A DNA stretch of 64,000 bases from Eledone cirrhosa (taxonomy: Eukaryota): contig OZ024740.1 in assembly GCA_964016885.1 (NCBI GenBank), positions 133,424,001-133,488,000 of the forward strand. Direction: 5' to 3'. Of this stretch, positions 1 through 64,000 are shown in pieces (positions within the stretch are counted from its first letter, which is position 1; every line of letters starts with the position of its first letter). Below the pieces are notes generated by a model. It ran no database searches, was not told where the DNA came from, and was given only the letters and a program-made list of their open reading frames with translations. A program made the translations under genes and the position numbers.

Positions 1-2480
1 CGGTCTTTCATTATCAGAACTGTGGTACCTTTTGTCAACCACTCTGGTACCTCACCTGACATCAAGCACTCATTGAACATGGCCTCAGGGATCAAGTCGT
101 TGCCTCTTTCTTTCCCCTCAAGCTGTCCAAACAGCATCTTCTGGTTGTTGTCGAACATGCGGTTCTGTTTATACTGACTGACTCTGTTCTCGTATCGCCT
201 GATTTTTGCACTTTGCTACAATGCGTTGCTTCAGTTCCTCTATGATAATATGTAGCTTTTTCCTCCTAGTTTTCTACTTTATTTCCAGTCTATTTTTAGT
301 GCCTATGTTTTTTAGTGTCCCATTCAGTAGGGACTCAAGCTTTCCAATGTCATTTCTCATTTCCCTGATTTGACCACTCAGTCGTTTCTTCCACCACGGC
401 TCTGCTCTTTCTTGTCTGTTGTTTCCTCTCGCTTTTATACCAAGTAGTTTCCTCACCGTATTTGCTGTTGCTTTGAGGATATTGTTGCACTGGTGAAGGC
501 TCCTCGCCTCAAGGTATGGGATGACTTTGTTTACCTTAGCTATTGTTTCTTTTAACTTTTTCCTGTCTACAAATCTTAGGTTCATAGGTCTCCCACTATC
601 ATTGTTCAATTCATCTACCACTAAATTTAGGATGTCAACCGAATCTTGTCCCAGCCCGTCAGCATTCATCTCCTCAGTGGCCGTATCTCTGTTCCAGGTA
701 TTATTTATCTCAGCATCCAGATCATTGTCTGCTTCGGGTGTTTCCTCCGTTCTATCGACCTCTTCACCTTCATTTCCCACTGGCTCGTTTGCCAGGCATA
801 CTCCGCCCTCCATCTCCAAGCTAATCTCTCTGCTCAGTTCCTCCAGTTCCAGATCGCTTATCCACCCATTAGTTCTTATTACCCGAGCCTGCCTGGCCAA
901 TTTTTGGTCATCTAATTTAAATAGACCAATCTCGTTCCAGATGTTATGCATCCGTCTCCTATAGCCCCTCTCCTTGGGGTTACTTTTCAGGTAACATTGC
1001 ATAACAGTTCTATTCAATTCTTTCGTCCAGTTGGTTCTGGTCCCTTTCCTTCTTCTTCTTCCTCCGACACCAGCAGTATTTGGTTCACAGCCAGGTTCCT
1101 GCTGCTGAGCCAGGGAGCACCTGATGGGTGAGAGTCTGTCACATGACGTTCTAGTCTCCATTTCACCGTTATTCGAACAGTTTAGGTTCGATATTTAAAC
1201 ACACTTATCGAGGATTGGCGAATGTATGGTTACATAACCATCTGTGGATTCACCGTCTCCGGTGGTTGCGCCGCTCCACTTGGCTCTTGTGTGGAATTAT
1301 CACCACGCTGTAGACGAACACAAATAAACAAACAAACACACAGGCAGAAAAAAACCCAAAAATGAATAAGCATAAGTTTCATTGTAATGTAGTGTTCGAA
1401 TGTCTGACTTAGTTTTTCCCTTCTCTTCTCTGTCCGTCCGCTTGTTTCTCTCTTCATTCTTATTTTCTTTACGTTTTTTTTTTGTTTTTGTTTTTCTCTG
1501 TTTGTTTTTCTCTTTTTTTGCTGTTGTTGCTGTGCTGCTTTGGTTTTGATGTTTGTTTTTTCTTTTTTCTTTTGAGTCTATCTATATATTTTGATGCCTT
1601 CCTCTTTTTTAGTAGGAATTCTATAATGTGGTGGCAGCAACTAGCAGGGTGCAATGGGAGAGAATAGCGGCGGTAGCGATACTGAGACAGTGGTGGTGGT
1701 GATGTCGACACTGAGGCAGTGGTGGTGGTGATGTGATCGTATTACTGTAGTGATGGTGTTGTAGCAGTGTTAGCAATGAAGGAGTGGTGGCGGCGGTGAT
1801 GGGATAGTGGTAGTAATGATGGCAGTGGTGGTGGTGATGTGTTCGTATTACTGTAGTGATGGTGTTGTAGCGGTGGTAGCAATGAAGGTGTGGTGGCGGC
1901 GGTGATTGTATAGTGGTAGTAATGATGGATGGGCGGTGTTGTCGTTACTGATGTCCGTTCGGTGAATCTATGGGGTTAGTCGCGTATATGTGTTGACATA
2001 AATTCCCTTAATGTTGGAATTAAAAATTTTGTTAAAACTTGGGACAATAATAATAGTATTTATTATTATCATTATTATGTTGAGATTGGTTGTGGTGGTG
2101 GTGAAATTGCAGTTATCTGGCTGTTGTGTTTAGTGTACACAGAGAGGTGATGGGGTAGGCGGTGTATCTAGTTTCTGGTGTTGGTGAGATTGGTGTTGTT
2201 TGGCTGTTCTATATAGTGTAGACAGAGGAGGGGGGGTTCTTCTTCTTCCATTTATAGCCATTTTCTTTTTTGAATATATAATGTACAATACAAAGTTGAA
2301 TATTTGAATATTTGAGCCTTCTAACAATATATTTTGGGTCCGAATTCTTTTGGGGCTCAAGCCGGATGCTTTACGTAACATTTGTACTAAGAGTCGTTAT
2401 TTCACAAATGATTTAAATATGTTAAAAATTCAAAACTTACGGGAGCGATTTCATGACCTTCTACCACCTCGTGCGTCTTC
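1..2480 (-). mobile_element. R4/Dong-like non-LTR retrotransposon, family B copy 1 (5' half with full leader; 3' part runs off the window)
   Basis: Near-identical to 4575-6660. The 5' end (plus strand caaaacttacgggagcgatt...ccacct) matches the 5' end of the copy at 58750-58787. About 250 nt are deleted near position 85 relative to copy 2. Confidence 0.9.
274..1161 (-). pseudogene. N-terminal 295 aa of the R4-like ORF, ended by a premature stop
   Basis: Protein nearly identical to the N-terminus of 2595-5987. TAG replaces the TAC (Tyr) codon of copy 2. Confidence 0.9.
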
Positions 2481-2486
2481 TTCCCT

Positions 2487-2520
2487 TATTATTACTATTA
2501 TTATTATTGTTATTGTTATT
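2487..2520. repeat. Degenerate (TTA)n tract: tail/target between two tandem R4-like copies
   Basis: ttattattactattattattattgttattgttatt lies directly between the 3' UTR of copy 2 and the 5' end of copy 1. Confidence 0.85.
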
Positions 2521-5500
2521 CCTTGAATCTCAGTCATTGATGTTGGTTAACTGGAAAGTCCGTTGGATTGAATATCAAGCCACTACCTGCAGCCTCAGAT
2601 ATTCAGGACGTATCGGAGGGTTCTTGCCGTTCCAAGCAAGCATGCCTTTTGAAGCGTTCCAAAAAGCGTGAAGGGGCCGATTTTCTTTAACCATCCCTGG
2701 AAACCTTTGGAGATAGTCCCCAGTGCGCCTATGACAATCGGGATCACTTTGACCTCATGGCAGTTCCAAATCCTTTTCACCTCCCACTTTAGGTCCTGGT
2801 ATCGGTTAATTTTCTCCCTCTCCTTCTCTTGCACTCTCGTGTCGAACGGGCAGGCCACATCCACAATCAGGCACGATCTTTTTTCTTTGTCCACAACCAC
2901 CAGGTCAGGTCTATTGTGTTCCAGTTTTTTGTCCGTCTGTATCCTAAAATCCCACAGCACCTTCACCTGACTGTTCTCCATCACCGCCTCTGGCCTATGC
3001 TCATACCATTTCTCAGAATGTGGTAGATTGTTTACTTTGCACAGGTGCCAGTGGATCACCCTGCCCATCACATCGTGTCTCCAGCCCTTATAGTGGGTCT
3101 GGGCTAGGTGTTTACACTCGGACACAATGTGAGCCACAGTCTCCTCTCTCTCTCCACAGATCCTGCACAGTGGGCTAGCCTCCTCCTTGTAGATATGGTG
3201 CTTCAACCACTTCGTTTTGAGGGCCTGCTCCTGCGCAGCCATTAGCATTCCTTCTGTAGCCTTTTTGAGGTCTCCTCTTCTCAACCAGTTCCATGTCTGT
3301 GGATCTCTAAATTCAGTTTTCTCAAAGAAGGTACTATGAAGGGATTTTCCCTTAAGGCTGCTCTTCCTCCTTGATGTTATTTCCTCCTTGGATATCCCCT
3401 GGCCTACTGTCCCCTCCTTCAGTACAGCTCTGAGCATTGGCTCCTTACTATAGGTCACGTATTTGTATAGGTTGTTTTTCTCCATCTGAACACAGTCCTC
3501 TATGCTGATAAGACCTCTTCCACCCTCAGATCTCCTTAGGTAGAGTCTATCGACATCACTCCTCTTGTGGAACATGTTGTAGATAGTCAATAGCTTCCTA
3601 GTCTTCCTATCCATTTCTTTTTGTTCAGCAACATTCCATCTCAGAATTCTCGCACTGTACCTAATAATAGACACAGCTCGGGAATTTACTGCGCTTATGG
3701 CATTTCTGCTGTTCAGATGTGACTTCAATACGCTCCTTACTCTCCGAATGTATTCAGTTCTTAACAATTCCTTCATTTTTTTGTTCTTTATGCCATCAGC
3801 CTCCAGAACGCCCAAATACTTGTATCCTTCCTCAGAGTCAATTTCCTTTATCATCTCACCTGTTGGTATCTGGATCCCGTTACTTCTGCTCAACCTACCC
3901 CTCCTCATCACAATGACTCCACATTTACCAATACCAAACTGCATACATATATCACTGCTGAAAATACGGACAGTGTCAACAAGCACATCCAACTCCTTCT
4001 CACTTTTCCCGAAGAGCTTAAGATCGTCCATGAAGAGGAGGTGATTGATGGTAAGCTCTCCCCTTCCCAACTTGTATCCTGCTCTCACTTTTCGCAGCAT
4101 AATGGTCAAGGGCATCAGGGCAAGGACAAACAACAGAGGGGACAGGCTATCTCCCTGGAAGATACCTCTCTTGATCTTCACGCTTCCCAAGGATACTCCA
4201 GTTGATGTCAACTCTGTCTCCCAGGACCCCATACTCCTGCCCAGCAACTGTCTGATGTTATCTGCCACCCTGAAGATCTCCAGGCTTTTGGTGATCCAGG
4301 AATGAGGCACCATGTCAAATGCCTTTCTGTAGTCTATCCATCCCATGGCAAGATCAGTGTGTCTCCTCCTGCAATTCCCCATTACCATCTTATCAATAAG
4401 CAACTGGTTCTTTGTACCACGTGACTTCTTTCGGCATCCTTTCTGTTCGTCCGGCAACAAGTTGTTTGTGTGGAGGTGATGGTAGATTTCCTCAGACACA
4501 ATGCTCGTCAACAGTTTCCACATTACGGGCAGACATGTGATAGGTCTATAGTTGGTAACATCATTACCCTTGATTCGGTCTTTCATTATCAGAACTGTGG
4601 TACCTTTTGTCAACCACTCTGGCACCTCACCCGACACCAAGCAGTCATTGAACATGGCCGTCAGCTTCGGGTGGAGGGATGTTAAATGTTTAATCCAATA
4701 CCTCTGCACACCATCTGGGCCTGGTGATTTCCAGTTGGTTAGTTTTTTGGCTTGCCCCTTAAGAGTTTCAACTGTGATACTCAAATCAGTCTGTTGCTGT
4801 GCCTGCTCATCGATCTCCCTCTGTACTGTCTCAATCCACCCTGCCTGGGCATTGTGTCTAACATCCTGCTCCCATATTCCTCTCCAGAATGTTTTAGCTT
4901 GTTCCGCCCCAGGGATCAAGTCGTTGCCTCTTTCTTTCCCCTCAAGCTGTCCAAACAGCATCTTGTGGTTGTTGTCGAACATGCGGTTCTGTTTATACTG
5001 ACTGACTCTGTTCTCGTATCGCCTGATTTTGGCACTCTTTGCTACAATGCGTTGCTTCAATTCCTCTATGATAATATTTAGCTTTTTACTCCTAGTTTTG
5101 TATTTTATTTCCAGTCTATTTTTAGTGCCTATGTTTTTTAGTGTCCCATTCAGTAGTGACTCAAGCTTTCCTATGTCATTTCTCATTTCCTCGATTTGCC
5201 CACTCAGTCGCTTCTTCCACCACGGCTCTGCTCTTTCTTGTCTGTTGTTTCCTCTCGCTTTTATACCAAGTAGTTTCCTCACCGTATTTGCTGTTGCTTT
5301 GAGGATATTGTTGCACTGGTGAAGACTCCTCGCCTCAAGGTATGGGATGACTTTGTTTACCTTAGCTGTTGTTTCTTTTAACTTTTTCCTGTCTACAAAT
5401 CTTAGGTTCATAGGTCTCCCACTATCATTGTTCAACTCATCTACCACTAAATTTAGGATGTCAACCGAATCTTGTCCTAGCCCGTCAGCATTCATCTCCT

Positions 5501-6665
5501 CAGTGGCCGTATCTCTGTTCCAGGTATTATTTATCTCAGTATTCAGATCATTGTCTGCTTCGGGTGGTTCCTCCGTTCTCAGGACCTCCTCACCTTCATT
5601 TCCCGCCGGCTCGCTTGTCTGGCATACTACACCCGCCATCTCCAAGCCATTCTCTCTGCTCAGTTCCTCCAGTTCCAGCTCGCCTATCCACCCATTAGTT
5701 CTTATTACCCGAGCCTGCCCGGCCAATTTTTGTTCATCTAATTTAAATAAACCAATCTCGTTCCAGATGTTATGCATCCGTCTCCTGTAGCCCCTCTCCT
5801 TGGGATTACTTTTCAGGTAGCATTGCATAACAGTTCTATTCAATTCTTTCGTCCAGTTGGTTCTGGCCCCTTTCCTTCTTCTTCTTCCTCCAACATCAGC
5901 AGTATTTGGTTGACAGTCAGGTTCCTGCTGCTGAGCCAGGGGGCACCTGTCGGGTGAGAGTCTGTCACATGACGTTCTAGTCTCCATTTCACCGTTATTC
6001 GAACTGTTTATGTTCGATATTTAAACACTCTTATCGAGGATTGGCGAATGTATGTTTACATAGCCATCTGTGGATCCGCCATCCCACTTGGCCCTTGTGT
6101 GGCATTATCACCACGCTGTATACGGACACACATAAACAAACAAACACACGGGCAGAAAGGGCCCCAAAAATGAATAAGCATAAGTTTCATTGTAATGTAG
6201 TATTCGAATGTCTGACTTAGTTTTTGTTTTTTAAGTTTTACTTTTTCCCCCCCTCTTCTCTGTCCGTCCGCCTGCTTCTCTCTTCATTCTTATTTTCTTT
6301 ACGTTTTTGGGGTGTCTTTTTTTGTTTTTGTTTTTCTCTGTTTCTTTTTCTCGTTTTTTGCTGTTGTTGCTGTGCTGCTTTTGTTGTTTGTTTTTTCTTT
6401 TTTCTTTTGAGTCTATCTATATATTTTGATGCCTTCCTCTTTGTTAGTAGTAGGAATTCTATAATGTGGAAGTGGCAGCCAGCAGAGACTGGCGGCGTTG
6501 GCGATACTGAGACAGTGGTGGTGGTGATGTCGATACCGAGGCAGTGGTGGCGGTGATGCGACCGTATTACTGTAGTGATGGTGCTGTAGCGGTGGCAGCA
6601 GCAGTGAAGGAGTCAAGGGGTGGTGGCGGCGGTGATGGGATAGTGGTGGTAATGATGGCCGTAGT
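2521..6665 (-). mobile_element. R4/Dong-like non-LTR retrotransposon, family B copy 2 (ORF intact, leader 5'-truncated)
   Basis: Single RT+RLE ORF, short 3' UTR ending in (TAA)n, and a leader homologous to 1162-1850. Confidence 0.93.
2595..5987 (-). CDS. 1130-aa reverse transcriptase with restriction-like endonuclease (R4/Dong-type ORF)
   Basis: N-terminal W-T-x-E-x-N...CY...GY..RM...W Myb-like motif; RT motifs KSPGPDG, YRPITCL, WIDYRKAFD, QGDSLSPLLF, LFMDD; CCHC knuckle CRIC..ETVAHIVSEC; RHD; RPD..D..EKINRY PD-(D/E)xK endonuclease. Confidence 0.95.
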   Translation of the reverse strand: METRTSCDRLSPDRCPLAQQQEPDCQPNTADVGGRRRRKGARTNWTKELNRTVMQCYLKSNPKERGYRRRMHNIWNEIGLFKLDEQKLAGQARVIRTNGWIGELELEELSRENGLEMAGVVCQTSEPAGNEGEEVLRTEEPPEADNDLNTEINNTWNRDTATEEMNADGLGQDSVDILNLVVDELNNDSGRPMNLRFVDRKKLKETTAKVNKVIPYLEARSLHQCNNILKATANTVRKLLGIKARGNNRQERAEPWWKKRLSGQIEEMRNDIGKLESLLNGTLKNIGTKNRLEIKYKTRSKKLNIIIEELKQRIVAKSAKIRRYENRVSQYKQNRMFDNNHKMLFGQLEGKERGNDLIPGAEQAKTFWRGIWEQDVRHNAQAGWIETVQREIDEQAQQQTDLSITVETLKGQAKKLTNWKSPGPDGVQRYWIKHLTSLHPKLTAMFNDCLVSGEVPEWLTKGTTVLIMKDRIKGNDVTNYRPITCLPVMWKLLTSIVSEEIYHHLHTNNLLPDEQKGCRKKSRGTKNQLLIDKMVMGNCRRRHTDLAMGWIDYRKAFDMVPHSWITKSLEIFRVADNIRQLLGRSMGSWETELTSTGVSLGSVKIKRGIFQGDSLSPLLFVLALMPLTIMLRKVRAGYKLGRGELTINHLLFMDDLKLFGKSEKELDVLVDTVRIFSSDICMQFGIGKCGVIVMRRGRLSRSNGIQIPTGEMIKEIDSEEGYKYLGVLEADGIKNKKMKELLRTEYIRRVRSVLKSHLNSRNAISAVNSRAVSIIRYSARILRWNVAEQKEMDRKTRKLLTIYNMFHKRSDVDRLYLRRSEGGRGLISIEDCVQMEKNNLYKYVTYSKEPMLRAVLKEGTVGQGISKEEITSRRKSSLKGKSLHSTFFEKTEFRDPQTWNWLRRGDLKKATEGMLMAAQEQALKTKWLKHHIYKEEASPLCRICGEREETVAHIVSECKHLAQTHYKGWRHDVMGRVIHWHLCKVNNLPHSEKWYEHRPEAVMENSQVKVLWDFRIQTDKKLEHNRPDLVVVDKEKRSCLIVDVACPFDTRVQEKEREKINRYQDLKWEVKRIWNCHEVKVIPIVIGALGTISKGFQGWLKKIGPFTLFGTLQKACLLGTARTLRYVLNI

Positions 6666-6694
6666 GAGTTATTCTTAGCGAGTTATTCTTAGAC

Positions 6695-7140
6695 CACCTA
6701 CTTATTCCTGAGAGGGTTGTGAGCGCAGACTCCACAAACACTCTTTCCATCGAGTCCTGTAAGAAGTAACCCTTTTCAATTGATCCGGCTGGATCCCCAA
6801 GCGAGACCAGTTGATCTCAAGGATATTATTCAACCATCTTGATCCAGTCTACCTCATGGCCCTGCCGGTTGGTTTTGCCTGTAAAATCTGTCCAGCGATT
6901 CTTTCTTGGGACATTCTAACAAAATTTCCATATTATCGGAGCTGTGATCTCTCAATTCGAGGAAGTGTCTCTACCTGGAGTGACTCTCTGATAAACTAAC
7001 TACGCACTTTGTCGAGTAACTTTGCACCAAAGACCTTTACGAGGATCCCCATTTTGGCTGCTTGTATTAGGGATCGTTGAAACATGTCCATATGTAACGT
7101 TTGGCCCGAATACAAAATTGAAGATAGCGAGTTTCGCTCT
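6695..7140 (-). mobile_element. Degenerate RTE-clade LINE 3' fragment
   Basis: Minus-strand remnant (PTGRA..RWLNNILEINWSRLGIQP). Its end ccacctacttattcctgagagggtt resembles 34682-34710, and the body resembles 33040-33420. Confidence 0.55.
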
Positions 7141-7319
7141 GACCTCGCGTCTACTGATTACCAAATGCACACTGCGCAGCCTTCCTTGTGAGGAGGTTTG
7201 TCCCAGTTTACGCAGCGCTGATTTTCATTCCAGCCATGCATCACTGAACTTCAAACATATGACGTGCAATTTGGAACTCACCTTCTGTTGTCTTAAAATT
7301 CCAGCCGACCGGGTACAAT

Positions 7320-8510
7320 AGGAAGGACGATTTGCCTCTGAAAGATATGTTTCTGTGAATGGTGCAAATTTATGCACCAAACGAGTAGTCTGAATATTGA
7401 TCCTTCTTTGATGAAGTCACTGCAGCGCCAGATTTAGTTAAGAGTCACTCTAATAGGAGTCTTCAATGTACATGTTGACACTGACAGTCTGACATGGAAA
7501 TGAGTGGATGAAAGGAACAGCGAACCCCATCAAAATTCGAATGGAGAGGCCTTATTAGATTTTTGTTCTAGCAATGGACTCTTTATTATGAACACCTACT
7601 TCCAGCGCAGAGACATCTGGTATAAGGTTAACAAGGGACAGAGGTCAATAATTGATTTTGTTATTGTCTCTGATCTTTCCGATTCTGTGCTGCATGTTCG
7701 TGTTAATAGAAGAGCTGAGCTGTCATCTGATCAACATTTAGCTATAAGGAACTTGAGACTACCTAAAGCCAAAGCCCACAGAACATGCAAATCCCTGTTC
7801 ACCTCCAGGATGAAGTGGGAAGCATTGGTGGATGAGGAAGTCACGATTAGGTATGCAGATACTTTGGCATCCAAATTCTGACAAATCCTTGGGCAAACTA
7901 AGGACTTTGAAACAGTGTGGGGATTACTCAGCTCTGCAGATTCTAAATGTTAAATGCTGCGGGTGAAAATGTTTTGGTGTGGCACCGGATGTCATGAAGA
8001 TCCCGCGGTTCAATCAAAAGGTCAAAGATGTCATTCGAACTAAGAAGGAGGCCTACAAAGCTTGACGCTTGACTTGTAAATAAGTCTTCCTGCCTTCACC
8101 TCCGGTACAAGTAGGCACGAAGAATCGTAGCAGGGACAGTAAAGGCGTCCTCAGTTATGATATGGGTGAACTTTGGGTTTAAGCCGAAAACACTCTTCAA
8201 ATCAGCAAATAAAGTGTTCTGGCAGACCATCCACCATATTCGTATTAACAATTCCTCCTCCACATTTGCTATCAGGAATGCATCATGCGTTCCCCTCTCA
8301 TCAGAGAGATACATTCTCTCTTTGCTGATGACCTAAACCTTATCACAAAAGCATCTTCTGATGTACACGAGGTGCGTCTGGAATCAATGATTAATCTCTC
8401 GGAGGGTGAGGTCACAAGAGCAGTTAAAGAACTCAAATAAGACAAGGCTCCTGGGGAGGATTGAATTCGACGCAGGATATCAAAAGCCTTAAATAGAGAA
8501 GTTATTCTTT
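7320..8510 (+). pseudogene. Degenerate RTE-clade APE endonuclease and RT start
   Basis: QIYAPN, FNVHV, NGEALLDFC..NGLFIMNTYF, RSIIDFVIVS, SSDQHL, KAPGED motifs, broken by stops and frameshifts. Confidence 0.75.
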
Positions 8511-11500
8511 TGTTTTTAATCAATTTATAAAATTTATACAAAATGAGTCACGGTAGATTGCTTCAATTATAGATGGATCTCATTTTTAAGCCTCCCCGGT
8601 AAAGTCTAAGCTAAGTGTGTGACAAAGAGATGTAGGTGTCCAAGCTACACACTTTTCCAAACTAATAAGGCCTAGATATAGTTTCACAACGCAACTCCAG
8701 CAATAGCGGCAATAGAAATTAAGCAGTCTATATAAAAACAAATCTGAACAACAGACCACTTGCAGTCTGGTATCCAACATAAACTATAAATAAAGTGTAA
8801 AAAGCTCTATCAGTTAAAAGAAACAACAACTCAAACGATGTGCAAACTACTTAATTATAACTTGAAATTATCTACTTTGCAACATTCATTCAAAAATGAT
8901 ATATAAGATAGAAAAAAATATACAATGAATGTTTATTCTGAATACACTTGTTTCACGCCGTTGGTTTAAATACCATTGATTATTACATAAATATGAAAAA
9001 GATAATACCAAAATTAAGTAATGAGAAAAAAGTAAAGGTGTAGGGAAGGGCAGATCTGGCTGTATGGGAAAGTAGAGAAAAGGGCTATAAATGCCAGAAA
9101 TGAGAATAAAAAAGAGGGAAAAGGCAAGGAATCTTGGTCCACAAAAGAAAGTGTGGGAGAAGGGGAGAGAGAGTGATAGGCTCAGGGCCGAAAGCGGTCA
9201 GACCTGCAATGGCCTTGTCGCGGACAGTGGCCAATATGCATTGTATATCCGATGTTCACGAATTAATCACAAACTATATCAGCTGTGCCATATTATGAAT
9301 GACATTTGTGTGGCTACTAAACAATAACTAGATCAAAAGATATAAACACTAGTAAAGCGGCAAGAAAGACATTTCCCTCAGCTCGATGGAGAACAATATA
9401 ATTAAAATTAACAACCAAATTACATGAATACCAAATTATCTACAATATCAATAAATAGATTAATAAATATAATTCGCTGCTTTAAACTAGTTGCTAATGG
9501 CTGAACCATTAGAGCGTTGATTAAATTTGTTTAGGGTCTCTGCGTTCTGACTTCAAACCAAAACGCGGTCTTCTTTGGCTTGTACCGGCCCAGTGTCGGT
9601 GCACCACTCTCTCTTTCCAACTATCACATTTTGGATGTTCCGCTCGATCAACAGTGTGTTGTGGAGAGAGAGTATGTCTTGTCGTGACTGCTGAGCACCT
9701 AAAACACCTAGCGAAAGCATGGTACATATTACAAAGTCATAGTCGATTGCAAGTGATGGTTATTATAATTACAATAATTATACATGAAAACTAGATGTAC
9801 AAACTGACACTGCAATTTCACGCCTAGAGAAAGAATTTAGAAGTAGATTGGAATGGTAGATTGCAAAATGGTACATGTGATTATTTATGCATCTCTGAAC
9901 GTTTGTTTTTATTCCTATGCCTATGATTTAGCTTTATTTATTCTTGTGTGGGGAGGCATGTACATGTGAATATCCGTTTAGATCCGAAGCGTGTATAAAT
10001 GAATTTGGAGGATGTAGAGATGAAATGATTATTGAATACGTTCTTTACTCAGGTCTCGATACGAGTAAAACTTTGACAATTCATTCTATTCTTTTCATTG
10101 TCCTCAGGTCATATTTAGTAAACTTGGCATGAAATCATTATTTCCTTCTTTCTGGATAAAAGGAATATTCCAATGGGGACAGATTTCACTTTTTGTGCCA
10201 AAGATCTCTCAAAAGAGAGCGATGGAAATGAAGAAGTTACAAAACGAAGTAAAATAAAAATATTCGTTTCTTGAATGAAAAAAAAAAATATTCATAGCCA
10301 ACTTTCTGAGAATACATGGCGTGTGTGTTGCCAAGTAAATATTTTAAAGCTGTTCCCCCAGCATGCATTTTAGTAGCCATAATTTAGAGATAAGCTATTA
10401 TTCGTTTACTCAATTACGTGTTCCGGACGAGGGGCTGAGGTCATGCTGGGGCACCGCCATATATGAAATTGAAATAAGCGTTTAATTGTAGATGTTTATT
10501 GATGTTTTTTTTTACGTAAAATATATCAATTCCATAATTATTAATACTGTTACTAGATGTTACCATATTGTTACTATTGTTACTAGAATTATTAATATTA
10601 TTACCACAGACGAAAGGTTTTGTGGTACTTAGTGATATCTCTTTACGTTCTCAGCCATTATTTCCCTCGTATATGCACTACCTTACAAACAAATTGATGT
10701 CGAGTCAAATTGATAAATCTCAAATATTGGTACTGAAAAGGCAGAATCGATAGAGCACTTGACAAAATTAACTATGGTATTTCTTCTGGATCTTTACGTT
10801 CTGAGTTCAGGTCCCACAAAATATAACCTTGCTTTTCTACCTTCCGCGGATCGATAGAATAAAACATTATCAAGTAATGCATTGAATTTAATCGAGTTGT
10901 GCCTAGGCTACAAAACAATATTATCATAATTAACGAGGCGAGTTAGTAGGCATGAAAAAGCTTAAGAGCGTTTAAGTACTCACATTTACGTACTTGGTTC
11001 AATTCTTAGGCGTGTAAAATTGTCTTTCAAACTCCCGTAAAAAAAAAACATATTATGGGTTGATACAAAGACTATGTACCTCTCCAATAAAAAAAAAACA
11101 TATTTTAGTCGAGCTGTGGATAGTAGAATCGCCGGAACACCACATTTATTTGTAACCTACAAACTACCTAGGACAATGTTTTCCATACGGCCAAGCGAGG
11201 TTGATAAAATTTCTTGTTATAGTCGAGGTCGATATGTGATTTTGTTTCATAATACAGTGTGTTCGATACTGAATCTCAATGGTCAGAAACCAGTAACTTA
11301 TTTTGATTCGAATTTGAAACAAAACTTACATTCTGCGCTTCTAACTTAACCTAAAATTATTACGTGCCTCATGATGTCATGATTTGACAACACTGAGACA
11401 GTTATCGAAATTATTGAACAGCGAATACCTGGCATCTTAGTATTGTTTTTTTTTACACTTTACATTTTATTTTAGTACTTTTTCTTTTCTTTCTCATTTC

Positions 11501-11834
11501 CGTTTGCGCTGATGTTATGTTTCCCGTCGAGTGACTATTCTTCTTATTTCTACTTTGTTATTTTATCCGATTGCTTCTTTTATTTTTCTTGCTATTATTC
11601 TTGTTGCGAGCATTATTTATTTTACTTTTCCTATTTTTGTAATTGCGATTTTGTTTCTTGTGACCATTGCGATATTTACTCAAATCAAAATTTGTAGTAT
11701 TGTTGATATAATTAAATAGCGAAATCTTTAAGATGTCCAGTACTTCCAGTTTGATAGTATTTCACTCTTTACCGTTCGTTACTAACCTCGGAGATACCAA
11801 TAAAAATATTATCAATGTACCTATAAAAATTCTA

Positions 11835-12105
11835 AAGTCTTTTCCGAAACCAGAGGCTCATAAGGCCGTTGCTCATCCTGGTTTCTGTGGCGTGAACAAC
11901 TCAGATTACAAGATTTCCCCTGGACAGTATAGCAGACCACCGTAGGATTGAACCCTCAGCTCTTGCTGATACTCATTTTATGCTACGTATACTGGAGCAA
12001 CGTGAAATGATGTGCTTTGCTCAAAAACATAACACACAATCGAGTCAAGGAATTGAACTTATGGCATTACGATCTTATGTCCACTTACCATTAGGCCATA
12101 CGCAC
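11835..12105 (-). mobile_element. tRNA-derived SINE of a second family, degenerate
   Basis: Minus strand reads tggcctaatggtaag (A box), agttcaattcc (B box), then gtgttatgtttttgagcaaagcacatcatttcacgttgctccagt, a central domain typical of mollusc SINEs. Confidence 0.6.
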
Positions 12106-14516
12106 TGCCAGTGTACATGCATTTAAACGTTTTTATACACTTCAGATTTTATCATTACCTGAACAATATACTACATTTCTCGTTTCTACTTCTCTATTGG
12201 TAAGCTACTACTATCCAAAATTCGATATTTATGATATTGCAATGTTGTCCTATAATCTGAAATTTACATACACCCTTCTGTAATGTTTTCAGTAAAGGCG
12301 TAACAGAAGCATAACCAACAAGTACATCAACACGGTAAATGATAAAAGCCTGAAAGGATTTCTATGTAGAAGCAGTGGACATACAAAATAGTTGCTATAG
12401 CAACGGCCGAAGAAGAAACAAAATCAATATCAATATCAACAATAAGGAATATTTTCACTGGAGATATGACAAAAATACCCCAAAACAAGTCTCAATACTG
12501 AGATTAACAACAACTAACAGTTACATAAAAGGAGAATATTATCATTATATCAAAGACAAAAAAACTCACGAATCACGAGTGAAGATGCAGCAACGATATT
12601 AATAATTTCAGAAAATATTGAATACAAAACACTTCATTTATAGAAGTAAGATAGTGCAGAAGACTTCAGGAAATTCCTCATACTCAAGAGGAAATGTTTA
12701 AAACTAGATATATAGCCTTTTCATTTAAAGGGTATGAAAATTTGAGATACCTAGTTTTGTATTATAAAACTCAGTTTCCTAATTTTGTATATAAACTGTT
12801 GTGGCTGCAGAGGTGCATGTGTTTTCTGTTTTTCTGTGAAAGTCAACAGACACGTTCACACACCATTACATCAATTTCATTTTCCTCTTTCCAATCTCAT
12901 GTTGCGTCTGACTAAATAATTAAAACAATACGAATATCACACTTTACTAGTTCTCTCAACCGATAGAAGTGATATTAATAGAACATCACTAAGCTTGACT
13001 TCTAAGCCTAAATACTTGTGAAAATGCATGATATTACACTTCCTTCTGTCTAAATATTACAGGCTTTATGGTTATATACACTATTTTTGATTTGGTTTTT
13101 AAAGATTTATTTGTTTTTCTCATCAATGAATGTGTGATTATTTGGTATTATTGGTCATTTATCTAATTTCATTATTCATTATTCTAATATTTTCTCAACC
13201 GGTTCACTTAATTACACCTACCATACCGAGTATGATATATGATAAAAATTGTTGATGGCTAATTATTTTCTTTATTACATCCTACTATTGTTCATAGTAT
13301 TGTTATGATTTAAGAATCTAATTATTGAAACACTTCAGCATCTTCAAATATTTAAAGAAATGTAAAAATAAAAAACTTATGATTGAAAAATAATTTCAAA
13401 ATATATTATGCCTGTAAGTGGTTTATAAAACTTCTATTTTGCTCCGTCATAGTTTGTCGCTTCTACTTATCTAAACAAGAAGAAATTTGTTCATGCCTCT
13501 TATAGACCACTTATCGTTTATTTAAATGAAACTGAGAGTAATTGTTTTATTTCGCGCTGGTTTTAACTTTGTGTGGCTTCTAAAAGTTTCCAACGAATTA
13601 AAAACAATAGATTTCACAAATTTTTATTCTACTTGAAAAAATGGTGTTCATTGTTCTCTTAACGAAGAGAAACAGTTCCTTTAGAAAATGTTATAGGAAA
13701 ATTCTATGGAAGTAGACAATTTTACAAATTTCGCATAAATTAATTTTATTCATTCTTTCTCTTTTTATATTTTAACTTGGGGCTTATGGCAATTGATTCT
13801 ATTTTAAGCATAGTTTTATTTGTTTTTGTTTTGTCTTTTCTCCATTTTTAATTAAATTTACAATTGGAACGATGCAGAAATGCCTATTTTTTTTATCAAA
13901 TAATTGGTTTCGCTAATATTATATTGTTAATATGGTTTAGTAAAAGCAGGTAAAATTGAAAGATTTTTGAATAATTACTACAAGTGTTCATGGTTCATAT
14001 ACCAGCGGTAGCTGAGTGATGGTATATGTATCTAACTACTATTAATCAGATTATCTAACTGTAACAATCTAACCCCAGTAAATCGTGTTAGCACTTATTG
14101 GCGAATGTTTCATTGGCCTCCAGTACTGAGTAGAAGTTATATGAATTTCAATCTTAAAAGAAGATGCTTCACTTAATTCCATTACTTCCATACTAATCCA
14201 ACTTAATATGATAAAGTCAAAAAAACGTTTTGTTGTTTTCTAGCAACACAAAAAACACTGTTTGATTTTGCCCAGCGACCATATTAAGTACGATATTTAA
14301 AATTTGTCGATAATGTCGTTGTGAATTACAGAGCTACTTGTTTTATTTATGACCTCTTGATATTGTTCTTATTCTTCGTTTGAGTCCAAATAGTTTAGGG
14401 AGGAAATATTTATCTTCTTATCAATTATAACAGTCAAATACCAGAGTGCGGTCATTCGAGTATAACACTTTACGAAAAATGTTTGACCCAGAACCAAGAC
14501 TAGAAATCATTATTTT

Positions 14517-14732
14517 CCTGGCGGATTAGCAGAATTGTTAAGATCGTCAGGCAAAATACTTTGTAGCATTGAGTTATTGCCCTTTATGTTTTGTGTTCAA
14601 ATCACGCCGAAGTTCATTTGGCTTTGACCCTTCTGGGGTCGATAAAATAAAATACCAGTTAAGTACTGCGGTCGATATAATTCATTTACCTCGTCCCCAA
14701 AATATATTAGTATTGTGCATGAATTAGAAACC
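14517..14732 (+). mobile_element. Older degenerate copy of the main SINE family
   Basis: ggcggattagcagaattgtta...gttcaaatcacgccgaag...ggggtcgataaaataaaataccag. Confidence 0.7.
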
Positions 14733-14750
14733 ATTATTTTCCTGAATAAA

Positions 14751-14935
14751 GGGCGGGGGATTGGCAGTATCGGTAGAGGGTCGGACGCCATGATTTCCAG
14801 CATAGTTACATCCCTTTACGATCTGAGTTCAAATCCCGCCGAGGTTGACTTTGCCTTTCATCCTTACGGGGTCGATAAAATAAAGTACCAGTAATGCACT
14901 GGGTAATTGCTGGCCTTGTGCCTAAAGTAGAAACA
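14751..14935 (+). mobile_element. tRNA-derived SINE (main family) with 18-bp TSD
   Basis: A box tggcagtatcggt, B box gagttcaaatcc, central gcctttcatccttacggggtcgataaa; TSD attattttcctgaataaa at 14733-14750 and 14936-14953. Confidence 0.9.
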
Positions 14936-15067
14936 ATTATTTTCCTGAATAAACATATTTGACCTTTGCCATTACGGCATAAATATTAATGTATCTAAGA
15001 ACACAGTCGTGTCAAATTTGTATATGTCCTTCCTATTTTTAGATTTTGTGGAAGGTACATATAGAGG

Positions 15068-15765
15068 AAGGCGGCGAATTGTTAGCGTCGTTAGAACGTC
15101 AGATAAAATGTTTTATGTTATTCGTTCGGGCTCCTTGTTCTCAGAGTTCAAATCCCACCGTGGTCAAATCTGCCTTTCATCCATTCGAGGTCGATAAACA
15201 ATTACCAACCTAGTACTGGGGTGGATTTAACCTGTATATCTCTTTCTCATTTTTTCTCTCTCATTTTCTATCTTTCTCTGGAAGAAATCTGCTGTAATCG
15301 GGCATGGAGGGGAATGGGCTCCGCAAAGCTTAAAATTTCCAAAGAAACGCTGTATTAACATACGGTGCCCCTACGTTTCTATCAGGAGTTATGAGACCAC
15401 ACATACAATATACACATATAGAGGAATAATTTACGTTTACGAGAGTAATTGATAGTGCTTCATCGATGAATGGATAAAGAAGGATAGGTGAGTACATTCA
15501 TAAGGGAGAACTTGTAGTCAGTGTTGTTTATTTGTAACAATATTGTTATTTTTCTATATTAAGGATGGTGGATTGGCAGAATCGTTATAGTGTCGGACAA
15601 CATTATTTCCGGTATTTAAGTTGTGAGTTCAAATTCCGCTGAGATCAACTTTTCCTCCCATCCTTTCAACGTCGATAAAATATAGTTCCAGTCAACTACT
15701 GGGACAATATATTAGACTTTTCTTCTCTCCCCAAATTTCTGGCCTTGTATCTAATATAGAAATTG
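15068..15765 (+). mobile_element. Two degenerate SINE copies (about 15068-15225 and 15583-15765)
   Basis: Both retain gagttcaaat and gtcgataaa; the second also keeps the ggccttgt..tagaaa 3' end. Confidence 0.65.
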
Positions 15766-17629
15766 TTATTTTTTCTATATTGGCCACTTGGGTAAATAAA
15801 CCATCGGATAATGAAAGAAATCGAACGAAACAAATGCTCTCAAGCTATTCCATGTTAGAATTTTCGCTTAGGTTTCCACTATTGTAAACTTTTCCTTACA
15901 TTTCAAGCAGGGATTGGGGACGTTAAACTGGGTATCTGTAGAACACTAGTTCAAATCAATCTATCATAACTTTTTTAAAGAAAATTTAACGTTAGTTCAA
16001 TTTACAATTACCATATACAAGTAAGTGCATATTGGAATGTTTACATGTACGCGAAGCAATTCTGTACATTGTTTGGTCAAATATTACCTGTCTAGAATTA
16101 GGAGCCAAAGTTTCTTTATAACACACTCTGCTGTATTAATAAAACGAAGGATACACTTTTATGAAACAACATTTCTGAAGTAGAAAAGCCATTCTCTTAG
16201 GCGGAACATAAGTCTATCGGATCAGGGTTGCACTAGGGTTAAATAACAGCAAGAATAATTAGAAAAGTCGGTGTAATGGGATGTTACAGGATTCTAGAAT
16301 AAGTTAAAACTATATGGAATAAATTCAAATGTAATGTTTAAGTTGCGAATATTTATGTAATAAAAATAATAAAAACATAAGAATTGGTCTGTCTCGAAAT
16401 AATATAATATCTATATTCAATAATATATGAAATATTTCTATGACTGACTGCTAATTATTTTATTCTCCAGAAGTCGCGATTGTCCTTGAGAATGGCAAGT
16501 ATAATTACAATATTCCTCCATTTAAATTAAAACACTCTAATATTGTAATTGATTCGTTCAAAAAATCCTTACTAGTTAAAACTGATTTGCAGCGAATTAG
16601 AGTTCTTAAAATTAAGATTTCTACTTAAATTCACACACTACGTTTTATTCGTGCTAGATTCTTATTTAAAACAGTATTAAATGAAATACACTGGTGGTGG
16701 CGACAGTGGTGATGGTGGTGTTTGAAATTTTTGTGGTGTTGGTAATGATGTTGATGCTGGTTTTGGTGGGAATGATGTGGAAGTGTAGTGGCTGTGGTGG
16801 TGTTATTGAAAATATACTAATGCAAGTAGCCCAACTCTCGCAGGTTTCACGTAACTTGACTCCCCACGTATTGCGATTTAGTTTTCCAAACTGTTCTTGT
16901 ATATAATTATCATCGTCACTTCTGGCATATTGACTATGTGGAACACAGGAAACTAGTTCGGTTTTCTTCGGTGTTAAACTTTACACTTATTAGCAACGGA
17001 CACCTTAAGTTCGCTTTTCTTGTTAGGGTTATTTTGTTTTGTTTTTCTTCCTTTAATCTTTTCTCCAGCAGTTAGACCTTCATGTACATGTACATCTCCT
17101 TTCTCATCAAACGAAGATTTGAGAAGCGGGTGTTTGTTGCTATTATATGGGAGTCGGGAGTCTGGTAGAATGGAAAACGATGTAACTTCCTTTACATCTA
17201 AGATGACACCACACCAGAACTTACTGACTCTTCTTATGCCGCTGGATAATATACTGCTATTAAGCTACTTCATGTGAAAGAGCATAAATATGTGAGTGGG
17301 TCTTTCGCAGAAAACCACTATCTGTCACTCCGACTTATTCTGGCTTTTGAAAATCAGATAGCGAATGTAATATGTTTTCTGTTATCTATGTAAAATATGT
17401 TGTCTTGGATACCTGCCAGAACGTCACTTAATGGTCCTTTGAGGGTAAAGAAGAAACTGCTCTTCATTTAAAAACAACGAAGGTTGATTAGTGACTGTTT
17501 GTCCGCATCTAAATATATTCTCAGGACAAAGAGATTGAGTGATTACGAATTCAATGCTGGCACTGATCCGTTTCAGACTGTGCTCAGTCCATTTTCAAAA
17601 CTTCTATATTGATCGCATTTATCACTAAA

Positions 17630-17632
<3 letters not shown>

Positions 17633-17706
<74 letters not shown>

Positions 17707-17834
17707 ATCTCTCTCTCCCCCTCTCTCTCTCTCTCTCTCTCTCTTTCTTTCTCTCTATCTCTCCCCCCTCTCTATCTCTATCTCTCTCTCTCTATATATA
17801 TATCCCCCCCCACACACACTCTCTCTCACATACA

Positions 17835-17865
<31 letters not shown>

Positions 17866-17870
17866 CACAC
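17633..17870. repeat. (CT)n/(CA)n compound microsatellite
   Basis: Direct reading. Confidence 0.95.
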
Positions 17871-20800
17871 TCTCTGACATTTGCGATAGTGGTCCTTGCT
17901 GTTGCAATTAATGCTGCTGTGGCTATTGATGTTATTGCTGTCGCTTTCATTGATGTTGCTGTTGTTGATCCCACTCTGAGAATTCTCGCAAACTCTATTC
18001 ATGTTTATCCAAAAGGAGAAAGTTCAACAAATTGATATAACTGGGCAGCATGAGGCAAATTATAACTGCAGTCTTTTTCGTTAAATTCCCCATTCAACAA
18101 TAAGTATGTACGTGTGCGTGAGTGTTGTTGTTGTTGTTGTTGTTGCTTCTTCTGTTGCTGTCCTTGTTGTATTTGTTGTTTTTGTCAAAGGAAACATTAA
18201 TATCTGTAACATTCGTACTAAAAATACTGGAATTACTACTTTTTTTAAAAGTTGGAATTTTTGTTCGCTTTATGTCCCTATTTTTTTACGCGAGTGTATT
18301 TGTGCGTACGCGCGTGAAAGTGTGTGTGTGCGTGTGTATAAGAGGGGGGTGTATCTGTGTGTGTGTGGGTGGGTATGCGTGCGCGCACGTGTGTGTGTGT
18401 GTGTTTCGTGCGATAACTAAAGTATTTGCCAATTTTTGGGGCGTGTCTCGTTGGCATTTCTATGCTGAATGTCAGGTAGTAAAGTAATGTTGATTATGTT
18501 TTTTTTTGTTTTGTTCTTTTTTTTTTGTTTTGTTTTTTTTTCTTGTTTTGCATAAATATGTTAGAAGAAAGAAACACAAAAATACCTTCTCACGTTCTTT
18601 TGCAATAATTTTACCGAGTACGACAAATAAATAATAAGTCTGTTTTTTTTTTGAGAAAATCCAGACATCGTTGTAAACACACCATGCCAGACAACAGCAC
18701 TAACAATATCAATAACAATAATTTTACTTAACATATACATTCAGTTAAACACTTCGATGGGAGTGTTAAATCTATTACTTCAACCCCAATATCTGATTGA
18801 TATTTCATTTTATCGAACCCGGAAATATGAAAAGTAAAGTAAGTTCAATAGGAATTTGAACTCAGAACGTAAATTTCACAAACAGGCTGTTTGTTACATT
18901 CTATTCTATGTCAATGTTGTAGTAGCAGTTATGGTTGTTGATGTTATTGCTGTTGCTGTTGGTGGTGGTGCTGGTGGTGCTGGAAGAGATGGTGGTGGTG
19001 GTGGTGAATGTGGTGGTGAATGTGATGGTGGTGATAATGGTAATGATAACTCCAATTGATAGCTTTTTAATTTGCTACTATTTCTTTCAGAAAAAAAGCA
19101 CATTGTTTACAGATTGCTAATAACTAGCAGCGCGAGCAACGTCAACCTATTCTTTCCCGTTTTTTTTTTCGTTTTTTTCGACAAAACTATGTGTATGTGT
19201 GAATGTGTGTGCGCACACGTGGGGGTATATGTGGGTGAGGATGAGTGTGTGTATATTGTTTTCTCTGTTTAGTATTTAGTATTTTGGAGATTAAATTACG
19301 ACTATGTTATGAGTATATGATTGTTTCATTTTAAGTCCTTTTCTTTGTTTCGTCCTCCTAAACACATTTTCCTTTACTCACTTTTCATGATTCGTCGCGT
19401 GTTACCACAATTTCATTGAAGGCGCATATCACTTTTTAGCACTCATCTCTTAGATAACGACATGTTGAAAATTGTGAATACAAAGCATTAAAGTGATTTG
19501 CTATTCTTTGTTTATAAATATCAAAATAAACATTTAGCCTGTAAAAGTTGGTGTAATCAATTTCAGTGGGGCCGCTCCGAGAGATGACTGTCCACGCCAA
19601 GACTCTAATATAGGAACTTCTAGTAGAGACACAGGGAAATAAATTATACTTTCCACGCCGAAGGGATGAAAGGCAAACTTTTTCTAACCGCAAATCTGAC
19701 CCCAGAAGGTAAAGAGCGCAGATACCGACTGCATTGCATTTGGGGGTGGGGTGTCACATTAATGTTTCTGCCAATCCATTAGCAAGCATTTCTTGTATAT
19801 ATTTCATAATATCGTGCAGATATTGAAATTATAAATAGAAATCTTAGACATATAATGTATTGAATTTTAATTTTCAATGTTATCATTGACGTGTAGAGTT
19901 TTAAATACCTCCATTGAAATAGGGTTTTCACCCAGTCTAAATTGGTGAAGAATTTTTCCTTCTAGATTATTGTCCTAACAGTAGACTTACTGAGATCAGA
20001 ACATCCTTCACAATAATTCCATTAAACGTAAGGTCAGTTTTATTCAGATATTCTGTCTTTAGTGCCTACAGAAAATGAAGAACAATTGTTGCCAAATGGT
20101 GCAATGAGAAGTATGCATAAGAAAGGAAGTAGCACAGCGGATGCTAAATAAAAACGAACTACATCTATAATCTAAATCTACTAAAACGAGTTTACAAAAA
20201 GACAATTTCTAGTTAGAGAAAACAAAGAAATATTACTTCGAAACATTACTTGAAGGCATAGATAATAATGTCCAAAATCTTATATCTAAAAATGATATCA
20301 ATAATAACAATGAACATACACATGCGGGCGCGCACATTATATATATAAATATACGCACACATACATTTTGACACTACATATAGACACAAATGTCGTTCTT
20401 CAACGTAGAATGTTTCGCCATGGCAAAAATATAGACCGTTTAACATTATTCCCAGAAGAATATAACATTATTTGGGAAAGAGGATCCTGATTTACCTCTG
20501 TCTCACAAAGAGAGGGAAGCATTTTCTGTGCCTTCAAAGTTGTATTTAAAGAGATGTCATCTGATATCTTGACTGAAATGTTAAGTATGGAAATGCATTA
20601 CAAAGTCAACAATCAGAGTCATAGCGAATAGCAATTGATACCTGGTTCATATTTGCATAGTGACAAGATACTAATAAATGATGTGTTCGGTAGGAGAACA
20701 TATTGAATTACATGTACCCATGACCCTCAAGTAGCACTGAGTCTTTCTAGAACGTTGTCTCCTTGTATGTGCAGTGTCAAGAACAAAATGACCAGTTTTA

Positions 20801-21013
20801 CATATCTGGCACAAACGCCACTTTTTTCGACTCGAGGGCGGGTAACAAAACCAAGTAATCAGCATGTTCCTGGGTCTACTGTTCCTGTAGCTCCATCTGT
20901 CACGCCATCAGTTTTATATCCTTTCCCTTTTGTTCATTGCAGCCTAGACTTTGGTGATTCTAATGTCAATATCCTCTTCCAGCTGACAAAATACATAAAT
21001 TGACACTCTAGAG

Positions 21014-21344
21014 CAGTGTTTCTCAACCGATGTTCCCCGGAACCCTAGGATTCCGCAAGAAGCCGCTAGGGGTTCCGCGAGAACCAGTGATGAGTAAACT
21101 AATGTATTTTAAAAAGTAATTTTTGTTTAATTTTATATTCGTAATTTTACTATACATTTACGGCATATTGTCGGAAAATCCTTGTTTATTTTAAGAAAGG
21201 CTTCAACCTCTGATATTATTTAAAACTAGGTCAATATAAGAGATAGATATTAATAATGGTATATAGTAATTTTTATGCAGGGGTTCCCTGACACATGAAC
21301 ATATTTCAAGGGTTCCACAAGGGTAAAAAGTTTGAGAAGCGCTG
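21014..21344. mobile_element. hAT (Charlie-type) MITE
   Basis: TIRs CAGTGTTTCTCAA / TTGAGAAGCGCTG; perfect 8-bp TSD CTCTAGAG at 21006-21013 and 21345-21352 (NTCTAGAN is the Charlie-group target); subterminal gggttcc repeats. Confidence 0.92.
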
Positions 21345-22989
21345 CTCTAGAGGATACAATAAGGCGTCAGATCAAAGAACTTGAAAAGGTCTTTTGATTC
21401 TATCCACAAGGAAAGCTTATGTGAATTCTGATTGCTTATGACATAGCTGATGCCACAGTTTCTGCTATAAATGTACTCTACATAAACATGGAAACTCAAG
21501 CTGTTTTTACTGAGGGTAATAACGTTCTTTTTTAATCCTAGCAGGTGTCCTTCAAGGGGAAACATGGGCACCATATTTTTTTGAAAATCGTTCTGGACTA
21601 TGTCATTGGAGAATCCATTGTTAATGAACAAGATCTCGGCTGTATTTCACACAAAGCAACAATAAGCGAAACCCATCAACTGTTATATGTGATATGCAAT
21701 TTACTGACGATATGGCTCTTTTATCAAATACCATTGATAAAGCTCAAGACTGCTTGATAAATTAGAATTATATGCCATGAAAATTAATCTGTACATGAAT
21801 TTTACCAAGACAGAGACATATCACTAAACCAGCAAGATGGAGATCTTGCCACAACATAGAGATTTAGTGGGGGATCAAAGCGACGACAGTCTTACAGTGA
21901 CATTTGGCGTCGAAAACGATCATCTAACCGCTCTCTTCCGGAGAGGTTTCAGCCCAAATTCGATGTATAATTTCAAGAAATCCTCGGTGAGATTATGTTC
22001 CCGGGAAGTATTGCTACTTTGAGATAAGCTCTATACAAACACGAAAGGTCCCCTCAACCGCTGAGTGATGAGACCTTCCTACACTCACTCGTCTAGTGCC
22101 CGAAAACTGCTGAGCTGTGGAGATACCTCGAACAGTTGCGGTCGCGTGCGCGACAAATCCGGCTAGCGATTGAGTCTATCCTGAAAATAGCCACGCCATC
22201 TTCCTTTGTCAGGAGGGTATAGGGGTTTCCTCTGCCTAGCCTCCATGGCGAAAGTGGTTGTGAGTGGAACGTGCTTAAATGTAATGAAGACAGTCGCTTT
22301 CTTCTTCGGTGAAGCCCTGATAAGCTCTTTCGTTTTTTACATGAAGAAAACCAAAAGTACAGCTTAGTAGCCAGTATTTTTTTGAAAGGTAGATGAGCGC
22401 GACGAGCATGGTCTGAACTAACTGCACCTTTATGAGTATCCAACAGGAGATTACCCTAGTGATTGTTACTTTTGCTGAACTCTCTCTGCGTCTAATACTA
22501 ATCCTCCCATTGCGAACTTTTCTTAGTTTCATTTTCTGTTGCATGTTCGTCGTTTGTTAAATATTTTATATACGTAAAATCCTACATTGCATCGTGCTGT
22601 GTCACCGTGTGTTTACTGTTTTCTTGATGTAAGTCTTGTGTTGCTAATAAAGAAATGAAAAAAGAAGATATCATTATTATTACTCTTTGAAATTGCTTTG
22701 AATTCGGCTTTGTTCCCAAATCATGCTGGATGTCAACCTGATATAAGTTGCAAAATTTGATAATACATACATTTCACAATCAATTGTCATACAAATGATT
22801 CTGCAAGAGCACAAATAAAAGTAAATGTCTTTGAAAAATTATTAAATTGATAATGACCTTCTCGAGACACGAACAGAGCCAGTCAACACTATTTTATCTA
22901 TCACTTGCAGAGATGGCTTTCTAGGTATCCGTTCCAAACGTTTATCAGTTCTTTTTTTTATCATTTCAAGTGAAACAGCTATCGTGGTA

Positions 22990-23185
22990 TGGCAGTATCG
23001 GTAGGTCAGACACCATGCTTTAGAGCATAGAGTTGTGGACCTTTATGTTCTGAGTTCAAATTCCGCCGAAGTTAACTTTTCATCCTTACGGGGGTCGATA
23101 AAATAAAGCATCAGTAATTCACTGAGGTAGATTTAATCGATATTCCCCTCCTCCAACATTGCAGGCCTTGTGCCTATAGTAGAGA
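22990..23185 (+). mobile_element. SINE, main-family variant, ending in (ATT)n
   Basis: tggcagtatcggt...gagttcaaattccgccg...catccttacgggggtcgataaaataaag...ggccttgtgcctatagtagag followed by attattattatt. Confidence 0.8.
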
Positions 23186-23299
23186 TTATTATTATTATTA
23201 TTTTATTCACGTACGAATTGCCCATACATTTTTTATTCTTCCATCTATTCAATGTGTCACTCTGTCTGTTTTGTTTAAATTCTCTTTTCCTTTGTTTTA

Positions 23300-25130
23300 T
23301 CACTGTTCAATACCTTTATCTTTCTTACTTATGCCATCAATCTCTCGTTTGAATTTTCTACATACCATGCCAGATTTCTTCCGTCTTCTCACACATTTCA
23401 CAGCTAAAGAGACCTCTTCATCTATGTCAGTACTGGATGTATGAACTGTCTGTACAAGGTAATCAATATGTTCATAAGATGTCCCATAAAGTTTTAGGTC
23501 ATCCATGAACAGCAGATGAATTATCTTAGACTCACGTCCTAACCACTCGTAACACGCCTTTGACCTTCTCAACACCAATGGAATTTCAACCATACACAGT
23601 ACAAACAACAAAGGTGAAGGACTATCTCCCTGAAATATTTCTCACTTGATATTCACAACTCCCAATGTTTGTCTACAAGATGTCAGTTCAGTCTTCCAGC
23701 CATCCATACTGATCACCAGAAACTATCTGACGTTAGCTGCCATAGCAAACATACTATTCAGCTATGTGGCACTATATCGTAAGCCTTGCGGTATTTGATC
23801 CAGGCCATAGCAAGGTGTGTGTCCTTTTACAATCTTTAAGGCTCACCTTATCAACTAACATGTGATCCTTAGTTCGCCTGCTTTTTCTACATCCCTTCTG
23901 CTCGGCAGGTATTATTCCTCCAGGTATTAATACATTGCCTCAGCAATGATACCTGTCATAATTTTCCACCTAAGAGAGAGGACAGAGCTAGGTCTAAAGT
24001 TGTAAAATGCATTTCCTTTGCTGGGTCCTTCATTCACAAGATCATTCTCCCGATGGTTAGCCATTCTTGCAGCCTCTCTTCTCCATTCAAGATCTTATTC
24101 AGTTGCTCAACAATTATCCCAGTTTTTTTTCAACCAGAATCCTTGCACATCGTCTCTGCTGGGAGCTTTCTAATTCGGTATCCTTCTACGCTGGATAGTT
24201 ACCATATCAGTTGCTTTCTCCAGTTTTCCCTGTTGATTATCCCCAATGTCATTTTGGATGTTAGTCAACCACTCCACATTTCTATTGTGCTCTTTTCTTA
24301 TACTCCAGATACCACTCTAAAACTTCTTTCTTTCATCCACATCAAGAATTACATCATCATTCCTAACCACGCCATTTACCTCCTGATAGAATCTCTTCTG
24401 ATTTTGTTGGAAACGTACATTATGTTTATACTGCATGATCCGTTGTCCATACCTCTTAGTCTTTGCAGCTGTGGCAAGTACCTTTTGTTTCAGTTCTTCA
24501 ATTACCGTAGTAATCTTTCTCCTGATATTATACTTCCCTGTAAGTTGTTCAATCTTTCCACCTTTTTTAATTCACCTCTTTTTTCCCTTACCAGAATATT
24601 AATATCTTTTCTAAGCATTGTGATGTCCCCTTCAATTCTCCTTTTCCACCATGGTTCCTTGATCTGCTTTTGTGTAGTCTGTTTCAGACCTACCTCTTTA
24701 GCAACGTAGATACTTGCAGCACGATGCGATTGTTGGTTTCTCTGATGGTTCTAGTTGGCACCTCGTCAAGGATGTTGTTTATTTTGTTAGTTATTTCTTT
24801 TAGCAGACATTGGTTTGACTTTTTTTTACATGTTTCTGGATTATTGCCCCCTGATTTAGATATCCCCAATATATCAGCAATCATCTGTCTGCCTTTTTCT
24901 ATGTCGTCCAGTTCATCAGTGCTAATGTCACGTCCCACATCATCTCGAATATTCAGTTCCTTCTCTTCGTGCTCATTTTCCATACTCTCATCTCTATTTG
25001 AATCTCCAACATCCTGAGCTTCCATATCCTCCACACCCTCCTGGTGTATGTTTTTCTATATCATGTCAATCTCAATCTCAGATAGGCATCCATTTTTGTG
25101 TATTGCACTTGCCTGATTTTGAGCATGCCA
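23300..25130 (-). pseudogene. Old degenerate R4/Dong-like element (third family)
   Basis: Minus-strand remnants [36 protein letters not shown], with many disruptions. Confidence 0.8.
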
Positions 25131-25869
25131 ATATCTCGAAATAAAGATGATGTACAATCCCCTCCTCCCCCAAAAACAATGACAACACAAAATACATTTT
25201 GCCTCACACCAAAGCACACACCATCAAACACAGAGAAAACACCAACAGCAAATCCATACACATCTACAACACCATCCCCACCAATACAATAACTGACAAC
25301 AGAATCCCCGCTACAACCAGCTGCACCAGTAACCCTACCACTACCTGGAAACAAGTTCGCTTGCCCAACGACCTCATATCAATAGCAATAGATGTGACCA
25401 GGTCAGTTGAATTGTCTTTTCCTCAAATACGTTGTTTAAAGAGAATAAAATGTACAAAAACGTACCAATTAGTCCCTTACATACATCTCTCTCGTCCTAA
25501 CACTCCATCCGTCACAGCTAATTCCCTCACACTAGGTGTACCTCTCCAATGTTCACCCTCATTCTCCAGTCCACACTCTAACGTAATCGTTTTGGTGCCA
25601 CGACAAAAAGCGCACAGTCCACACTGTAAAATTGCCGTCTTTGTGCCACGATAAAAAGCGCCTGGTCCACACTGAAAAAGTGGTTGGTGTTAGGAAGGGC
25701 ACCCAGATGTAGAAAACAAGCTAGAAACAATTCTGTATGAGCAAGACACAGTAATCTGATTTGACTTGTCTCACAACGTGACAACTCGTCTAACGCATGT
25801 AGGCATGGAAAAATGGACGTCAAACAGTGATGTTGAAACCCTACAAATGTTTTTTTTTAAATGTTTTAC

Positions 25870-26400
25870 ATTTACTTTATATATTTTAAAAGAAATATCT
25901 CCTTCCACACTTTTCTTGCTGTACAAGTTTCTTGCAATTTGAGACAAAGTTGCTGGTGTGGATGCCATTTACTGCAGTCAAAGTTTTGAAGCAGAGACTT
26001 TGATCTTGGCTGGGCATTTAATGATGATGTTTTCAAAGTATTGTGTCGTTTTGTTTTTATGTTGTTGCGAAGGGACAAAACTCTTTCTGCAACAGCTGAT
26101 AAAGTGGCAATGAAATAAGTTGCATAATGAATTTAGATAGTTACGTGTACTGACATATGCCCGACATTTTTTTTTTTTCTAAAGAAGAAACCAATATTCT
26201 CAGGCTCATTCTGTACAATAAGATTTGCATCTTGCAGCGTCAATTCCCTCGTTTCTTTATTTATTTGTTGATATTGGTCTTCATGCACGAGGTTGGAAAC
26301 TTTTGGTGCGAATGTTATGATCGACTTTGGTTTACTTTCAATAACATTGGTGAGTTCTAAAGCTACTAGAACAAGTTTCCTGGTGGTAGAAATATCTAAT
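25870..26400 (-). pseudogene. hAT transposase C-terminal dimerisation-domain relic
   Basis: Across a frameshift: LSKFIMQLISLP / SAVAERVLSLRNNIKTKRHNTLKTSSLNA, matching the hAT P-x-SSA-x-x-ER-x-FS...K...RN-x-L motif. Confidence 0.6.
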
Positions 26401-27416
26401 GTTACCGATGTAATGGTACCGATTAGATTTCACCGTACTGTGTGGACATGGATTAATCGCAGAGTGTCATCTACATCGTATTTAGAAGGGTTTTTTTAAT
26501 TAAGTTAGCAGATAGTAGATATTGCGTAAGGTTCTACGGCTACAAACGATAACCTATACAGACGAAAGGATTGTGATCTACATTGTCGGCATAGATAGAA
26601 CACATAGTCAGAGATCCGGTTACTGGAAGCTTAACGCGTCGTTTCCGCCTAGTGAATCCTACAAAATATGAATTAGCACATTAGTTAAGCATCAGTTGAC
26701 AGGGACAATCACCAAGAATAACTCGTCAAGAAAGCGATTAATGTCAGATCTATAGTAAGGCAGTTACAGTAGAGGAGGCACTAGTAGCGTCACTAGATGA
26801 GGCGATTAGGATTGGCATTTGTACTCGACCAGCAGCCGAGATACTGGAAGATCTAAGCGGCTGTACGACGCAGAACTCACTCGGTTTGTTTAGATCTATC
26901 TTACAAGTTGTACATAGATATACCAGACAATCTCTACTGCAACAAACAACAGAAAGAAAGATTTACTAGCTCTGTATGTCCCTTAAGTATGTACTACTTT
27001 CGAGCCATTCCTGCAGAAGCTGGATCTGTTGCAGATCCGGGGCGTGGAAAGGCTGTGAGGACAAATTAATTTCAACACTCAGTGTACAGCATTCACAGCG
27101 GCTTATTTTAAGTGAACGTTAATTGCAGTATTAGCTAAGATAAAATATTGTTACAATTCGAAGATATAGATATTTAATGTCAGAGTTGTTGCAGGTATTA
27201 TTCTTGTTATTGTTTTAGTTCGAATGGAATCACAGTCCATATGCTTCCTTAGTGCTTTCGAAGGCAGTTTACATCAAAAATATATGTAAACTACTCTTGC
27301 CAACGGGCAATAATAGCTAATGAACACATACGAAGTAAATTATTAAGAGTAATATGTTACACGTTAAAATATAAAGTTTTACTGTAGAATATAAAGTGTT
27401 ACTTATGTTCTATACA

Positions 27417-27468
27417 GATGTTTGTGATTCTAGTTATTAAAACATATACATAACTAACACACACACAC

Positions 27469-27523
<55 letters not shown>

Positions 27524-27655
27524 CATTTGCTTTAAAAGACACTCTTATAAAAACGTAACAAGAGACTCATGAACAATTCATTATTAAACATGATGTGATG
27601 GCTGGTTAGAGCACAGGTGTTTCTATCGAGAATATGCGCGCAATTTCTGCATATA
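27417..27655. repeat. Left arm of an inverted repeat paired with 32631-32828
   Basis: gacactcttataaaaacgtaacaag...gtttctatcgagaatatgcgcgcaatttctgcata is the reverse complement of 32631-32746. Flanking (CA)/(TA) and unique sequence also match. Confidence 0.9.
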
Positions 27656-27657
27656 CA

Positions 27658-27717
<60 letters not shown>

Positions 27718-28073
27718 ACATATATATATATATATGTTGGTTAGATTATCAATATTAGTAGTATTGGGGCACCCACTGATGAATTATAGGAGCCCACTTG
27801 AATATATATCTATTGATGGTATACAAGCTCCTACATAAATTGGTATAATTTCACCCAAATTGTAGGAATCCTATAATGAAACGAGACGTCCGTCTAGGAA
27901 GAGATATATTACATATGTCTCATATAAAATAATACAGCCAATTTTCCATGCAATACTTTTAGTTAGACCCCCGAACGCATTATTGGGAATATAATCACTT
28001 ATTTCCTAATGTTTGTTGAGTGAGTTGGAATTTAGCCGGAGTATCGCTAAAAAGCTTTCTCCGATATTGTATT

Positions 28074-28124
<51 letters not shown>

Positions 28125-28167
28125 TATTAAAATATAAATATTAATAAAATAGATGTTCTTTTGATCA

Positions 28168-28230
28168 ATTACATTTTATTATACATATTTCGAATGTACA
28201 ACAGTACGTCCTCATCAGACAAGATATAAT
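28168..28230 (-). ncRNA. Minimal type I hammerhead ribozyme (mirror copy)
   Basis: Reverse complement reads ctgatga ggacgtac tgtt gtacattc gaaa tatgtata ataaaatgtaat. Confidence 0.75.
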
Positions 28231-28257
28231 GATACATCTCAGGGTATGCCATGTATC

Positions 28258-28320
28258 ATTATATTTTGTCTGATGAGGACGTACTGTTGTACATCCGAAA
28301 TATGTATAATAAAATGTAAT
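28258..28320 (+). ncRNA. Minimal type I hammerhead ribozyme (Penelope-associated type)
   Basis: Stem I attatattttgt/ataaaatgtaat; core CTGATGA at 28270; stem II ggacgtac-tgtt-gtacatcc; GAAA at 28297; quasi-palindromic stem III ATATGTAT; AUA cleavage triplet ending at 28308. Confidence 0.8.
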
Positions 28321-28965
28321 TGATGAAAAGAACATCTATTTTATTAATATTTATTTTTTAATATTAATAACTCCGGAAAATTATTTTTACCGTAGAGTGC
28401 TTCCAATCTACTGTAAAACTCATTCTTTGACAAACTCTTCGAATATTGTTTAACACTTTAATTTCTATTACCTCTGTATTGTATTTTATTTATTTATTCT
28501 TAACTCTGAAGCGGAGATTATTTCGGTTTCCTAGTTAGAATTTTAGTCTACGACTTCTGCTATACCATTTACGTGGTTTCGTCTTTGCGTGCAATTGTTC
28601 TCCACGCTCCATATATGACGTATTATCTTCGTTTTTTCCGTTCATTGCCAGAGAACGTCTCTATGAACCACCTAAGAGAACATTAGTCTACGACTTCTTT
28701 TATACCATAAACGTGGTTCTGTCTTTGCGTGTAATTGTTTTTCACCGCTCTTATTAATATTATATTCGTTTTTTCCCGTTCCTTGCCAGGGAACGTTTCC
28801 ACAAACCAAAGTATCGTTTTCCTGTCTTCCTCCGGTTGCAACGTTTTTTGAAATATCCACTTCTGCGTTTACAGATTGACTTTGTTAGTTTCAGAAGATC
28901 ACGTTAAGGGTGAAAGCAACGATTCTTTGCTTAAACTTTAATCTGTTATTTTAATAAATAAATAA

Positions 28966-29067
<102 letters not shown>

Positions 29068-29213
29068 CGAAGGAAATGTGGTAAGGAACCAGGTGGCCCA
29101 TAACGCACCAAAGTACTCAATACTTGAGGTAGTAGAGTGGGTAATAGGAACCAGTAAGACCCCGACAGCTGAGCTCAAGCCGTTTCGACGGCTAATTCTG
29201 GACTTCTACATTC

Positions 29214-29281
<68 letters not shown>

Positions 29282-30047
29282 GAATGTAGAAGGTGTGTAA
29301 TATTGTAGAACAATAAAACTATGCATATATCAGATACGTACCACTCAACAGTTGGTAGAACTGGAGTATATATAATAAAGAAGAAATTAAAAGATGGTTA
29401 AAAGAGTTACATATATTTTATTGGGCCAATTTCGAATATAAAATCATCATGGGACAAAAATTGTGTTCTCATTAGATAAAATAAGGTAACATGATATAAG
29501 GCATAATAGCACTTGTTTACAGGAAAGTGCTAAGTCTACATATGACAGAAATATAAGTGTTAATACTATAGAAAGAAATAGATAGAAAAATAGAAGAAAG
29601 GAAAGAAGAGGAGAAAAAGGAAAAAGAAAGAGAGGAAAGAAAAAAAGGAGAAAAATGGAAGAGAGAGAGAGAGAGACTTTTGTTCAGGAACGGTGTCAAA
29701 ATGAAAACGGCTTTAAATAACGGTTAAATAGTAAATTGATGAGGTGTATGTGAGAATATTAAAGATGGTATTTAAATATTAGAGGTCTAAATATAGAAAC
29801 TGGGTATATTATTTTATATTGGATACTAAAAATTGGGTTAAGAAGTGTAAAAATGTATTAATCAAATAAAATAAAATAAAATAAAATAAATATAAAAAAG
29901 ATTTTTATAAAATAAAATAAAAATTAAAATATTCTAAAATATTAAATAATAACTCATATGCATCCAATCATGAGATTCATAATAATAACACTATAAGGCC
30001 CGACGTCAATGTAAACTCTAGGCAAAATCACATAAGTAAAAAATACG

Positions 30048-30626
30048 ATGTCAAACGTAACTTTGAGGAATGCATCAAATAGTAATGTAAATCTGGAAAC
30101 TTTAGCACCTCCTTTGGTTAATTCCACCACTCCAGTTCCTAATATAATTAATCCTGGGCCACTTGCAAATAAAGCGGTAAGTAATCTTAATCGTAAATAT
30201 AAGTGCCCTATTAGAACTAATTATCCTCTTAGTAATTTCTGTCTCGATAAAAACTTAATATATGAATGTAAAGTGGTAACTAGTACCAATACCTATACCT
30301 ACATAGGCTCTACTTCTACCTCCTTTAAAGCAAGATTCTATAATCATTCTTCTACATTTAAATCCCCACTTAAAAAGACCAGCACCGCACTCTCAGAACT
30401 TATTTGGTCCTTAAAAGACAAAAACATAAATTACGAAATTTCTTGGCGTAAAATATACAACGCATCTCCATACTCCAATGCTTCCATATCTAGTGTTTGT
30501 AATTTATGTCTCGTTGAACAATTTACCATTATCTCGAATTTCAACACAATAATAAATCGAAGAACCGATATATTTGGACTTTGTAATCATAAATCCTACA
30601 AGACCTTTCACAAAGTATATAGCTGA
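30048..30626 (+). CDS. C-terminal GIY-YIG endonuclease fragment of a Penelope-like element
   Basis: NLIYECKV...YIGSTSTSFKARFYNH...STALSELIW.LK...CNLCLVE...INRR....CNH. The RT part is missing. Confidence 0.8.
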   Translation: MSNVTLRNASNSNVNLETLAPPLVNSTTPVPNIINPGPLANKAVSNLNRKYKCPIRTNYPLSNFCLDKNLIYECKVVTSTNTYTYIGSTSTSFKARFYNHSSTFKSPLKKTSTALSELIWSLKDKNINYEISWRKIYNASPYSNASISSVCNLCLVEQFTIISNFNTIINRRTDIFGLCNHKSYKTFHKVYS

Positions 30627-30686
30627 TGTCCTAAAACATATTCCACGAGTCACGGTTATCTTTACACATCATTATATTCTACAATG

Positions 30687-30872
30687 AGGGCGGTGGATTG
30701 GCAGTATCGGTAGAGGGTCGGACGCCATGCTTTCCAGCATAGTTACGTCCCTTTATGATCTGAGTTCAAATCCCGCCGAGGTTGACTTTGCCTTTCATCC
30801 TTACGGGGTCGATAAAATAAAGTACCAGTAATGCACTGGATAATTGCTGGCCTTGTGCCTAAAGTAGAAACA
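30687..30872 (+). mobile_element. Main-family SINE inserted in the PLE 3' region, 16-bp TSD
   Basis: TSD attatattctacaatg at 30671-30686 and 30873-30888. Confidence 0.92.
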
Positions 30873-31618
30873 ATTATATTCTACAATGTATTAATTTGGT
30901 TTTCTCTTATATTAAGCCTTTGATCTTTTTTTCTATAGCCTTAGATTTTCGCTCAAAACTTCGTAGGTTTTGTAAACAAATTATGACGTCATATGTTTTT
31001 CTACGTTTATAAATCTTTCTAGCAATTTCCTTTATTTACTTGTTGATATTAAATAAAAATTAAACAGTATACCCCACATATATAGATTTTTACTAGACAT
31101 TTTTTTATTTTGACATAGACAGACTATTTTTATTTTTATTTTATTTTATAAAAATCTTTTTTTATATTTATTTTATTTTATTTTATTTTATTTTATTTTA
31201 TTAATACATTTTTACACTTCTTAATCCAATTTTTAGTATTTAAACCCAATATAAAATAATATAACCAGTTTCTATATTTAGAGCTCTAATATTTGAATAC
31301 CGTCTATAATATTCGCACATACACCTCATCAATTTACTTGTTAACCATTATTTACAGCTGTTTTCATTTTGACACCGTTCCTCATCAAAAGTCTCTCTCT
31401 CTCTCTATTTCTCTTTCTCTTTCTCTCTCTCACCCTCTCTTACTTTTTTCTCCTTTTTCTTCCTTTCTTCTCTTTCTTTTTCCATTTTCTCCTCGTCTTT
31501 CCTTTCTTCTATTTTCCTATCTATTTCTTACTATAGTATTAACACTTATATTTTTGCCATTTGTAGACTTAACACTTTCCTGTAAACAAGTGCTATTATG
31601 CCTTATATCATGTTACTT

Positions 31619-31688
31619 TATTTTATCTGATGAGAACACATTTTTTGTCCCAGGATGATTTTATATTCGAAATACGCATAATAAAATA
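31619..31688 (+). ncRNA. Hammerhead-like motif in the pLTR (long, imperfect stem II)
   Basis: tattttat-CTGATGA-gaa...ttc-GAAA-tacgcata-ataaaata. A mutated antisense copy is at about 29418-29482. Confidence 0.6.
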
Positions 31689-31889
31689 TATGGAACTTTT
31701 TTAACCTTCTAATTTTTTCTTCATTATATATACTCCAGTTCTACTAACTGTTGAGTGATTCTTATCTGATTTATCCATAGTCTTATTGTTCTACAATATT
31801 ATTCACCTTCTACATTAACTTGCTCCTTGATTGTTTGAGCGCTAACTCTTATATCGGATACTATTGATGGTCTCTACTTCTATTAAAAC

Positions 31890-32500
31890 ATGGATTACTA
31901 CAGCATCACAACTTCACTTAAAGACATACCTATACCGGTAAGAATTGAATACCCAAAACTTTTGATAGAAAAAAACGGACTATTTCGTGCGGAGGCTCAG
32001 ATGGATCGCTCATTTCCATGACCAGCGCTTAAAAAGAAATGTTTATAGAAAGGAACCTAATAAACTCGATTCATTATTTAACTCCAGTAGAAATCCTCCC
32101 GTTAATAAAAACTTAGTACATTTTGAAAACGAATTAACTAAAATTATACGAGGACTTAAATTTAAAAGAAACCCTTATCGAGACCAGGGACACCTTATGA
32201 ACCTTAAGAATAAAATTAATGACCTTAATTCTTCTAAAAGCGTTTTAGTTCATTCTGACAAAACTAATAATTTATATGGCATAAGTAAGGATAAATATAA
32301 TAACCTTATCCTTAAAGAACTAAGACAAAATTATCGATAATCTGGATTATATCAATAGAGAAGCATATGAGATAATAACCAACCTCGGAATTGTGAAAAA
32401 AACAGAACCCTTCTTCCCAGGAACTCCAAGGATTAGCCTGAAGGATCATAAAAGAAATTTTCGAACGGACATGCCTGTAAGACAAATTGCCCCTTCTAAA
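31890..32500 (+). pseudogene. N-terminal part of the PLE RT ORF (frameshifted, internally deleted)
   Basis: MDYYSITTSLKDIPIP..EYPKLLIEK / TDYFVRRLRWIAHF ... VLVHSDKTNNLY ... LKDHKRNF..PVRQIAPSK. Confidence 0.75.
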
Positions 32501-32630
32501 TAACCATCTTTTAATTTCTTCGTTATTATATTTATATATATATATATATATGTGTGAGTGTGTGTGTGTGTGTGTGTGTGTACATGTGTGTGTGTGTGTG
32601 TGTGTATGTGTGTGTGTATGTGTGTGTGTG

Positions 32631-32828
32631 TATGCAGAAATTGCACGCATATTCTCGATAGAAACACCTGTGCTCTAACCAGCCATCACATCATGTTTAA
32701 TAATGAATTGTTTATGAGTCACTTGTTACGTTTTTATAAGAGTGTCATTTATATATATATATATTATGTGTGTGTGTGTGTGTGTGAATTAGTTAAGTAT
32801 ATGTTTTAAGAACTAGAACCACAAACAT
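32631..32828. repeat. Right arm of the inverted repeat paired with 27417-27655
   Basis: See the left arm. Confidence 0.9.
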
Positions 32829-33039
32829 ATATATGTATATGTATTTGTGTGTATATATATAAGAATGTATGTATGTATGTACGTGAGAACGTATGTATAA
32901 AACAGGTTATTTCAAAGTAAATATGTATACTGGATCTGGATACCTAGATTTCGAATCCATTTATACTCTGCCTAATCTATGAATAAAATTATGTACTGAA
33001 TTTACTTAAATAGGTTTATAATTAATAATTCTCTTTGTT

Positions 33040-33420
33040 CTCCCACATATATACCTGGAAGGGTCGTTGAGGCAGACTCCCCAGGCATGCCTTTTAGAGG
33101 ATCGTATCAGGATGAAGCGTCACCAAATTAGGAGGCTGAACCCCCAAGCAAGACCAACTGATTCCATCATGGTATGCCTCTAAGTCTCCTATTGGTTGTC
33201 GTTTCGCGTAAAATCACCTGACCGTAATACTATAGCTGTGATTTCTCGAGATTGAGAAATAGATGCTCTGCATTGAGTGACTTCTTTATATGCAAGCGAC
33301 ATATACTATCGAGTAACATTACTTCGACAACCATTTCGAAGGATCTCATTTCGGTTGCATGTATTCGGGATCTGCAATTACTCAAAATACATGGCCACGT
33401 GTAAAGTGAGGCAGAGACTT
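33040..33420 (-). mobile_element. Degenerate RTE-like 3' fragment
   Basis: Similar by eye to 6695-7120 (gaagggtcgttgaggcagactcc, ccccaagcaagaccaactga, ctactatcgagtaacat). Confidence 0.5.
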
Positions 33421-33547
33421 CGACTTAAAAAGAAAACAGTTTCGCTTCTGTAGTTACGTGTGATTTTTATCTACCTACACACTTAAATCGCAACTAACGA
33501 TCATATCTGCTCGCCACATGCGACCCGTTGGATTTTAACTTGAAATC

Positions 33548-33606
<59 letters not shown>

Positions 33607-33799
33607 ACAGGGAGAAAGAGACGATTATTAGGAAGAAAAATATATTTTTTTATTTTTTTATTTATTTCTCGCTTTTTTTCTGGGTGAGAAAATGGTTAAA
33701 ACGAAATGTTTTACTTTGTGTGAAGTGTTAAGGTATTAGTTGATTTATTTATTAATTGACAATGGCATTTATTTATCTATTTATATATTTAATAATTGT

Positions 33800-33842
33800 C
33801 TATTACCGGTTTCAGCATTTTTATGCATTATCAAATGATAGT
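33800..33842 (-). ncRNA. Variant minimal hammerhead (U3-A8 core)
   Basis: Minus strand: TTGATAA-tgcat-aaaa-atgct-GAAA-CCGGTA with palindromic ACCGGT stem III. Confidence 0.55.
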
Positions 33843-34593
33843 GATATGTATTGGTGTAGAATGGTGGTGTTGCACATGTTAAAGAAATGGTGCAGAAAGA
33901 ATAATGTTATTTACAAACAAGGTTTATGAAGTGAAAAGAAAAAAGAAAAAAGAAAAAAAGGGGCGTAATGTAGAGCATAAAATCAATATGAAAGAAAAAA
34001 TAATGTTATTTACAGGCATAGTTCTTGAAGTTAAGCAGATCAAAATGTGTTAATATAGCAAGGGTGCTTAGTTGATCCATGATTCCATGATGGAGGCAAA
34101 TGGTGGACTGGGGGTTGATATGATTTCCCTTTTTAGAGAGTTAATATGTAGGGGGAGGCAATTCATGCTGGATGATATTTAATTTATTTAAGAAAAAGGA
34201 TTAGGTAGGGTGTGAGGGAGTTAACTCTTGTAAATGTTTGATTGTTTGTGCCAGTGATAGTTTGGTCCGAAGTTTAGTGCATTAAGTAGAGGTTGGAATT
34301 TGTTATATATACATAAGATCAAGGAAAACAATGCTCAATCTATTGCAAGAGATCGTTTTTAGTGTAAATAAAGTCTATGCACTTAACATGTATGGGTGAC
34401 AATTGTGTTTTAAAGGGTGGAGAGACCCTTTTCGAGAATGAGGGAGGTAATTCCGGTGTTCTGAATTTCTCAGTCCTAATTTATAAGCTAATCTGTGTGT
34501 AAAACGTGTTGAGGCAACGTTTGGGATATAGTTTCAAATGTCTGCTTGTAATCTGACGTGTAAGTTCTATTCCAAATATTTAAGTCTCTTGTA

Positions 34594-34595
<2 letters not shown>

Positions 34596-34624
<29 letters not shown>

Positions 34625-34830
34625 CTTCTTCTTCTTCTTCTTCTTCTTCTTCTTCTTCTTCTTCTTCTTCTTCTTCTTCTTGGCCCACTTATTCGTGAGA
34701 GGGTCATTGGGGCAGAGCCATGGAACACTCCTTCCAACGGGTCTTGTATGAAGCAACCGTCTCCAATTGATCCGGCTGCAACACCAAGCGAGACCAGCCA
34801 AACTGGAGATCACCTTCTGTCATAACATCT
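34596..34830 (-). mobile_element. Short RTE-like 3' end with a (GAA)n tail (TTC tract at 34596-34681)
   Basis: cccacttattcgtgagagggtc...ccaagcgagaccag matches 6697-6810. Confidence 0.55.
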
Positions 34831-36080
34831 TCCCAATAAGTAAAATCTTATTCTGCAAAAAAAAACGCAATAATTGTTGATTTAATGTGTGTTCACTAGG
34901 ATGCAATGTGATATTGTAATGCTAAAACCTCTTCCAATATTTCATTATATAGTGTTGATGTGATTGTAGATGTGTTTAATTACTATGGGGTACGTGACAT
35001 AACGGAATAGGATCATGGAATATTTAGCAGGCCCGGTAAGGGGCCATGATGTATTGTGGGTTTTCAGCTGGGAAAATATGGGCTTTCTGATGCAAACTGC
35101 CTAAAGACATCCACCTTGGAGTTTAGACATATGCTCGTTGAATATAAACATTGCAAAATATTAAATTGTTCGCTGACGGAGAACAGGCATCTCTTCGTTC
35201 TTTTTATATTTGGCTTGGACTTTGCGAGAACTTTCTATTTTGTATTAGGCGGTACTCCGTTTTCCTCTAGCAGACAGACCCTTTTTGTCAGTACTCTGGT
35301 AGGTTTCATATAAGAACGCCTGAATGAGGAGAAGTGCAAGAATTACCTTTGCATAAATCGGTCCTGGAACATACATACATATTTTTCACGGGTATCTGGT
35401 TGGTTGGTGTTTGTGTATTTGATCTCTGTTACGTATAATACGGAATTTACATTACAAGATGCACCACATCAAGCCTTTTAAATCCTCCATGATCCTATTC
35501 CTCTATGTCTCCTATCCTCACACAAAAACTTTAAACACATCACATCGACACCCACACAGACTACATAATAGATTGTTGAAAGCCTTACAATATCACATTG
35601 CCCACTACCTAACATAGATACAAACAACATTTTTTTTTTTTTGTTGCTGATTTCACATATTCAAATTTTGATTATTGGAAAGATGTTACAAGAGACTTAA
35701 ATATGTATATAATACTAAAAGTCTGTGATTGCTTACTTGCTTGCTTGTCTGTAATGTAATACAGTCAAAAGGGCGTATAATGGGAAAATAACTTAAAGGA
35801 AGTTGAAATTTGTATTCCTTGAAATGGGAATACAAATGGAATAAAACAAGTTTCGCGTAAATTGGACCACGGGGTCCTGAGATATGGGTTTATTTCGGGT
35901 ACCTTCATAAACAAAGAGAGAGAAAGATAAAGAGGAAGAGATAGTAGTTGTGACAGAGTAGATTGAAAGAAAGACATAGAAGGAGAATGGAAGAGAGCTG
36001 GTGGTGTTGTTGTGTGAGTATATATGAGTATGTGTATATGTGTGTGTGTCTATGACCAGTGTATATAGATCACAGGCACC

Positions 36081-36147
<67 letters not shown>

Positions 36148-36151
<4 letters not shown>

Positions 36152-36343
36152 CGAAGGATGTGTGGTAAGGAACCAGATAGACCATAACGCACCAGAGTAC
36201 TCAATACTTAGGGTAGTAGAGTGGGTAATCGGAAAATGTTTGACCCTGACGGTAGAGCTCAAGTCGTTTCGACGGCTATTTCTGGACTAGTCCAGAAATA
36301 GGCGTCGAAACGGCTTGAGCTCTGCCGTCGGTGTCAGACATTT

Positions 36344-36345
<2 letters not shown>
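36148..36345. repeat. Short repeat embedded in (TA)n, ending in a 57-bp-arm hairpin; partial second copy at 29065-29205
   Basis: Shared ataacgaagga.tgtggtaaggaacca...gagctcaag.cgtttcgacggcta.ttctggact; palindrome centred on ctggactagtccag. Confidence 0.8.
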
Positions 36346-36418
<73 letters not shown>

Positions 36419-38489
36419 TTTATAAATATACATACACACACGTATATATATATGGGCCTTCCAGTTTCATTTCACATTATATACATGTCTGTGTATATTT
36501 TAATTATTTAAAATTATTTTTAAGCGAACTTGAATTTTTTTTTTTTATATATTTTCAAATGAAATGACCCAACGGGTGGTCTAGTTTGCAATAAAACTTA
36601 CACGCTGATTACAAACATAGATTAGTATTTATATTCCAAAAGTTGCCTCAGTTGGTTCTCAGGAGTAAACATTCTACGATCTCCGTCGTTAACTATCTCA
36701 TTCAAAGGGGTTACGTTTTTTAGATAATTGTTTCTACTTTTGGAAAGTTCTCTTGAAAAGAGTGGCTAGTTGACTACCGTCACTAATAACAACCTAGCAA
36801 CACCCGTGGGAGACATGCCCCGACGTAACACAGATGGTTACAGATTGTGATGAGGGTAAGTAATGGCAAGCCGTCTGTCACGAGCCCCCCCCCCCCCCCC
36901 ACACACACACACACACACACAAACCAAAAAAAATAGAAATGAACTCTTTCTCTTCGCTTTCAAAAAAGGGGGCGAAAGTAAGGAAAAGAAAAAAGCTAAA
37001 GCCTTGAAGCATCAAATCTGACCGTTATCACCCCCACCAACACTAACAACAACAACAACGGCAACAACAACAACATCCTACACAAACAAAACTTCATCTG
37101 CTACAACCACAAAATAACGAACGCAAACCCAACAAAAGAAAATAAACCGCACGAATTACACAGCCATAAATACAAAAAAAAAACAAGAAACTGATGCCAC
37201 ATAAAATACAACACAACAATCACAGAAACTGATTACATCAACCCCCAGAGTGATTACACAGACCACATCTAGGTTGTTCCTGTCAGAAATTGAACTTTTT
37301 AAATATGTCCTTTACAACATTTAAACGCTGGTACTCGGTTAAGTACTGGGTTAAGTTCATTGGAGAGAAAATATGAAAGGAGAATTATTTGCTTATTAAA
37401 CTGCTCCTGTAGTGTTTCATATTGCCTTTCTCGATGTAAATATGTAAACCTTTCTTATTTTTCCCTAGTGCGTTACCAGATACCTGGAAAACATAGATTT
37501 CTTTTAGATTGTCATAGAGGGTTGTCAAATTGTACCTGCATGCAAATACCAAGATTTCATCTACTTTCTAATCAACGGTAGTAATTATATTTATAGTAAG
37601 ACATTCGTGCCTTTGACTCATCTGATATCTTGGGCTTTATTTTGTTCATTTAGAACAGCTTGGGATACCCTCGTTTTCAAAGCAACAGAGGGATATTCTC
37701 ATCATATTCAAACAAATGGGCCCTGCTTCCCCTTGGAAAAGCCGATTGAAGTAGCTACTGCCTCACGTGGTTGCTCAAAGTGAGTACAACTCTAACAGTA
37801 TATGATAACATTATCAACGGATTGGTTATATTCGCAGCAGTTATACGTCGTCTCAGAGATATATTTCATTTACTATATTAGATCATTTTTAAAGGGAAAT
37901 CTTGCGGGGCATATCAACCGCTGATTCACAAGAAGAGTTTCTATCCGCAATGGTGTGTCTGTGAAGATACATTTAAGTCAACTGAAGTCATCGCTTGGGG
38001 ATTCGAGATGTTTAACACGGTCATATCATATGTTTGGTGCAGACCAAGATGGTCTCAATTCGAATTGGGATTTTCCTGTACAAAATAATCTAATCCTGGG
38101 TCCAGTTTGCCTTGGATTGAAATCGCCCAGAACAGGTAGCATATCTATTGGTGTCACTGGTTTCCAGGACTTTACTCAGCACATCATAGAAATCATTTCT
38201 ATTTTGTGCTTATCAATATAGGAGAATTTAACACTAAAAATTATGATACTTCAACTTTTAACCAGGGATAAGCTGAAACTTCTCTAGTCTATCACTGCAA
38301 CATGAATATGCTGACAATAGTAATCGTGATGGTTAGACTAACAGCTTTATGCACTGGGAATGAATTTTAGCCACATACGCTTTCGTTAAATTTCCTTCAC
38401 AATGATATGTAGGATAACTTGAATCTAGAAGATTTATTAAAACAATAATAAATAAAGTCAAGGTATATTGGAAATTATAATAAATAAAA

Positions 38490-38772
38490 GCGTCGTTTGA
38501 ACATTCATTAGGCTGACGCAGATAGTCTCATGGCATGCGAACAAAGGAAATTGAAATTTTAAACATAGTCTACCTTGTGGACCACGCTATTCTTCCATCG
38601 GTGTTGCAGGGCTTGGTTCCAATTGGTGAAGAAACCTTTAGCTTGTTGGTCAAAAAGTTCATCAACAACTGATAGGACGTCATCATCACTGTGATAGAGG
38701 TTCCCATGAAGTGTTTTTTTTTTCATGTTGGGAACAGACGATAATTAGAGGCGGTCAAATCAGGATATTGTC
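38490..38772 (-). pseudogene. mariner transposase C-terminal relic
   Basis: YPDLTASNYRLFP / MKKKTLHGNLYHSDDDV...FFTNWNQALQHRWKNSVVHKVDYV, the YSPDLAPSDY block of D,D34D transposases. Confidence 0.8.
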
Positions 38773-38791
38773 TAAGAAGATGAGAAATGTA

Positions 38792-38833
<42 letters not shown>

Positions 38834-38887
38834 GTTATTCCGGGTTGAATCGGAGGTTCTGGTCCTGTAGAATCTCATCTATATTAA

Positions 38888-38998
<111 letters not shown>

Positions 38999-39359
38999 AA
39001 TAAGTAAATATATATATATATGTATATATAATTTACCATTTTCGTTTTCTTAATATATCGCAATAATTAAACAAGTGTCATATTTTATTTAGTTTGAATA
39101 GGAAATGGTAATATTCATCACGTCTAGAGGGTTTAATAAAAGCCAAATTTGCATAAATAACAATTTGTGATTATTTCTTATGCTGGTTTTGTTTGTTTTG
39201 GAGTTTATTTCTGTTTTTGTTTGCTGATCATAATTATTAGTTTCTTAAATGTGAAACATTTGTTCATATTTTAGTCAATTCTGTATGTCATATTCACAAT
39301 ACATATACAGACACACACGCCCACACATAGGTATACCATATATTTATATAGCATATGTT

Positions 39360-39459
<100 letters not shown>

Positions 39460-40315
39460 AATATAATTTCAGCGAGATCAAATTCCGGCAGTGGTTGAAA
39501 ACAAAGCGAAACGCAATATCCGAGTTATGCTGACAAGCGCTCCATGGACTAAAAAAGGACCAGCGCAATAAACATAGGTTATAAAAGCCAAACAAACTGA
39601 GACGGCGATTAAGAAGCTATCAACCACCTAACCCCCCAAAACGTGGCAAGCCAAACAGGTCAAAACAAAAGAATATATATATAAAACAGTGTCAAGTCAC
39701 AGCCGATTTGTGCTAGATTTGTTTGGAAAGGACTACTTTGATATCTTTTATTCTACCTCCCGCTCCCAGATCATAAGAATTTAATCAAATATCTACCTAT
39801 GTCAAGCTACCTATGTATCCATCTATTCAAAGACGATAATTACATTCAACTTTCTATCTATCTGTCTGATTGTCAACTTAACTGCATGCCCGTCTATTTA
39901 TCTATCTAACTGGATATATGTCAGTCTCTCTATCTATCTTACTGCCTATCAACTTACATGTTTGTTTATCTATCTACCTCTCTACATATCTAGCTGTTTA
40001 TCTATCTATGTACGTATCTATCTATCTGTCTGTCAGTCTATCTGTCTTTCAGCCTCACTATCAATCAATCAATAGTTATCTAATTATGTATAGTTATATA
40101 TGTATCTTCGGACAAGCACAATATTAACAACAAAGCACAAATCCCAATAGCAAACCGATGTATAGATAAAGAGATAGATATATAGATAGCTAGAGAAAGA
40201 AAGTCAAGGAGAGTGAGTCATTGAGAAAGAGAGAGACAGGCAGATACAGACAGAGAGACAGATACTGAATCAGATCAAAGTCGTAATTTATATGTGTGAT
40301 AATGGTTAACAAAAA

Positions 40316-40492
40316 TCGTTTCTACTTTTGGCACAAGACCAGCAATTACCCAGTACATTACTGGCGCTTTATCTTATCGACCCCGTAAGGATGAAAGGCA
40401 AAGTTAACCTCATCGGCATTTGAACTCGGACCGTAAAGGGGTGTAACTAAGCTGCAATGCATGGTGTCCGACCCTCTACTGAAACTGCCATC
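40316..40492 (-). mobile_element. Main-family SINE, antisense
   Basis: Reverse complement matches 14751-14935. Confidence 0.88.
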
Positions 40493-41075
40493 CACAATAA
40501 TGTGGGAGAAAATTATTGGAATTGATCTCAAATGAAATAAGGTCAATGCCGGGGTGAGAGGAGAGAGAAGTTCAAGCAAAATGGAGGATGTAAGCTTCTT
40601 TACATAAAGTTGTATCATCAAGGATTTATTATCTTAAATATATTTTACTTTAAAACCCGTCAATTTTACGGGTACTATGTTTATATAATATATAAATGCG
40701 TTTGGCTGTGTACATATGTATATATGTGTATCAAGACGCATACATAAATATACATACACAAAGACATTTATATATATTGTGTGTGTGTGGGTGTATGTGT
40801 GTGTATGTGTGTGCTTGTGCGCGCACGGGGGTGTGAGCCTGTGTATATATGTATGTATACTAAAAGTAAACTGAAACAAAAAGAGAACAACACAGTGCAT
40901 TAAAGACATATATTACTTTAACGCTTGATATAATAGGGAAATAGTCTTTACGTTTTGGATACTACTCCTTCATTGGAAGATAGAATGAGAATATAATATG
41001 TATTAAAAGAATAAAATGTGAATAGGAAGAAACAGAAACAATGTCTGGAGAAAAAGCACGTGTGTGGTCAGTAAG

Positions 41076-41162
<87 letters not shown>

Positions 41163-41463
41163 TGCATATATAATTTCAACAAATCAAGAACTAATCCCGC
41201 ATTGTTAGAAGTAGAAATATCAGATCATTGCAGTCAAAAATATCTAAGCATCTTTCAGACTATAAGAATGTATTAGCCGAATGTAATCTATAAAGCTCTA
41301 CCTGTATAGCTCACAAAGAATTTTACGGAAAGAGAAAGTGCGACAAATAATGTTGTGCGTGCTATCTCTGTCTTCATTTCCACAATATGCTATGTGATAA
41401 GTAATTCTTCCATCATTAATCGTCGATCGTTTCGGGAATTCTATATATATATTTGGTATCCAT

Positions 41464-41640
41464 TTGGCAGTATCGGTAGAGGGTCGGACGCCATGCTTTC
41501 CAGCATAGTTACGTCCCTTTACGATCTGAGTTCAAATCCCGCCGAGGTTGACTTTGCCTTTCACCCTTACGGGGTCGATAAAATAAAGTACCATTAATGC
41601 ACTGGGTAATTGCTGGCCTTGTGCCTAAAGTAGAAACAAT
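41464..41640 (+). mobile_element. Main-family SINE
   Basis: Near-identical to 14760-14935; ends aaagtagaaacaattatt. Confidence 0.92.
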
Positions 41641-42373
41641 TATTGTATTAGTGTGTGCGTTTATTGTTTTGTGTCGTTTATTAAAGTTGCCCTCTTTTTG
41701 AAGAGCATTGTGAGGTGCTGTAAGTTGGGCGCAAATGGTTGACGTGGAGCCATAAACTCCACAACGGCCATATTCGTTTAGTATCTAATTTATAAATCTC
41801 ATCGGCCGTTTGTAGATTATACTCATGTTTACATGACTTTTGTTTGCTAATGATGACAATGATTTAAATATTAGGGATTTTGTAATATACTATTGGTAGT
41901 CGTTTGTGGCTTCGTATAATATAGTTTTTGTTTTGTCTCATCAGCTTTTTGAAAATGTGTTCTTTTATCTTATAGTTATTATACATTTGATTTTATATTT
42001 ATAATTTTCATAATACGAACGTATGTGTATGGTAGAAAGCATGTTATGCCTGATGGATTTATAGCATAATTCTATGGCTTAGCATTATTATTATTCAACA
42101 TCTAGAACACTAGAAACACCACACATGGCAATGTATGAAACTATATACATTATATGTACGTATAATGAACATACATTTACTCTAGCAATGAGTATGTCAC
42201 GTTGTAATCGTGTCACAGATGACTCCACAACAATCTAAGCGCAGTGAATACCTTTTTCTCTCTTCACTGTAAACATAACTTAATCTTGCTAAGAGTAAGT
42301 CCTCATACAGAAAATTCTCATAGATTTTGTAAATGGTCTAAACTTGTTAATGCTTATGTACATGGAAAGAAAG

Positions 42374-42431
<58 letters not shown>

Positions 42432-42523
42432 TGTGTGTACATATATCTATATATATATAATAGTAGAACAATGGTGGGTTATATCCGTAGTAGTAGAGCA
42501 TTCAGTCCATGGGACGAGTTTGG

Positions 42524-42823
42524 TAGTAGTAGTTCCACGACAGTAGGTTCACCATACTTGCATATCTGGAGCTTTAATTAAAAAAGGTCCAGATTGACTA
42601 ACATCAACAATCAATAATATTCTGAATAACTAGAATAATTTATTCCGGACATCCAGAGTTATCTCTTTGCATCGATCTATAGTGGAGAAGTGACTGATTC
42701 TGCGCATGCGTATTTGTAAGTTTGTTTTTCGTTTTCCGTACAGCTTCATTCAGACCGAGCAGAGGATCCGAATGAGATGAAAGATTTGTTCTCGGTATGG
42801 AGAACCTACTGTTGTGGAACTAC

Positions 42824-42828
<5 letters not shown>
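42524..42828. mobile_element. MITE-like element with 34-bp TIRs next to (TA)n
   Basis: tagtagtagttccacgacagtaggttcaccatac versus the reverse complement of gtatggagaacctactgttgtggaactacttcta (3 mismatches). Confidence 0.75.
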
Positions 42829-42890
<62 letters not shown>

Positions 42891-42921
42891 TAAAAGAATA
42901 GAGGTGTAACACACAAGTTAT

Positions 42922-44707
42922 TATATATTGGTAAACGGAATAGAAAATGCTGACAAATTGTTCACAGTTGAAAAATGGTTTAATTAGGAATAAAAGAGTA
43001 TTAGTGATTGTATGGGTTAGTATTCAGTTGCGGTTTTAAGTTTTTAAGTTTTTACCGGTTGCGCATTTCTAAATGCTTTTCAAAAATAATTTTGAGATAG
43101 AGTGTTCGTGCTGTTTGCTTTGATCTGATTAGTTTTGGGAATTCTACCTGTTTTTATGTTAAAAAAGTGGCTCCAATTTGCAAAAATTCTTGTGGTCAAA
43201 ACAATTTTGATTGGTCGGTAGAGGTCATGTGAATGTAAAAAATTGATTTTGCGCCAAGACAGTTTTTATGTTAAAAAAGTGGCTCCAGCAAAAATTCTTG
43301 TGGTCAAAACAATTTTGATTGGTCGGTAGAGGTCATGTGAATAAAAAATTGGTTTTCTGCCTACAGGCAGAAATCTGGGACCGCTATGGGAACGAAAACA
43401 GCCCCCACTTATGCCAACCTAGTCATGGGATACCTGGAAATCATCCTCTACACTAAAGTCCTAAACAAATTTGGAAACACCCTCCACTTACACATTGAAA
43501 GGAACTGGAAGCGATATATAGATGACTGTTTCATCCTTTGGCACGAAAACATCGAAAAGCTTAAAGAATTTCACACCCTTATAAATGGGCTCAACACAAA
43601 TATTAACTTCACGATGGAATACAGCCATCAACAACTCCCCTTCCTCGACATCCTCATTAATATCCATAACAAAAAAATAGAAACAGACATATACTACAAG
43701 CCCACAGACTCCAAGCAATATCTCCCCTTCAACTCTTGCCACCTAGACACGTTAAAATTAATATTCCCTACAACTTAGCCAAGAGAATCTGTACTATAGT
43801 CTCCAATAAAAACATCTGCTACTTACGGCTTCAAGAACTAAAGGACACACTCATAGGCAGGGACTACCCTGCATCACTAATTGACAATGGAATCCAACGT
43901 GCCCTAAAACTCAGTACCCAGGACCTTAGACACCTTAAAGTAAATCAACCAAAACTAAAAGCTCTTCCATACATCTCCACACACAACCCCCTCAACAATG
44001 AGGCCTTTGACACCATCCTCCAGAACATCCCTGTATTGAAAAAGGACCATAGAATGAACCAAATTCTACGAACACACGATATCATAAAGAGCAAAAGACA
44101 ATCCAAGTCAATGAAAAACATCTTAACACATGCCAAAGTACTGCCAACCACAACAACGAAACCCACAGTAAAAAAATGCGATAGACCCAACTGTGCCATT
44201 TGCATCAACCTAATAGAGGATTCGGAATTCTATTTCAAAGATGGACAACGTTTTATAGTAAAACACAATTTCACATGTTCATCGGAAAATCTAATATATG
44301 TATTAACTTGCTCAGGTTGTCGAGAACAATACATAGGCCAGACCAAAAACAGCCTCCGCCAACGCATGACTGTCCATAGATCCCAAATCAAAATACGGGA
44401 ATACAGGAAAATACCACTGAGTGAACACATTGATACCTGTGCCGCCCAAAATCATCCCAACTTCAGAATCTTTCCCCTCTACAACTTTAAAGATAATGCC
44501 ACCCACACCCAGCGCATCAGCAAGGAATCTTACTTCATTAACAAATACGGACCCCGTCTAAACACTTCTCCCTAAGACGAATCCACAACATACACACGTC
44601 AACATACATACCTACATCAGCACACATCTCTACCCACATATAAACACAATGTCATACGTAAACACACATGCTCTATGGTGCAACACAAAAAAATATATGT
44701 GCATATA

Positions 44708-44761
<54 letters not shown>

Positions 44762-45255
44762 ATATATGTATGTGTATATATATATAGTGAATATCACTTC
44801 ACACCTTTTTTTGTTAAGATTTTTGATGTTCTATTAAGAGAACCGATTTTACTGAAAAAATCGAATAATGTACACCATTTTACCAGGGGGGAAAAAATAG
44901 TGGTCCACCCACACACACACACACACACATATATATATACACACACACATACACACGCGTACATCAACATAAAAAGAGACTTATATATAAACACACACAC
45001 ACGCACTTCTCCGTATAAGACAAAAGCTGAAAAATATCTTTTGACATGCTAAAATACCCCCCATTGCTTTCAGACACATTCTTACTGACCATCCCTGCCA
45101 CCACGAATTACTCTGCTATACACACACACACACACACACACTTATCTTAATAGCCATTTGACACACATCGCTGCTAACCATTATCACAACATCGAACACC
45201 TTACTACTACTACTATACACACACACACACACACCCACACATACACACACACACA

Positions 45256-45310
<55 letters not shown>

Positions 45311-45778
45311 TTGTTGTGAAAGAGTCATTTCTCAATCTTGGCGCAAAAGCAATTTTTTATTCACATGACCTCTACCGACCAATCAAAATTGTTTTGACCA
45401 CAAGAATTTTTGCTGGAGCCACTTTTTTAACATAAAAACAGTCTTAGCGCAAAATCAATTTTTTACATTCACATGACCTCTACCGACCAATCAAAATTGT
45501 TTTGACCACAAGAATTTTTGCAAATTGGAGCCACTTTTTTAACATAAAAACAGGTAGAATTCCCAAAACTAATCAGATCAGAGCAAACAGCACGAACACT
45601 CTATCTCAAAATTATTTTTGAAAAGCATTTAGAAATGCGCAACGGGTAAAAACTTAAAAACTTAAAACCACAACTGAATACTAACCCATACAATCACTAA
45701 TACTCTTTTATTCCTAATTAAACCATTTTTCAACTGTGAACAATTTGTCAGCATTTTCTATTCCGTTTACCAATATAT
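42922..45778 (+). mobile_element. Penelope-like element (Neptune-like CCHH GIY-YIG), 5'-truncated, with about 430-bp inverted pLTRs (42922-43355 vs 45345-45778)
   Basis: Arms are reverse complements, each with two tandem units of about 105 bp; the RT-EN ORF lies between them. Confidence 0.88.
43386..44575 (+). pseudogene. PLE RT (C-terminal half) plus GIY-YIG endonuclease, one frameshift near 43740
   Basis: MGTKTAPTYANL, RYIDDCF, FTME, LPFLD, YYKPTD, SCH; then C..PNCAIC, FTCSSENLIYVLTCSGC.EQYIGQT..LRQRM..H...EH, E..FI...P.LN. Confidence 0.9.
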
Positions 45779-45804
45779 ATATATATATATATGTATAATT
45801 ATTA

Positions 45805-45841
<37 letters not shown>

Positions 45842-45843
<2 letters not shown>

Positions 45844-46084
45844 AGGTGCATTTTTCTTGCTTTATGTTCATACGAGTTATCACCAAGTCACAAGTAGTGA
45901 CCTCAAGAGACAAAAAGGTCCGCCACGTTCAAGAAAGAACATACATATACACACATGCATCTTTCGGTGTTTAGACTTGTGATGTACTTATATTCACAAA
46001 ATCTTCCTTATTATATGGGCAGTTTCCATTACTACTATCTTTTGTATTTCTTCTATACGCGGGTTTCCTGGGACTTGCAATAAG

Positions 46085-46087
<3 letters not shown>
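45842..46087 (-). mobile_element. R4/Dong-like family A, short 3' fragment with (TAA)n tail (45799-45841)
   Basis: Homologous to 47805-48046. Confidence 0.88.
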
Positions 46088-46134
<47 letters not shown>

Positions 46135-46142
46135 GTTGTTGT

Positions 46143-47765
46143 TCTTTGAGTTTCAGTCATTGATCTTAGTTAACTGGAAAGTTTGTTGAAATGAATATCA
46201 AGCCACTACCTGCAGCCTCAAATATTCAGGACGTATCGGAGGGTTCTTGTTGTTCCCAGCAAGCATGCCTTTTGAAGCGTTCCAAAAAGCGTGGCGGGGC
46301 CAATTTTCTTTAACCATCCCTGGAAACCTTTTGAGATAGTACCTAGTGCGCCTATGGCCATCGGGACCACTTTGACTTCATAGCAGTTCCAAATCCTTTT
46401 TACCTCCCACTTTAAGTCCTGGTATCGGTTAATTTTCTCCCTCTCCTTCTCTTGCACTCTCGTGTCGAATGGGCAGGCCACATCCACAATCAGGCACGAT
46501 TTTTTTCCTTGTCCAAAACCACCAGGTAAGGTCTATTGTGTTCCAGTTTCTTGTCTGTCTGTATCCTAAAATCCCACAGCACCTTCACCTGACGTTTTCT
46601 ATCCCCGACTCTGGCTTATGTTCATACCACTTCTCAGAATGTGGTAAATTGTTTACTTTGCATAGGTACCAGTGGATCAACCTGCCCATCACATCATGTC
46701 ACTAGCCTTTATAGTGAGTCTGGGCTAGGTGTTTACACTCGGATACAATGTGAACCACAGTCTCCTCTCTCTCTCCACAGATCCTGCACAGTGGGCTAGC
46801 CTCTTCTTTGTAACTATGGTATTTCACCCACTTCGTTTTGATGGCCTGCTCTTGCGCAGCCATTAGCATTCCTTCTGTAGCCTTTTTCAAGGTCTCCTCT
46901 TTTCAACCAGTTCCATGTCTGTGGATCTCTGAATTCAGTTTTCTCAAAGAACGTACTATGAAGTGATTTTTCATGGAGACTGCTCTTTCTCCTTGTTGTT
47001 ATTTCCTCCTTGGAGATCCCCTGGTCTATTGTCTTCTCCTTCAGTACAATTCTGAGCATTGGCTCCTTACTATCAGTCACGTATTTGTGTAGGTTGTTTT
47101 TCTCCATTTGAACACAGTCCTCTATGCTGATAAAACCTCTTCCACCTTCAGATCTCCTTAAGTAGATTCTATCGACACCACTCCTCTTGTGGAAGATGTT
47201 GTAGATAGTCAATAGCTTCCTAGTCTTCCTATCCATTTATTTTTGTTCAGCAACATTCCATCTCAGAATCTTCTTCAGTGTCAATTTCCTTTATCATCTC
47301 ACCTGTTGGTACCTGGATTCCGTTGCTTCTGCTCAATTTACCCCTCTTCATCACAATGTCTCCACACTTACTAATACCAAATTGCATACATATATCATTG
47401 CTGAAAATACGACAGTGTCAACAAGCACATCCAACCCCTTCTCACTCTTCCCGAAGAGCTTAAGATCGTCAATGAAGATGAGGTGATTGATGGTAAGCTC
47501 TCCCTTTCCCAACTTGTAACCTGCTCTCACTTCTCGCAGTATAAGGGTCAGGGGCATCAGGGCAGGACAAACAAGAGAGGGGACAGACTATCTCCCTGGA
47601 AGATACCTCTCTTGATCTTCACGCCTCCCAAGGATTCTCCAGCTGATGTTAACTCTGTTTTCCAGGACTTCATACTTTTGCCCAACAACTGTCTGATGTT
47701 ATCTGCCACCTTGAAGATCTCTAGGCTTTTGGTGATCCAAGAATGAGGCACCATGTCAAATGCCA
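46143..47765 (-). mobile_element. R4/Dong-like family B, 5'-truncated and disrupted, tail (TAA)n at 46088-46135
   Basis: ORF pieces 46218-47760 match the C-terminal half of 2595-5987. Confidence 0.92.
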
Positions 47766-47804
47766 AATTATTATTATTATTATTATTATTATCATTATTA
47801 TTAT

Positions 47805-50175
47805 AGTTGCATTTATCTTGCCTTATGTTCATACGAGTTATCACCAAGTCACAACCAGTGACCTCAGGAGACAACAAGGTTCGCCATGTTCAAGAAAGAA
47901 CATACATACACACACATGCATCTTTAGGTGTTTAGACTTTTGATGTAATTATATTGACAGAATCTTCCTTAGTATATGGGCAGTTCCCATTAGTACTATC
48001 TTTTCTATTTCTCCTATACGCGGGTTTACTGGGATTTGCGATAAGTAATCATTAGACACCGTAGGTATCATTCCTAGAGCGCCTACAACCAGTGGTATTG
48101 TTTTAGTTCTCAATTTCCACAATTTTCCAATTTCTATCTCCAGGTCCTTATACTTGCTCAATTTTTCAAATGTTTTTATAGATACATTCTTGTCTATAGA
48201 AACGGACATAGCAATTAGCAGGCATACCCTCTTTTTAAAGTCCTTCAGTATTATATCAGGTCTATTTGCATCTATTTTTCGGTCTGTTTGGATGCTAAAG
48301 TTCCACAAGATTGAGATGTGACCTTTTTCAAGTATGGGAGGTGGTTGATGCTCCCACCAATTCTTTTTATGGGGCAGGTCAAAATGCTTACACATTATCC
48401 AATGTATGTATTGTGCAGCTCTGTCATACCTGTTTAGGTATTCGGTTGGAGCTATAGAACTGCACATTGAAATTATATGATAAATGGTCTCTGGTTGTTT
48501 TTTACATACACGGCATAATGGGTTGCATCCATTTTTTATTATGTTGGCTTGGTAATTTTTGTTTGCAGACACTGATCTTGTGCCGAAATAATCAGTCATT
48601 CAGTCTCCGATTTCAGTCCAGAGATGCCAACCACTGATGGGTTAAAGTTTTGTCAACATCAGGATTGTTAGCTCGCTCTGGGTATTTTCCATACAGAGGC
48701 TTTTCTTGCCATTCCTTAGCCAGTTTCTGTAGCAGTTCTTTCTTCGCAGTTACTTTTACCTGCTTTGCTTTTTCTGTGTTTTCCATTTCAGCAGCAAATG
48801 GGACTTCTGAAATGTGTAGTCCATTACTGTATCTTCTGCATCTTTTGTAATGGAGTATGATCTTTTGATGCTTTCGCGTTTCAAAACGAGTTTGATCATC
48901 CAATCATGTGATTCCCTTAGATATGTAGATAATCCAATTGTTGCAGTTTTCAACGCAATATCTAGCTGGATTAACCCACGTCCTCCTTCTTTCCTAGGGA
49001 GATATATTCTATCTGTATCTGCCTTAGGGTGATGCATTCTGTGCATGGTTAAGAATTTTCTAATTTTTATATCGAGCCTGCGGATCTCTGTGCTCGATCA
49101 GTTGATGACATTGTAACTGTAGGTTACTAGTGGTATGGCATCGAGGCTATCTATTCCTTGCATTCAATTCCAGTAACATTCCTTCCTTATCCTTTCCCTC
49201 ATTGTCGAGTGCTTGATTCCGTCTCCTTCACAAACACCTAGATATTTGTAAGTTTCCTCTTGATCAAGTTCTCTTATCACGTTCCCCCGATCAAGATTAA
49301 TGTCTGAACTTTTCAGCAGCTTTCCTCTGGTGAACGTTGCTTTGGCGCATTTATCTAGTCCAAACTCCATTTTAATGTCATCACTGAACTGCTCCAGAGT
49401 GGATAATAACCCTTGCAATTGTTCATCATGTTTTGCAAATAGTTTCAGGTCATTCATGTAGAACAAGTGATTAATGGTTTTGTCATAGACTTTATATCCA
49501 TGTTTTGTTTCATTGAGCATTTTACTTAATGGTATAAGTGCGATGCAGAATAAAAGCGATGATAAATAGTCACCCTGAAAAATTCCACAATTAATATTAA
49601 CTTCTCCAGCTTCCAGTGATTTTGTTTCACTATTCAAAAGGAGTGTCGTTTTCCACGTCTTCATACTGAATGATAAGAACCTCCTGACAACGGGGGATAT
49701 TTTGAAAATCTCTAAACATTTTTCAATCCAACTGTGTGGCAAACTATCGAATGCTTTTTTATAATCTATCCAAGCAATTGATAGATTTTTGTCTCTATTA
49801 TGACAATCTTCCAGTATCATTTTGTTAACCAAAAGCTGATCCTTACAGCCATATGAGCCTCGTTTACACCCTTTCTGCTATATAGGAAATAGGACATTTG
49901 TTATCAGGTGGTCATATGTATATTCAGTTAGGACTGATGTTAAAATGTTATACATTGTGGTCAAGCAAGTTATCGGTCTGTAATTTTTGGGATTGTTTGT
50001 CTCATCATTCTTCGGAAGCAGAAATGTAATGCCGTTAACTAGCCATGGTATCTTTTCTGGCTCCTTAACTATTTCGTTGTAAAGTTGGGCTAACAGCTCA
50101 TGAGACTGGTATTTTTTCTTTTCCTGGGGATTTCCATTTGTTGGTTTTTCTTAGAGCCAAGCGCAACTGTTCAAC
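47805..50175 (-). mobile_element. R4/Dong-like family A, 5'-truncated and disrupted, tail (TAA)n at 47766-47804
   Basis: [56 protein letters not shown]; clearly diverged from family B. Confidence 0.92.
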
Positions 50176-50186
50176 TATTATTATTA

Positions 50187-50362
50187 TTGGCAGTATCGGT
50201 AGAGGGTCGGACGCCATGCTTTCTAGCATAGTTACGTCCCTTTACGATCTCAGTTCAAATCCCGCCGAGGTTAACTTTGCCTTTCATCCTTACGGGGTCG
50301 ATAAAATAAAGTACCAGTAATGTACTGGGTAATTGCTGGCCTTGCGCCTAACGTAGAAACAA
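50187..50362 (+). mobile_element. Main-family SINE flanked by (TTA)n
   Basis: Near-identical to the other copies; TTA tracts on both sides. Confidence 0.92.
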
Positions 50363-50413
50363 TTATTATTATTATTATTATAAGTAGAAACAATTATTAT
50401 TATTATTGTTATT

Positions 50414-53400
50414 ATTGAATGCCATAGTTGACGGAGGCTCGACTCTGTAAGGTATAGTAATTTTTAACCGCTATAACATTGTAAATTGTTTAAAACTTTA
50501 ACCAAATTGTAGATAAAGACACCCTCCTCCTCCTCGTGAGAGGGGTCTTTCTGCCCGTTATTTGGCTCTTTGGGGTTAAATAACCGCTTAATGGGGGTTT
50601 TGTGCCCAATATTCATTTTAAACCAAAAAATACATGGCTACAGAAAAGAATTTTCACAAGTCACTCTCACTCATTCCGTCTACTTCTTCCTCAATCGTCA
50701 CTACATCAGAGAGAAGATTGTCTCTCTCCCTCCCGTCTTTTTCGCAAGCGACGCCAGTAAAAAAAGAAAAATATAGTTTCTGATAGTTTCCAAGAGCACG
50801 TGCATACCGTGGAACATTTCTCCACGACGACGACAACGACGAAAAATGTGTGCGGTAAATACGGAAAGCTATTTCATTTGTCCGACGTCAAGAATAATAG
50901 CAGTAGCAGCCGTAATAACAGCAGCAGCAGCAACAGTGACAAGGAAAACAATAGTAGCAGCCACAACAGCATCAGCAGCAGCATAAACAAAAGCAGCAGC
51001 ATAAACAACAGCAGCAGCAGCAACAACAACGAGAACAACAGCAGCAGCAGCAACAACAACAACAACCACAGCAACAGCGGCTGCGGCAGTCGTAGTAACA
51101 GCAGCAACAACAAAAGTAATAGCAGCTCTGACGACAACAACAACAACAACAACAAAGAAAAACCAATCTCGTTTGGAGGTATCGCAAAGAACCTGGAAAC
51201 CATCCTTATAACAAATGAGGAATTACAGGAAGCAAAGAAGATGGTGACGAAAACCTGACACCGAGCAATCTGCAAGGCAGCCGAAATATTTTTCGAAACC
51301 CAACAGCACTGTACGGTCGCGTAATGTACATTAAGCTCGAAATCCCGTAGGGTTGAAAGAGCCACAGAGGCTCAAATACAAAAGGCCTTAGGGTCTGTGT
51401 GGTAGCGAAAATCACATATCATCTGAGTCAAGAAATATGCCACCGTGGACGTGCTTTTTTCCACACCCCAGGTGGCAAAGGCTCAATCCTTAGTGACCCT
51501 AAGGAGCGAGGAAATGGTGTTTGTACCCTCCTACTGCGGACAAAAAATTGTGCGGGTCAAACTGATCCAACTCACCCCCGGGAGGCGCCTTCTTGGCTGG
51601 CCGCGTCTGTCCTCGCCCGAATCGAGAACAAAACAACTGTACTGAAAGTACAGAAAAAAGTAAGAGAAGATTGGGTCGGCAACTCCATTGAGATGTTAAT
51701 CCAAACCAACCAGGAGTTCATCGAAGCTATCCCGGATGTGATAGACTTCGATAACGGCACTCAACTGCCCATAAGTGTTGAGCGCAAACGCCCGAAATGC
51801 TTTCGCTGTGGATCAAAGACTCACCTCAAGGCTTTCTGTAATGAGAAGACCCTGAGAAAGGAGAAAACCCCCTTCTTCCGAAACCAACACTACTGCTACC
51901 AGCAACAGGACAGGCGGCAACCAGGAAGGATAGGGTCGACCATCGTTACCTAGCGGCAGCCCTGAGGGCGGCTGGCTTTGGGCCCGTCTTCAGAGGGTGG
52001 ATCGCTGCCATGCACAGCGACATCTGCTCTGTGGTGAGAGTGAACGGTCACCTTTCGGAACCGTTCAACATCATGCGCTTGGTCCGCCAAGGATGTCCCC
52101 TCTCGTCCCTCTTGTACGTATTGACAATCGAGCCATTTCTGCACAAACTGGAGACGTTGAGTGGGGTCCCGTGCGAACTAGGATGCGGTGTTCCGTGTCA
52201 GCATATGCGTAGGATGTCACCGTAGTGGTGTCGAACGCCAAACACATCGAGGCGATCGGCACTACACTAAGAGAATACGAAGCGAAGACAGGAGCAATGA
52301 TCAACCAGGAAAAGTCAGTGGGCCTGCAGCGCGGCACATGGAGAGACAGGTCCATGCCGTCCAACAGCGTCGTCGGGCGCTGGACGGACCGATTAAATTC
52401 CTAGGGGTCTGGTTCGGTCCGGACCTCCAGACGGACAAAAACTGGGACGAGGTGACGAGCAGGGTGGTTTCTCTCAACCAGAAATAGGCAGAGAGGAAGC
52501 TATCCCTGAAAGGTCGAGCGGAGGTGGCTAACGCGTACATCGCGTCCGTCATCTACTACCGCCTGACCGTCGTACCTTGTCCTAAGCCCCGCCTGACTGC
52601 GCTGGAGCGTTTGCTCTTTCGCTTTTTGTGGAAAGGACACACTCCGATGGTCAGGCGGTCCATCTGCTGTCAACACCCGCTACGTGGAGGGCTGGGAATG
52701 CCATGGCTGATGATGCGCAGACACGCGCTCAAGCTACGACATCTCCACCTCTTCCTCGACGGGGATCAGGTATGGTCGCCGTTTGCTAGACAAGTCTTTC
52801 CCCAGCTCGTCTCCTTGACGGAGCTGCAGTCCTGGGTCAAGCGAAGACCGAAAGGGAGCGCTTGGAGACTGGAATGTCTTCAGGCGCTCACATCCCTCGA
52901 CCAATCGGGCAATGTGATCGGTGGAAACTCCAACTTGGCTTTCTATAGAGGATTAGTGGAGGAGAAGAGCGACGACGTACTTGGAGAAACTCGAGGTGTC
53001 GACGAAAATTACTTGTCAATCTCTTCGGAAGGACTTTCGGGCCGGAGCCTATGGACAACTTCCAGAAATCCCTGGCCCGGCAGTGCTACCAAGGAGCTTT
53101 GCCAGATCGGGATACACTATACAGGCATGGAGGTGCCGTCAACCGGGCATATCCGAGATGCGCGCAGGGCGAAGAAAGCGTCCTGCACGCACTCGTCCAG
53201 TGACCGAGCATTGTTGACTTGTGGGTTTATGTCGAACACCTGCTGTCACGTGTGGGACGGATCCAGCTATCAGCTGAGTCCATCGTCAGGATTTCCCCGC
53301 CCTCTTCCTTTAGCCGGGAAGTGTAGGCAGTTTTTATCTGTCTGGTGGCCATGGCAAAAGAGATAGTATGGTGGACACGTTTGAAAGGGCTGAAGACAAG

Positions 53401-53810
53401 CACTTGCCTCTTCGGTGATACCCTGATTAACTTTTTCAAATTTCATTTGAAAAGGAAAATCAGGGTAGAGAGGGAAGTGCTCTCTTCCCAGCATTTTGTT
53501 GAAAGATGGGTGAATGAAGCAAGTATGGCCCGAGTGAAAGGCCTACTCTGAGTATGTGTCTCTTAATAAAAGGTGGAAAACTGGGAGAGGGCACTTGCCC
53601 TGGTGGTCAGGGTCACTGTGGCCTTTTAATGGGCTTTCTCCACAAATGTTCCTCGGAAATCTCCCCCCTATTGGGGAGTTTTTCATTGTTAATTTTTATT
53701 ACATCCTCTGTTTTTTTTACACGCAGAAATGCCCATTTGTACCGTCCTGTATTGTCCTGTAATGTCCTTAATGTCTACTTTATGTAAACCCTTGTGGTTA
53801 ATAAAGAAAA

Positions 53811-53811
<1 letters not shown>
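50414..53811 (+). mobile_element. Tx1/L1-clade LINE copy 1, both ends present, 2.6-kb internal deletion
   Basis: 5' end matches 58788 onward; ORF1 with CFRCGSKTHLKAFC zinc knuckle; RT C-terminal half (RQGCPLSSLLY, KFLGVWF, GGLGMP); AATAAA at 53800 then (ATT)n. Confidence 0.9.
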
Positions 53812-53868
<57 letters not shown>

Positions 53869-53950
53869 AAAGTACCAGTAATGCCCTGGGTATTTGCTGG
53901 CCTTGTGCCTAAAGTAGAAACAATTATTTTTATTATTATTATTATTATTC
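53812..53950. repeat. (TTA)n tract containing a 60-bp SINE 3' stub
   Basis: Pure TTA at 53812-53866, then aataaagtaccag...aaagtagaaacaattat, then more TTA. Confidence 0.9.
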
Positions 53951-53953
53951 TTT

Positions 53954-54140
53954 AGGGCGGTGGATTGGCAGTATCGGTAGAGGGTCGGACGCCCATGCTT
54001 TCCAGCATAGTTACGTCCCTTTACAATGTGAGTTCAAATGCCGCCGAGGTTGACTTTGCCTTTCTTCCTTACGGGGTCGATAAAATAAAGTACCAGTAAT
54101 GCACTGGGTAATTGCTGGCCTTGGGCTTAAAGTAGAAAGA
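53954..54140 (+). mobile_element. Main-family SINE
   Basis: Full-length match to 30687-30872. Confidence 0.92.
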
Positions 54141-54149
54141 ATTATTATT

Positions 54150-57100
54150 GTTCTTCGAGTCTCAGCCATTGATGTTATTTAACTGGAAAGTTGGTTGAAA
54201 TGAATATCAAGCCGCTACCTGCAGCCTCAAATATTCAGGACGTATCGGAGAGTTATTGCTGTTCCCAGCAAGCATGCTTTTTGAAGTGTTCCAAAAAGCG
54301 GGGCTGGACTAACTTTCTTTAACTATCCTTGGAAACACTTTGAGATAGTACCTAGTGCGTCTATGACAATCCGGACAACTCTGACTTCATGGAAGTTCCA
54401 AATCCTTTTTACCTCCCACTTTAAGTTTGGTATCGGTTAATTTTCTCCCTCTCCTTTTCTTGCACTCTCGTGTCGAATGGGCAGGCTACATCCACAATCA
54501 GGCACAATCTTTTTTTCTTGTCCAAAACCACCAGGTCTGGCCTATTTGGTTCCAGTTTCTTATCCGTCTGTATCCTAAAATCCCACAGCACCTTCACCTG
54601 ATCGTCTTCTATCACCGACTCTGGCTTATGCTCATACCACTTCTCAGAATGTGGTAACTTGTTTACTTTGCATAGGTGCCAGTGGATCACCCTATCCATC
54701 ACATCATGTCGCCAGCCCTTATAGTGAGTCTGGGCTAGGCGTTTACACTCGGATACAAAGTGAGCCACAGTCTCCTCTCTCTCTCCACAGATCCTACACT
54801 GTGGGCTAGCCTCCACCTTGTGAATATGGTGTTTCACCCACTTCGTTTTGAGTGCTTACTCTTGCGCAGCCATTATCATTCCTTCTGTAGCATTTTTAAG
54901 GTCTCCTTTTTTTAACCAGTTCCATGTCTGTGGAACTCTAAATTCAGTTTTCTCAAAGAAGGTACTATGAAGGGATTTTTCATGAAGGTTGGTTGTTATT
55001 TCCTCCTTGGACATCCCCTGGTCTATTGTTCTCTCCTTCACTGCAATTCTGAGCATTGGCTCCCTACTTGTTGAGCATTGGCTCCCTACACGTATTTGTG
55101 CAGATTGGTTTACTCCATCTGAACACAGTCATCTATGCTGATAAGACCTCTTCTACCTTCAGATCTCTTTAAGTAGAGTCTATCGACATCACTCTTGTGG
55201 AACATGTTGTAGATAGTCAATAGCTTCCTAGTCTTCCTATCCATTTCTTTTTGTTTAGCAACATTCCATCTCAGAATTCCCGCACTGTACCTAATAATAG
55301 ACACACCTCGGGATTTACTGCACTTATGGCATTCCTACTGTTCAGATGTGATTTTAATACGCTCCTTACTCTCCGAATGTATTCAGATCTTATCAATTCC
55401 TTCAAATTGTTGTTCTTGATGTCATTCTGCCTCCAGAACACCTAAATATTTGTATACTTCTTCAGTGTCAATTTCCTTTATCACCTCACCTGTTGGTACA
55501 TGGATTCCGTTGCTTCTGCTCAATTTACCCCTCTTCATCACTAGGACTCCACACTTATTAATACCAAATTGCATACATATATCACTGCTGAAAATACGGA
55601 CAGTGTCAACAAGTACATCCAACTCCTTCTCACTCTTCAAAAAGAGTTTAAGATCGTACATGAAGAGGAGGTGGTGATGGTAAGCTCTCCCTTTCCCAAC
55701 TTGTATCCTGCACTTACTTTTCGCAATATAATGGTCAGGGGTATCAGGGCAAGGACAAACAACAGAGGGGACAGACTGTCTCCCTGGAAGATACCTCTCT
55801 TGATATTCACGCCTCCCAAGGATTCTCCACCCGATGTTAATTCTGTTTCCCAGGACTTCATACTTTTGCTCAACACTGTCTGATGTTATCTGCCACCTTG
55901 AAGATCTCTAGGCTTTTGGTTATCCAAGAATGAGGTACCATGTCGAATGCCTTTTTGTAGTCTATCCATCCCATGGCAAGGCCAATGTGTCTCCTCTTGC
56001 AATTCCTCATTACCATCTTATAAATAAGTAGCTGGTCTTTTGTACCACGGGACTTCTTTCGGCATCCTTTCTGTTCCTCCCTTCAACAGGTTGTTTGTGT
56101 GGAGGTGATGGTATATTTCCTCAGACACAATGCTTCTTAACGGTTTCCACATTACGGATAGACATGTGATAGGTCTATAGTTGGTAACATCATTACCCTT
56201 GAATCGGTCTTTCATTACCAGGACTGTGGTACCTTTGTCACACGAGATCAAGCAGTCATTGAACTTGGTTGTCAGTTTCGGGTGGAGGGATGTTATATTA
56301 TTAATCCAATAGCGCTGCACACCATCTGGGCCTGGTGATTTCCAGTTGGTTAGTTTTCTAGCCTTCCCTTTAAGAGTTTCAACTGTGATACTCAAATCAG
56401 TTTGTTGGTGTGCTTCTTCACTAATCTCCCTTTGAACTGTCTCAATCCACACTGCCTTATCATTATGTTCAACATCCTTCTCCCATATTCCTCTGCAGAA
56501 TGTCTTAGTCTGTTCCGCCTCAGGGATCAAGTCATTGCCTCTTTCTTTCCCTTCAAGCTGCCGAAACATCTTCTGTTTGTTGTCAAACATGCGGTTCTGT
56601 CTATACTGACTGACTCTGCTCTCATACCGCCTAATCTTTGCACATATTGCTACAATGCGTTGCTTCAGTTCCTCTATGATAATATTTAGCTTTTTCCTCC
56701 TAGTTTTGTACTTGATTTCCAGTCTATTTCTAGTGTCTATATTTTGTAGTTTCCCATTCAGTAGGGACTCAAGCTTTCCAATGTCATTTCTCATTTCCCT
56801 GATTTGACCACTCAGTCGTTTCTTCCACCAAGGTTCTGATCTTTCTTGTTTGTGGTTTCCTCTCGCTGTTATGCCAAGTAATTTCCTCACCGCATTTGCT
56901 GTTGCTTTGAGGATATTGTTGCATTGGTGAAGGTTCCTCGCCTCAAGGTATGGGATGACTTTGTTCACTTTAGCTGTTGTTTCTTTTAAATTTTTCCTGT
57001 CTACACATCTTAGGTTCATAGGTTTCCCACTATCATTGTTCATTTTATCTACCACTAAGTTTAGGATATCAACCAAATCTTGTCCTAGCCCGTCAGCATT

Positions 57101-58787
57101 CATTTCCTCAATGGCCGCATCTTTGTTCCAGATGTTATTTATTCAGATCATTGTCTGCTTCGGATACTTCCTCCGGTCTCTCAACCTCTTCACCTTCATT
57201 TCCCACTGGCTCGTTTGCCTGGCATAATCCACTCTCCATTTCCAACCTAACCTCTCTGCTCAGTTCCTCCAGTCTTATTACGTTAGGTCTTATTACCCGA
57301 CTCTGCCCGGCCAATTTTTGTTCATCTAATTTAAATAGACCAATCTCGTTCCAGATGTTATGCAGCCGTTTCCTATAGCATTTTTCCTTGGGTTACTCTT
57401 TAGGTAACATTGCATAACAGTTCTATTCAATTCTTTCGTCCAGTTGATTCTTGTCCCTTTCCTTCTTCCTCTTCCTCCAACACCAGCAGTATTTGGATAA
57501 CATCCAGGTCCCTGCTGCTAGGCCAGGGAACACCTGCTGACTCACATGACGTTCCAGACTCCACTTCACCGTTATTCGAACTGTTTAGGTTCGACATTTA
57601 AACACTCATATCGAGGATTGGTGAACGTATGGTTACATAACCACCGGTGATTTCATCACCCTAGTGATTTCATCCCCCCACCCCCCGTGATTTTAGCGTG
57701 GCACCATCATGCTGTAGAAGAACATAAATAAATAAATAAATAAATAGATCAAAACTTTTAAAAATAAACATGAGTTTCACTGTAATGTTTGAATGTCCGA
57801 CTTGGTTTTTTTTTGCTTGTTTGTTTGTTTTTTTTCCTTTGCGTTTTTCGTCTTTCAAGGTCAGTAACATCGGTTACTAGTGTTGTTGTTGCTGCTGCTG
57901 CTGCTGCTGCTAAGGGAAGTAGGGATTGTGTTCAAAACTGTTGACATTTGTGTTTGTTGTTGCATTTGTTTCTGTCTGTGTTATGTTCTATAATTTTTCG
58001 ACTTGTTGCTTATCATTTGGCAGTATCGGTAGAGAGTCGGACACCATGCCCTGAAGCACAGAGCTACGTCCTCCTACGGTCCGAGTTCAAATCCAGCCGA
58101 GGTTAACCCCGCCCCTCATCCCTACGGGGCCGACAAAACAAAGCACCAGCAACACACCGAGGCAATTGCTGGATCCGTGCCAAAAGTAGAAACGATTATT
58201 ATTATTATATTATAGTTTAGATTTGTCATCGTTTAAACTAAACATTTTGAGAGAGTTTAGAGATACAACAACAACATTATTTTGGTGTTGTTGTTGTTGT
58301 TAGCTGTTTGACCGAGTCACTAACCCAGTCTATTTATATATGTTGATACCTTATTCGCTTCTTTTCATGTGTAGCGGCACTACCACCATCCCTCTCTTAA
58401 GTGGTGAGGGAATAGTGGTGGTAGCGATGATGCAGTGTCGGCGGTGAGGATGGGATAGCAGTACTATAGGAATGGTGCTGGTTTGTATTTGGCTAGATTT
58501 TGTGTGGTAGTGGTGATGGTGATGGTGGCTCCGGCGGTGGTGGGCTGGTGGTGAAGTTAGTTGGCTGTTGTTTTCTAGCCATTTTCTTTTCTGACTATAA
58601 CATTTCTGGTACAAAATTAAATATTAAATATTGGAGCCCTATGCCTATTGTGATGCGTTGCCACTTCCTGGGAGTTAAGACTGATATTTCATGCTCCAAT
58701 TGTAATAAGAATTATTGTATCACAATTGTTTAAATAAGTAAAAAATCAAAAACTTACGGGAGCGATTCCATAACACTCTATCCACCT
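54150..58787 (-). mobile_element. R4/Dong-like family B, full-length but disrupted copy 3 (ORF remnant 54227-57564)
   Basis: ORF fragments colinear with 2595-5987; start ATG changed to GTG; leader ends homologous to 1162-1400 and 2250-2470. Confidence 0.9.
58018..58195 (+). mobile_element. Main-family SINE with clustered T>C changes, inside the R4 leader
   Basis: Aligns end to end with the other copies, but many central T residues are C. Confidence 0.9.
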
Positions 58788-59006
58788 ATTGAATACCATG
58801 GTGGGGGAGGCTCGGCTCTGTAAGGTATAGTAATTTTTAACCATTATCACAATTGTAAATTGTTTAAAACTTGAACAACATTGTAGATAAAGACACCCAC
58901 CTCCTCGTGAGAGGGGTCTTTCTGCTCGTTATTTGGCCCTTCGGGGTTAAATAACCGCTTATTGGGGTTTTGTGCCCAATATTAATTTTAAACCGTAAAA
59001 AAAAAC

Positions 59007-61160
59007 ATGGCTACAAAAAAGAATTTTCACAAGTCACTCCCACTCCTTCCGTCTTCTTCTTCCTCAATCGTCATTACGTCAGAGAAAAGATTGTCTCTCT
59101 CCCTCCCTTCTCTAAATGTGGTGTCGCCTCTTTCGCAAGCACCGCCATTAAAGAAAAAGAAAAATGTAGTTTCTCGTACTTTTCTTCATCAAGAGAACGC
59201 GCGTACCGTGGAACATTTCTCCACGACGACGACAACGACGAAAGATGTGTGCGGTAAAAACGAAAAGCCATTTCATTCGTCTGACGTCATGAAGAATAGC
59301 AGCAGCAGCCGTAATAACAGCAGCAGCAGCAACAGTGGCGAGGAAAATATTAGTAGCAGCCGCAATAACATCAGCAGCAGCATAAACAACAACAGTAGCA
59401 GCAGCAACAGCAACAACAACAGCAGCAGCAGCAACAACAACAACAACAACCACAGCAACACCGGCGGCGGCGGTCGTAGTACCTGCAGCAACAACAAAAG
59501 TAACAGCAGCTCTGACGACAACAACGACAACAACAACAAGAAAGAAAAACCAATCTCGTTTGCAGGTATCACAAAGAACCTGGAAACCATCCTTATAACA
59601 AATGAGGAATTAACGGAAGCAAAGAAGATGGTGACGAAAACCGGACACCGAGCAATCCCCAAGGCAGCCGAAAAGTTTTTCGAAACCCAACAACGCTGTA
59701 CGGTCACGTACCGTACAGTAAGCACAAAATACCGTAGGGTTGAAAGAGCCACAGAGGCTCAAATATAAAAAGCCTTAGGGTCTGTGTGGCAGCGGAAAAC
59801 GCATATCACCCGAGGCAAGAAATATGCCACCGTGGACGTGCTTTTTGCCGCACCCCAGGAGGCAAAGACTCAATCCTTAGTGACCCTAAGGAGAGAGGAA
59901 ATGGTGTTGGTGCCCCCTACTGCGGGAAAAAAATTGTGAGGTTTAAACTGACCCAAGTGCCCCCCGGGATGGCCCCTTCTTGTCTGGCCGCATCTGTCCT
60001 CGTCGGAATCGAGGACAAAACAACCGTACTGCAAGTACAGAAAAATGTACGAGAAGATTGGGTCGGCGCTTCCATTGACCTGTCAATTCAAACCAACCAG
60101 GAGTGAATCAAAGCTATCCCGGATGTGATAGACTTCGATAACGGCACTCAACTTCCCATAAGTGTTGAGGGCAACGCCCGAAATGCTTTCGCTGTGAGTC
60201 GAAGACTCACCTCAGGGCCTTCTGTAATGAGAAGACCCTGAGAAAGGAGAACACCCCCCCCCCCTTCCGAAACCGGCTCCAGGACAGGCGGCAAGCAGGA
60301 CAGACAGCAAGCAGGAAGGATAGGTCCGTGGCAACCATACCCACGCCACGAAAATCAAGAACAGCAGCTGCAGTGGAAGTATTAACAACAACAACAGTAA
60401 TACCAACTGCAGCTGCAACAGAGACTCCACTGCAACCGTCACCAACAAGAACAAGTGAAAGAGTGGAGCTGGTACCCCTCCCCGACCTCACAGAATCGGA
60501 CATGGAGTGTGAGATGGGAGAGGGATGGCAAAAGGTCGCAAGAAGGCACAAACGCAGAAGCAGCTCATCGTCGCCTTCGAAAAGGGAGGAAATAAATGAA
60601 AAAAGGGTAAAGGCTACTAAAAGAGACTTACAGCAGCAACACCACCAATACCATCACCATCCACACTAGCACCACCATCACCACCGGCGGCAACCACATC
60701 GCAAACAACAACACCTTCAACACCACCACCACAAGCACCAACATCGCAAACACAACAACAAAACACACACACCCAGCAACAACGACAAGAAAATAGCAGA
60801 ACCACGCGCCACCCCCAGAAAAACAAATGCACAGCAATAAATACACACAAGAAACTAATGACTTACATAATTGAACACACAGATATTTCACAGCACGACT
60901 ACATAATGCCAGCACCAATCAAAACACCAACGGACATAAGACTGGTAAGAATAGCACAGAAACAATACACAAACATTAAAACGAAATTCCCCAACGCAGT
61001 TGGTGATTTCAGAGACCAAGGAGGGACACTGAACCGGAGAGTATATTCGGACATATCACAGAAGAGCCGACGACCAGCCGAAGTGACGATTCAATGGTCC
61101 CTTCACCAGACGAACAAGTGAAAAGGGATGGAGAAACCATCCTTCCTCTACGAGAAGTAA
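59007..61160 (+). pseudogene. Tx1 ORF1 (N/S-rich N-terminus, CCHC knuckle, T/Q/P-rich tail), disrupted
   Basis: MATKKNF start, (AAC/AGC)n tract, aaatgctttcgctgt...cac...tgt knuckle at about 60181-60226; stops and frameshifts. Confidence 0.75.
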
Positions 61161-61199
61161 GGTAAGTGGTCTCTCCTATCTTTTCCTCTCCATTTCAAT

Positions 61200-64000
61200 A
61201 TGACCTCACTCAGAATAGGCAGCATAAATGCGCGTGGCTTGGATGTCATTGAAGTAGGGTCACCTGCTCAACGACCTCAGGTAACTAAACATAGATGTAG
61301 TGGCCATCAGCGAAACCAGAATCTACGAAGCACGCGTCTTCGCACCGATCTTCGGCGGCTACGATGTGTACGCATCTCCAAGCCGTCCTGGATCGGGGGG
61401 AGGAGTTGCTGTGCTTTTTCGGAGAGGTTTGGATCTCGCCATACGGACCATCTTCCTGGACCCAGAAGGTAAGTTGGTGGTGCTGGACGTGACCAGCGGA
61501 GACGGGCAAGCTTTCAGGCTAGTGGCCGTCTATGCCCCGACAGGAGCAGGGCAGCCTGATTTCTTCCGGCGTCTGGAGATCTTTCTTGGAACGTCCCGCT
61601 CCTTAGTGTTAGGGAGCGACTGGAACGGGATCTTAGATGTACGCTGGGACTGTGTGGGATTAGAGAATAGGGGAGGAGGGTACAAGAGCCACACCAACCT
61701 GCTCAGGCGTTTTGAACTGTCTGACGGGTACCGATTGGATTTCCCGAATGTGCCAATGTGGAAATCGCATAGGGTCATCCAGTTCATATCTAGATAGAGT
61801 ATTTTGTAGAGAAATAGATAGGTCTAGCATAGGCTGTTCACAATTCAAGATAGTCAGTTACACGGACCACAAATGCGTGATCTGTGTGCTTGACTTAGAT
61901 AGGCTTCATAGACGAGGACCCGGCTACTGGAAGCTAAACGCGTCCTTACCAGCGCGCAAGCCCTCCAGAGACCGGATTAGCGAACTAGTTAAGCGGGCGT
62001 TGACGGGGGCCATCGTCAACAACAAGTGGGGGTTTGCTCTGAAAAGAGCGATTAGAATAGAATCCATTAGGTTTAGTAAGGCTTTAGCAATAGAGAAAAA
62101 TAGAGCAGAGGGAGAACTAGTTAGAAGATTAGACGAGGCGCTTAGCAAAGGCATTGCGACCGACGTGCTTGCGGCGAAATTGGCCCTTGACCAATTTTTC
62201 AATGCAAAGCACGAAGGCTGCGTTGTCAGAGCAAGGGTGCGTGCTCTCAGACACGAGGGGACGAAAGCCGTTCAATGGGCCCGAGTGGCGGAGGCGCGTC
62301 GTGGCAACAAAGCCACGATCCGGTCTTTGGTGGACCACGACGGGCGCATGCTACTCGATCCCGGGCAAATGTGTGAAGCTTTTCAGCGACACTTCGCTCA
62401 GCTGTTCGGGGGCAGTGGTGGGCCGGGTCGAGAGATGGACTTTAGTGTCTACCTCGACGGGCTGCTGCGGCTCTCGGCCACTGAGGCGAAGTGTTGCGAA
62501 AAGCCGATAACAGCCGCTGAAGTAAGGGAGGCAATGACTGGCTGCACAAGGGGTAAATCGCCTGGTTTGGATGGTCTGCACTATGAACTTTACGTACAGA
62601 TGCCAGACTTGTTCGGAGGCCTCTTGGCGGACGTCTACTGCAACTGGCAACAGAACGGGAGAATTCCCAGCTCTGTGAGCCGAGGAGCGGTAGCGCTGCT
62701 GAGAAAGGATTCGAACAAGGGGTATAACATAGATAATTTCAGGCCCATAACTCTACTAAACACAGAGTTCAAGATTTTGGCCAAGGTGCTAGCAAAGAGG
62801 TTGGCGCTTATCGTTGGTGGTCTGGTGGGAGAGGCGCAGACATGCGCCATTCCCGCCAGATCCATCCATGAAACCTCCACCTCATGCGATACATCATAGA
62901 GAGGGTAGCTAGGGAACCTGGCACGGGTGGGTCCTTGATCAATTTAGATCAGTCGAAAGCCTTCGATAGGGTCGACCATCATTATCTGGCGGCTGTCCTG
63001 AGGGCGGCTGGCTTTATGTACGTCTCCAGAGGCTGGATCGCTGTTATGCACAGCGACATCTGCTCTGTGGTGAGAACTGTTCAACATCATGCGCTCGGTC
63101 CGCCAAGGATGTCCCCTCTCATCCCTCTTGTACGTATTGACTCTCGAGCCATTACTGCACAAACTGGAGACGTTGAGGGGCGTCCCGCGTGAACTAGAAT
63201 GCGGAAGATCCGTGTCAGCATATGCGGACGATGTCACCGTAGTGGTGTCGAACGCCAAACACATCGAGGCGATCGGCACTACACTAAGAGAAATCGAGGT
63301 AGTGACAGGAGCAATGATCAACCAGGAAAATTCAGTGGGCCTGCAGCTCGGCACCTGGAGAGGTAGGTCCATGCCGTCCAACAGCGTCGTCGGACGCTGG
63401 ACGGACGGACCGGTTAAATTGCTAGGGGTCTGGTTCGGTCCGGACCTCCAAACGGACAAAAACTGGGACGAGGTGACGAGCAGGGTGGCGTCTCTCACCC
63501 AGAAATGGGCGGAGAGGAGGCTATCACTGAAAGGTCGTGCGGAGGTGGCTAACGCGTACATCGCGTTCGTCATCTAATACCGCCTGACCGTCGTACCTTG
63601 TCCTAAGCCCCGCCTAACTGCGCTGGAGCGTTTGCTCTATCGCTTTTTGTGGAAGGGACGCGCTCCGATGGTCAGGCGGTCCATCTGCTGTCAACACCCG
63701 CTATGTGGAGGGCTGGGCATGCCGTGGTTGATGATGCGCAGGCACGCGCTCAGGCTACGACGTCTCCACTTCTTTCTCGACGCGTCTTTCCCCAGCTCGT
63801 CTCCTTGACGGAACTGCAGTCCTGGGTCAAGCGAAGACCGAAAGGGAGAGCTTGGAGACTGGAATGTCTTCAGAGGCTCACAGCGCTCGACCAGTCGGGC
63901 AATGTGATCGGTGGAAACTCCACCTCGGCGTTCTATAGAGGATTAGTGGAGGGGAAGACCGACGACGTACTTGGGTAAACTCTAGGCCTCGACGAAAATC
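61200..64000 (+). pseudogene. Tx1 ORF2: APE endonuclease plus RT, frameshifted
   Basis: SINARGL, AISET, VYAPT, GSDWN, LDRVF, TDH, WKLN, KSPGLDGL, FRPITLLNTEFKILAK, LDQSKAFDRVDH, RQGCPLS, YADD. Confidence 0.92.

Follow-up and report, generated by a model that had tools for sequence, protein, structure and literature searches.

A GT dinucleotide near the 5′ end of a LINE family in the genome of Eledone cirrhosa is, judging from the structure of its genomic copies, a working spliceosomal 5′ splice site in RNA that was retrotransposed. The site lies at position 2440 of the window, the whole stretch of 64,000 nucleotides that was analyzed (assembly GCA_964016885.1, contig OZ024740.1, positions 133,424,001 to 133,488,000). 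Its use by the spliceosome is indicated by five insertions joined exactly at this GT, with none at a control breakpoint. The preliminary description of this DNA had paired the GT with an AG at 1308 as a retained intron, with spliced RNA used for translation and unspliced RNA as the transposition template. Nearly all copies do keep this 1.1-kb segment; the two sites were never found joined, and every observed join takes a nearer AG. The explanation that we consider best overall, at a probability of roughly 0.6, is a rarely used donor in a leader that carries a promoter and is normally retained in the RNA, with splicing only occasional.

The minus strand of the window holds three copies of the element, a LINE with a single ORF and RT, CCHC, and RLE motifs. 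Copy 1 (lineage A) has its 5′ end at 2485, carries a broken ORF at 274–1161, and starts within the (AAT)n tail of copy 2 (2486–2515), as a head-to-tail insertion. Copy 2 (2506–6666) belongs to lineage B, the youngest, which has at least 40 near-identical copies in the genome; it is 5′-truncated at ~6666 and so has no donor, its distal site lies at 6116, and its ORF is intact (1,130 aa, 2595–5987 on the minus strand, with RT, CCHC knuckle, and RLE motif). Copy 3 (54141–58787), of the older lineage C, has its donor at 58757, its distal site at 57712, and a SINE within its leader (58017–58200). The lineages of this family, here family I, differ by 6–10% in the ORF, and DNA searches of the genome with the family were read from the best 40 scored matches each, of 1,056–1,603 candidates. 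In Pfam, the 1,130-aa ORF matched RVT_1 only, with no APE endonuclease, and the best solved relatives of its protein were R2 proteins. By the usual motif definitions, the protein has a CCHC motif at 941 and an RPD..D motif at 1026 (a PD-D restriction-like nuclease); a match to an N-terminal C2H2 finger was absent. In nearly all copies shown, the 5′ end is preceded by (AAT)n or (AAG)n, a Dong-like TAA target. Like Bombyx mori Dong and Ascaris R4, as the available part of PMC3774820 describes them, the element has a single ORF with RT, CCHC, and RLE and a 5′ end at TAA repeats, and it is this anatomy and target, not an RT phylogeny, that sets the R4/Dong label.

Other repeats share the neighborhood of these copies. 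A different LINE is present in two plus-strand copies (50413–53009 and 58787–64000) head-to-head with the Dong-like elements, and its 5′ end directly adjoins Dong 5′ ends at several other loci. Short plus-strand ORFs at 30048–30626 and 44054–44575 resemble, by eye, the GIY-YIG ends of Penelope-like elements. An abundant SINE occurs at 14724–14944, 30662–30881, 40311–40490, 41464–41644, 50186–50367, 53954–54146, and 58017–58200; it also follows AAT runs, stands in tandem in lineage C leaders, and in ~40% of aligned copies contains an acceptor-like TTTAG close to its 5′ end.

The donor GT was confirmed at 2440 in copy 1 and at 58757 in copy 3. Its distance from the 5′ end, previously given as 30–40 nt, is 45 nt in copy 1 when measured from the true end at 2485, and copy 3 has lost ~15 nt. 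The 45-nt 5′ segment (2441–2485, minus strand), which would be exon 1 if spliced, has an ATG of its own, opening a 5-codon frame that ends at the TAA within the donor. The donor GTAAGT (2440–2435) sits in a 19-nt block (2432–2450, minus strand) that is invariant across lineages A, B, C, and D and a second family, family II. In the first 300 nt this block is the longest invariant run over five lineages, the next longest being 8 nt, in a sample in which 57 of 65 copies were not selected on the donor. Because 10 of the 19 nt are exonic and exon positions −3 to −1 read CCC, the conservation goes beyond the requirements of a splice site. Genome-wide, the 15-mer across the donor has 2,104 exact occurrences (its reversed control has 1); bare GTAAGT is common, occurring 14 times on each strand of the window. 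A change from GTAAG to GTGAG, still a good donor, is shared by five copies in two tandem groups (G000:C5:83890277-88773958).

Genome pattern searches yielded six copies, representing five insertions, that are joined exactly at the donor GT. In four of these insertions the join ends precisely at an AG preceded by a T-rich tract, for which the chance expectation at the AG density of the leader is ~2e-5, and these exact joins (L289, L291, L318, and L319) have a microhomology of 0–1 nt. L289 and L291 lack 167–168 nt, from the GT to an AAG after a T-rich tract; the homologous proximal acceptor of copy 1 is the T-rich tract and AAG ending at 2265, at about +167 (2265–2295, minus strand). L318 (family II) and L319 (family I, lineage C) have the donor joined to a SINE at the place where intact SINEs read TAG. 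The join site reads TAG in 31 of 81 SINE copies aligned for L318 and 32 of 80 for L319, and TTG in 39–40. Leaders of lineage C often hold this SINE with TAG at the corresponding place; a family II progenitor for L318 is absent among the sampled copies. L319 keeps the conserved block at 1369–1423, and for that reason does not decide between an unused 1308 site and a product that cannot integrate.

The remaining pair, L287 and L288, is a local tandem duplication (98.3% identical) and was counted as one insertion. Here 162–164 nt are missing and the deletion ends 5 nt before the proximal AG, at a point that reads CAG in lineage C; no AG stands there in any sampled family II copy. A-to-I editing was considered as the source of this acceptor and rejected as too weak (in lineage B, 17 A>G against 7 T>C changes, for 226 A and 131 T). 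The leader of L287, a spliced family II copy, itself holds a full-length lineage B element with an intact ORF (L331:1068-1347).

The target of each of the three join searches was the terminal part of the 5′ segment with any continuation other than GTA. All 31 matches of the first were inspected, giving 25 unrelated sequences, 2 point changes, and 4 joined copies. The second gave 23 matches, 18 of which read as point changes, and 2 of the other 5 are L318 and L319; the third gave 36, of which 30 read as point changes and 6 are unrelated. The last letter was restricted, so that each search misses about a quarter of joins, and joins whose first three exon letters are N-T-A are left out; the first search is blind to the distal junction of lineages A and B, which dedicated junction searches covered. 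A control breakpoint 6 nt upstream, present in 51 of 88 copies, gave no deletion in 55 matches (31 unrelated, 19 that read as point changes, and 5 exon-2 variants). These five had looked like a loss of the leader mediated by homology, which was rejected because their acceptors are intact. None of the 17 leader indels listed showed a GT..AG deletion pattern.

In a tree of 23 copies, the four family II joined copies were scattered, each having either a branch to itself or unspliced copies as neighbors. A spliced subfamily is absent: apart from the one local duplication, the joined copies are singletons. L289 and L291 match different sublineages yet have one base change beside the junction in common, so that they possibly derive from one event and four events is the floor. 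Four of the five join events fall in family II, the smaller family (P = 0.019), which makes up 21 of 80 classified copies among 88 donor-bearing copies taken in chromosome order (59 family I, 21 family II, 8 unclassified). At the family II rate, ~11 spliced copies would be expected in family I, and 1 was found. This deficit fits equally an acceptor that is not used and one that is used but whose product does not integrate. A general exclusion of spliced RNA from transposition is not supported, since five insertions come from RNA spliced to nearer acceptors; none comes from RNA spliced to 1308.

Judged by sequence, the distal site is built like a good acceptor in each of the five lineages sampled. 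TACAG ends at 1308, 6116, and 57712 in the three copies, as first described, and the distance between donor and distal site is likewise correct at 1.0–1.1 kb (1,133 nt in copy 1 and 1,046 nt in copy 3). The U-rich tract and TACAG of copy 1 (1308–1368, minus strand) follow a block with two invariant runs of 20 nt (1369–1423, minus strand) that is found in family I only and contains motifs resembling the branch-point consensus. The tract is 71–76% pyrimidine and free of AG for 87–94 nt in four of five lineages and for 41 nt in lineage C, and the site looks far stronger as an acceptor than the AAG actually used. Its AG is kept by 121 of 124 ORF-anchored copies, and by 48 of 50 when only copies not found via the AG are counted. 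Conservation of both boundaries had been proposed; this applies to the donor block, whereas the acceptor, though conserved, does not stand out from the sequence around it (10 of its 13 columns are invariant, compared with 44 of 55 in the upstream block and 66 of 71 immediately preceding the ORF), in a test limited by lineages only 6–10% apart in the ORF.

A strong acceptor that is never found joined needs explaining. The 2441–1307 junction had no match genome-wide with one mismatch allowed, and a degenerate pattern covering all lineages gave 3 matches, all unrelated. The junction of donor and 1308 was thus found in no copy, against ~1,550 family I copies with an intact donor, which places the share of distal-spliced family I copies below ~0.2%. 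This leaves two readings: little use of the 1308 site where transposition occurs, or a product that cannot integrate. In a sequencing run whose kind is not on record (X4), contigs nearly identical to the young lineage bridge both sites unspliced, with short sides of 32 and 75 nt. The 2441–1307 joint was not found in contigs of four runs, of kinds not on record, against copy 1, nor in those of X4 against a young full-length copy; as contigs drop rare variants, this is not evidence of absence. X4 also has more and deeper contigs on the leader interior than on the ORF (L073:1740-2411), unlike X1–X3, and contig depth cannot rank parts of the gene.

Pairing of the 1308 tract was examined as a possible mask. 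Predicted pairing is 0.70–0.86 in lineages A, A′, B, and most of D, and 0.37–0.55 in C and one D copy; compared with shuffled sequences the z values run from −2.4 to +3.5, which is not significant, and neither a consensus helix nor a compensatory change appeared in 28 sequences, so that masking by a hairpin is kept only as a possibility.

Family II was reached from a 5′-truncated copy in the window (47805–50186, minus strand), the query that led to its full-length elements. Its protein is also Dong-like and 35–39% identical to that of family I, and elements of both families are found together in head-to-tail arrays within (AAT)n/(AAG)n. They share a 5′ module of ~620 nt that includes the donor (1868–2485, minus strand; 77–79% identical). 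The 3′ part of the family II leader differs from that of family I and has neither a long U-rich acceptor nor a 1308 site, from which it follows that the module moves between families independently of 1308. The module is likely an internal promoter, given its position and its variable tandem monomers: copy 1 has a 106-nt tandem repeat in its leader (1715–1928, minus strand), and the youngest lineage has ~330-nt monomers in variable number at the corresponding part. By eye, a GC-rich block just upstream of the ORF is common to family II (L108:4275-4420, minus strand) and a distant Dong-like metagenome element (L111:225-370, plus strand). It is followed by a possible small pseudoknot, the lineage C counterpart of which begins right after the 1308 AG; folding of the two candidate pseudoknots gave z values of −0.5 and −1.3 and no Rfam match.

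Upstream ATGs are present in the segment, as the preliminary description had said, and the proposed splice would cut their number from 11–28 to 2–6 (47 copies). Most lineage B copies would be left with five, and the leader 3′ of the distal site (1162–1307, minus strand) has 4 in that lineage. The ATG at 1161 is derived, since lineages C and D read GTG or GAG there. The ancestral start lies 33 nt upstream, at 1194–1192, where copy 1 reads ATA and copy 3 has an ATG (57597). In both families the ancestral start is part of a TAAATG stop-start overlap, a hint of re-initiation, which is a known mechanism at such overlaps. A need for this splice in translation is not supported, given that family II has the same donor without such an acceptor, in ~550 copies with an intact donor.

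We also looked for related elements and for a 5′ ribozyme. A first metagenome scan found no relatives in other species; a second gave 80 loci, and of the 13 whose 5′ ends were inspected by eye, five have a full leader. None of these five full-length relatives has the layout of donor and distal acceptor, their leaders being short and, by eye, without such a tract. One relative starts with a tRNA-like sequence called as tRNA-Gly (L130:84-168), and a second start looks similar by eye with no tRNA called (L121:~105-190), a sign that other Dong-like elements may have a Pol III-type 5′ end. In 6 loci, Rfam gave no match to an HDV-like ribozyme above chance, and 0 of 17 leaders matched a hand-written descriptor used without a positive control. 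Dong and R4 free their 5′ end by an HDV-like ribozyme, according to the available part of PMC3774820; here none was detected, in a weak test, and there is instead a leader of 0.8–2 kb with a donor.

The 1.1-kb segment is likely a promoter-bearing leader, since no copy is joined to 1308 and the donor belongs to a 5′ module common to two LINE families. On the reading that we favor, this module would act as the internal promoter of both. The donor would be kept for transcription, either because U1 binding near the start supports elongation or because it overlaps a promoter motif. Early elongation is protected by a strong 5′ splice site whether or not splicing follows, according to PMC12211998, and an element that relies on an internal promoter could for this reason retain such a site early in its RNA. 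Now and then the donor would be spliced to the nearest usable AG and the RNA reverse-transcribed, leaving a spliced copy that is predicted to be a dead end, like the human L1 SpIREs. The 1308 site would be little used in cells permissive for transposition, possibly owing to its distance or to pairing of the U-rich tract, and the ORF would be translated from unspliced RNA, with re-initiation or internal entry as candidate mechanisms. The strength of the 1308 site, the family I deficit, the reduction in upstream ATGs, and the one join that is not at an AG were weighed against this explanation.

These same points can be arranged differently. It is possible, if rather unlikely, that splicing from 2440 to 1308 makes an mRNA with a short leader, barred from integration by losing the block at 1369–1423, and that only RNA keeping the block is copied. 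Family I would then be, and we regard this as equally doubtful, an RLE LINE with a leader intron of 0.8–1.9 kb, in which the distal-spliced RNA is the mRNA, the block is a template signal, and mis-spliced RNAs that keep the block integrate. If that were so, a retrovirus- or Penelope-like logic would have evolved in a LINE by capture of a donor-bearing promoter module. That a proven donor is followed by a strong acceptor, conserved in five lineages, speaks for it, as do the lower count of upstream ATGs after the splice, the absence at 1308 of any of the ~11 spliced copies expected in family I, and the retention of the block by L319, the sole spliced copy of that family. There is also a precedent in Penelope and Chlamys-3, whose 5′-UTR introns over an internal promoter are spliced and yet retained in DNA, in the account available from PMC8557442, and this keeps the model of the preliminary description alive. 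The 2440–1308 junction, however, was seen nowhere, 2–6 upstream ATGs would remain, and spliced RNA is not barred generally, as the five insertions attest; family II is successful with this donor although it has no acceptor of that kind, and the short leaders of the five full-length metagenome relatives have, by eye, no such tract.

Less probable again is that the 2440–1308 splice is mainly somatic, or a form of host restriction, suppressed in the germ line, leaving no heritable copies and being of no use to the element. Tissue-specific control of transposon splicing is known from Drosophila P elements, and such a state would account for a strong acceptor without retrocopies. In the youngest lineage, 21 of 30 sampled copies have no proximal AG and the distal tract is poorest in T (0.53 against 0.63–0.64), both as if splicing were a cost, but the persistence of AG and tract in all lineages would be left unexplained. 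We give very little credence to a non-functional donor at which DNA deletions or template switches happened to start. Internal deletions of the leader are indeed common, one of the five joins ends 5 nt from an AG, and the L318 progenitor is absent from the sample; yet four ends lie exactly at an AG after a T-rich tract, at two unrelated acceptors and with 0–1 nt of microhomology, the control breakpoint gave none, and 0 of the 17 listed indels read GT..AG.

The occasional splicing that we favor has a close parallel in human L1, for which the available part of PMC5860796 describes a donor kept inside a RUNX3 site, several acceptors, and SpIREs amounting to ~2% of full-length copies. Both systems have one conserved donor near the 5′ end within a conserved leader element, several acceptors, mostly unspliced RNA or copies, and rare spliced retrocopies, the family here being known from DNA. 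The features of SpIREs recur here as precise GT-AG loss of leader in L289, L291, L318, and L319 (L287/L288 being 5 nt off), from one donor and two types of acceptor, in 5 insertions against 2,104 intact donors. Unlike L1, an APE element, the present one is a single-ORF element of RLE type; its spliced share is ~0.2% of copies rather than the ~2% of SpIREs (PMC5860796), one acceptor is supplied by an inserted SINE, the donor module is common to two distant families, and the strongest-looking acceptor is never used in a retrocopy. With Penelope and Chlamys-3_cRei, as portrayed in the available part of PMC8557442, the family shares an intron-shaped 5′-UTR segment over a likely internal promoter that is kept in genomic copies. 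There, spliced mRNA was seen by Iso-Seq, whereas here spliced copies integrate and are known from DNA; those elements are PLEs with a GIY-YIG nuclease and pLTRs, and this is an RLE LINE with an AAT tail. Octopus Dong-R4 families are reported to have been recently active (PMC9115989, PMC13282606), and the words "intron" and "splic" are absent from the main text of both papers as available. An RLE LINE with a leader intron or spliced retrocopies did not appear in the literature searched, which excludes most subscription papers.

For this family the genome alone records donor splicing in RNA that became heritable copies. A working donor has a strong, conserved acceptor downstream, and no copy among ~1,550 joins the two; the donor-bearing 5′ module is common to families whose proteins are only 35–39% identical. 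SpIRE formation, found described only for human L1 in the literature searched, extends to an RLE-type LINE of another animal lineage.

Follow-up and report, generated by a model that had tools for sequence, protein, structure and literature searches.

Complementary tails and ADAR-type scars in a polarised (TTA)n array of R4/Dong, Tx1-like and SINE insertions in Eledone cirrhosa

Among R4-clade retrotransposons, the Dong elements (Bombyx Dong, DongAg, DongBg) target TAA microsatellites (PMC3812793), and both Dong-R4 and L1-Tx1 elements belong to the recently active elements of Octopus vulgaris (PMC13282606). Within the Tx1 clade, microsatellite targets are described for Kibi ((TC)n), Koshi ((TTC)n) and crocodilian (TTCC)n and (TTTC)n families, a family counting as microsatellite-specific when more than 20% of its copies are flanked by the target repeat (PMC4494074). 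The same source describes SINEU, found with Tx1-Mar, as moved in trans by Tx1 machinery, a pairing deduced there from common targets and heads (PMC4494074). Stringent LINE/SINE pairs have in common a 3' stem-loop with a conserved loop and a variable stem, and only three SINEs with L1-clade tails were found in that survey, from maize and a green alga (PMC3472496). Separately, ADAR hyper-editing fixed in avian retroviral DNA has turned about half of the adenosines into G on one strand (PMC12925331), and ADAR editing is marked by depletion of G at the upstream position (PMC2873906). The literature searched yielded neither a Tx1 element with ATT, TTA, AAT or TAA units nor ADAR-edited genomic SINE copies; likewise, titles and abstract beginnings (excluding Repbase Reports, Kojima and Fujiwara 2004, and Ohshima and Okada 1994) held no description of a Tx1 that targets ATT, of an animal SINE with a Tx1 tail or of an intron in the 5' region of Dong, which shows absence from print only weakly.

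The window analysed here is a 64,000-nt stretch of Eledone cirrhosa contig OZ024740.1, the last 18 kb of which hold an array of 11 insertions: four R4/Dong pieces on the minus strand and, on the plus strand, two Tx1-like LINEs, three SINEs and two SINE stubs. A TTA tract of at least 9 nt is found at 10 of the 12 element junctions. This largely bears out a sequence-only reading that had nearly every junction at such a tract: all those it listed are present, along with one more at 58195-58213, and the exceptions are 58016/58017, where a SINE lies within an R4 5' region with no tract, and 58787-58790, where TATT alone separates the 5' ends of an R4 family A element and the second Tx1 copy. Counted by 5' ends (n = 11), eight stand at a tract of 13 nt or more, two at TATT only and one at neither. 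Just six comparable tracts occur across the 45.8 kb to the left, so that the placement at tracts within the array is far above chance. The strand rule put forward earlier (R4 always minus, Tx1 and SINEs always plus) is obeyed by all 11 elements (two-sided P ~0.001 if the elements were independent, which they are not fully, one SINE being a passenger).

Read from left to right, the array opens with a (TTA)n tract (45799/45805-45842) that is the TAA tail of the first R4/Dong family B copy and adjoins an (AT)n ending an inverted-repeat element; this copy is a 5'-truncated 243-nt 3' stub (45843-46085, minus strand; 90% identical to 47805-48046). Its 5' flank is a second tract (46088-46134, followed by (GTT)3 up to 46143), which is at the same time the tail of a 5'-truncated family A piece (46144-47764, minus strand) with a 180-nt internal deletion at 47269/47270 and 92% identity to 2486-3647 and 3827-4323. 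The tract at 47767-47804 in turn flanks that piece at its 5' end and forms the tail of family B copy 2 (47805-50175, minus strand), also 5'-truncated, in which RT (RVT_1 7e-20), CCHC and RLE are recognizable in a broken ORF. A 13-nt TTA tract (50176-50188) then separates two head-to-head 5' ends and, since it sits between them, is derived from the target rather than from a tail.

On the other side of this tract lie a SINE lacking ~12 nt of its 5' end (50189-50361, plus strand; 96% identical to other copies; tail 50362-50381), an 11-nt SINE 3' stub (50382-50392, plus strand) carrying a family-majority letter absent from the neighbouring SINE, a tract (50393-50416) and Tx1-like copy 1 (50417-53811, plus strand), which has a full 5' end, broken ORFs and a ~2.64-kb internal deletion at 51929-51934. 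Behind its 3' end come an (ATT)18 tract (53812-53866), a second SINE 3' stub (53866-53922, plus strand; 97% identical to the SINE 3' end), both stubs thus being genuine as had been proposed, another tract (53923-53949) and a full-length SINE (53954-54140, plus strand). The 15-nt duplication around this SINE (53938-53952 / 54141-54155, one mismatch) spans the tail of family A copy 3 (tract 54141-54149), so that the SINE was probably inserted after that copy. Family A copy 3 (54150-58786, minus strand) has a broken ORF and lacks ~17 nt of its 5' end; its 5' region contains a candidate intron (donor 58757, acceptor near 57712, minus strand) and an antisense SINE (58017-58194, plus strand) with its own tail at 58195-58213. 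Beyond the TATT remnant (58787-58790), Tx1-like copy 2 (58791-64000, plus strand; 86% identical to copy 1) extends past the window end, with broken ORF1 (from 59007) and ORF2 (from 61200, matching Exo_endo_phos for the APE endonuclease and RVT_1 for the RT).

The two R4 families are distinct, as first read, with 37% amino acid identity. Outside the array, two family A copies lie in tandem (1-6660, minus strand) with a TTA tract (2486-2520) between them, and an intact 1141-aa ORF is present at 2595-6020 (minus strand; RVT_1 1e-22). This single ORF is predicted to encode an RT followed by CCHC and a PD-(D/E)xK endonuclease, with no APE, and its best solved-structure matches are R2 proteins, a second matching stretch over the endonuclease motif being weak. 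A TAA tail ends all five visible R4 3' ends of the window, and four of its six R4 5' junctions are at tracts, with one at TATT and one (family A, ~6660) not at TAA. With their predicted domain order, tails of (TAA)n and insertion sites in (TAA)n, these elements can be assigned to R4/Dong; their relatives bear generic names or none. Other copies in public runs support the TAA targeting, family A 5' ends there running into T-rich flank (run X4: 4130 reads, agreement 0.76; run X2: 20 contigs). Such Dong-type targeting is already known. A minus-strand Tx1 candidate at 58572-58787 was ruled out, this region being the family A 5' end, and homology of the family A and Tx1 5' regions was likewise rejected, their comparison giving scores of 31-35 against shuffled maxima of 36-38, with one low-complexity match being distrusted.

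For the Tx1-like LINE, a CCHC knuckle in the ORF at 51357-51953, an ORF2 with Exo_endo_phos and RVT_1, and relatives bearing zf-RVT together suggest the domain organization of the Tx1 clade (CCHC ORF1; L1-like ORF2 with APE, RT and zinc finger). Two weak matches are named TX1-like, and one relative (P0002) is nearest to L1 ORF2 structures. A quick tree of 26 relatives without curated labels, with P0001 representing the window protein, had long branches and was uninformative. The best 80 of 114 metagenome loci are mostly 26-37% identical to P0001 (44-46% over the best short segments) and contain no ATT or TAA run of at least five units, two of them ending in (AT)n or (ATC)n; being distant and devoid of such runs, they are uninformative. 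Searches gave no matches for the Tx1 5' motif in metagenomes, none for the Tx1 motif in four of the eight supplement files of PMC9115989, no confirmed viral or prokaryote contig for the closest protein, and no Tx1 5' end in the 24 loose-end rows listed out of 1001 from an overlay of public runs, which left out 57650-57919.

The SINE can serve as a proxy for where the Tx1 inserts, and it lands at short sites starting with ATT wherever these occur. None of the seven SINEs outside the array with a visible 5' end lies within a TTA tract, and the view of SINEs as TTA-tract elements is not borne out. The five target-site duplications found all begin with ATT (11, 15, 16, 17 and 19-20 nt), three of the seven outside SINEs and the embedded SINE showing none; given published ranges of 7-18 nt for L1-clade and 7-15 nt for RTE elements (PMC6007223), these lengths are typical of the L1 clade. 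In public runs, SINE 5' flanks are T-rich and variable with a trace of ATTATT (X1: 264 contigs, agreement 0.51). The targeting of SINE and Tx1 is best explained by priming from the tail, a short ATT motif being preferred. That (TTA)n microsatellites are instead the specific target of the Tx1 family, in a new case of the Kibi/Koshi kind that converges with Dong from the other strand, had been proposed from the sequence alone and now appears rather unlikely. Both copies do fit strict tract targeting: copy 1 follows a 24-nt tract with no Tx1 sequence duplicated upstream, copy 2, flanked by TATT only, would sit directly after a tract if family A copy 3 were removed, TATT is common to both 5' boundaries, and microsatellite-specific Tx1 lineages are on record (PMC4494074). 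These are two copies from a single hotspot, however, and two further observations argue against it: the 5' flank of an old ATT-tailed relative (21860-22682, plus strand; ~59% nucleotide identity) is non-TTA, and the probable partner SINE lies outside tracts in 7/7 outside cases.

The partnership itself is suggested by the 3' ends. The last 22 nt of the SINE match the Tx1 3' end at 15 positions, in exact register and ungapped, a short stretch whose score is reached at 22 of ~128,000 window positions (~10 of which are other than SINE or Tx1 ends; P ~1e-4 per position). When local alignments to the Tx1 3' end were compared with shuffles, the young SINE reached P = 0.037 and one old SINE P = 0.019 and 0.003, with no significance for two other old SINEs. 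Both 3' ends fold into a hairpin with loop CUUGU (~53786-53798, plus strand, in Tx1 copy 1) on different stems, with two-sided changes in three of four pairs; covariation is modest (14/500 shuffles for score, 144/500 for two-sided pairs) and folding weak (z -1.8 to +0.9). The SINE is thus probably a partner of the Tx1-like LINE and moved by its proteins, which leaves two machineries rather than the three independent element types originally envisaged. As to a tRNA-derived head with Pol III boxes, a B-box-like motif is visible by eye; ARAGORN predicted no genes, all Rfam matches were far below curated scores, and prokaryote genomes held no match to the SINE motif. It is improbable that the SINE is moved by a third machinery, namely an RTE, L2 or CR1 LINE whose tail resembles ATT, the likeness to Tx1 being chance or ancient. 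Such partners are the ones described for mollusc SINEs in the sources consulted, and RTE-related elements have duplications whose first base follows the 3' microsatellite, with T-rich sequence upstream (PMC6007223), SINE flanks here being T-rich too; yet the in-register match with its identical loop speaks for Tx1, 15-20 nt is a long duplication for an RTE element, and R4 3' ends show no match to that of the SINE (P 0.18-1.0).

The array is genuine. Its origin through tandem duplication at the DNA level, or through passive accumulation, instead of repeated targeted insertion is very improbable: a SINE-Tx1 unit does occur twice at similar divergence (SINE pair 92% identical, Tx1 pair with 8-10% substitutions) and a regional bias is conceivable (every R4 piece of the window on the minus strand, 8/10 SINEs outside the array on the plus strand, P = 0.11), but the alignment of the two array SINEs reveals no shared derived change, each R4 piece in the array is truncated at a different point, located at a tract, and joints of SINE tail to SINE head with varied linkers recur at ~20 contigs per public run. 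These joints, and a SINE pair stacked outside the array (14520-14952, plus strand) on a single ATT-starting site struck twice in the same direction (14520/14750; duplications of 11 and 17 nt), agree with the earlier suggestion that insertions regenerate targets.

The sequence-only reading had passed over the SINE embedded in the R4 5' region and its editing-type scars. In this SINE, T>C changes, which read as A>G in R4 sense orientation, affect 23/49 sites vs. 2/43 for A>G (P = 3e-6). G precedes 1/23 of the edited sites as against 9/25 of the unedited ones (P = 0.011) and follows 8/23 as against 1/25, and hence the cluster has the ADAR-scar pattern of one strand, 5' G depleted and 3' G enriched. 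CpG decay was considered as a source of the T>C excess, and the context does not fit. A milder form of the same A>G excess is seen in the intact family A ORF (2595-6020), with 17 non-synonymous A>G in the 3' part; in family A copy 2, G precedes 5/38 vs. 148/450 sites (P = 0.011), and of the 11 non-synonymous A>G that can be polarised, 10 are derived. These scars look like RNA editing written back into DNA, presumably by ADAR. No inverted SINE is found in the R4 carrier and, because all SINEs of the array face one way, the array offers no double-stranded RNA partner in cis; double-stranded RNA is thus indicated indirectly by the scars, and need not stem from the sense and antisense transcription of this array that was envisaged earlier. 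A 156-nt contig in runs X1 and X2 joins the 5' region of family A to the embedded SINE and shows 12 differences, and a SINE-less form of this region (joint 58013 to 58232) is present in the runs, where the locus as one near-identical piece was not found.

Overall, we favour, with a probability of roughly 60%, a model in which two target-primed retrotransposition machineries feed each other through complementary tails. The RNA of the Tx1/L1-clade LINE would end in a small hairpin and (AUU)n, and this LINE would also move the SINE, which bears a derived copy of its 3' end. The APE would nick the AAT-reading strand and the tail would pair with the freed end, producing an ATT-starting duplication of 15-20 nt, the preferred target being a short ATT-starting motif densely clustered in (TTA)n tracts and older tails. 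Both R4/Dong families, for their part, would use their RLE and (UAA)n tails to insert in (TAA)n tracts. Since ATT and TAA repeats are reverse complements, the tail of each group would be the target of the other in opposite orientation, and such reciprocity would therefore lead to fixed polarity and runaway growth. The earlier idea of RLE and APE enzymes on opposite readings of one repeat survives insofar as the RLE uses TAA and the APE-driven elements use ATT, but polarity would be the outcome of fixed tail sequences and tail-target pairing, and is by itself no proof of endonuclease convergence. R4 RNA may at times have met ADAR before reverse transcription, the edits becoming fixed in genomic copies.

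If right, this model identifies the LINE with which an abundant SINE is paired, adds an animal example of a SINE with an L1/Tx1-clade 3' tail to the three such SINEs of the 2012 survey, and offers a simple and testable origin of transposon hotspots, i.e., complementary tails making mutual targets. The A>G scars would then be a DNA-level record of germline ADAR action on retrotransposon RNA, countable from assemblies alone, and ATT would be an additional microsatellite target of the Tx1 clade if Tx1 were tract-specific. One may speculate further, as a possible though doubtful whole, that an animal Tx1 swapped the L1 poly(A)/TTTT-AA logic for (AUU)n/AAT, strongly prefers (TTA)n, drives a very abundant SINE via a shared 3' hairpin and builds polarised arrays genome-wide with TAA-targeting Dong, antisense overlap exposing Dong RNA to ADAR and inherited edits recoding even an intact Dong ORF; RNA editing would in that case be a mutational force on an active retrotransposon.

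Compared with known systems, the R4 elements resemble Dong in their TAA target, with a single RT-CCHC-RLE ORF and a TAA tail here, and differ in that two families share one pile, copies carry ADAR-type scars and family A has a ~1.3-kb 5' region with a candidate retained intron. The Tx1-like LINE shares with Kibi and Koshi an APE-RT ORF2, a CCHC ORF1 and an association with simple repeats (PMC4494074), whereas its unit is ATT, which is not among the units in the text of that source (Fig. 3 and supplements outside the comparison), and its preference may be for a short motif rather than a strict tract. As in stringent LINE/SINE pairs, SINE and Tx1 appear to have similar 3' ends with a conserved loop and variable stem; unlike SINEU and the cases of PMC3472496, this is an animal SINE that appears to have a Tx1 3' tail, of 22 nt only. 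As in RTE-related tail-guided insertion, the first bases of the duplication match the 3' microsatellite of the element (PMC6007223); here the system is of L1/Tx1 type, its duplications are longer and a partner family lies antisense to it. Finally, the embedded SINE resembles hyper-edited avian retroviral DNA, with about half of A changed on one strand and upstream G depleted, although the changes were here fixed via an RLE-type non-LTR element that contains a SINE in antisense orientation.

The array at 45799..64000 holds eleven retroelement insertions set among TTA tracts, in DNA that is AT-rich and crowded with microsatellites and retroelements. From 45799 it runs through a tract, a stub of R4/Dong family B (R4B, -), a tract, a family A element (R4A, -), a tract, an R4B copy (-) and a further tract, followed by a SINE (+), a tract, an 11-nt stub (+), a tract, copy 1 of a Tx1-like LINE (50417..53811, +) and its tract; then come a stub (+), a tract, a SINE (+), a tract and R4A copy 3 (54150..58786, -), which carries a SINE (58017-58194, +) within its 5' region and beyond which TATT leads into Tx1 copy 2 (58791..64000, +). 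The strict polarity proposed by the sequence-only reading, with R4 on - and Tx1 and SINEs on +, is obeyed by 11/11 elements (P about 0.001 if elements are independent), and its claim of a TTA tract at nearly every junction stands at 10 of 12 (tracts of at least 9 nt) and fails at two near 58 kb. Nine of those 10 tracts are explicable as the tail of a neighbouring element, so the 5' ends are the informative ones: 8 of the 11 adjoin tracts 13 nt or longer, two adjoin only TATT and one adjoins none. The 45.8 kb left of the array contains only six such tracts. The array is a real, non-random and polarised pile of insertions.

Its R4 part is ordinary, because Dong targeting of TAA is already published, as the accessible part of the source states (PMC3812793). 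R4A has an intact 1141-aa ORF (2595-6020, in copy 2, outside the array) that combines RT with CCHC and restriction-like endonuclease motifs; its best solved-structure matches are R2 proteins, and R4B is 37% identical to it. Window-wide, R4 5' junctions lie at tracts in 4/6 cases, at TATT in 1/6 and away from TAA in 1/6 (about 6660). In an overlay on 57650-59290 (a RAD read set, plus three contig sets from a single sample), other R4A copies extend 17 nt beyond 58786 before running into flanks rich in T (4130 reads, agreement 0.76, and 20 contigs, among the matches listed), as expected of TTA tracts in mixed phase. The R4A 5' region (-) also contains a candidate 5' intron kept in genomic copies (58757 to about 57712 and 2440 to about 1308, -; acceptor also at about 6116, -): a conserved GTAAGT donor sits about 45 nt in from the complete 5' end, and the ORF is preceded by a pyrimidine-rich TACAG acceptor. 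The interval between them, about 1.1 kb, has a poorly conserved mid-part (24-59 identities per 100 columns vs 78-96 in the ORF). A third, older R4-like family (23393-25150, -; 34% amino-acid identity to R4A) is without its 3' part and adjoins a SINE tail.

The LINE on the + strand is Tx1-like, with Tx1 proper a putative placement: ORF1 bears a CCHC knuckle and ORF2 an APE and RT, the nearest protein is 74% identical, and the nearest structures to one relative are L1 ORF2. The two copies share 86% identity. Copy 1 has 24 nt of tract before its 5' end and (ATT)18 at its 3' end. Copy 2 is preceded by TATT; a tract would precede it if R4A copy 3 inserted later, or copy 2, whose own 3' end lies beyond the window, may itself have inserted into the R4A 5' end. 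An old relative (21860-22682) shares this type of 3' end and carries an ATT tail, with no tract on its 5' side, weak evidence on targeting given its age; the metagenome, viral and prokaryote collections searched yielded no further copies of the family, and none of the 24 loose-end rows listed, of 1001 in the read/contig overlay, concerned the Tx1 5' flank. The specificity of this Tx1 is probably looser than the (TTA)n specificity first claimed. The Tx1 part of the array is a plausible new variant, the Dong part being already known. Literature outside Repbase Reports and key subscription papers yielded no ATT-unit Tx1 and no Tx1-tailed animal SINE, and further Tx1 targets in Fig. 3 of PMC4494074, a source available in part, may bear on novelty.

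Over 58805-59134, in the Tx1 5' region, summed contig depth in one contig set (X1) was 46,000-177,000 vs about 20,000 at the R4A 5' end, a several-fold excess that is not a copy number but hints that the family is large and that many of its members have complete 5' ends. A strong splice-donor-like motif lies just ahead of the ORF2 start (61160-61166), and a donor-like one about 40 nt into the 5' region; the deletion of about 2.64 kb in copy 1 has 6 nt of microhomology at its join (51929-51934). There is a second old Tx1-like fragment at 26340-26850 (+), and the ends of two distant L1/Tx1-like metagenome loci (L027 4285-4338, L032 4430-4492) run into (AT)n and (ATC)n. Elsewhere in the window, 453-nt inverted repeats (97%; 42922-43374 and 45327-45779), embedded in (TA)n tracts, enclose a 301-aa GIY-YIG ORF (43670-44575), an element which we take to be Penelope-like. 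Nested inverted repeats (27412-27657/32627-32834, 78%; 29283-29935/31121-31816, 86%) enclose a 196-aa ORF, GIY-YIG-like by eye (30036-30626), and a young SINE.

Carrying over the nicked strands and priming step of established target-primed reverse transcription, an (AUU)n-ended element would prime on the nicked AAT strand and would have to be oriented along the ATT strand of a tract, and a (UAA)n-ended element would have to lie in the opposite orientation. Every tail would be an antisense target for the other group and a tandem target for its own. Complementary tails acting as mutual targets would explain the polarity, the stubs and the growth of the array, and a tract-specific APE would not be required.

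The SINE embedded in R4A copy 3 has 23 T>C changes vs 0-3 in seven other copies (23/49 T, vs A>G at 2/43 A, P=3e-6). They correspond to A>G on the sense strand of R4, with 3' G enriched (8/23 vs 1/25), a trait of ADAR editing. The 5' G is depleted (1/23 vs 9/25, P=0.011), the ADAR signature described in the accessible text of PMC2873906. Most simply, R4A RNA with an antisense SINE would have paired with SINE RNA, been edited and been retrotransposed. Identical polarity would arise if the first cDNA strand of the SINE itself had been deaminated within an RNA:DNA hybrid, and editing of such hybrids is described in what is available of PMC12925331. In the 3' part of the R4A copy 2 ORF, 36 of 74 private changes are sense A>G, 17 non-synonymous, with 10/11 polarisable non-synonymous A>G derived; their 5' neighbours are short of G (P=0.011) and rich in A/U (P=3e-5). 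In the 5' part A>G makes up 10/34, and 1/6 non-synonymous changes is polarisable. These A>G counts include lineage differences, because only three copies were compared. The scars suggest double-stranded R4 RNA, and not specifically array transcription. Together with the probable SINE-Tx1 pairing, they contribute more than the claim originally made for the array.

The array SINE is, we presume, akin to octopus tRNA-SINEs. Such a likeness fits recent activity of Dong-R4, L1-Tx1 and SINEs in Octopus vulgaris (PMC13282606) and a Dong element in the O. bimaculoides repeat library (PMC9115989), as given in the accessible parts of both reports. Among SINEs in the window outside the array with a visible 5' end, 0/7 lie within a TTA tract and 1/7 is on -. 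Duplications were detected at 4 of these 7 and at the SINE at 53954, and 5/5 start with ATT (background 2.8% of positions), with lengths of 11, 15, 16, 17 and 19-20 nt; several copies show no tail beyond the ATT that opens the duplication, and two insertions in one direction share a single site (14520, followed by 14750). Among the matches listed in public sequencing runs (24 of 1001 loose-end rows of the read/contig overlay), the sequence flanking SINE 5' ends is rich in T and varies between copies, with a trace of ATTATT (264, 262 and 268 contigs; agreement near 0.5). SINEs joined tail to head turn up there in 19-23 contigs of each run at one register and in 13-17 at the following one. We infer that the landing sites report a tail-guided preference for a short ATT-starting motif.

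The last 22 nt of SINE and Tx1 match at 15 positions, ungapped and in register with the tail, an equally good match being found at about 10 unrelated positions of 128,000 in the window. Each 3' end folds a 3-4 bp stem with the loop CUUGU in common and differing stem letters; two-sided changes affect 3/4 hairpin pairs, controls being only modestly exceeded. Shuffle tests of 3'-end likeness to Tx1 were significant in 2 of 4 SINEs tried and never for R4 3' ends. From these sequence features we infer that the SINE is probably mobilised by the proteins of this Tx1. Set against the duplication lengths by LINE type in the available part of PMC6007223, those of the SINE are closer to the L1-clade than to the RTE ranges.

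Follow-up and report, generated by a model that had tools for sequence, protein, structure and literature searches.

An antisense SINE passenger within an R4/Dong-like element leader

The window, a stretch of 64,000 nucleotides of Eledone cirrhosa DNA taken from a genome of 3.0 Gb, contains a SINE on the plus strand within the 5′ leader of a non-LTR element that runs along the minus strand (Table 1), which confirms the placement given in a preliminary description of this DNA. Because the SINE and the element lie on opposite strands, T>C changes in the SINE correspond to A>G changes on the RNA of the element. A search of Rfam with the SINE returned no match, and positions within it are given here on a reference built from 59 SINE pieces. 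The 3′ end of the carrier falls within the ATT tail of a SINE.

Table 1. Positions of the carrier element, its SINE passenger, control SINEs and related elements; plain numbers are window positions and L-prefixed entries are other loci
Feature	Position	Strand	Remarks
R4/Dong-like element	~58786 down to 54141	-	Carrier of the SINE passenger
Body of R4/Dong-like non-LTR element	54141..57711	-	ORF broken; 86.6% identity with the copy at 2506-6072
Predicted GT-AG intron, 1046 nt, in the 5′ leader	57712..58757	-	Prediction from splice-site conservation
Predicted exon 1	58758..58786	-	~16 nt short of the 5′ end in fuller copies
SINE passenger	58017..58196	+	Reference positions 10-188; antisense to R4 RNA
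Block of 13 A>G on R4 RNA (T>C on +)	58050..58122	-	13/13 lineage C founder changes
Block of 10 A>G on R4 RNA	58130..58176	-	10/11 lineage A founder changes
(ATT)n tract in the R4 leader	58197..58212	+	Recurrent SINE landing site; vacant in many sister copies
Open 1141-aa reading frame in a related R4-like subfamily	2595..6020	-	Basis for classing the carrier
Sister SINE without edits at the 3′ end of R4	53965..54146	+	Control
Unedited free SINE	14751..14941	+	Control
Further unedited free SINEs	30688-30877, 41464-41644, 50186-50370		Controls
Second R4 subfamily with its own antisense SINE in the leader	L164:1444-1569; L168:1444-1566		15-16 T>C
Putative RTE-like LINE leaders with antisense SINE pieces	L175:4342-8433, L176, L177, L178, L181		5-15 T>C; at least 3 insertions
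Inverted-SINE hairpin family	L141:1283-1600; L154, L166, L185		Small, non-autonomous; RTE-like tail

The 1141-aa ORF of the related subfamily contains an RVT_1 domain and a weak zf-RVT hit, has R2 elements as its nearest solved proteins, and carries a C-terminal CCHC finger together with a REL-type motif that was read by eye. TAA tracts lie at the 5′ ends of the full-length copies examined and also at 3′ ends, which points to insertion into (TAA)n. Elements of the R4/Dong group are reported to encode a single ORF with reverse transcriptase (RT) and REL-type endonuclease, with (TAA)n as the target of Dong (PMC7998251); the window element is alike both in the RT and REL-type ORF of its related subfamily and in its (TAA)n target, and we refer to it as R4/Dong-like, a name that reflects structure and target site. 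The leader of the related subfamily at 2595-6020 carries no SINE. A second SINE landing site is found inside the R4 ORF (window-equivalent 57141-57143; loci L094, L110, L144, L149 and L151), where five copies with differing starts are all unedited. The window also contains a plus-strand LINE at 52501-53860 and 59020-64000, which we take to be Tx1-like; its tail closely resembles the SINE tail and is followed by (ATT)n, and this LINE may be the mover of the SINE.

The R4 leader contains the predicted intron. Its donor reads GTAAGTT in 32/41 listed loci and its acceptor CTACAG in 62/71; the GT-AG sites are conserved, are accompanied by a pyrimidine tract, and are also kept in the diverged subfamily in the window (near 2440, 1307 and 6115). 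The predicted intron is retained in every R4-like copy examined, and a search for intronless copies with the predicted exon junction gave 0 matches, using a pattern of which both halves are exact in only 22/115 loci (~19%). These data point to an R4-like element with a retained predicted intron: either its template is unspliced RNA, or its leader undergoes no splicing; unspliced RNA would be the template only if the predicted intron is truly spliced. The arrangement resembles that of Penelope-like elements, for which intron retention and an unspliced RNA template have been reported (PMC8557442), and our literature search returned no description of a leader spliceosomal intron for R4.

Inherited T>C clusters at a recurrent landing site

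Relative to the reference, the window SINE has T>C at 23 of its 49 T sites, along with 8 other substitutions and one inserted base, such that T>C makes up 23/31 substitutions. These changes span 127 nt (58050-58176), and their excess has a binomial P of ~1e-25 under the 2.1% T>C rate of SINE pieces elsewhere (n=81, a set partly chosen for likeness to the edited copy). The dense cluster first described as 18-20 T>C changes in about 130 nt therefore stands, with a slightly higher count. T sites in TC comprise 8/25 of the surviving T sites counted vs 1/23 of those edited; the initial remark that many surviving T residues lie in TC applies to roughly one in three of them.

The C-rich sequence is not a consensus error, given that a C-rich 26-mer from it occurs at 34 genomic places. 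A public contig across 58042-58129 matches without a single difference. In a second study, raw DNA reads of at least 95% identity extend over 58128-58171, with a depth of ~7 in X4 and ~3 in X5, although these reads may derive from sister copies. The comparison with raw DNA suggested in the preliminary description, in which T would have pointed to an error, thus returned C in both contig and reads. That description also raised a free C-rich SINE subfamily outside R4 leaders; none was found, as all 30 of the 30 inspected 26-mer matches lie in R4 leaders and are bordered by both R4 leader flanks. The unedited SINE core has 198,173 occurrences. The C-rich feature is genuine DNA, a property of an R4 subfamily rather than of a SINE subfamily.

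A flank motif matched 274 copies of the R4-like subfamily (hence at least 274 copies with a leader); among 100 of these, 83 were newly taken in 80 stretches, 15 were already in the set and 2 were left out; the resulting set comprised 130 distinct loci, 112 with a leader. An edited passenger was present in 38 of the 80 loci sampled regardless of SINE content. SINE pieces at the (ATT)n site lie the same way, antisense to R4 RNA, in 176 of 177 cases. A tree of 103 loci was estimated from SINE-free flanks only (nine of the leader loci, which had no flank, were left out). In this tree the carriers of insertion A form one clade (49 rows, SH-aLRT 100) and those of B another (20 rows, SH-aLRT 99); C falls inside A, as D does inside B, and 34 further copies have vacant or private sites; the group labels were taken from a first tree, so clade support is not an independent test, and the SINE itself was outside the alignment. 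The inherited insertions were told apart by their junctions, with A starting at SINE reference position 101, B at 116 and D at 89, and C being full length.

The rate of T>C per T site was 472/1136 in lineage A (45 pieces, 41.5%), 117/309 in B (20 pieces, 37.9%), 155/485 in C (10 pieces, 32.0%) and 109/336 in D (13 pieces, 32.4%), where six pieces whose junctions had escaped the filter were assigned manually to B or D once their T>C changes had been seen, and A excludes, on the basis of junction or host clade, five unedited pieces that start much as A does. The same-site control of 87 other pieces had T>C at 15/3152 T sites (0.5%), and private pieces at the (ATT)n site (n=84) had 15 at 3004. 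Among the majority-shared changes of the four lineages, which we treat as founder changes, T>C accounts for 40/43, compared with 77/773 in the background. The changed sites and the SINE backgrounds differ among the four lineages. Further changes were gained stepwise: position 115 is T>C in 17/45 A pieces, and positions 97, 132 and 137 are T>C in two C copies each. Two near-identical R4 loci 155 kb apart (L059 and L060) are likely a segmental duplicate that is counted twice in lineage A. One more inherited insertion, F (L082:1312, L087:1300 and L125:1305), is full length, and none of its 148 T sites is changed to C; its three copies have unlike 5′ ends and a common T>A at reference position 116. 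F is inherited yet unedited, indicating that an element can pass through RNA and acquire no edits. The R4 copies with an unedited or differently edited SINE at this site that the preliminary description had proposed to look for are present as nearly unedited private pieces, lineages A-D and F.

All changes in the window copy can be traced to these lineages. Its cluster comprises one block with the founder changes of C and another with those of A (Table 1), and 0 of the 23 T>C changes are private. Most C copies have a full SINE followed by the A fragment in tandem, and the window SINE is a collapse of this tandem of the full-length C insertion and the older A 3′ fragment, with the join between reference positions 115 and 123. 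The two founder sets mean that the cluster records at least two earlier editing episodes. A single event in the window copy, as originally envisaged, is ruled out, since all 23 changes were inherited from two previously edited insertions. Locus L002 appears to be a second tandem collapse, slightly further on. The founder edits of lineage C cover only positions 43-115, skipping 10-42 and 116-188 despite the presence there of sites favored in A, B and D; this extent may mark that of the pairing partner.

The antisense SINE also contains a cryptic splice donor (window 58120-58128, SINE reference 113-121) that resembles the donor of the element itself. This cryptic donor is weakened by edits in the founders of C and D, by truncation in B, by the T>A in F, and in 17/45 A pieces, possibly reflecting a selective filter on source elements.

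Neighbor preferences, other carriers and alternative explanations

The preliminary description had attributed the cluster to ADAR and called for its spectrum and neighbor bias to be compared with a SINE reference; T>C dominance and avoidance of a 5′ G both emerged. Dense A>G clusters on one strand, the footprint of ADAR, are found in the window copy (23/31) and among the founder changes (40/43), and the change on the sense strand of the element is A>G and not the G>A left by APOBEC-type enzymes. On the R4 RNA strand, the fraction of sites edited by 5′ neighbor was 24/39 for U, 17/32 for A, 8/27 for C and 3/16 for G, which is the order reported for all metazoans (PMC9989829). The avoidance of 5′ G in the first R4 subfamily (3/16 vs 49/98 edited, p=0.029) was replicated in ten pieces from other insertions (6/50 vs 89/218, p=7e-5, excluding three sites fixed by the search motif), although sites within a lineage are interdependent and these p-values are generous. 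A 3′ G, the weaker neighbor preference of ADAR in most species, was associated with editing in the first subfamily (16/24 vs 36/90, p=0.023) but not significantly so in the replication set (p=0.13); a 3′ A has been reported for invertebrate hyper-editing (PMC5625713).

The flanks of the SINE show no overall bias, with T>C over A>G per site on inner branches standing at 1.05 for the intron and at 0.60 for the ORF portion, and ratios near 1 rule out an element-wide A>G bias. One A sub-lineage (L061, L077, L078, L101 and L102) shows clustered T>C changes in intron sequence beyond the SINE (window-equivalent 57811-57966 and 58398-58538), where T>C accounts for 7/9 and 10/18 changes on two branches; this suggests editing against antisense R4 RNA or a local structure. 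One may postulate that no editing enzyme was involved and that the changes reflect selection or a general A>G bias of LINE replication, whether from RT errors or strand-biased damage. The intron clusters beyond the SINE would be compatible with such a bias, and the weakened cryptic donor in B, C, D and F provides a hint of a selective filter. The flank ratios speak against this scenario, however, as does the fact that the bias tracks the 5′ neighbor order of ADAR and recurs in unrelated carriers, where it is found in a stem and not in its loop (see below), and one splice site cannot yield 40/43 changes of a single type. We consider an explanation of this kind very unlikely.

A looser T>C motif had 67 matches in the genome, of which a hand tally placed 61 in retroelement carriers: 51 matches are in the R4 leader, two in a second R4 subfamily, five in LINE leaders that we take to be RTE-like from the look of their ORFs (with L161 assigned through shared flanks only) and three in an inverted-SINE hairpin family, while four are without an identified carrier and two are weak. 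Wherever the direction of the carrier could be read from its ORF or tail, the SINE runs antisense to it, and on the carrier RNA the change reads as A>G; this applies to R4 subfamilies 1 and 2, to the RTE-like leaders L146/L173 and L169/L171, and to the hairpin family. Strand-biased A>G clusters in other LINE-carried SINEs, which had been suggested as a further check, thus exist in the second R4 subfamily and in the RTE-like leaders. Heavily T>C-changed SINE pieces with no identified carrier (6-20 changes in their matched parts) are found at L147, L150 and, twice, at L152, where the two pieces lie in inverted order ~600 nt apart; simple repeats adjoining L147 also appear T>C-shifted.

In the hairpin family, two SINEs face each other head to head within an AT-rich palindrome, giving a long stem (z=-12). 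Both arms have A>G changes on one strand, and the loop is spared: in the full-length arm of L141, 15/23 sites are edited in the paired part vs 1/18 in the loop (p=1e-4), and other copies have 11/24 vs 1/17 and 8/25 vs 1/16. The full arm has 11 changes in L166, 15 in L154 and 20 in L141. This stem-limited editing is the strongest sign of a deaminase specific to double-stranded RNA, and it argues against the editing of cDNA during insertion of the SINE itself. No sense-edited free SINEs were found with two sense A>G motifs, whose 1 and 3 matches all belong to the hairpin family; these motifs caught one and two of the three hairpins then known, and the search was therefore not exhaustive.

These results bear on a second alternative, in which ADAR deaminates nascent cDNA in an RNA:DNA hybrid (or R-loop) at the insertion of the SINE itself, with LINE RNA unneeded. 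ADARs can edit DNA in hybrids on model substrates (cited in PMC12925331), and this process would also yield T>C on the SINE sense strand; the 67 T>C motif matches, compared with 1 and 3 for the sense motifs, and the four matches without an identified carrier would fit it. Yet it predicts edits in any new SINE, and the 84 private same-site pieces have only 15/3004; with 61/67 matches in carriers, the sample points instead to edits in passengers carried by RNA. It also leaves unexplained both the stepwise gains after insertion and the A>G changes of the sense arm that are restricted to the hairpin stem, and we regard it as hardly credible. A C-rich SINE subfamily that inserted or converted the passenger, or an assembly error, is suggested only by the appearance of a single copy, and is so improbable that it can be set aside given the 30/30 inspected matches in R4 leaders, the four lineages with distinct changed sites and SINE backgrounds, and the C form carried by public contigs and reads.

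Proposed mechanism and relation to known systems

The explanation that we favor, with a probability of roughly 0.88 as judged from sequence comparisons, is that the window T>C cluster derives from ADAR A-to-I editing of LINE RNA that was fixed in germ-line DNA by reverse transcription. Strand, spectrum, neighbor bias, inheritance within lineages, same-site controls and the hairpin family all support this core of the preliminary description. SINEs landed repeatedly, in antisense orientation, in the (ATT)n tract that the leader contains. Within the LINE RNA, the antisense SINE would then have paired with sense SINE sequence into a long duplex, in which ADAR may have deaminated up to half of the adenosines on the LINE RNA. 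Reverse transcriptase would have read inosine as G, and the edits would thereby have entered DNA, presumably in the germ line. Edited copies would have remained source elements, which they could do because the changes lie outside the ORF, and their sub-lineages have gained more T>C changes.

The pairing partner was probably free SINE RNA acting in trans, a view to which we lean slightly; read-through into a nearby inverted SINE copy is possible and appears less likely. Folding of the antisense SINE upon itself was considered as a substrate and rejected, as its z value relative to shuffles is -0.05 and its longest helix is 12 nt. Pairing of the antisense SINE with the leader extends to ~14 nt, and no inverted partner longer than 27 nt at 70% was found inside the R4-like element. 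A duplex with free sense SINE RNA has a rough estimate of ~-345 kcal/mol for the unedited sister and -277 kcal/mol for the edited copy read as G, values that come from different copies. Edits on antisense passengers and not on free sense copies would be expected if sense RNA were in large excess, and editing of the rarer, antisense strand only is the pattern that strand imbalance is said to produce (PMC13445718). Octopus hyper-editing is described as among the strongest (PMC5625713), and repeats in squid as edited in all tissues (PMC9068888). Editing of intermolecular duplexes is reported to be rarely found in human cells (PMC13445718), human L1 RNA is reported to be unedited (PMC5224506), and intermolecular duplexes are regarded as ADAR substrates of importance in some lineages (PMC9989829).

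Avian retroviruses provide a close parallel. Rous-associated virus as well as avian leukosis virus are reported to undergo A-to-G hyper-editing that is fixed by reverse transcription, with ADAR-type A>G changes at up to about half of adenosines, passed to DNA by RT, and also within an inverted repeat (PMC12925331). These are exogenous LTR viruses, whereas the case described here involves a germ-line non-LTR family with a foreign passenger SINE, in which the edits are inherited and extended. APOBEC-edited LTR retrotransposons of vertebrates likewise have clustered, strand-biased deaminase marks in genomic copies, but these are G>A changes made through cDNA deamination, in contrast to A>G on the RNA strand, a need for duplex and non-LTR carriers here; that APOBEC screen reported invertebrates as devoid of such marks (PMC4866542, PMC2873906). 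ADAR hyper-editing in metazoans and cephalopods shares an occurrence in young repeats, clustering, a preference for 5′ U or A and avoidance of 5′ G (PMC5625713, PMC9068888, PMC9989829). It differs in being described in RNA only, while here the marks are in DNA and the R4 passengers have no inverted partner within the element. A literature search, mostly outside subscription journals, turned up no account of ADAR-type edits that had become fixed in non-LTR lineages of the germ line. The present locus contributes repeated independent events at one site, controls in the form of vacant, private and inherited insertions, inheritance through source elements, and the lack of a partner within the element.

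RNA editing is normally transient, and here its marks would have become heritable DNA, repeatedly, in elements that then made dozens of copies. Because vacant, private and inherited insertions occur at one position, this RNA-to-DNA route is testable from genome sequence alone. We tentatively offer a broader interpretation, which the sequence patterns would allow and which we hold at somewhat less than even odds: ADAR may repeatedly act as a mutagen on active LINE lineages in the germ line, with free SINE RNA serving as a guide in trans on LINE transcripts that carry an antisense SINE. Edits written in cycle after cycle would loosen the duplex and weaken the cryptic donor, so that edited lineages keep spreading, and their copies would constitute a dated fossil record of intermolecular germ-line editing on intron-retaining LINE RNA. 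Our results bear on the dispute over whether intermolecular duplexes are real ADAR substrates, and they would imply that retrotransposon RNA is a target of ADAR in the germ line or in the early embryo.
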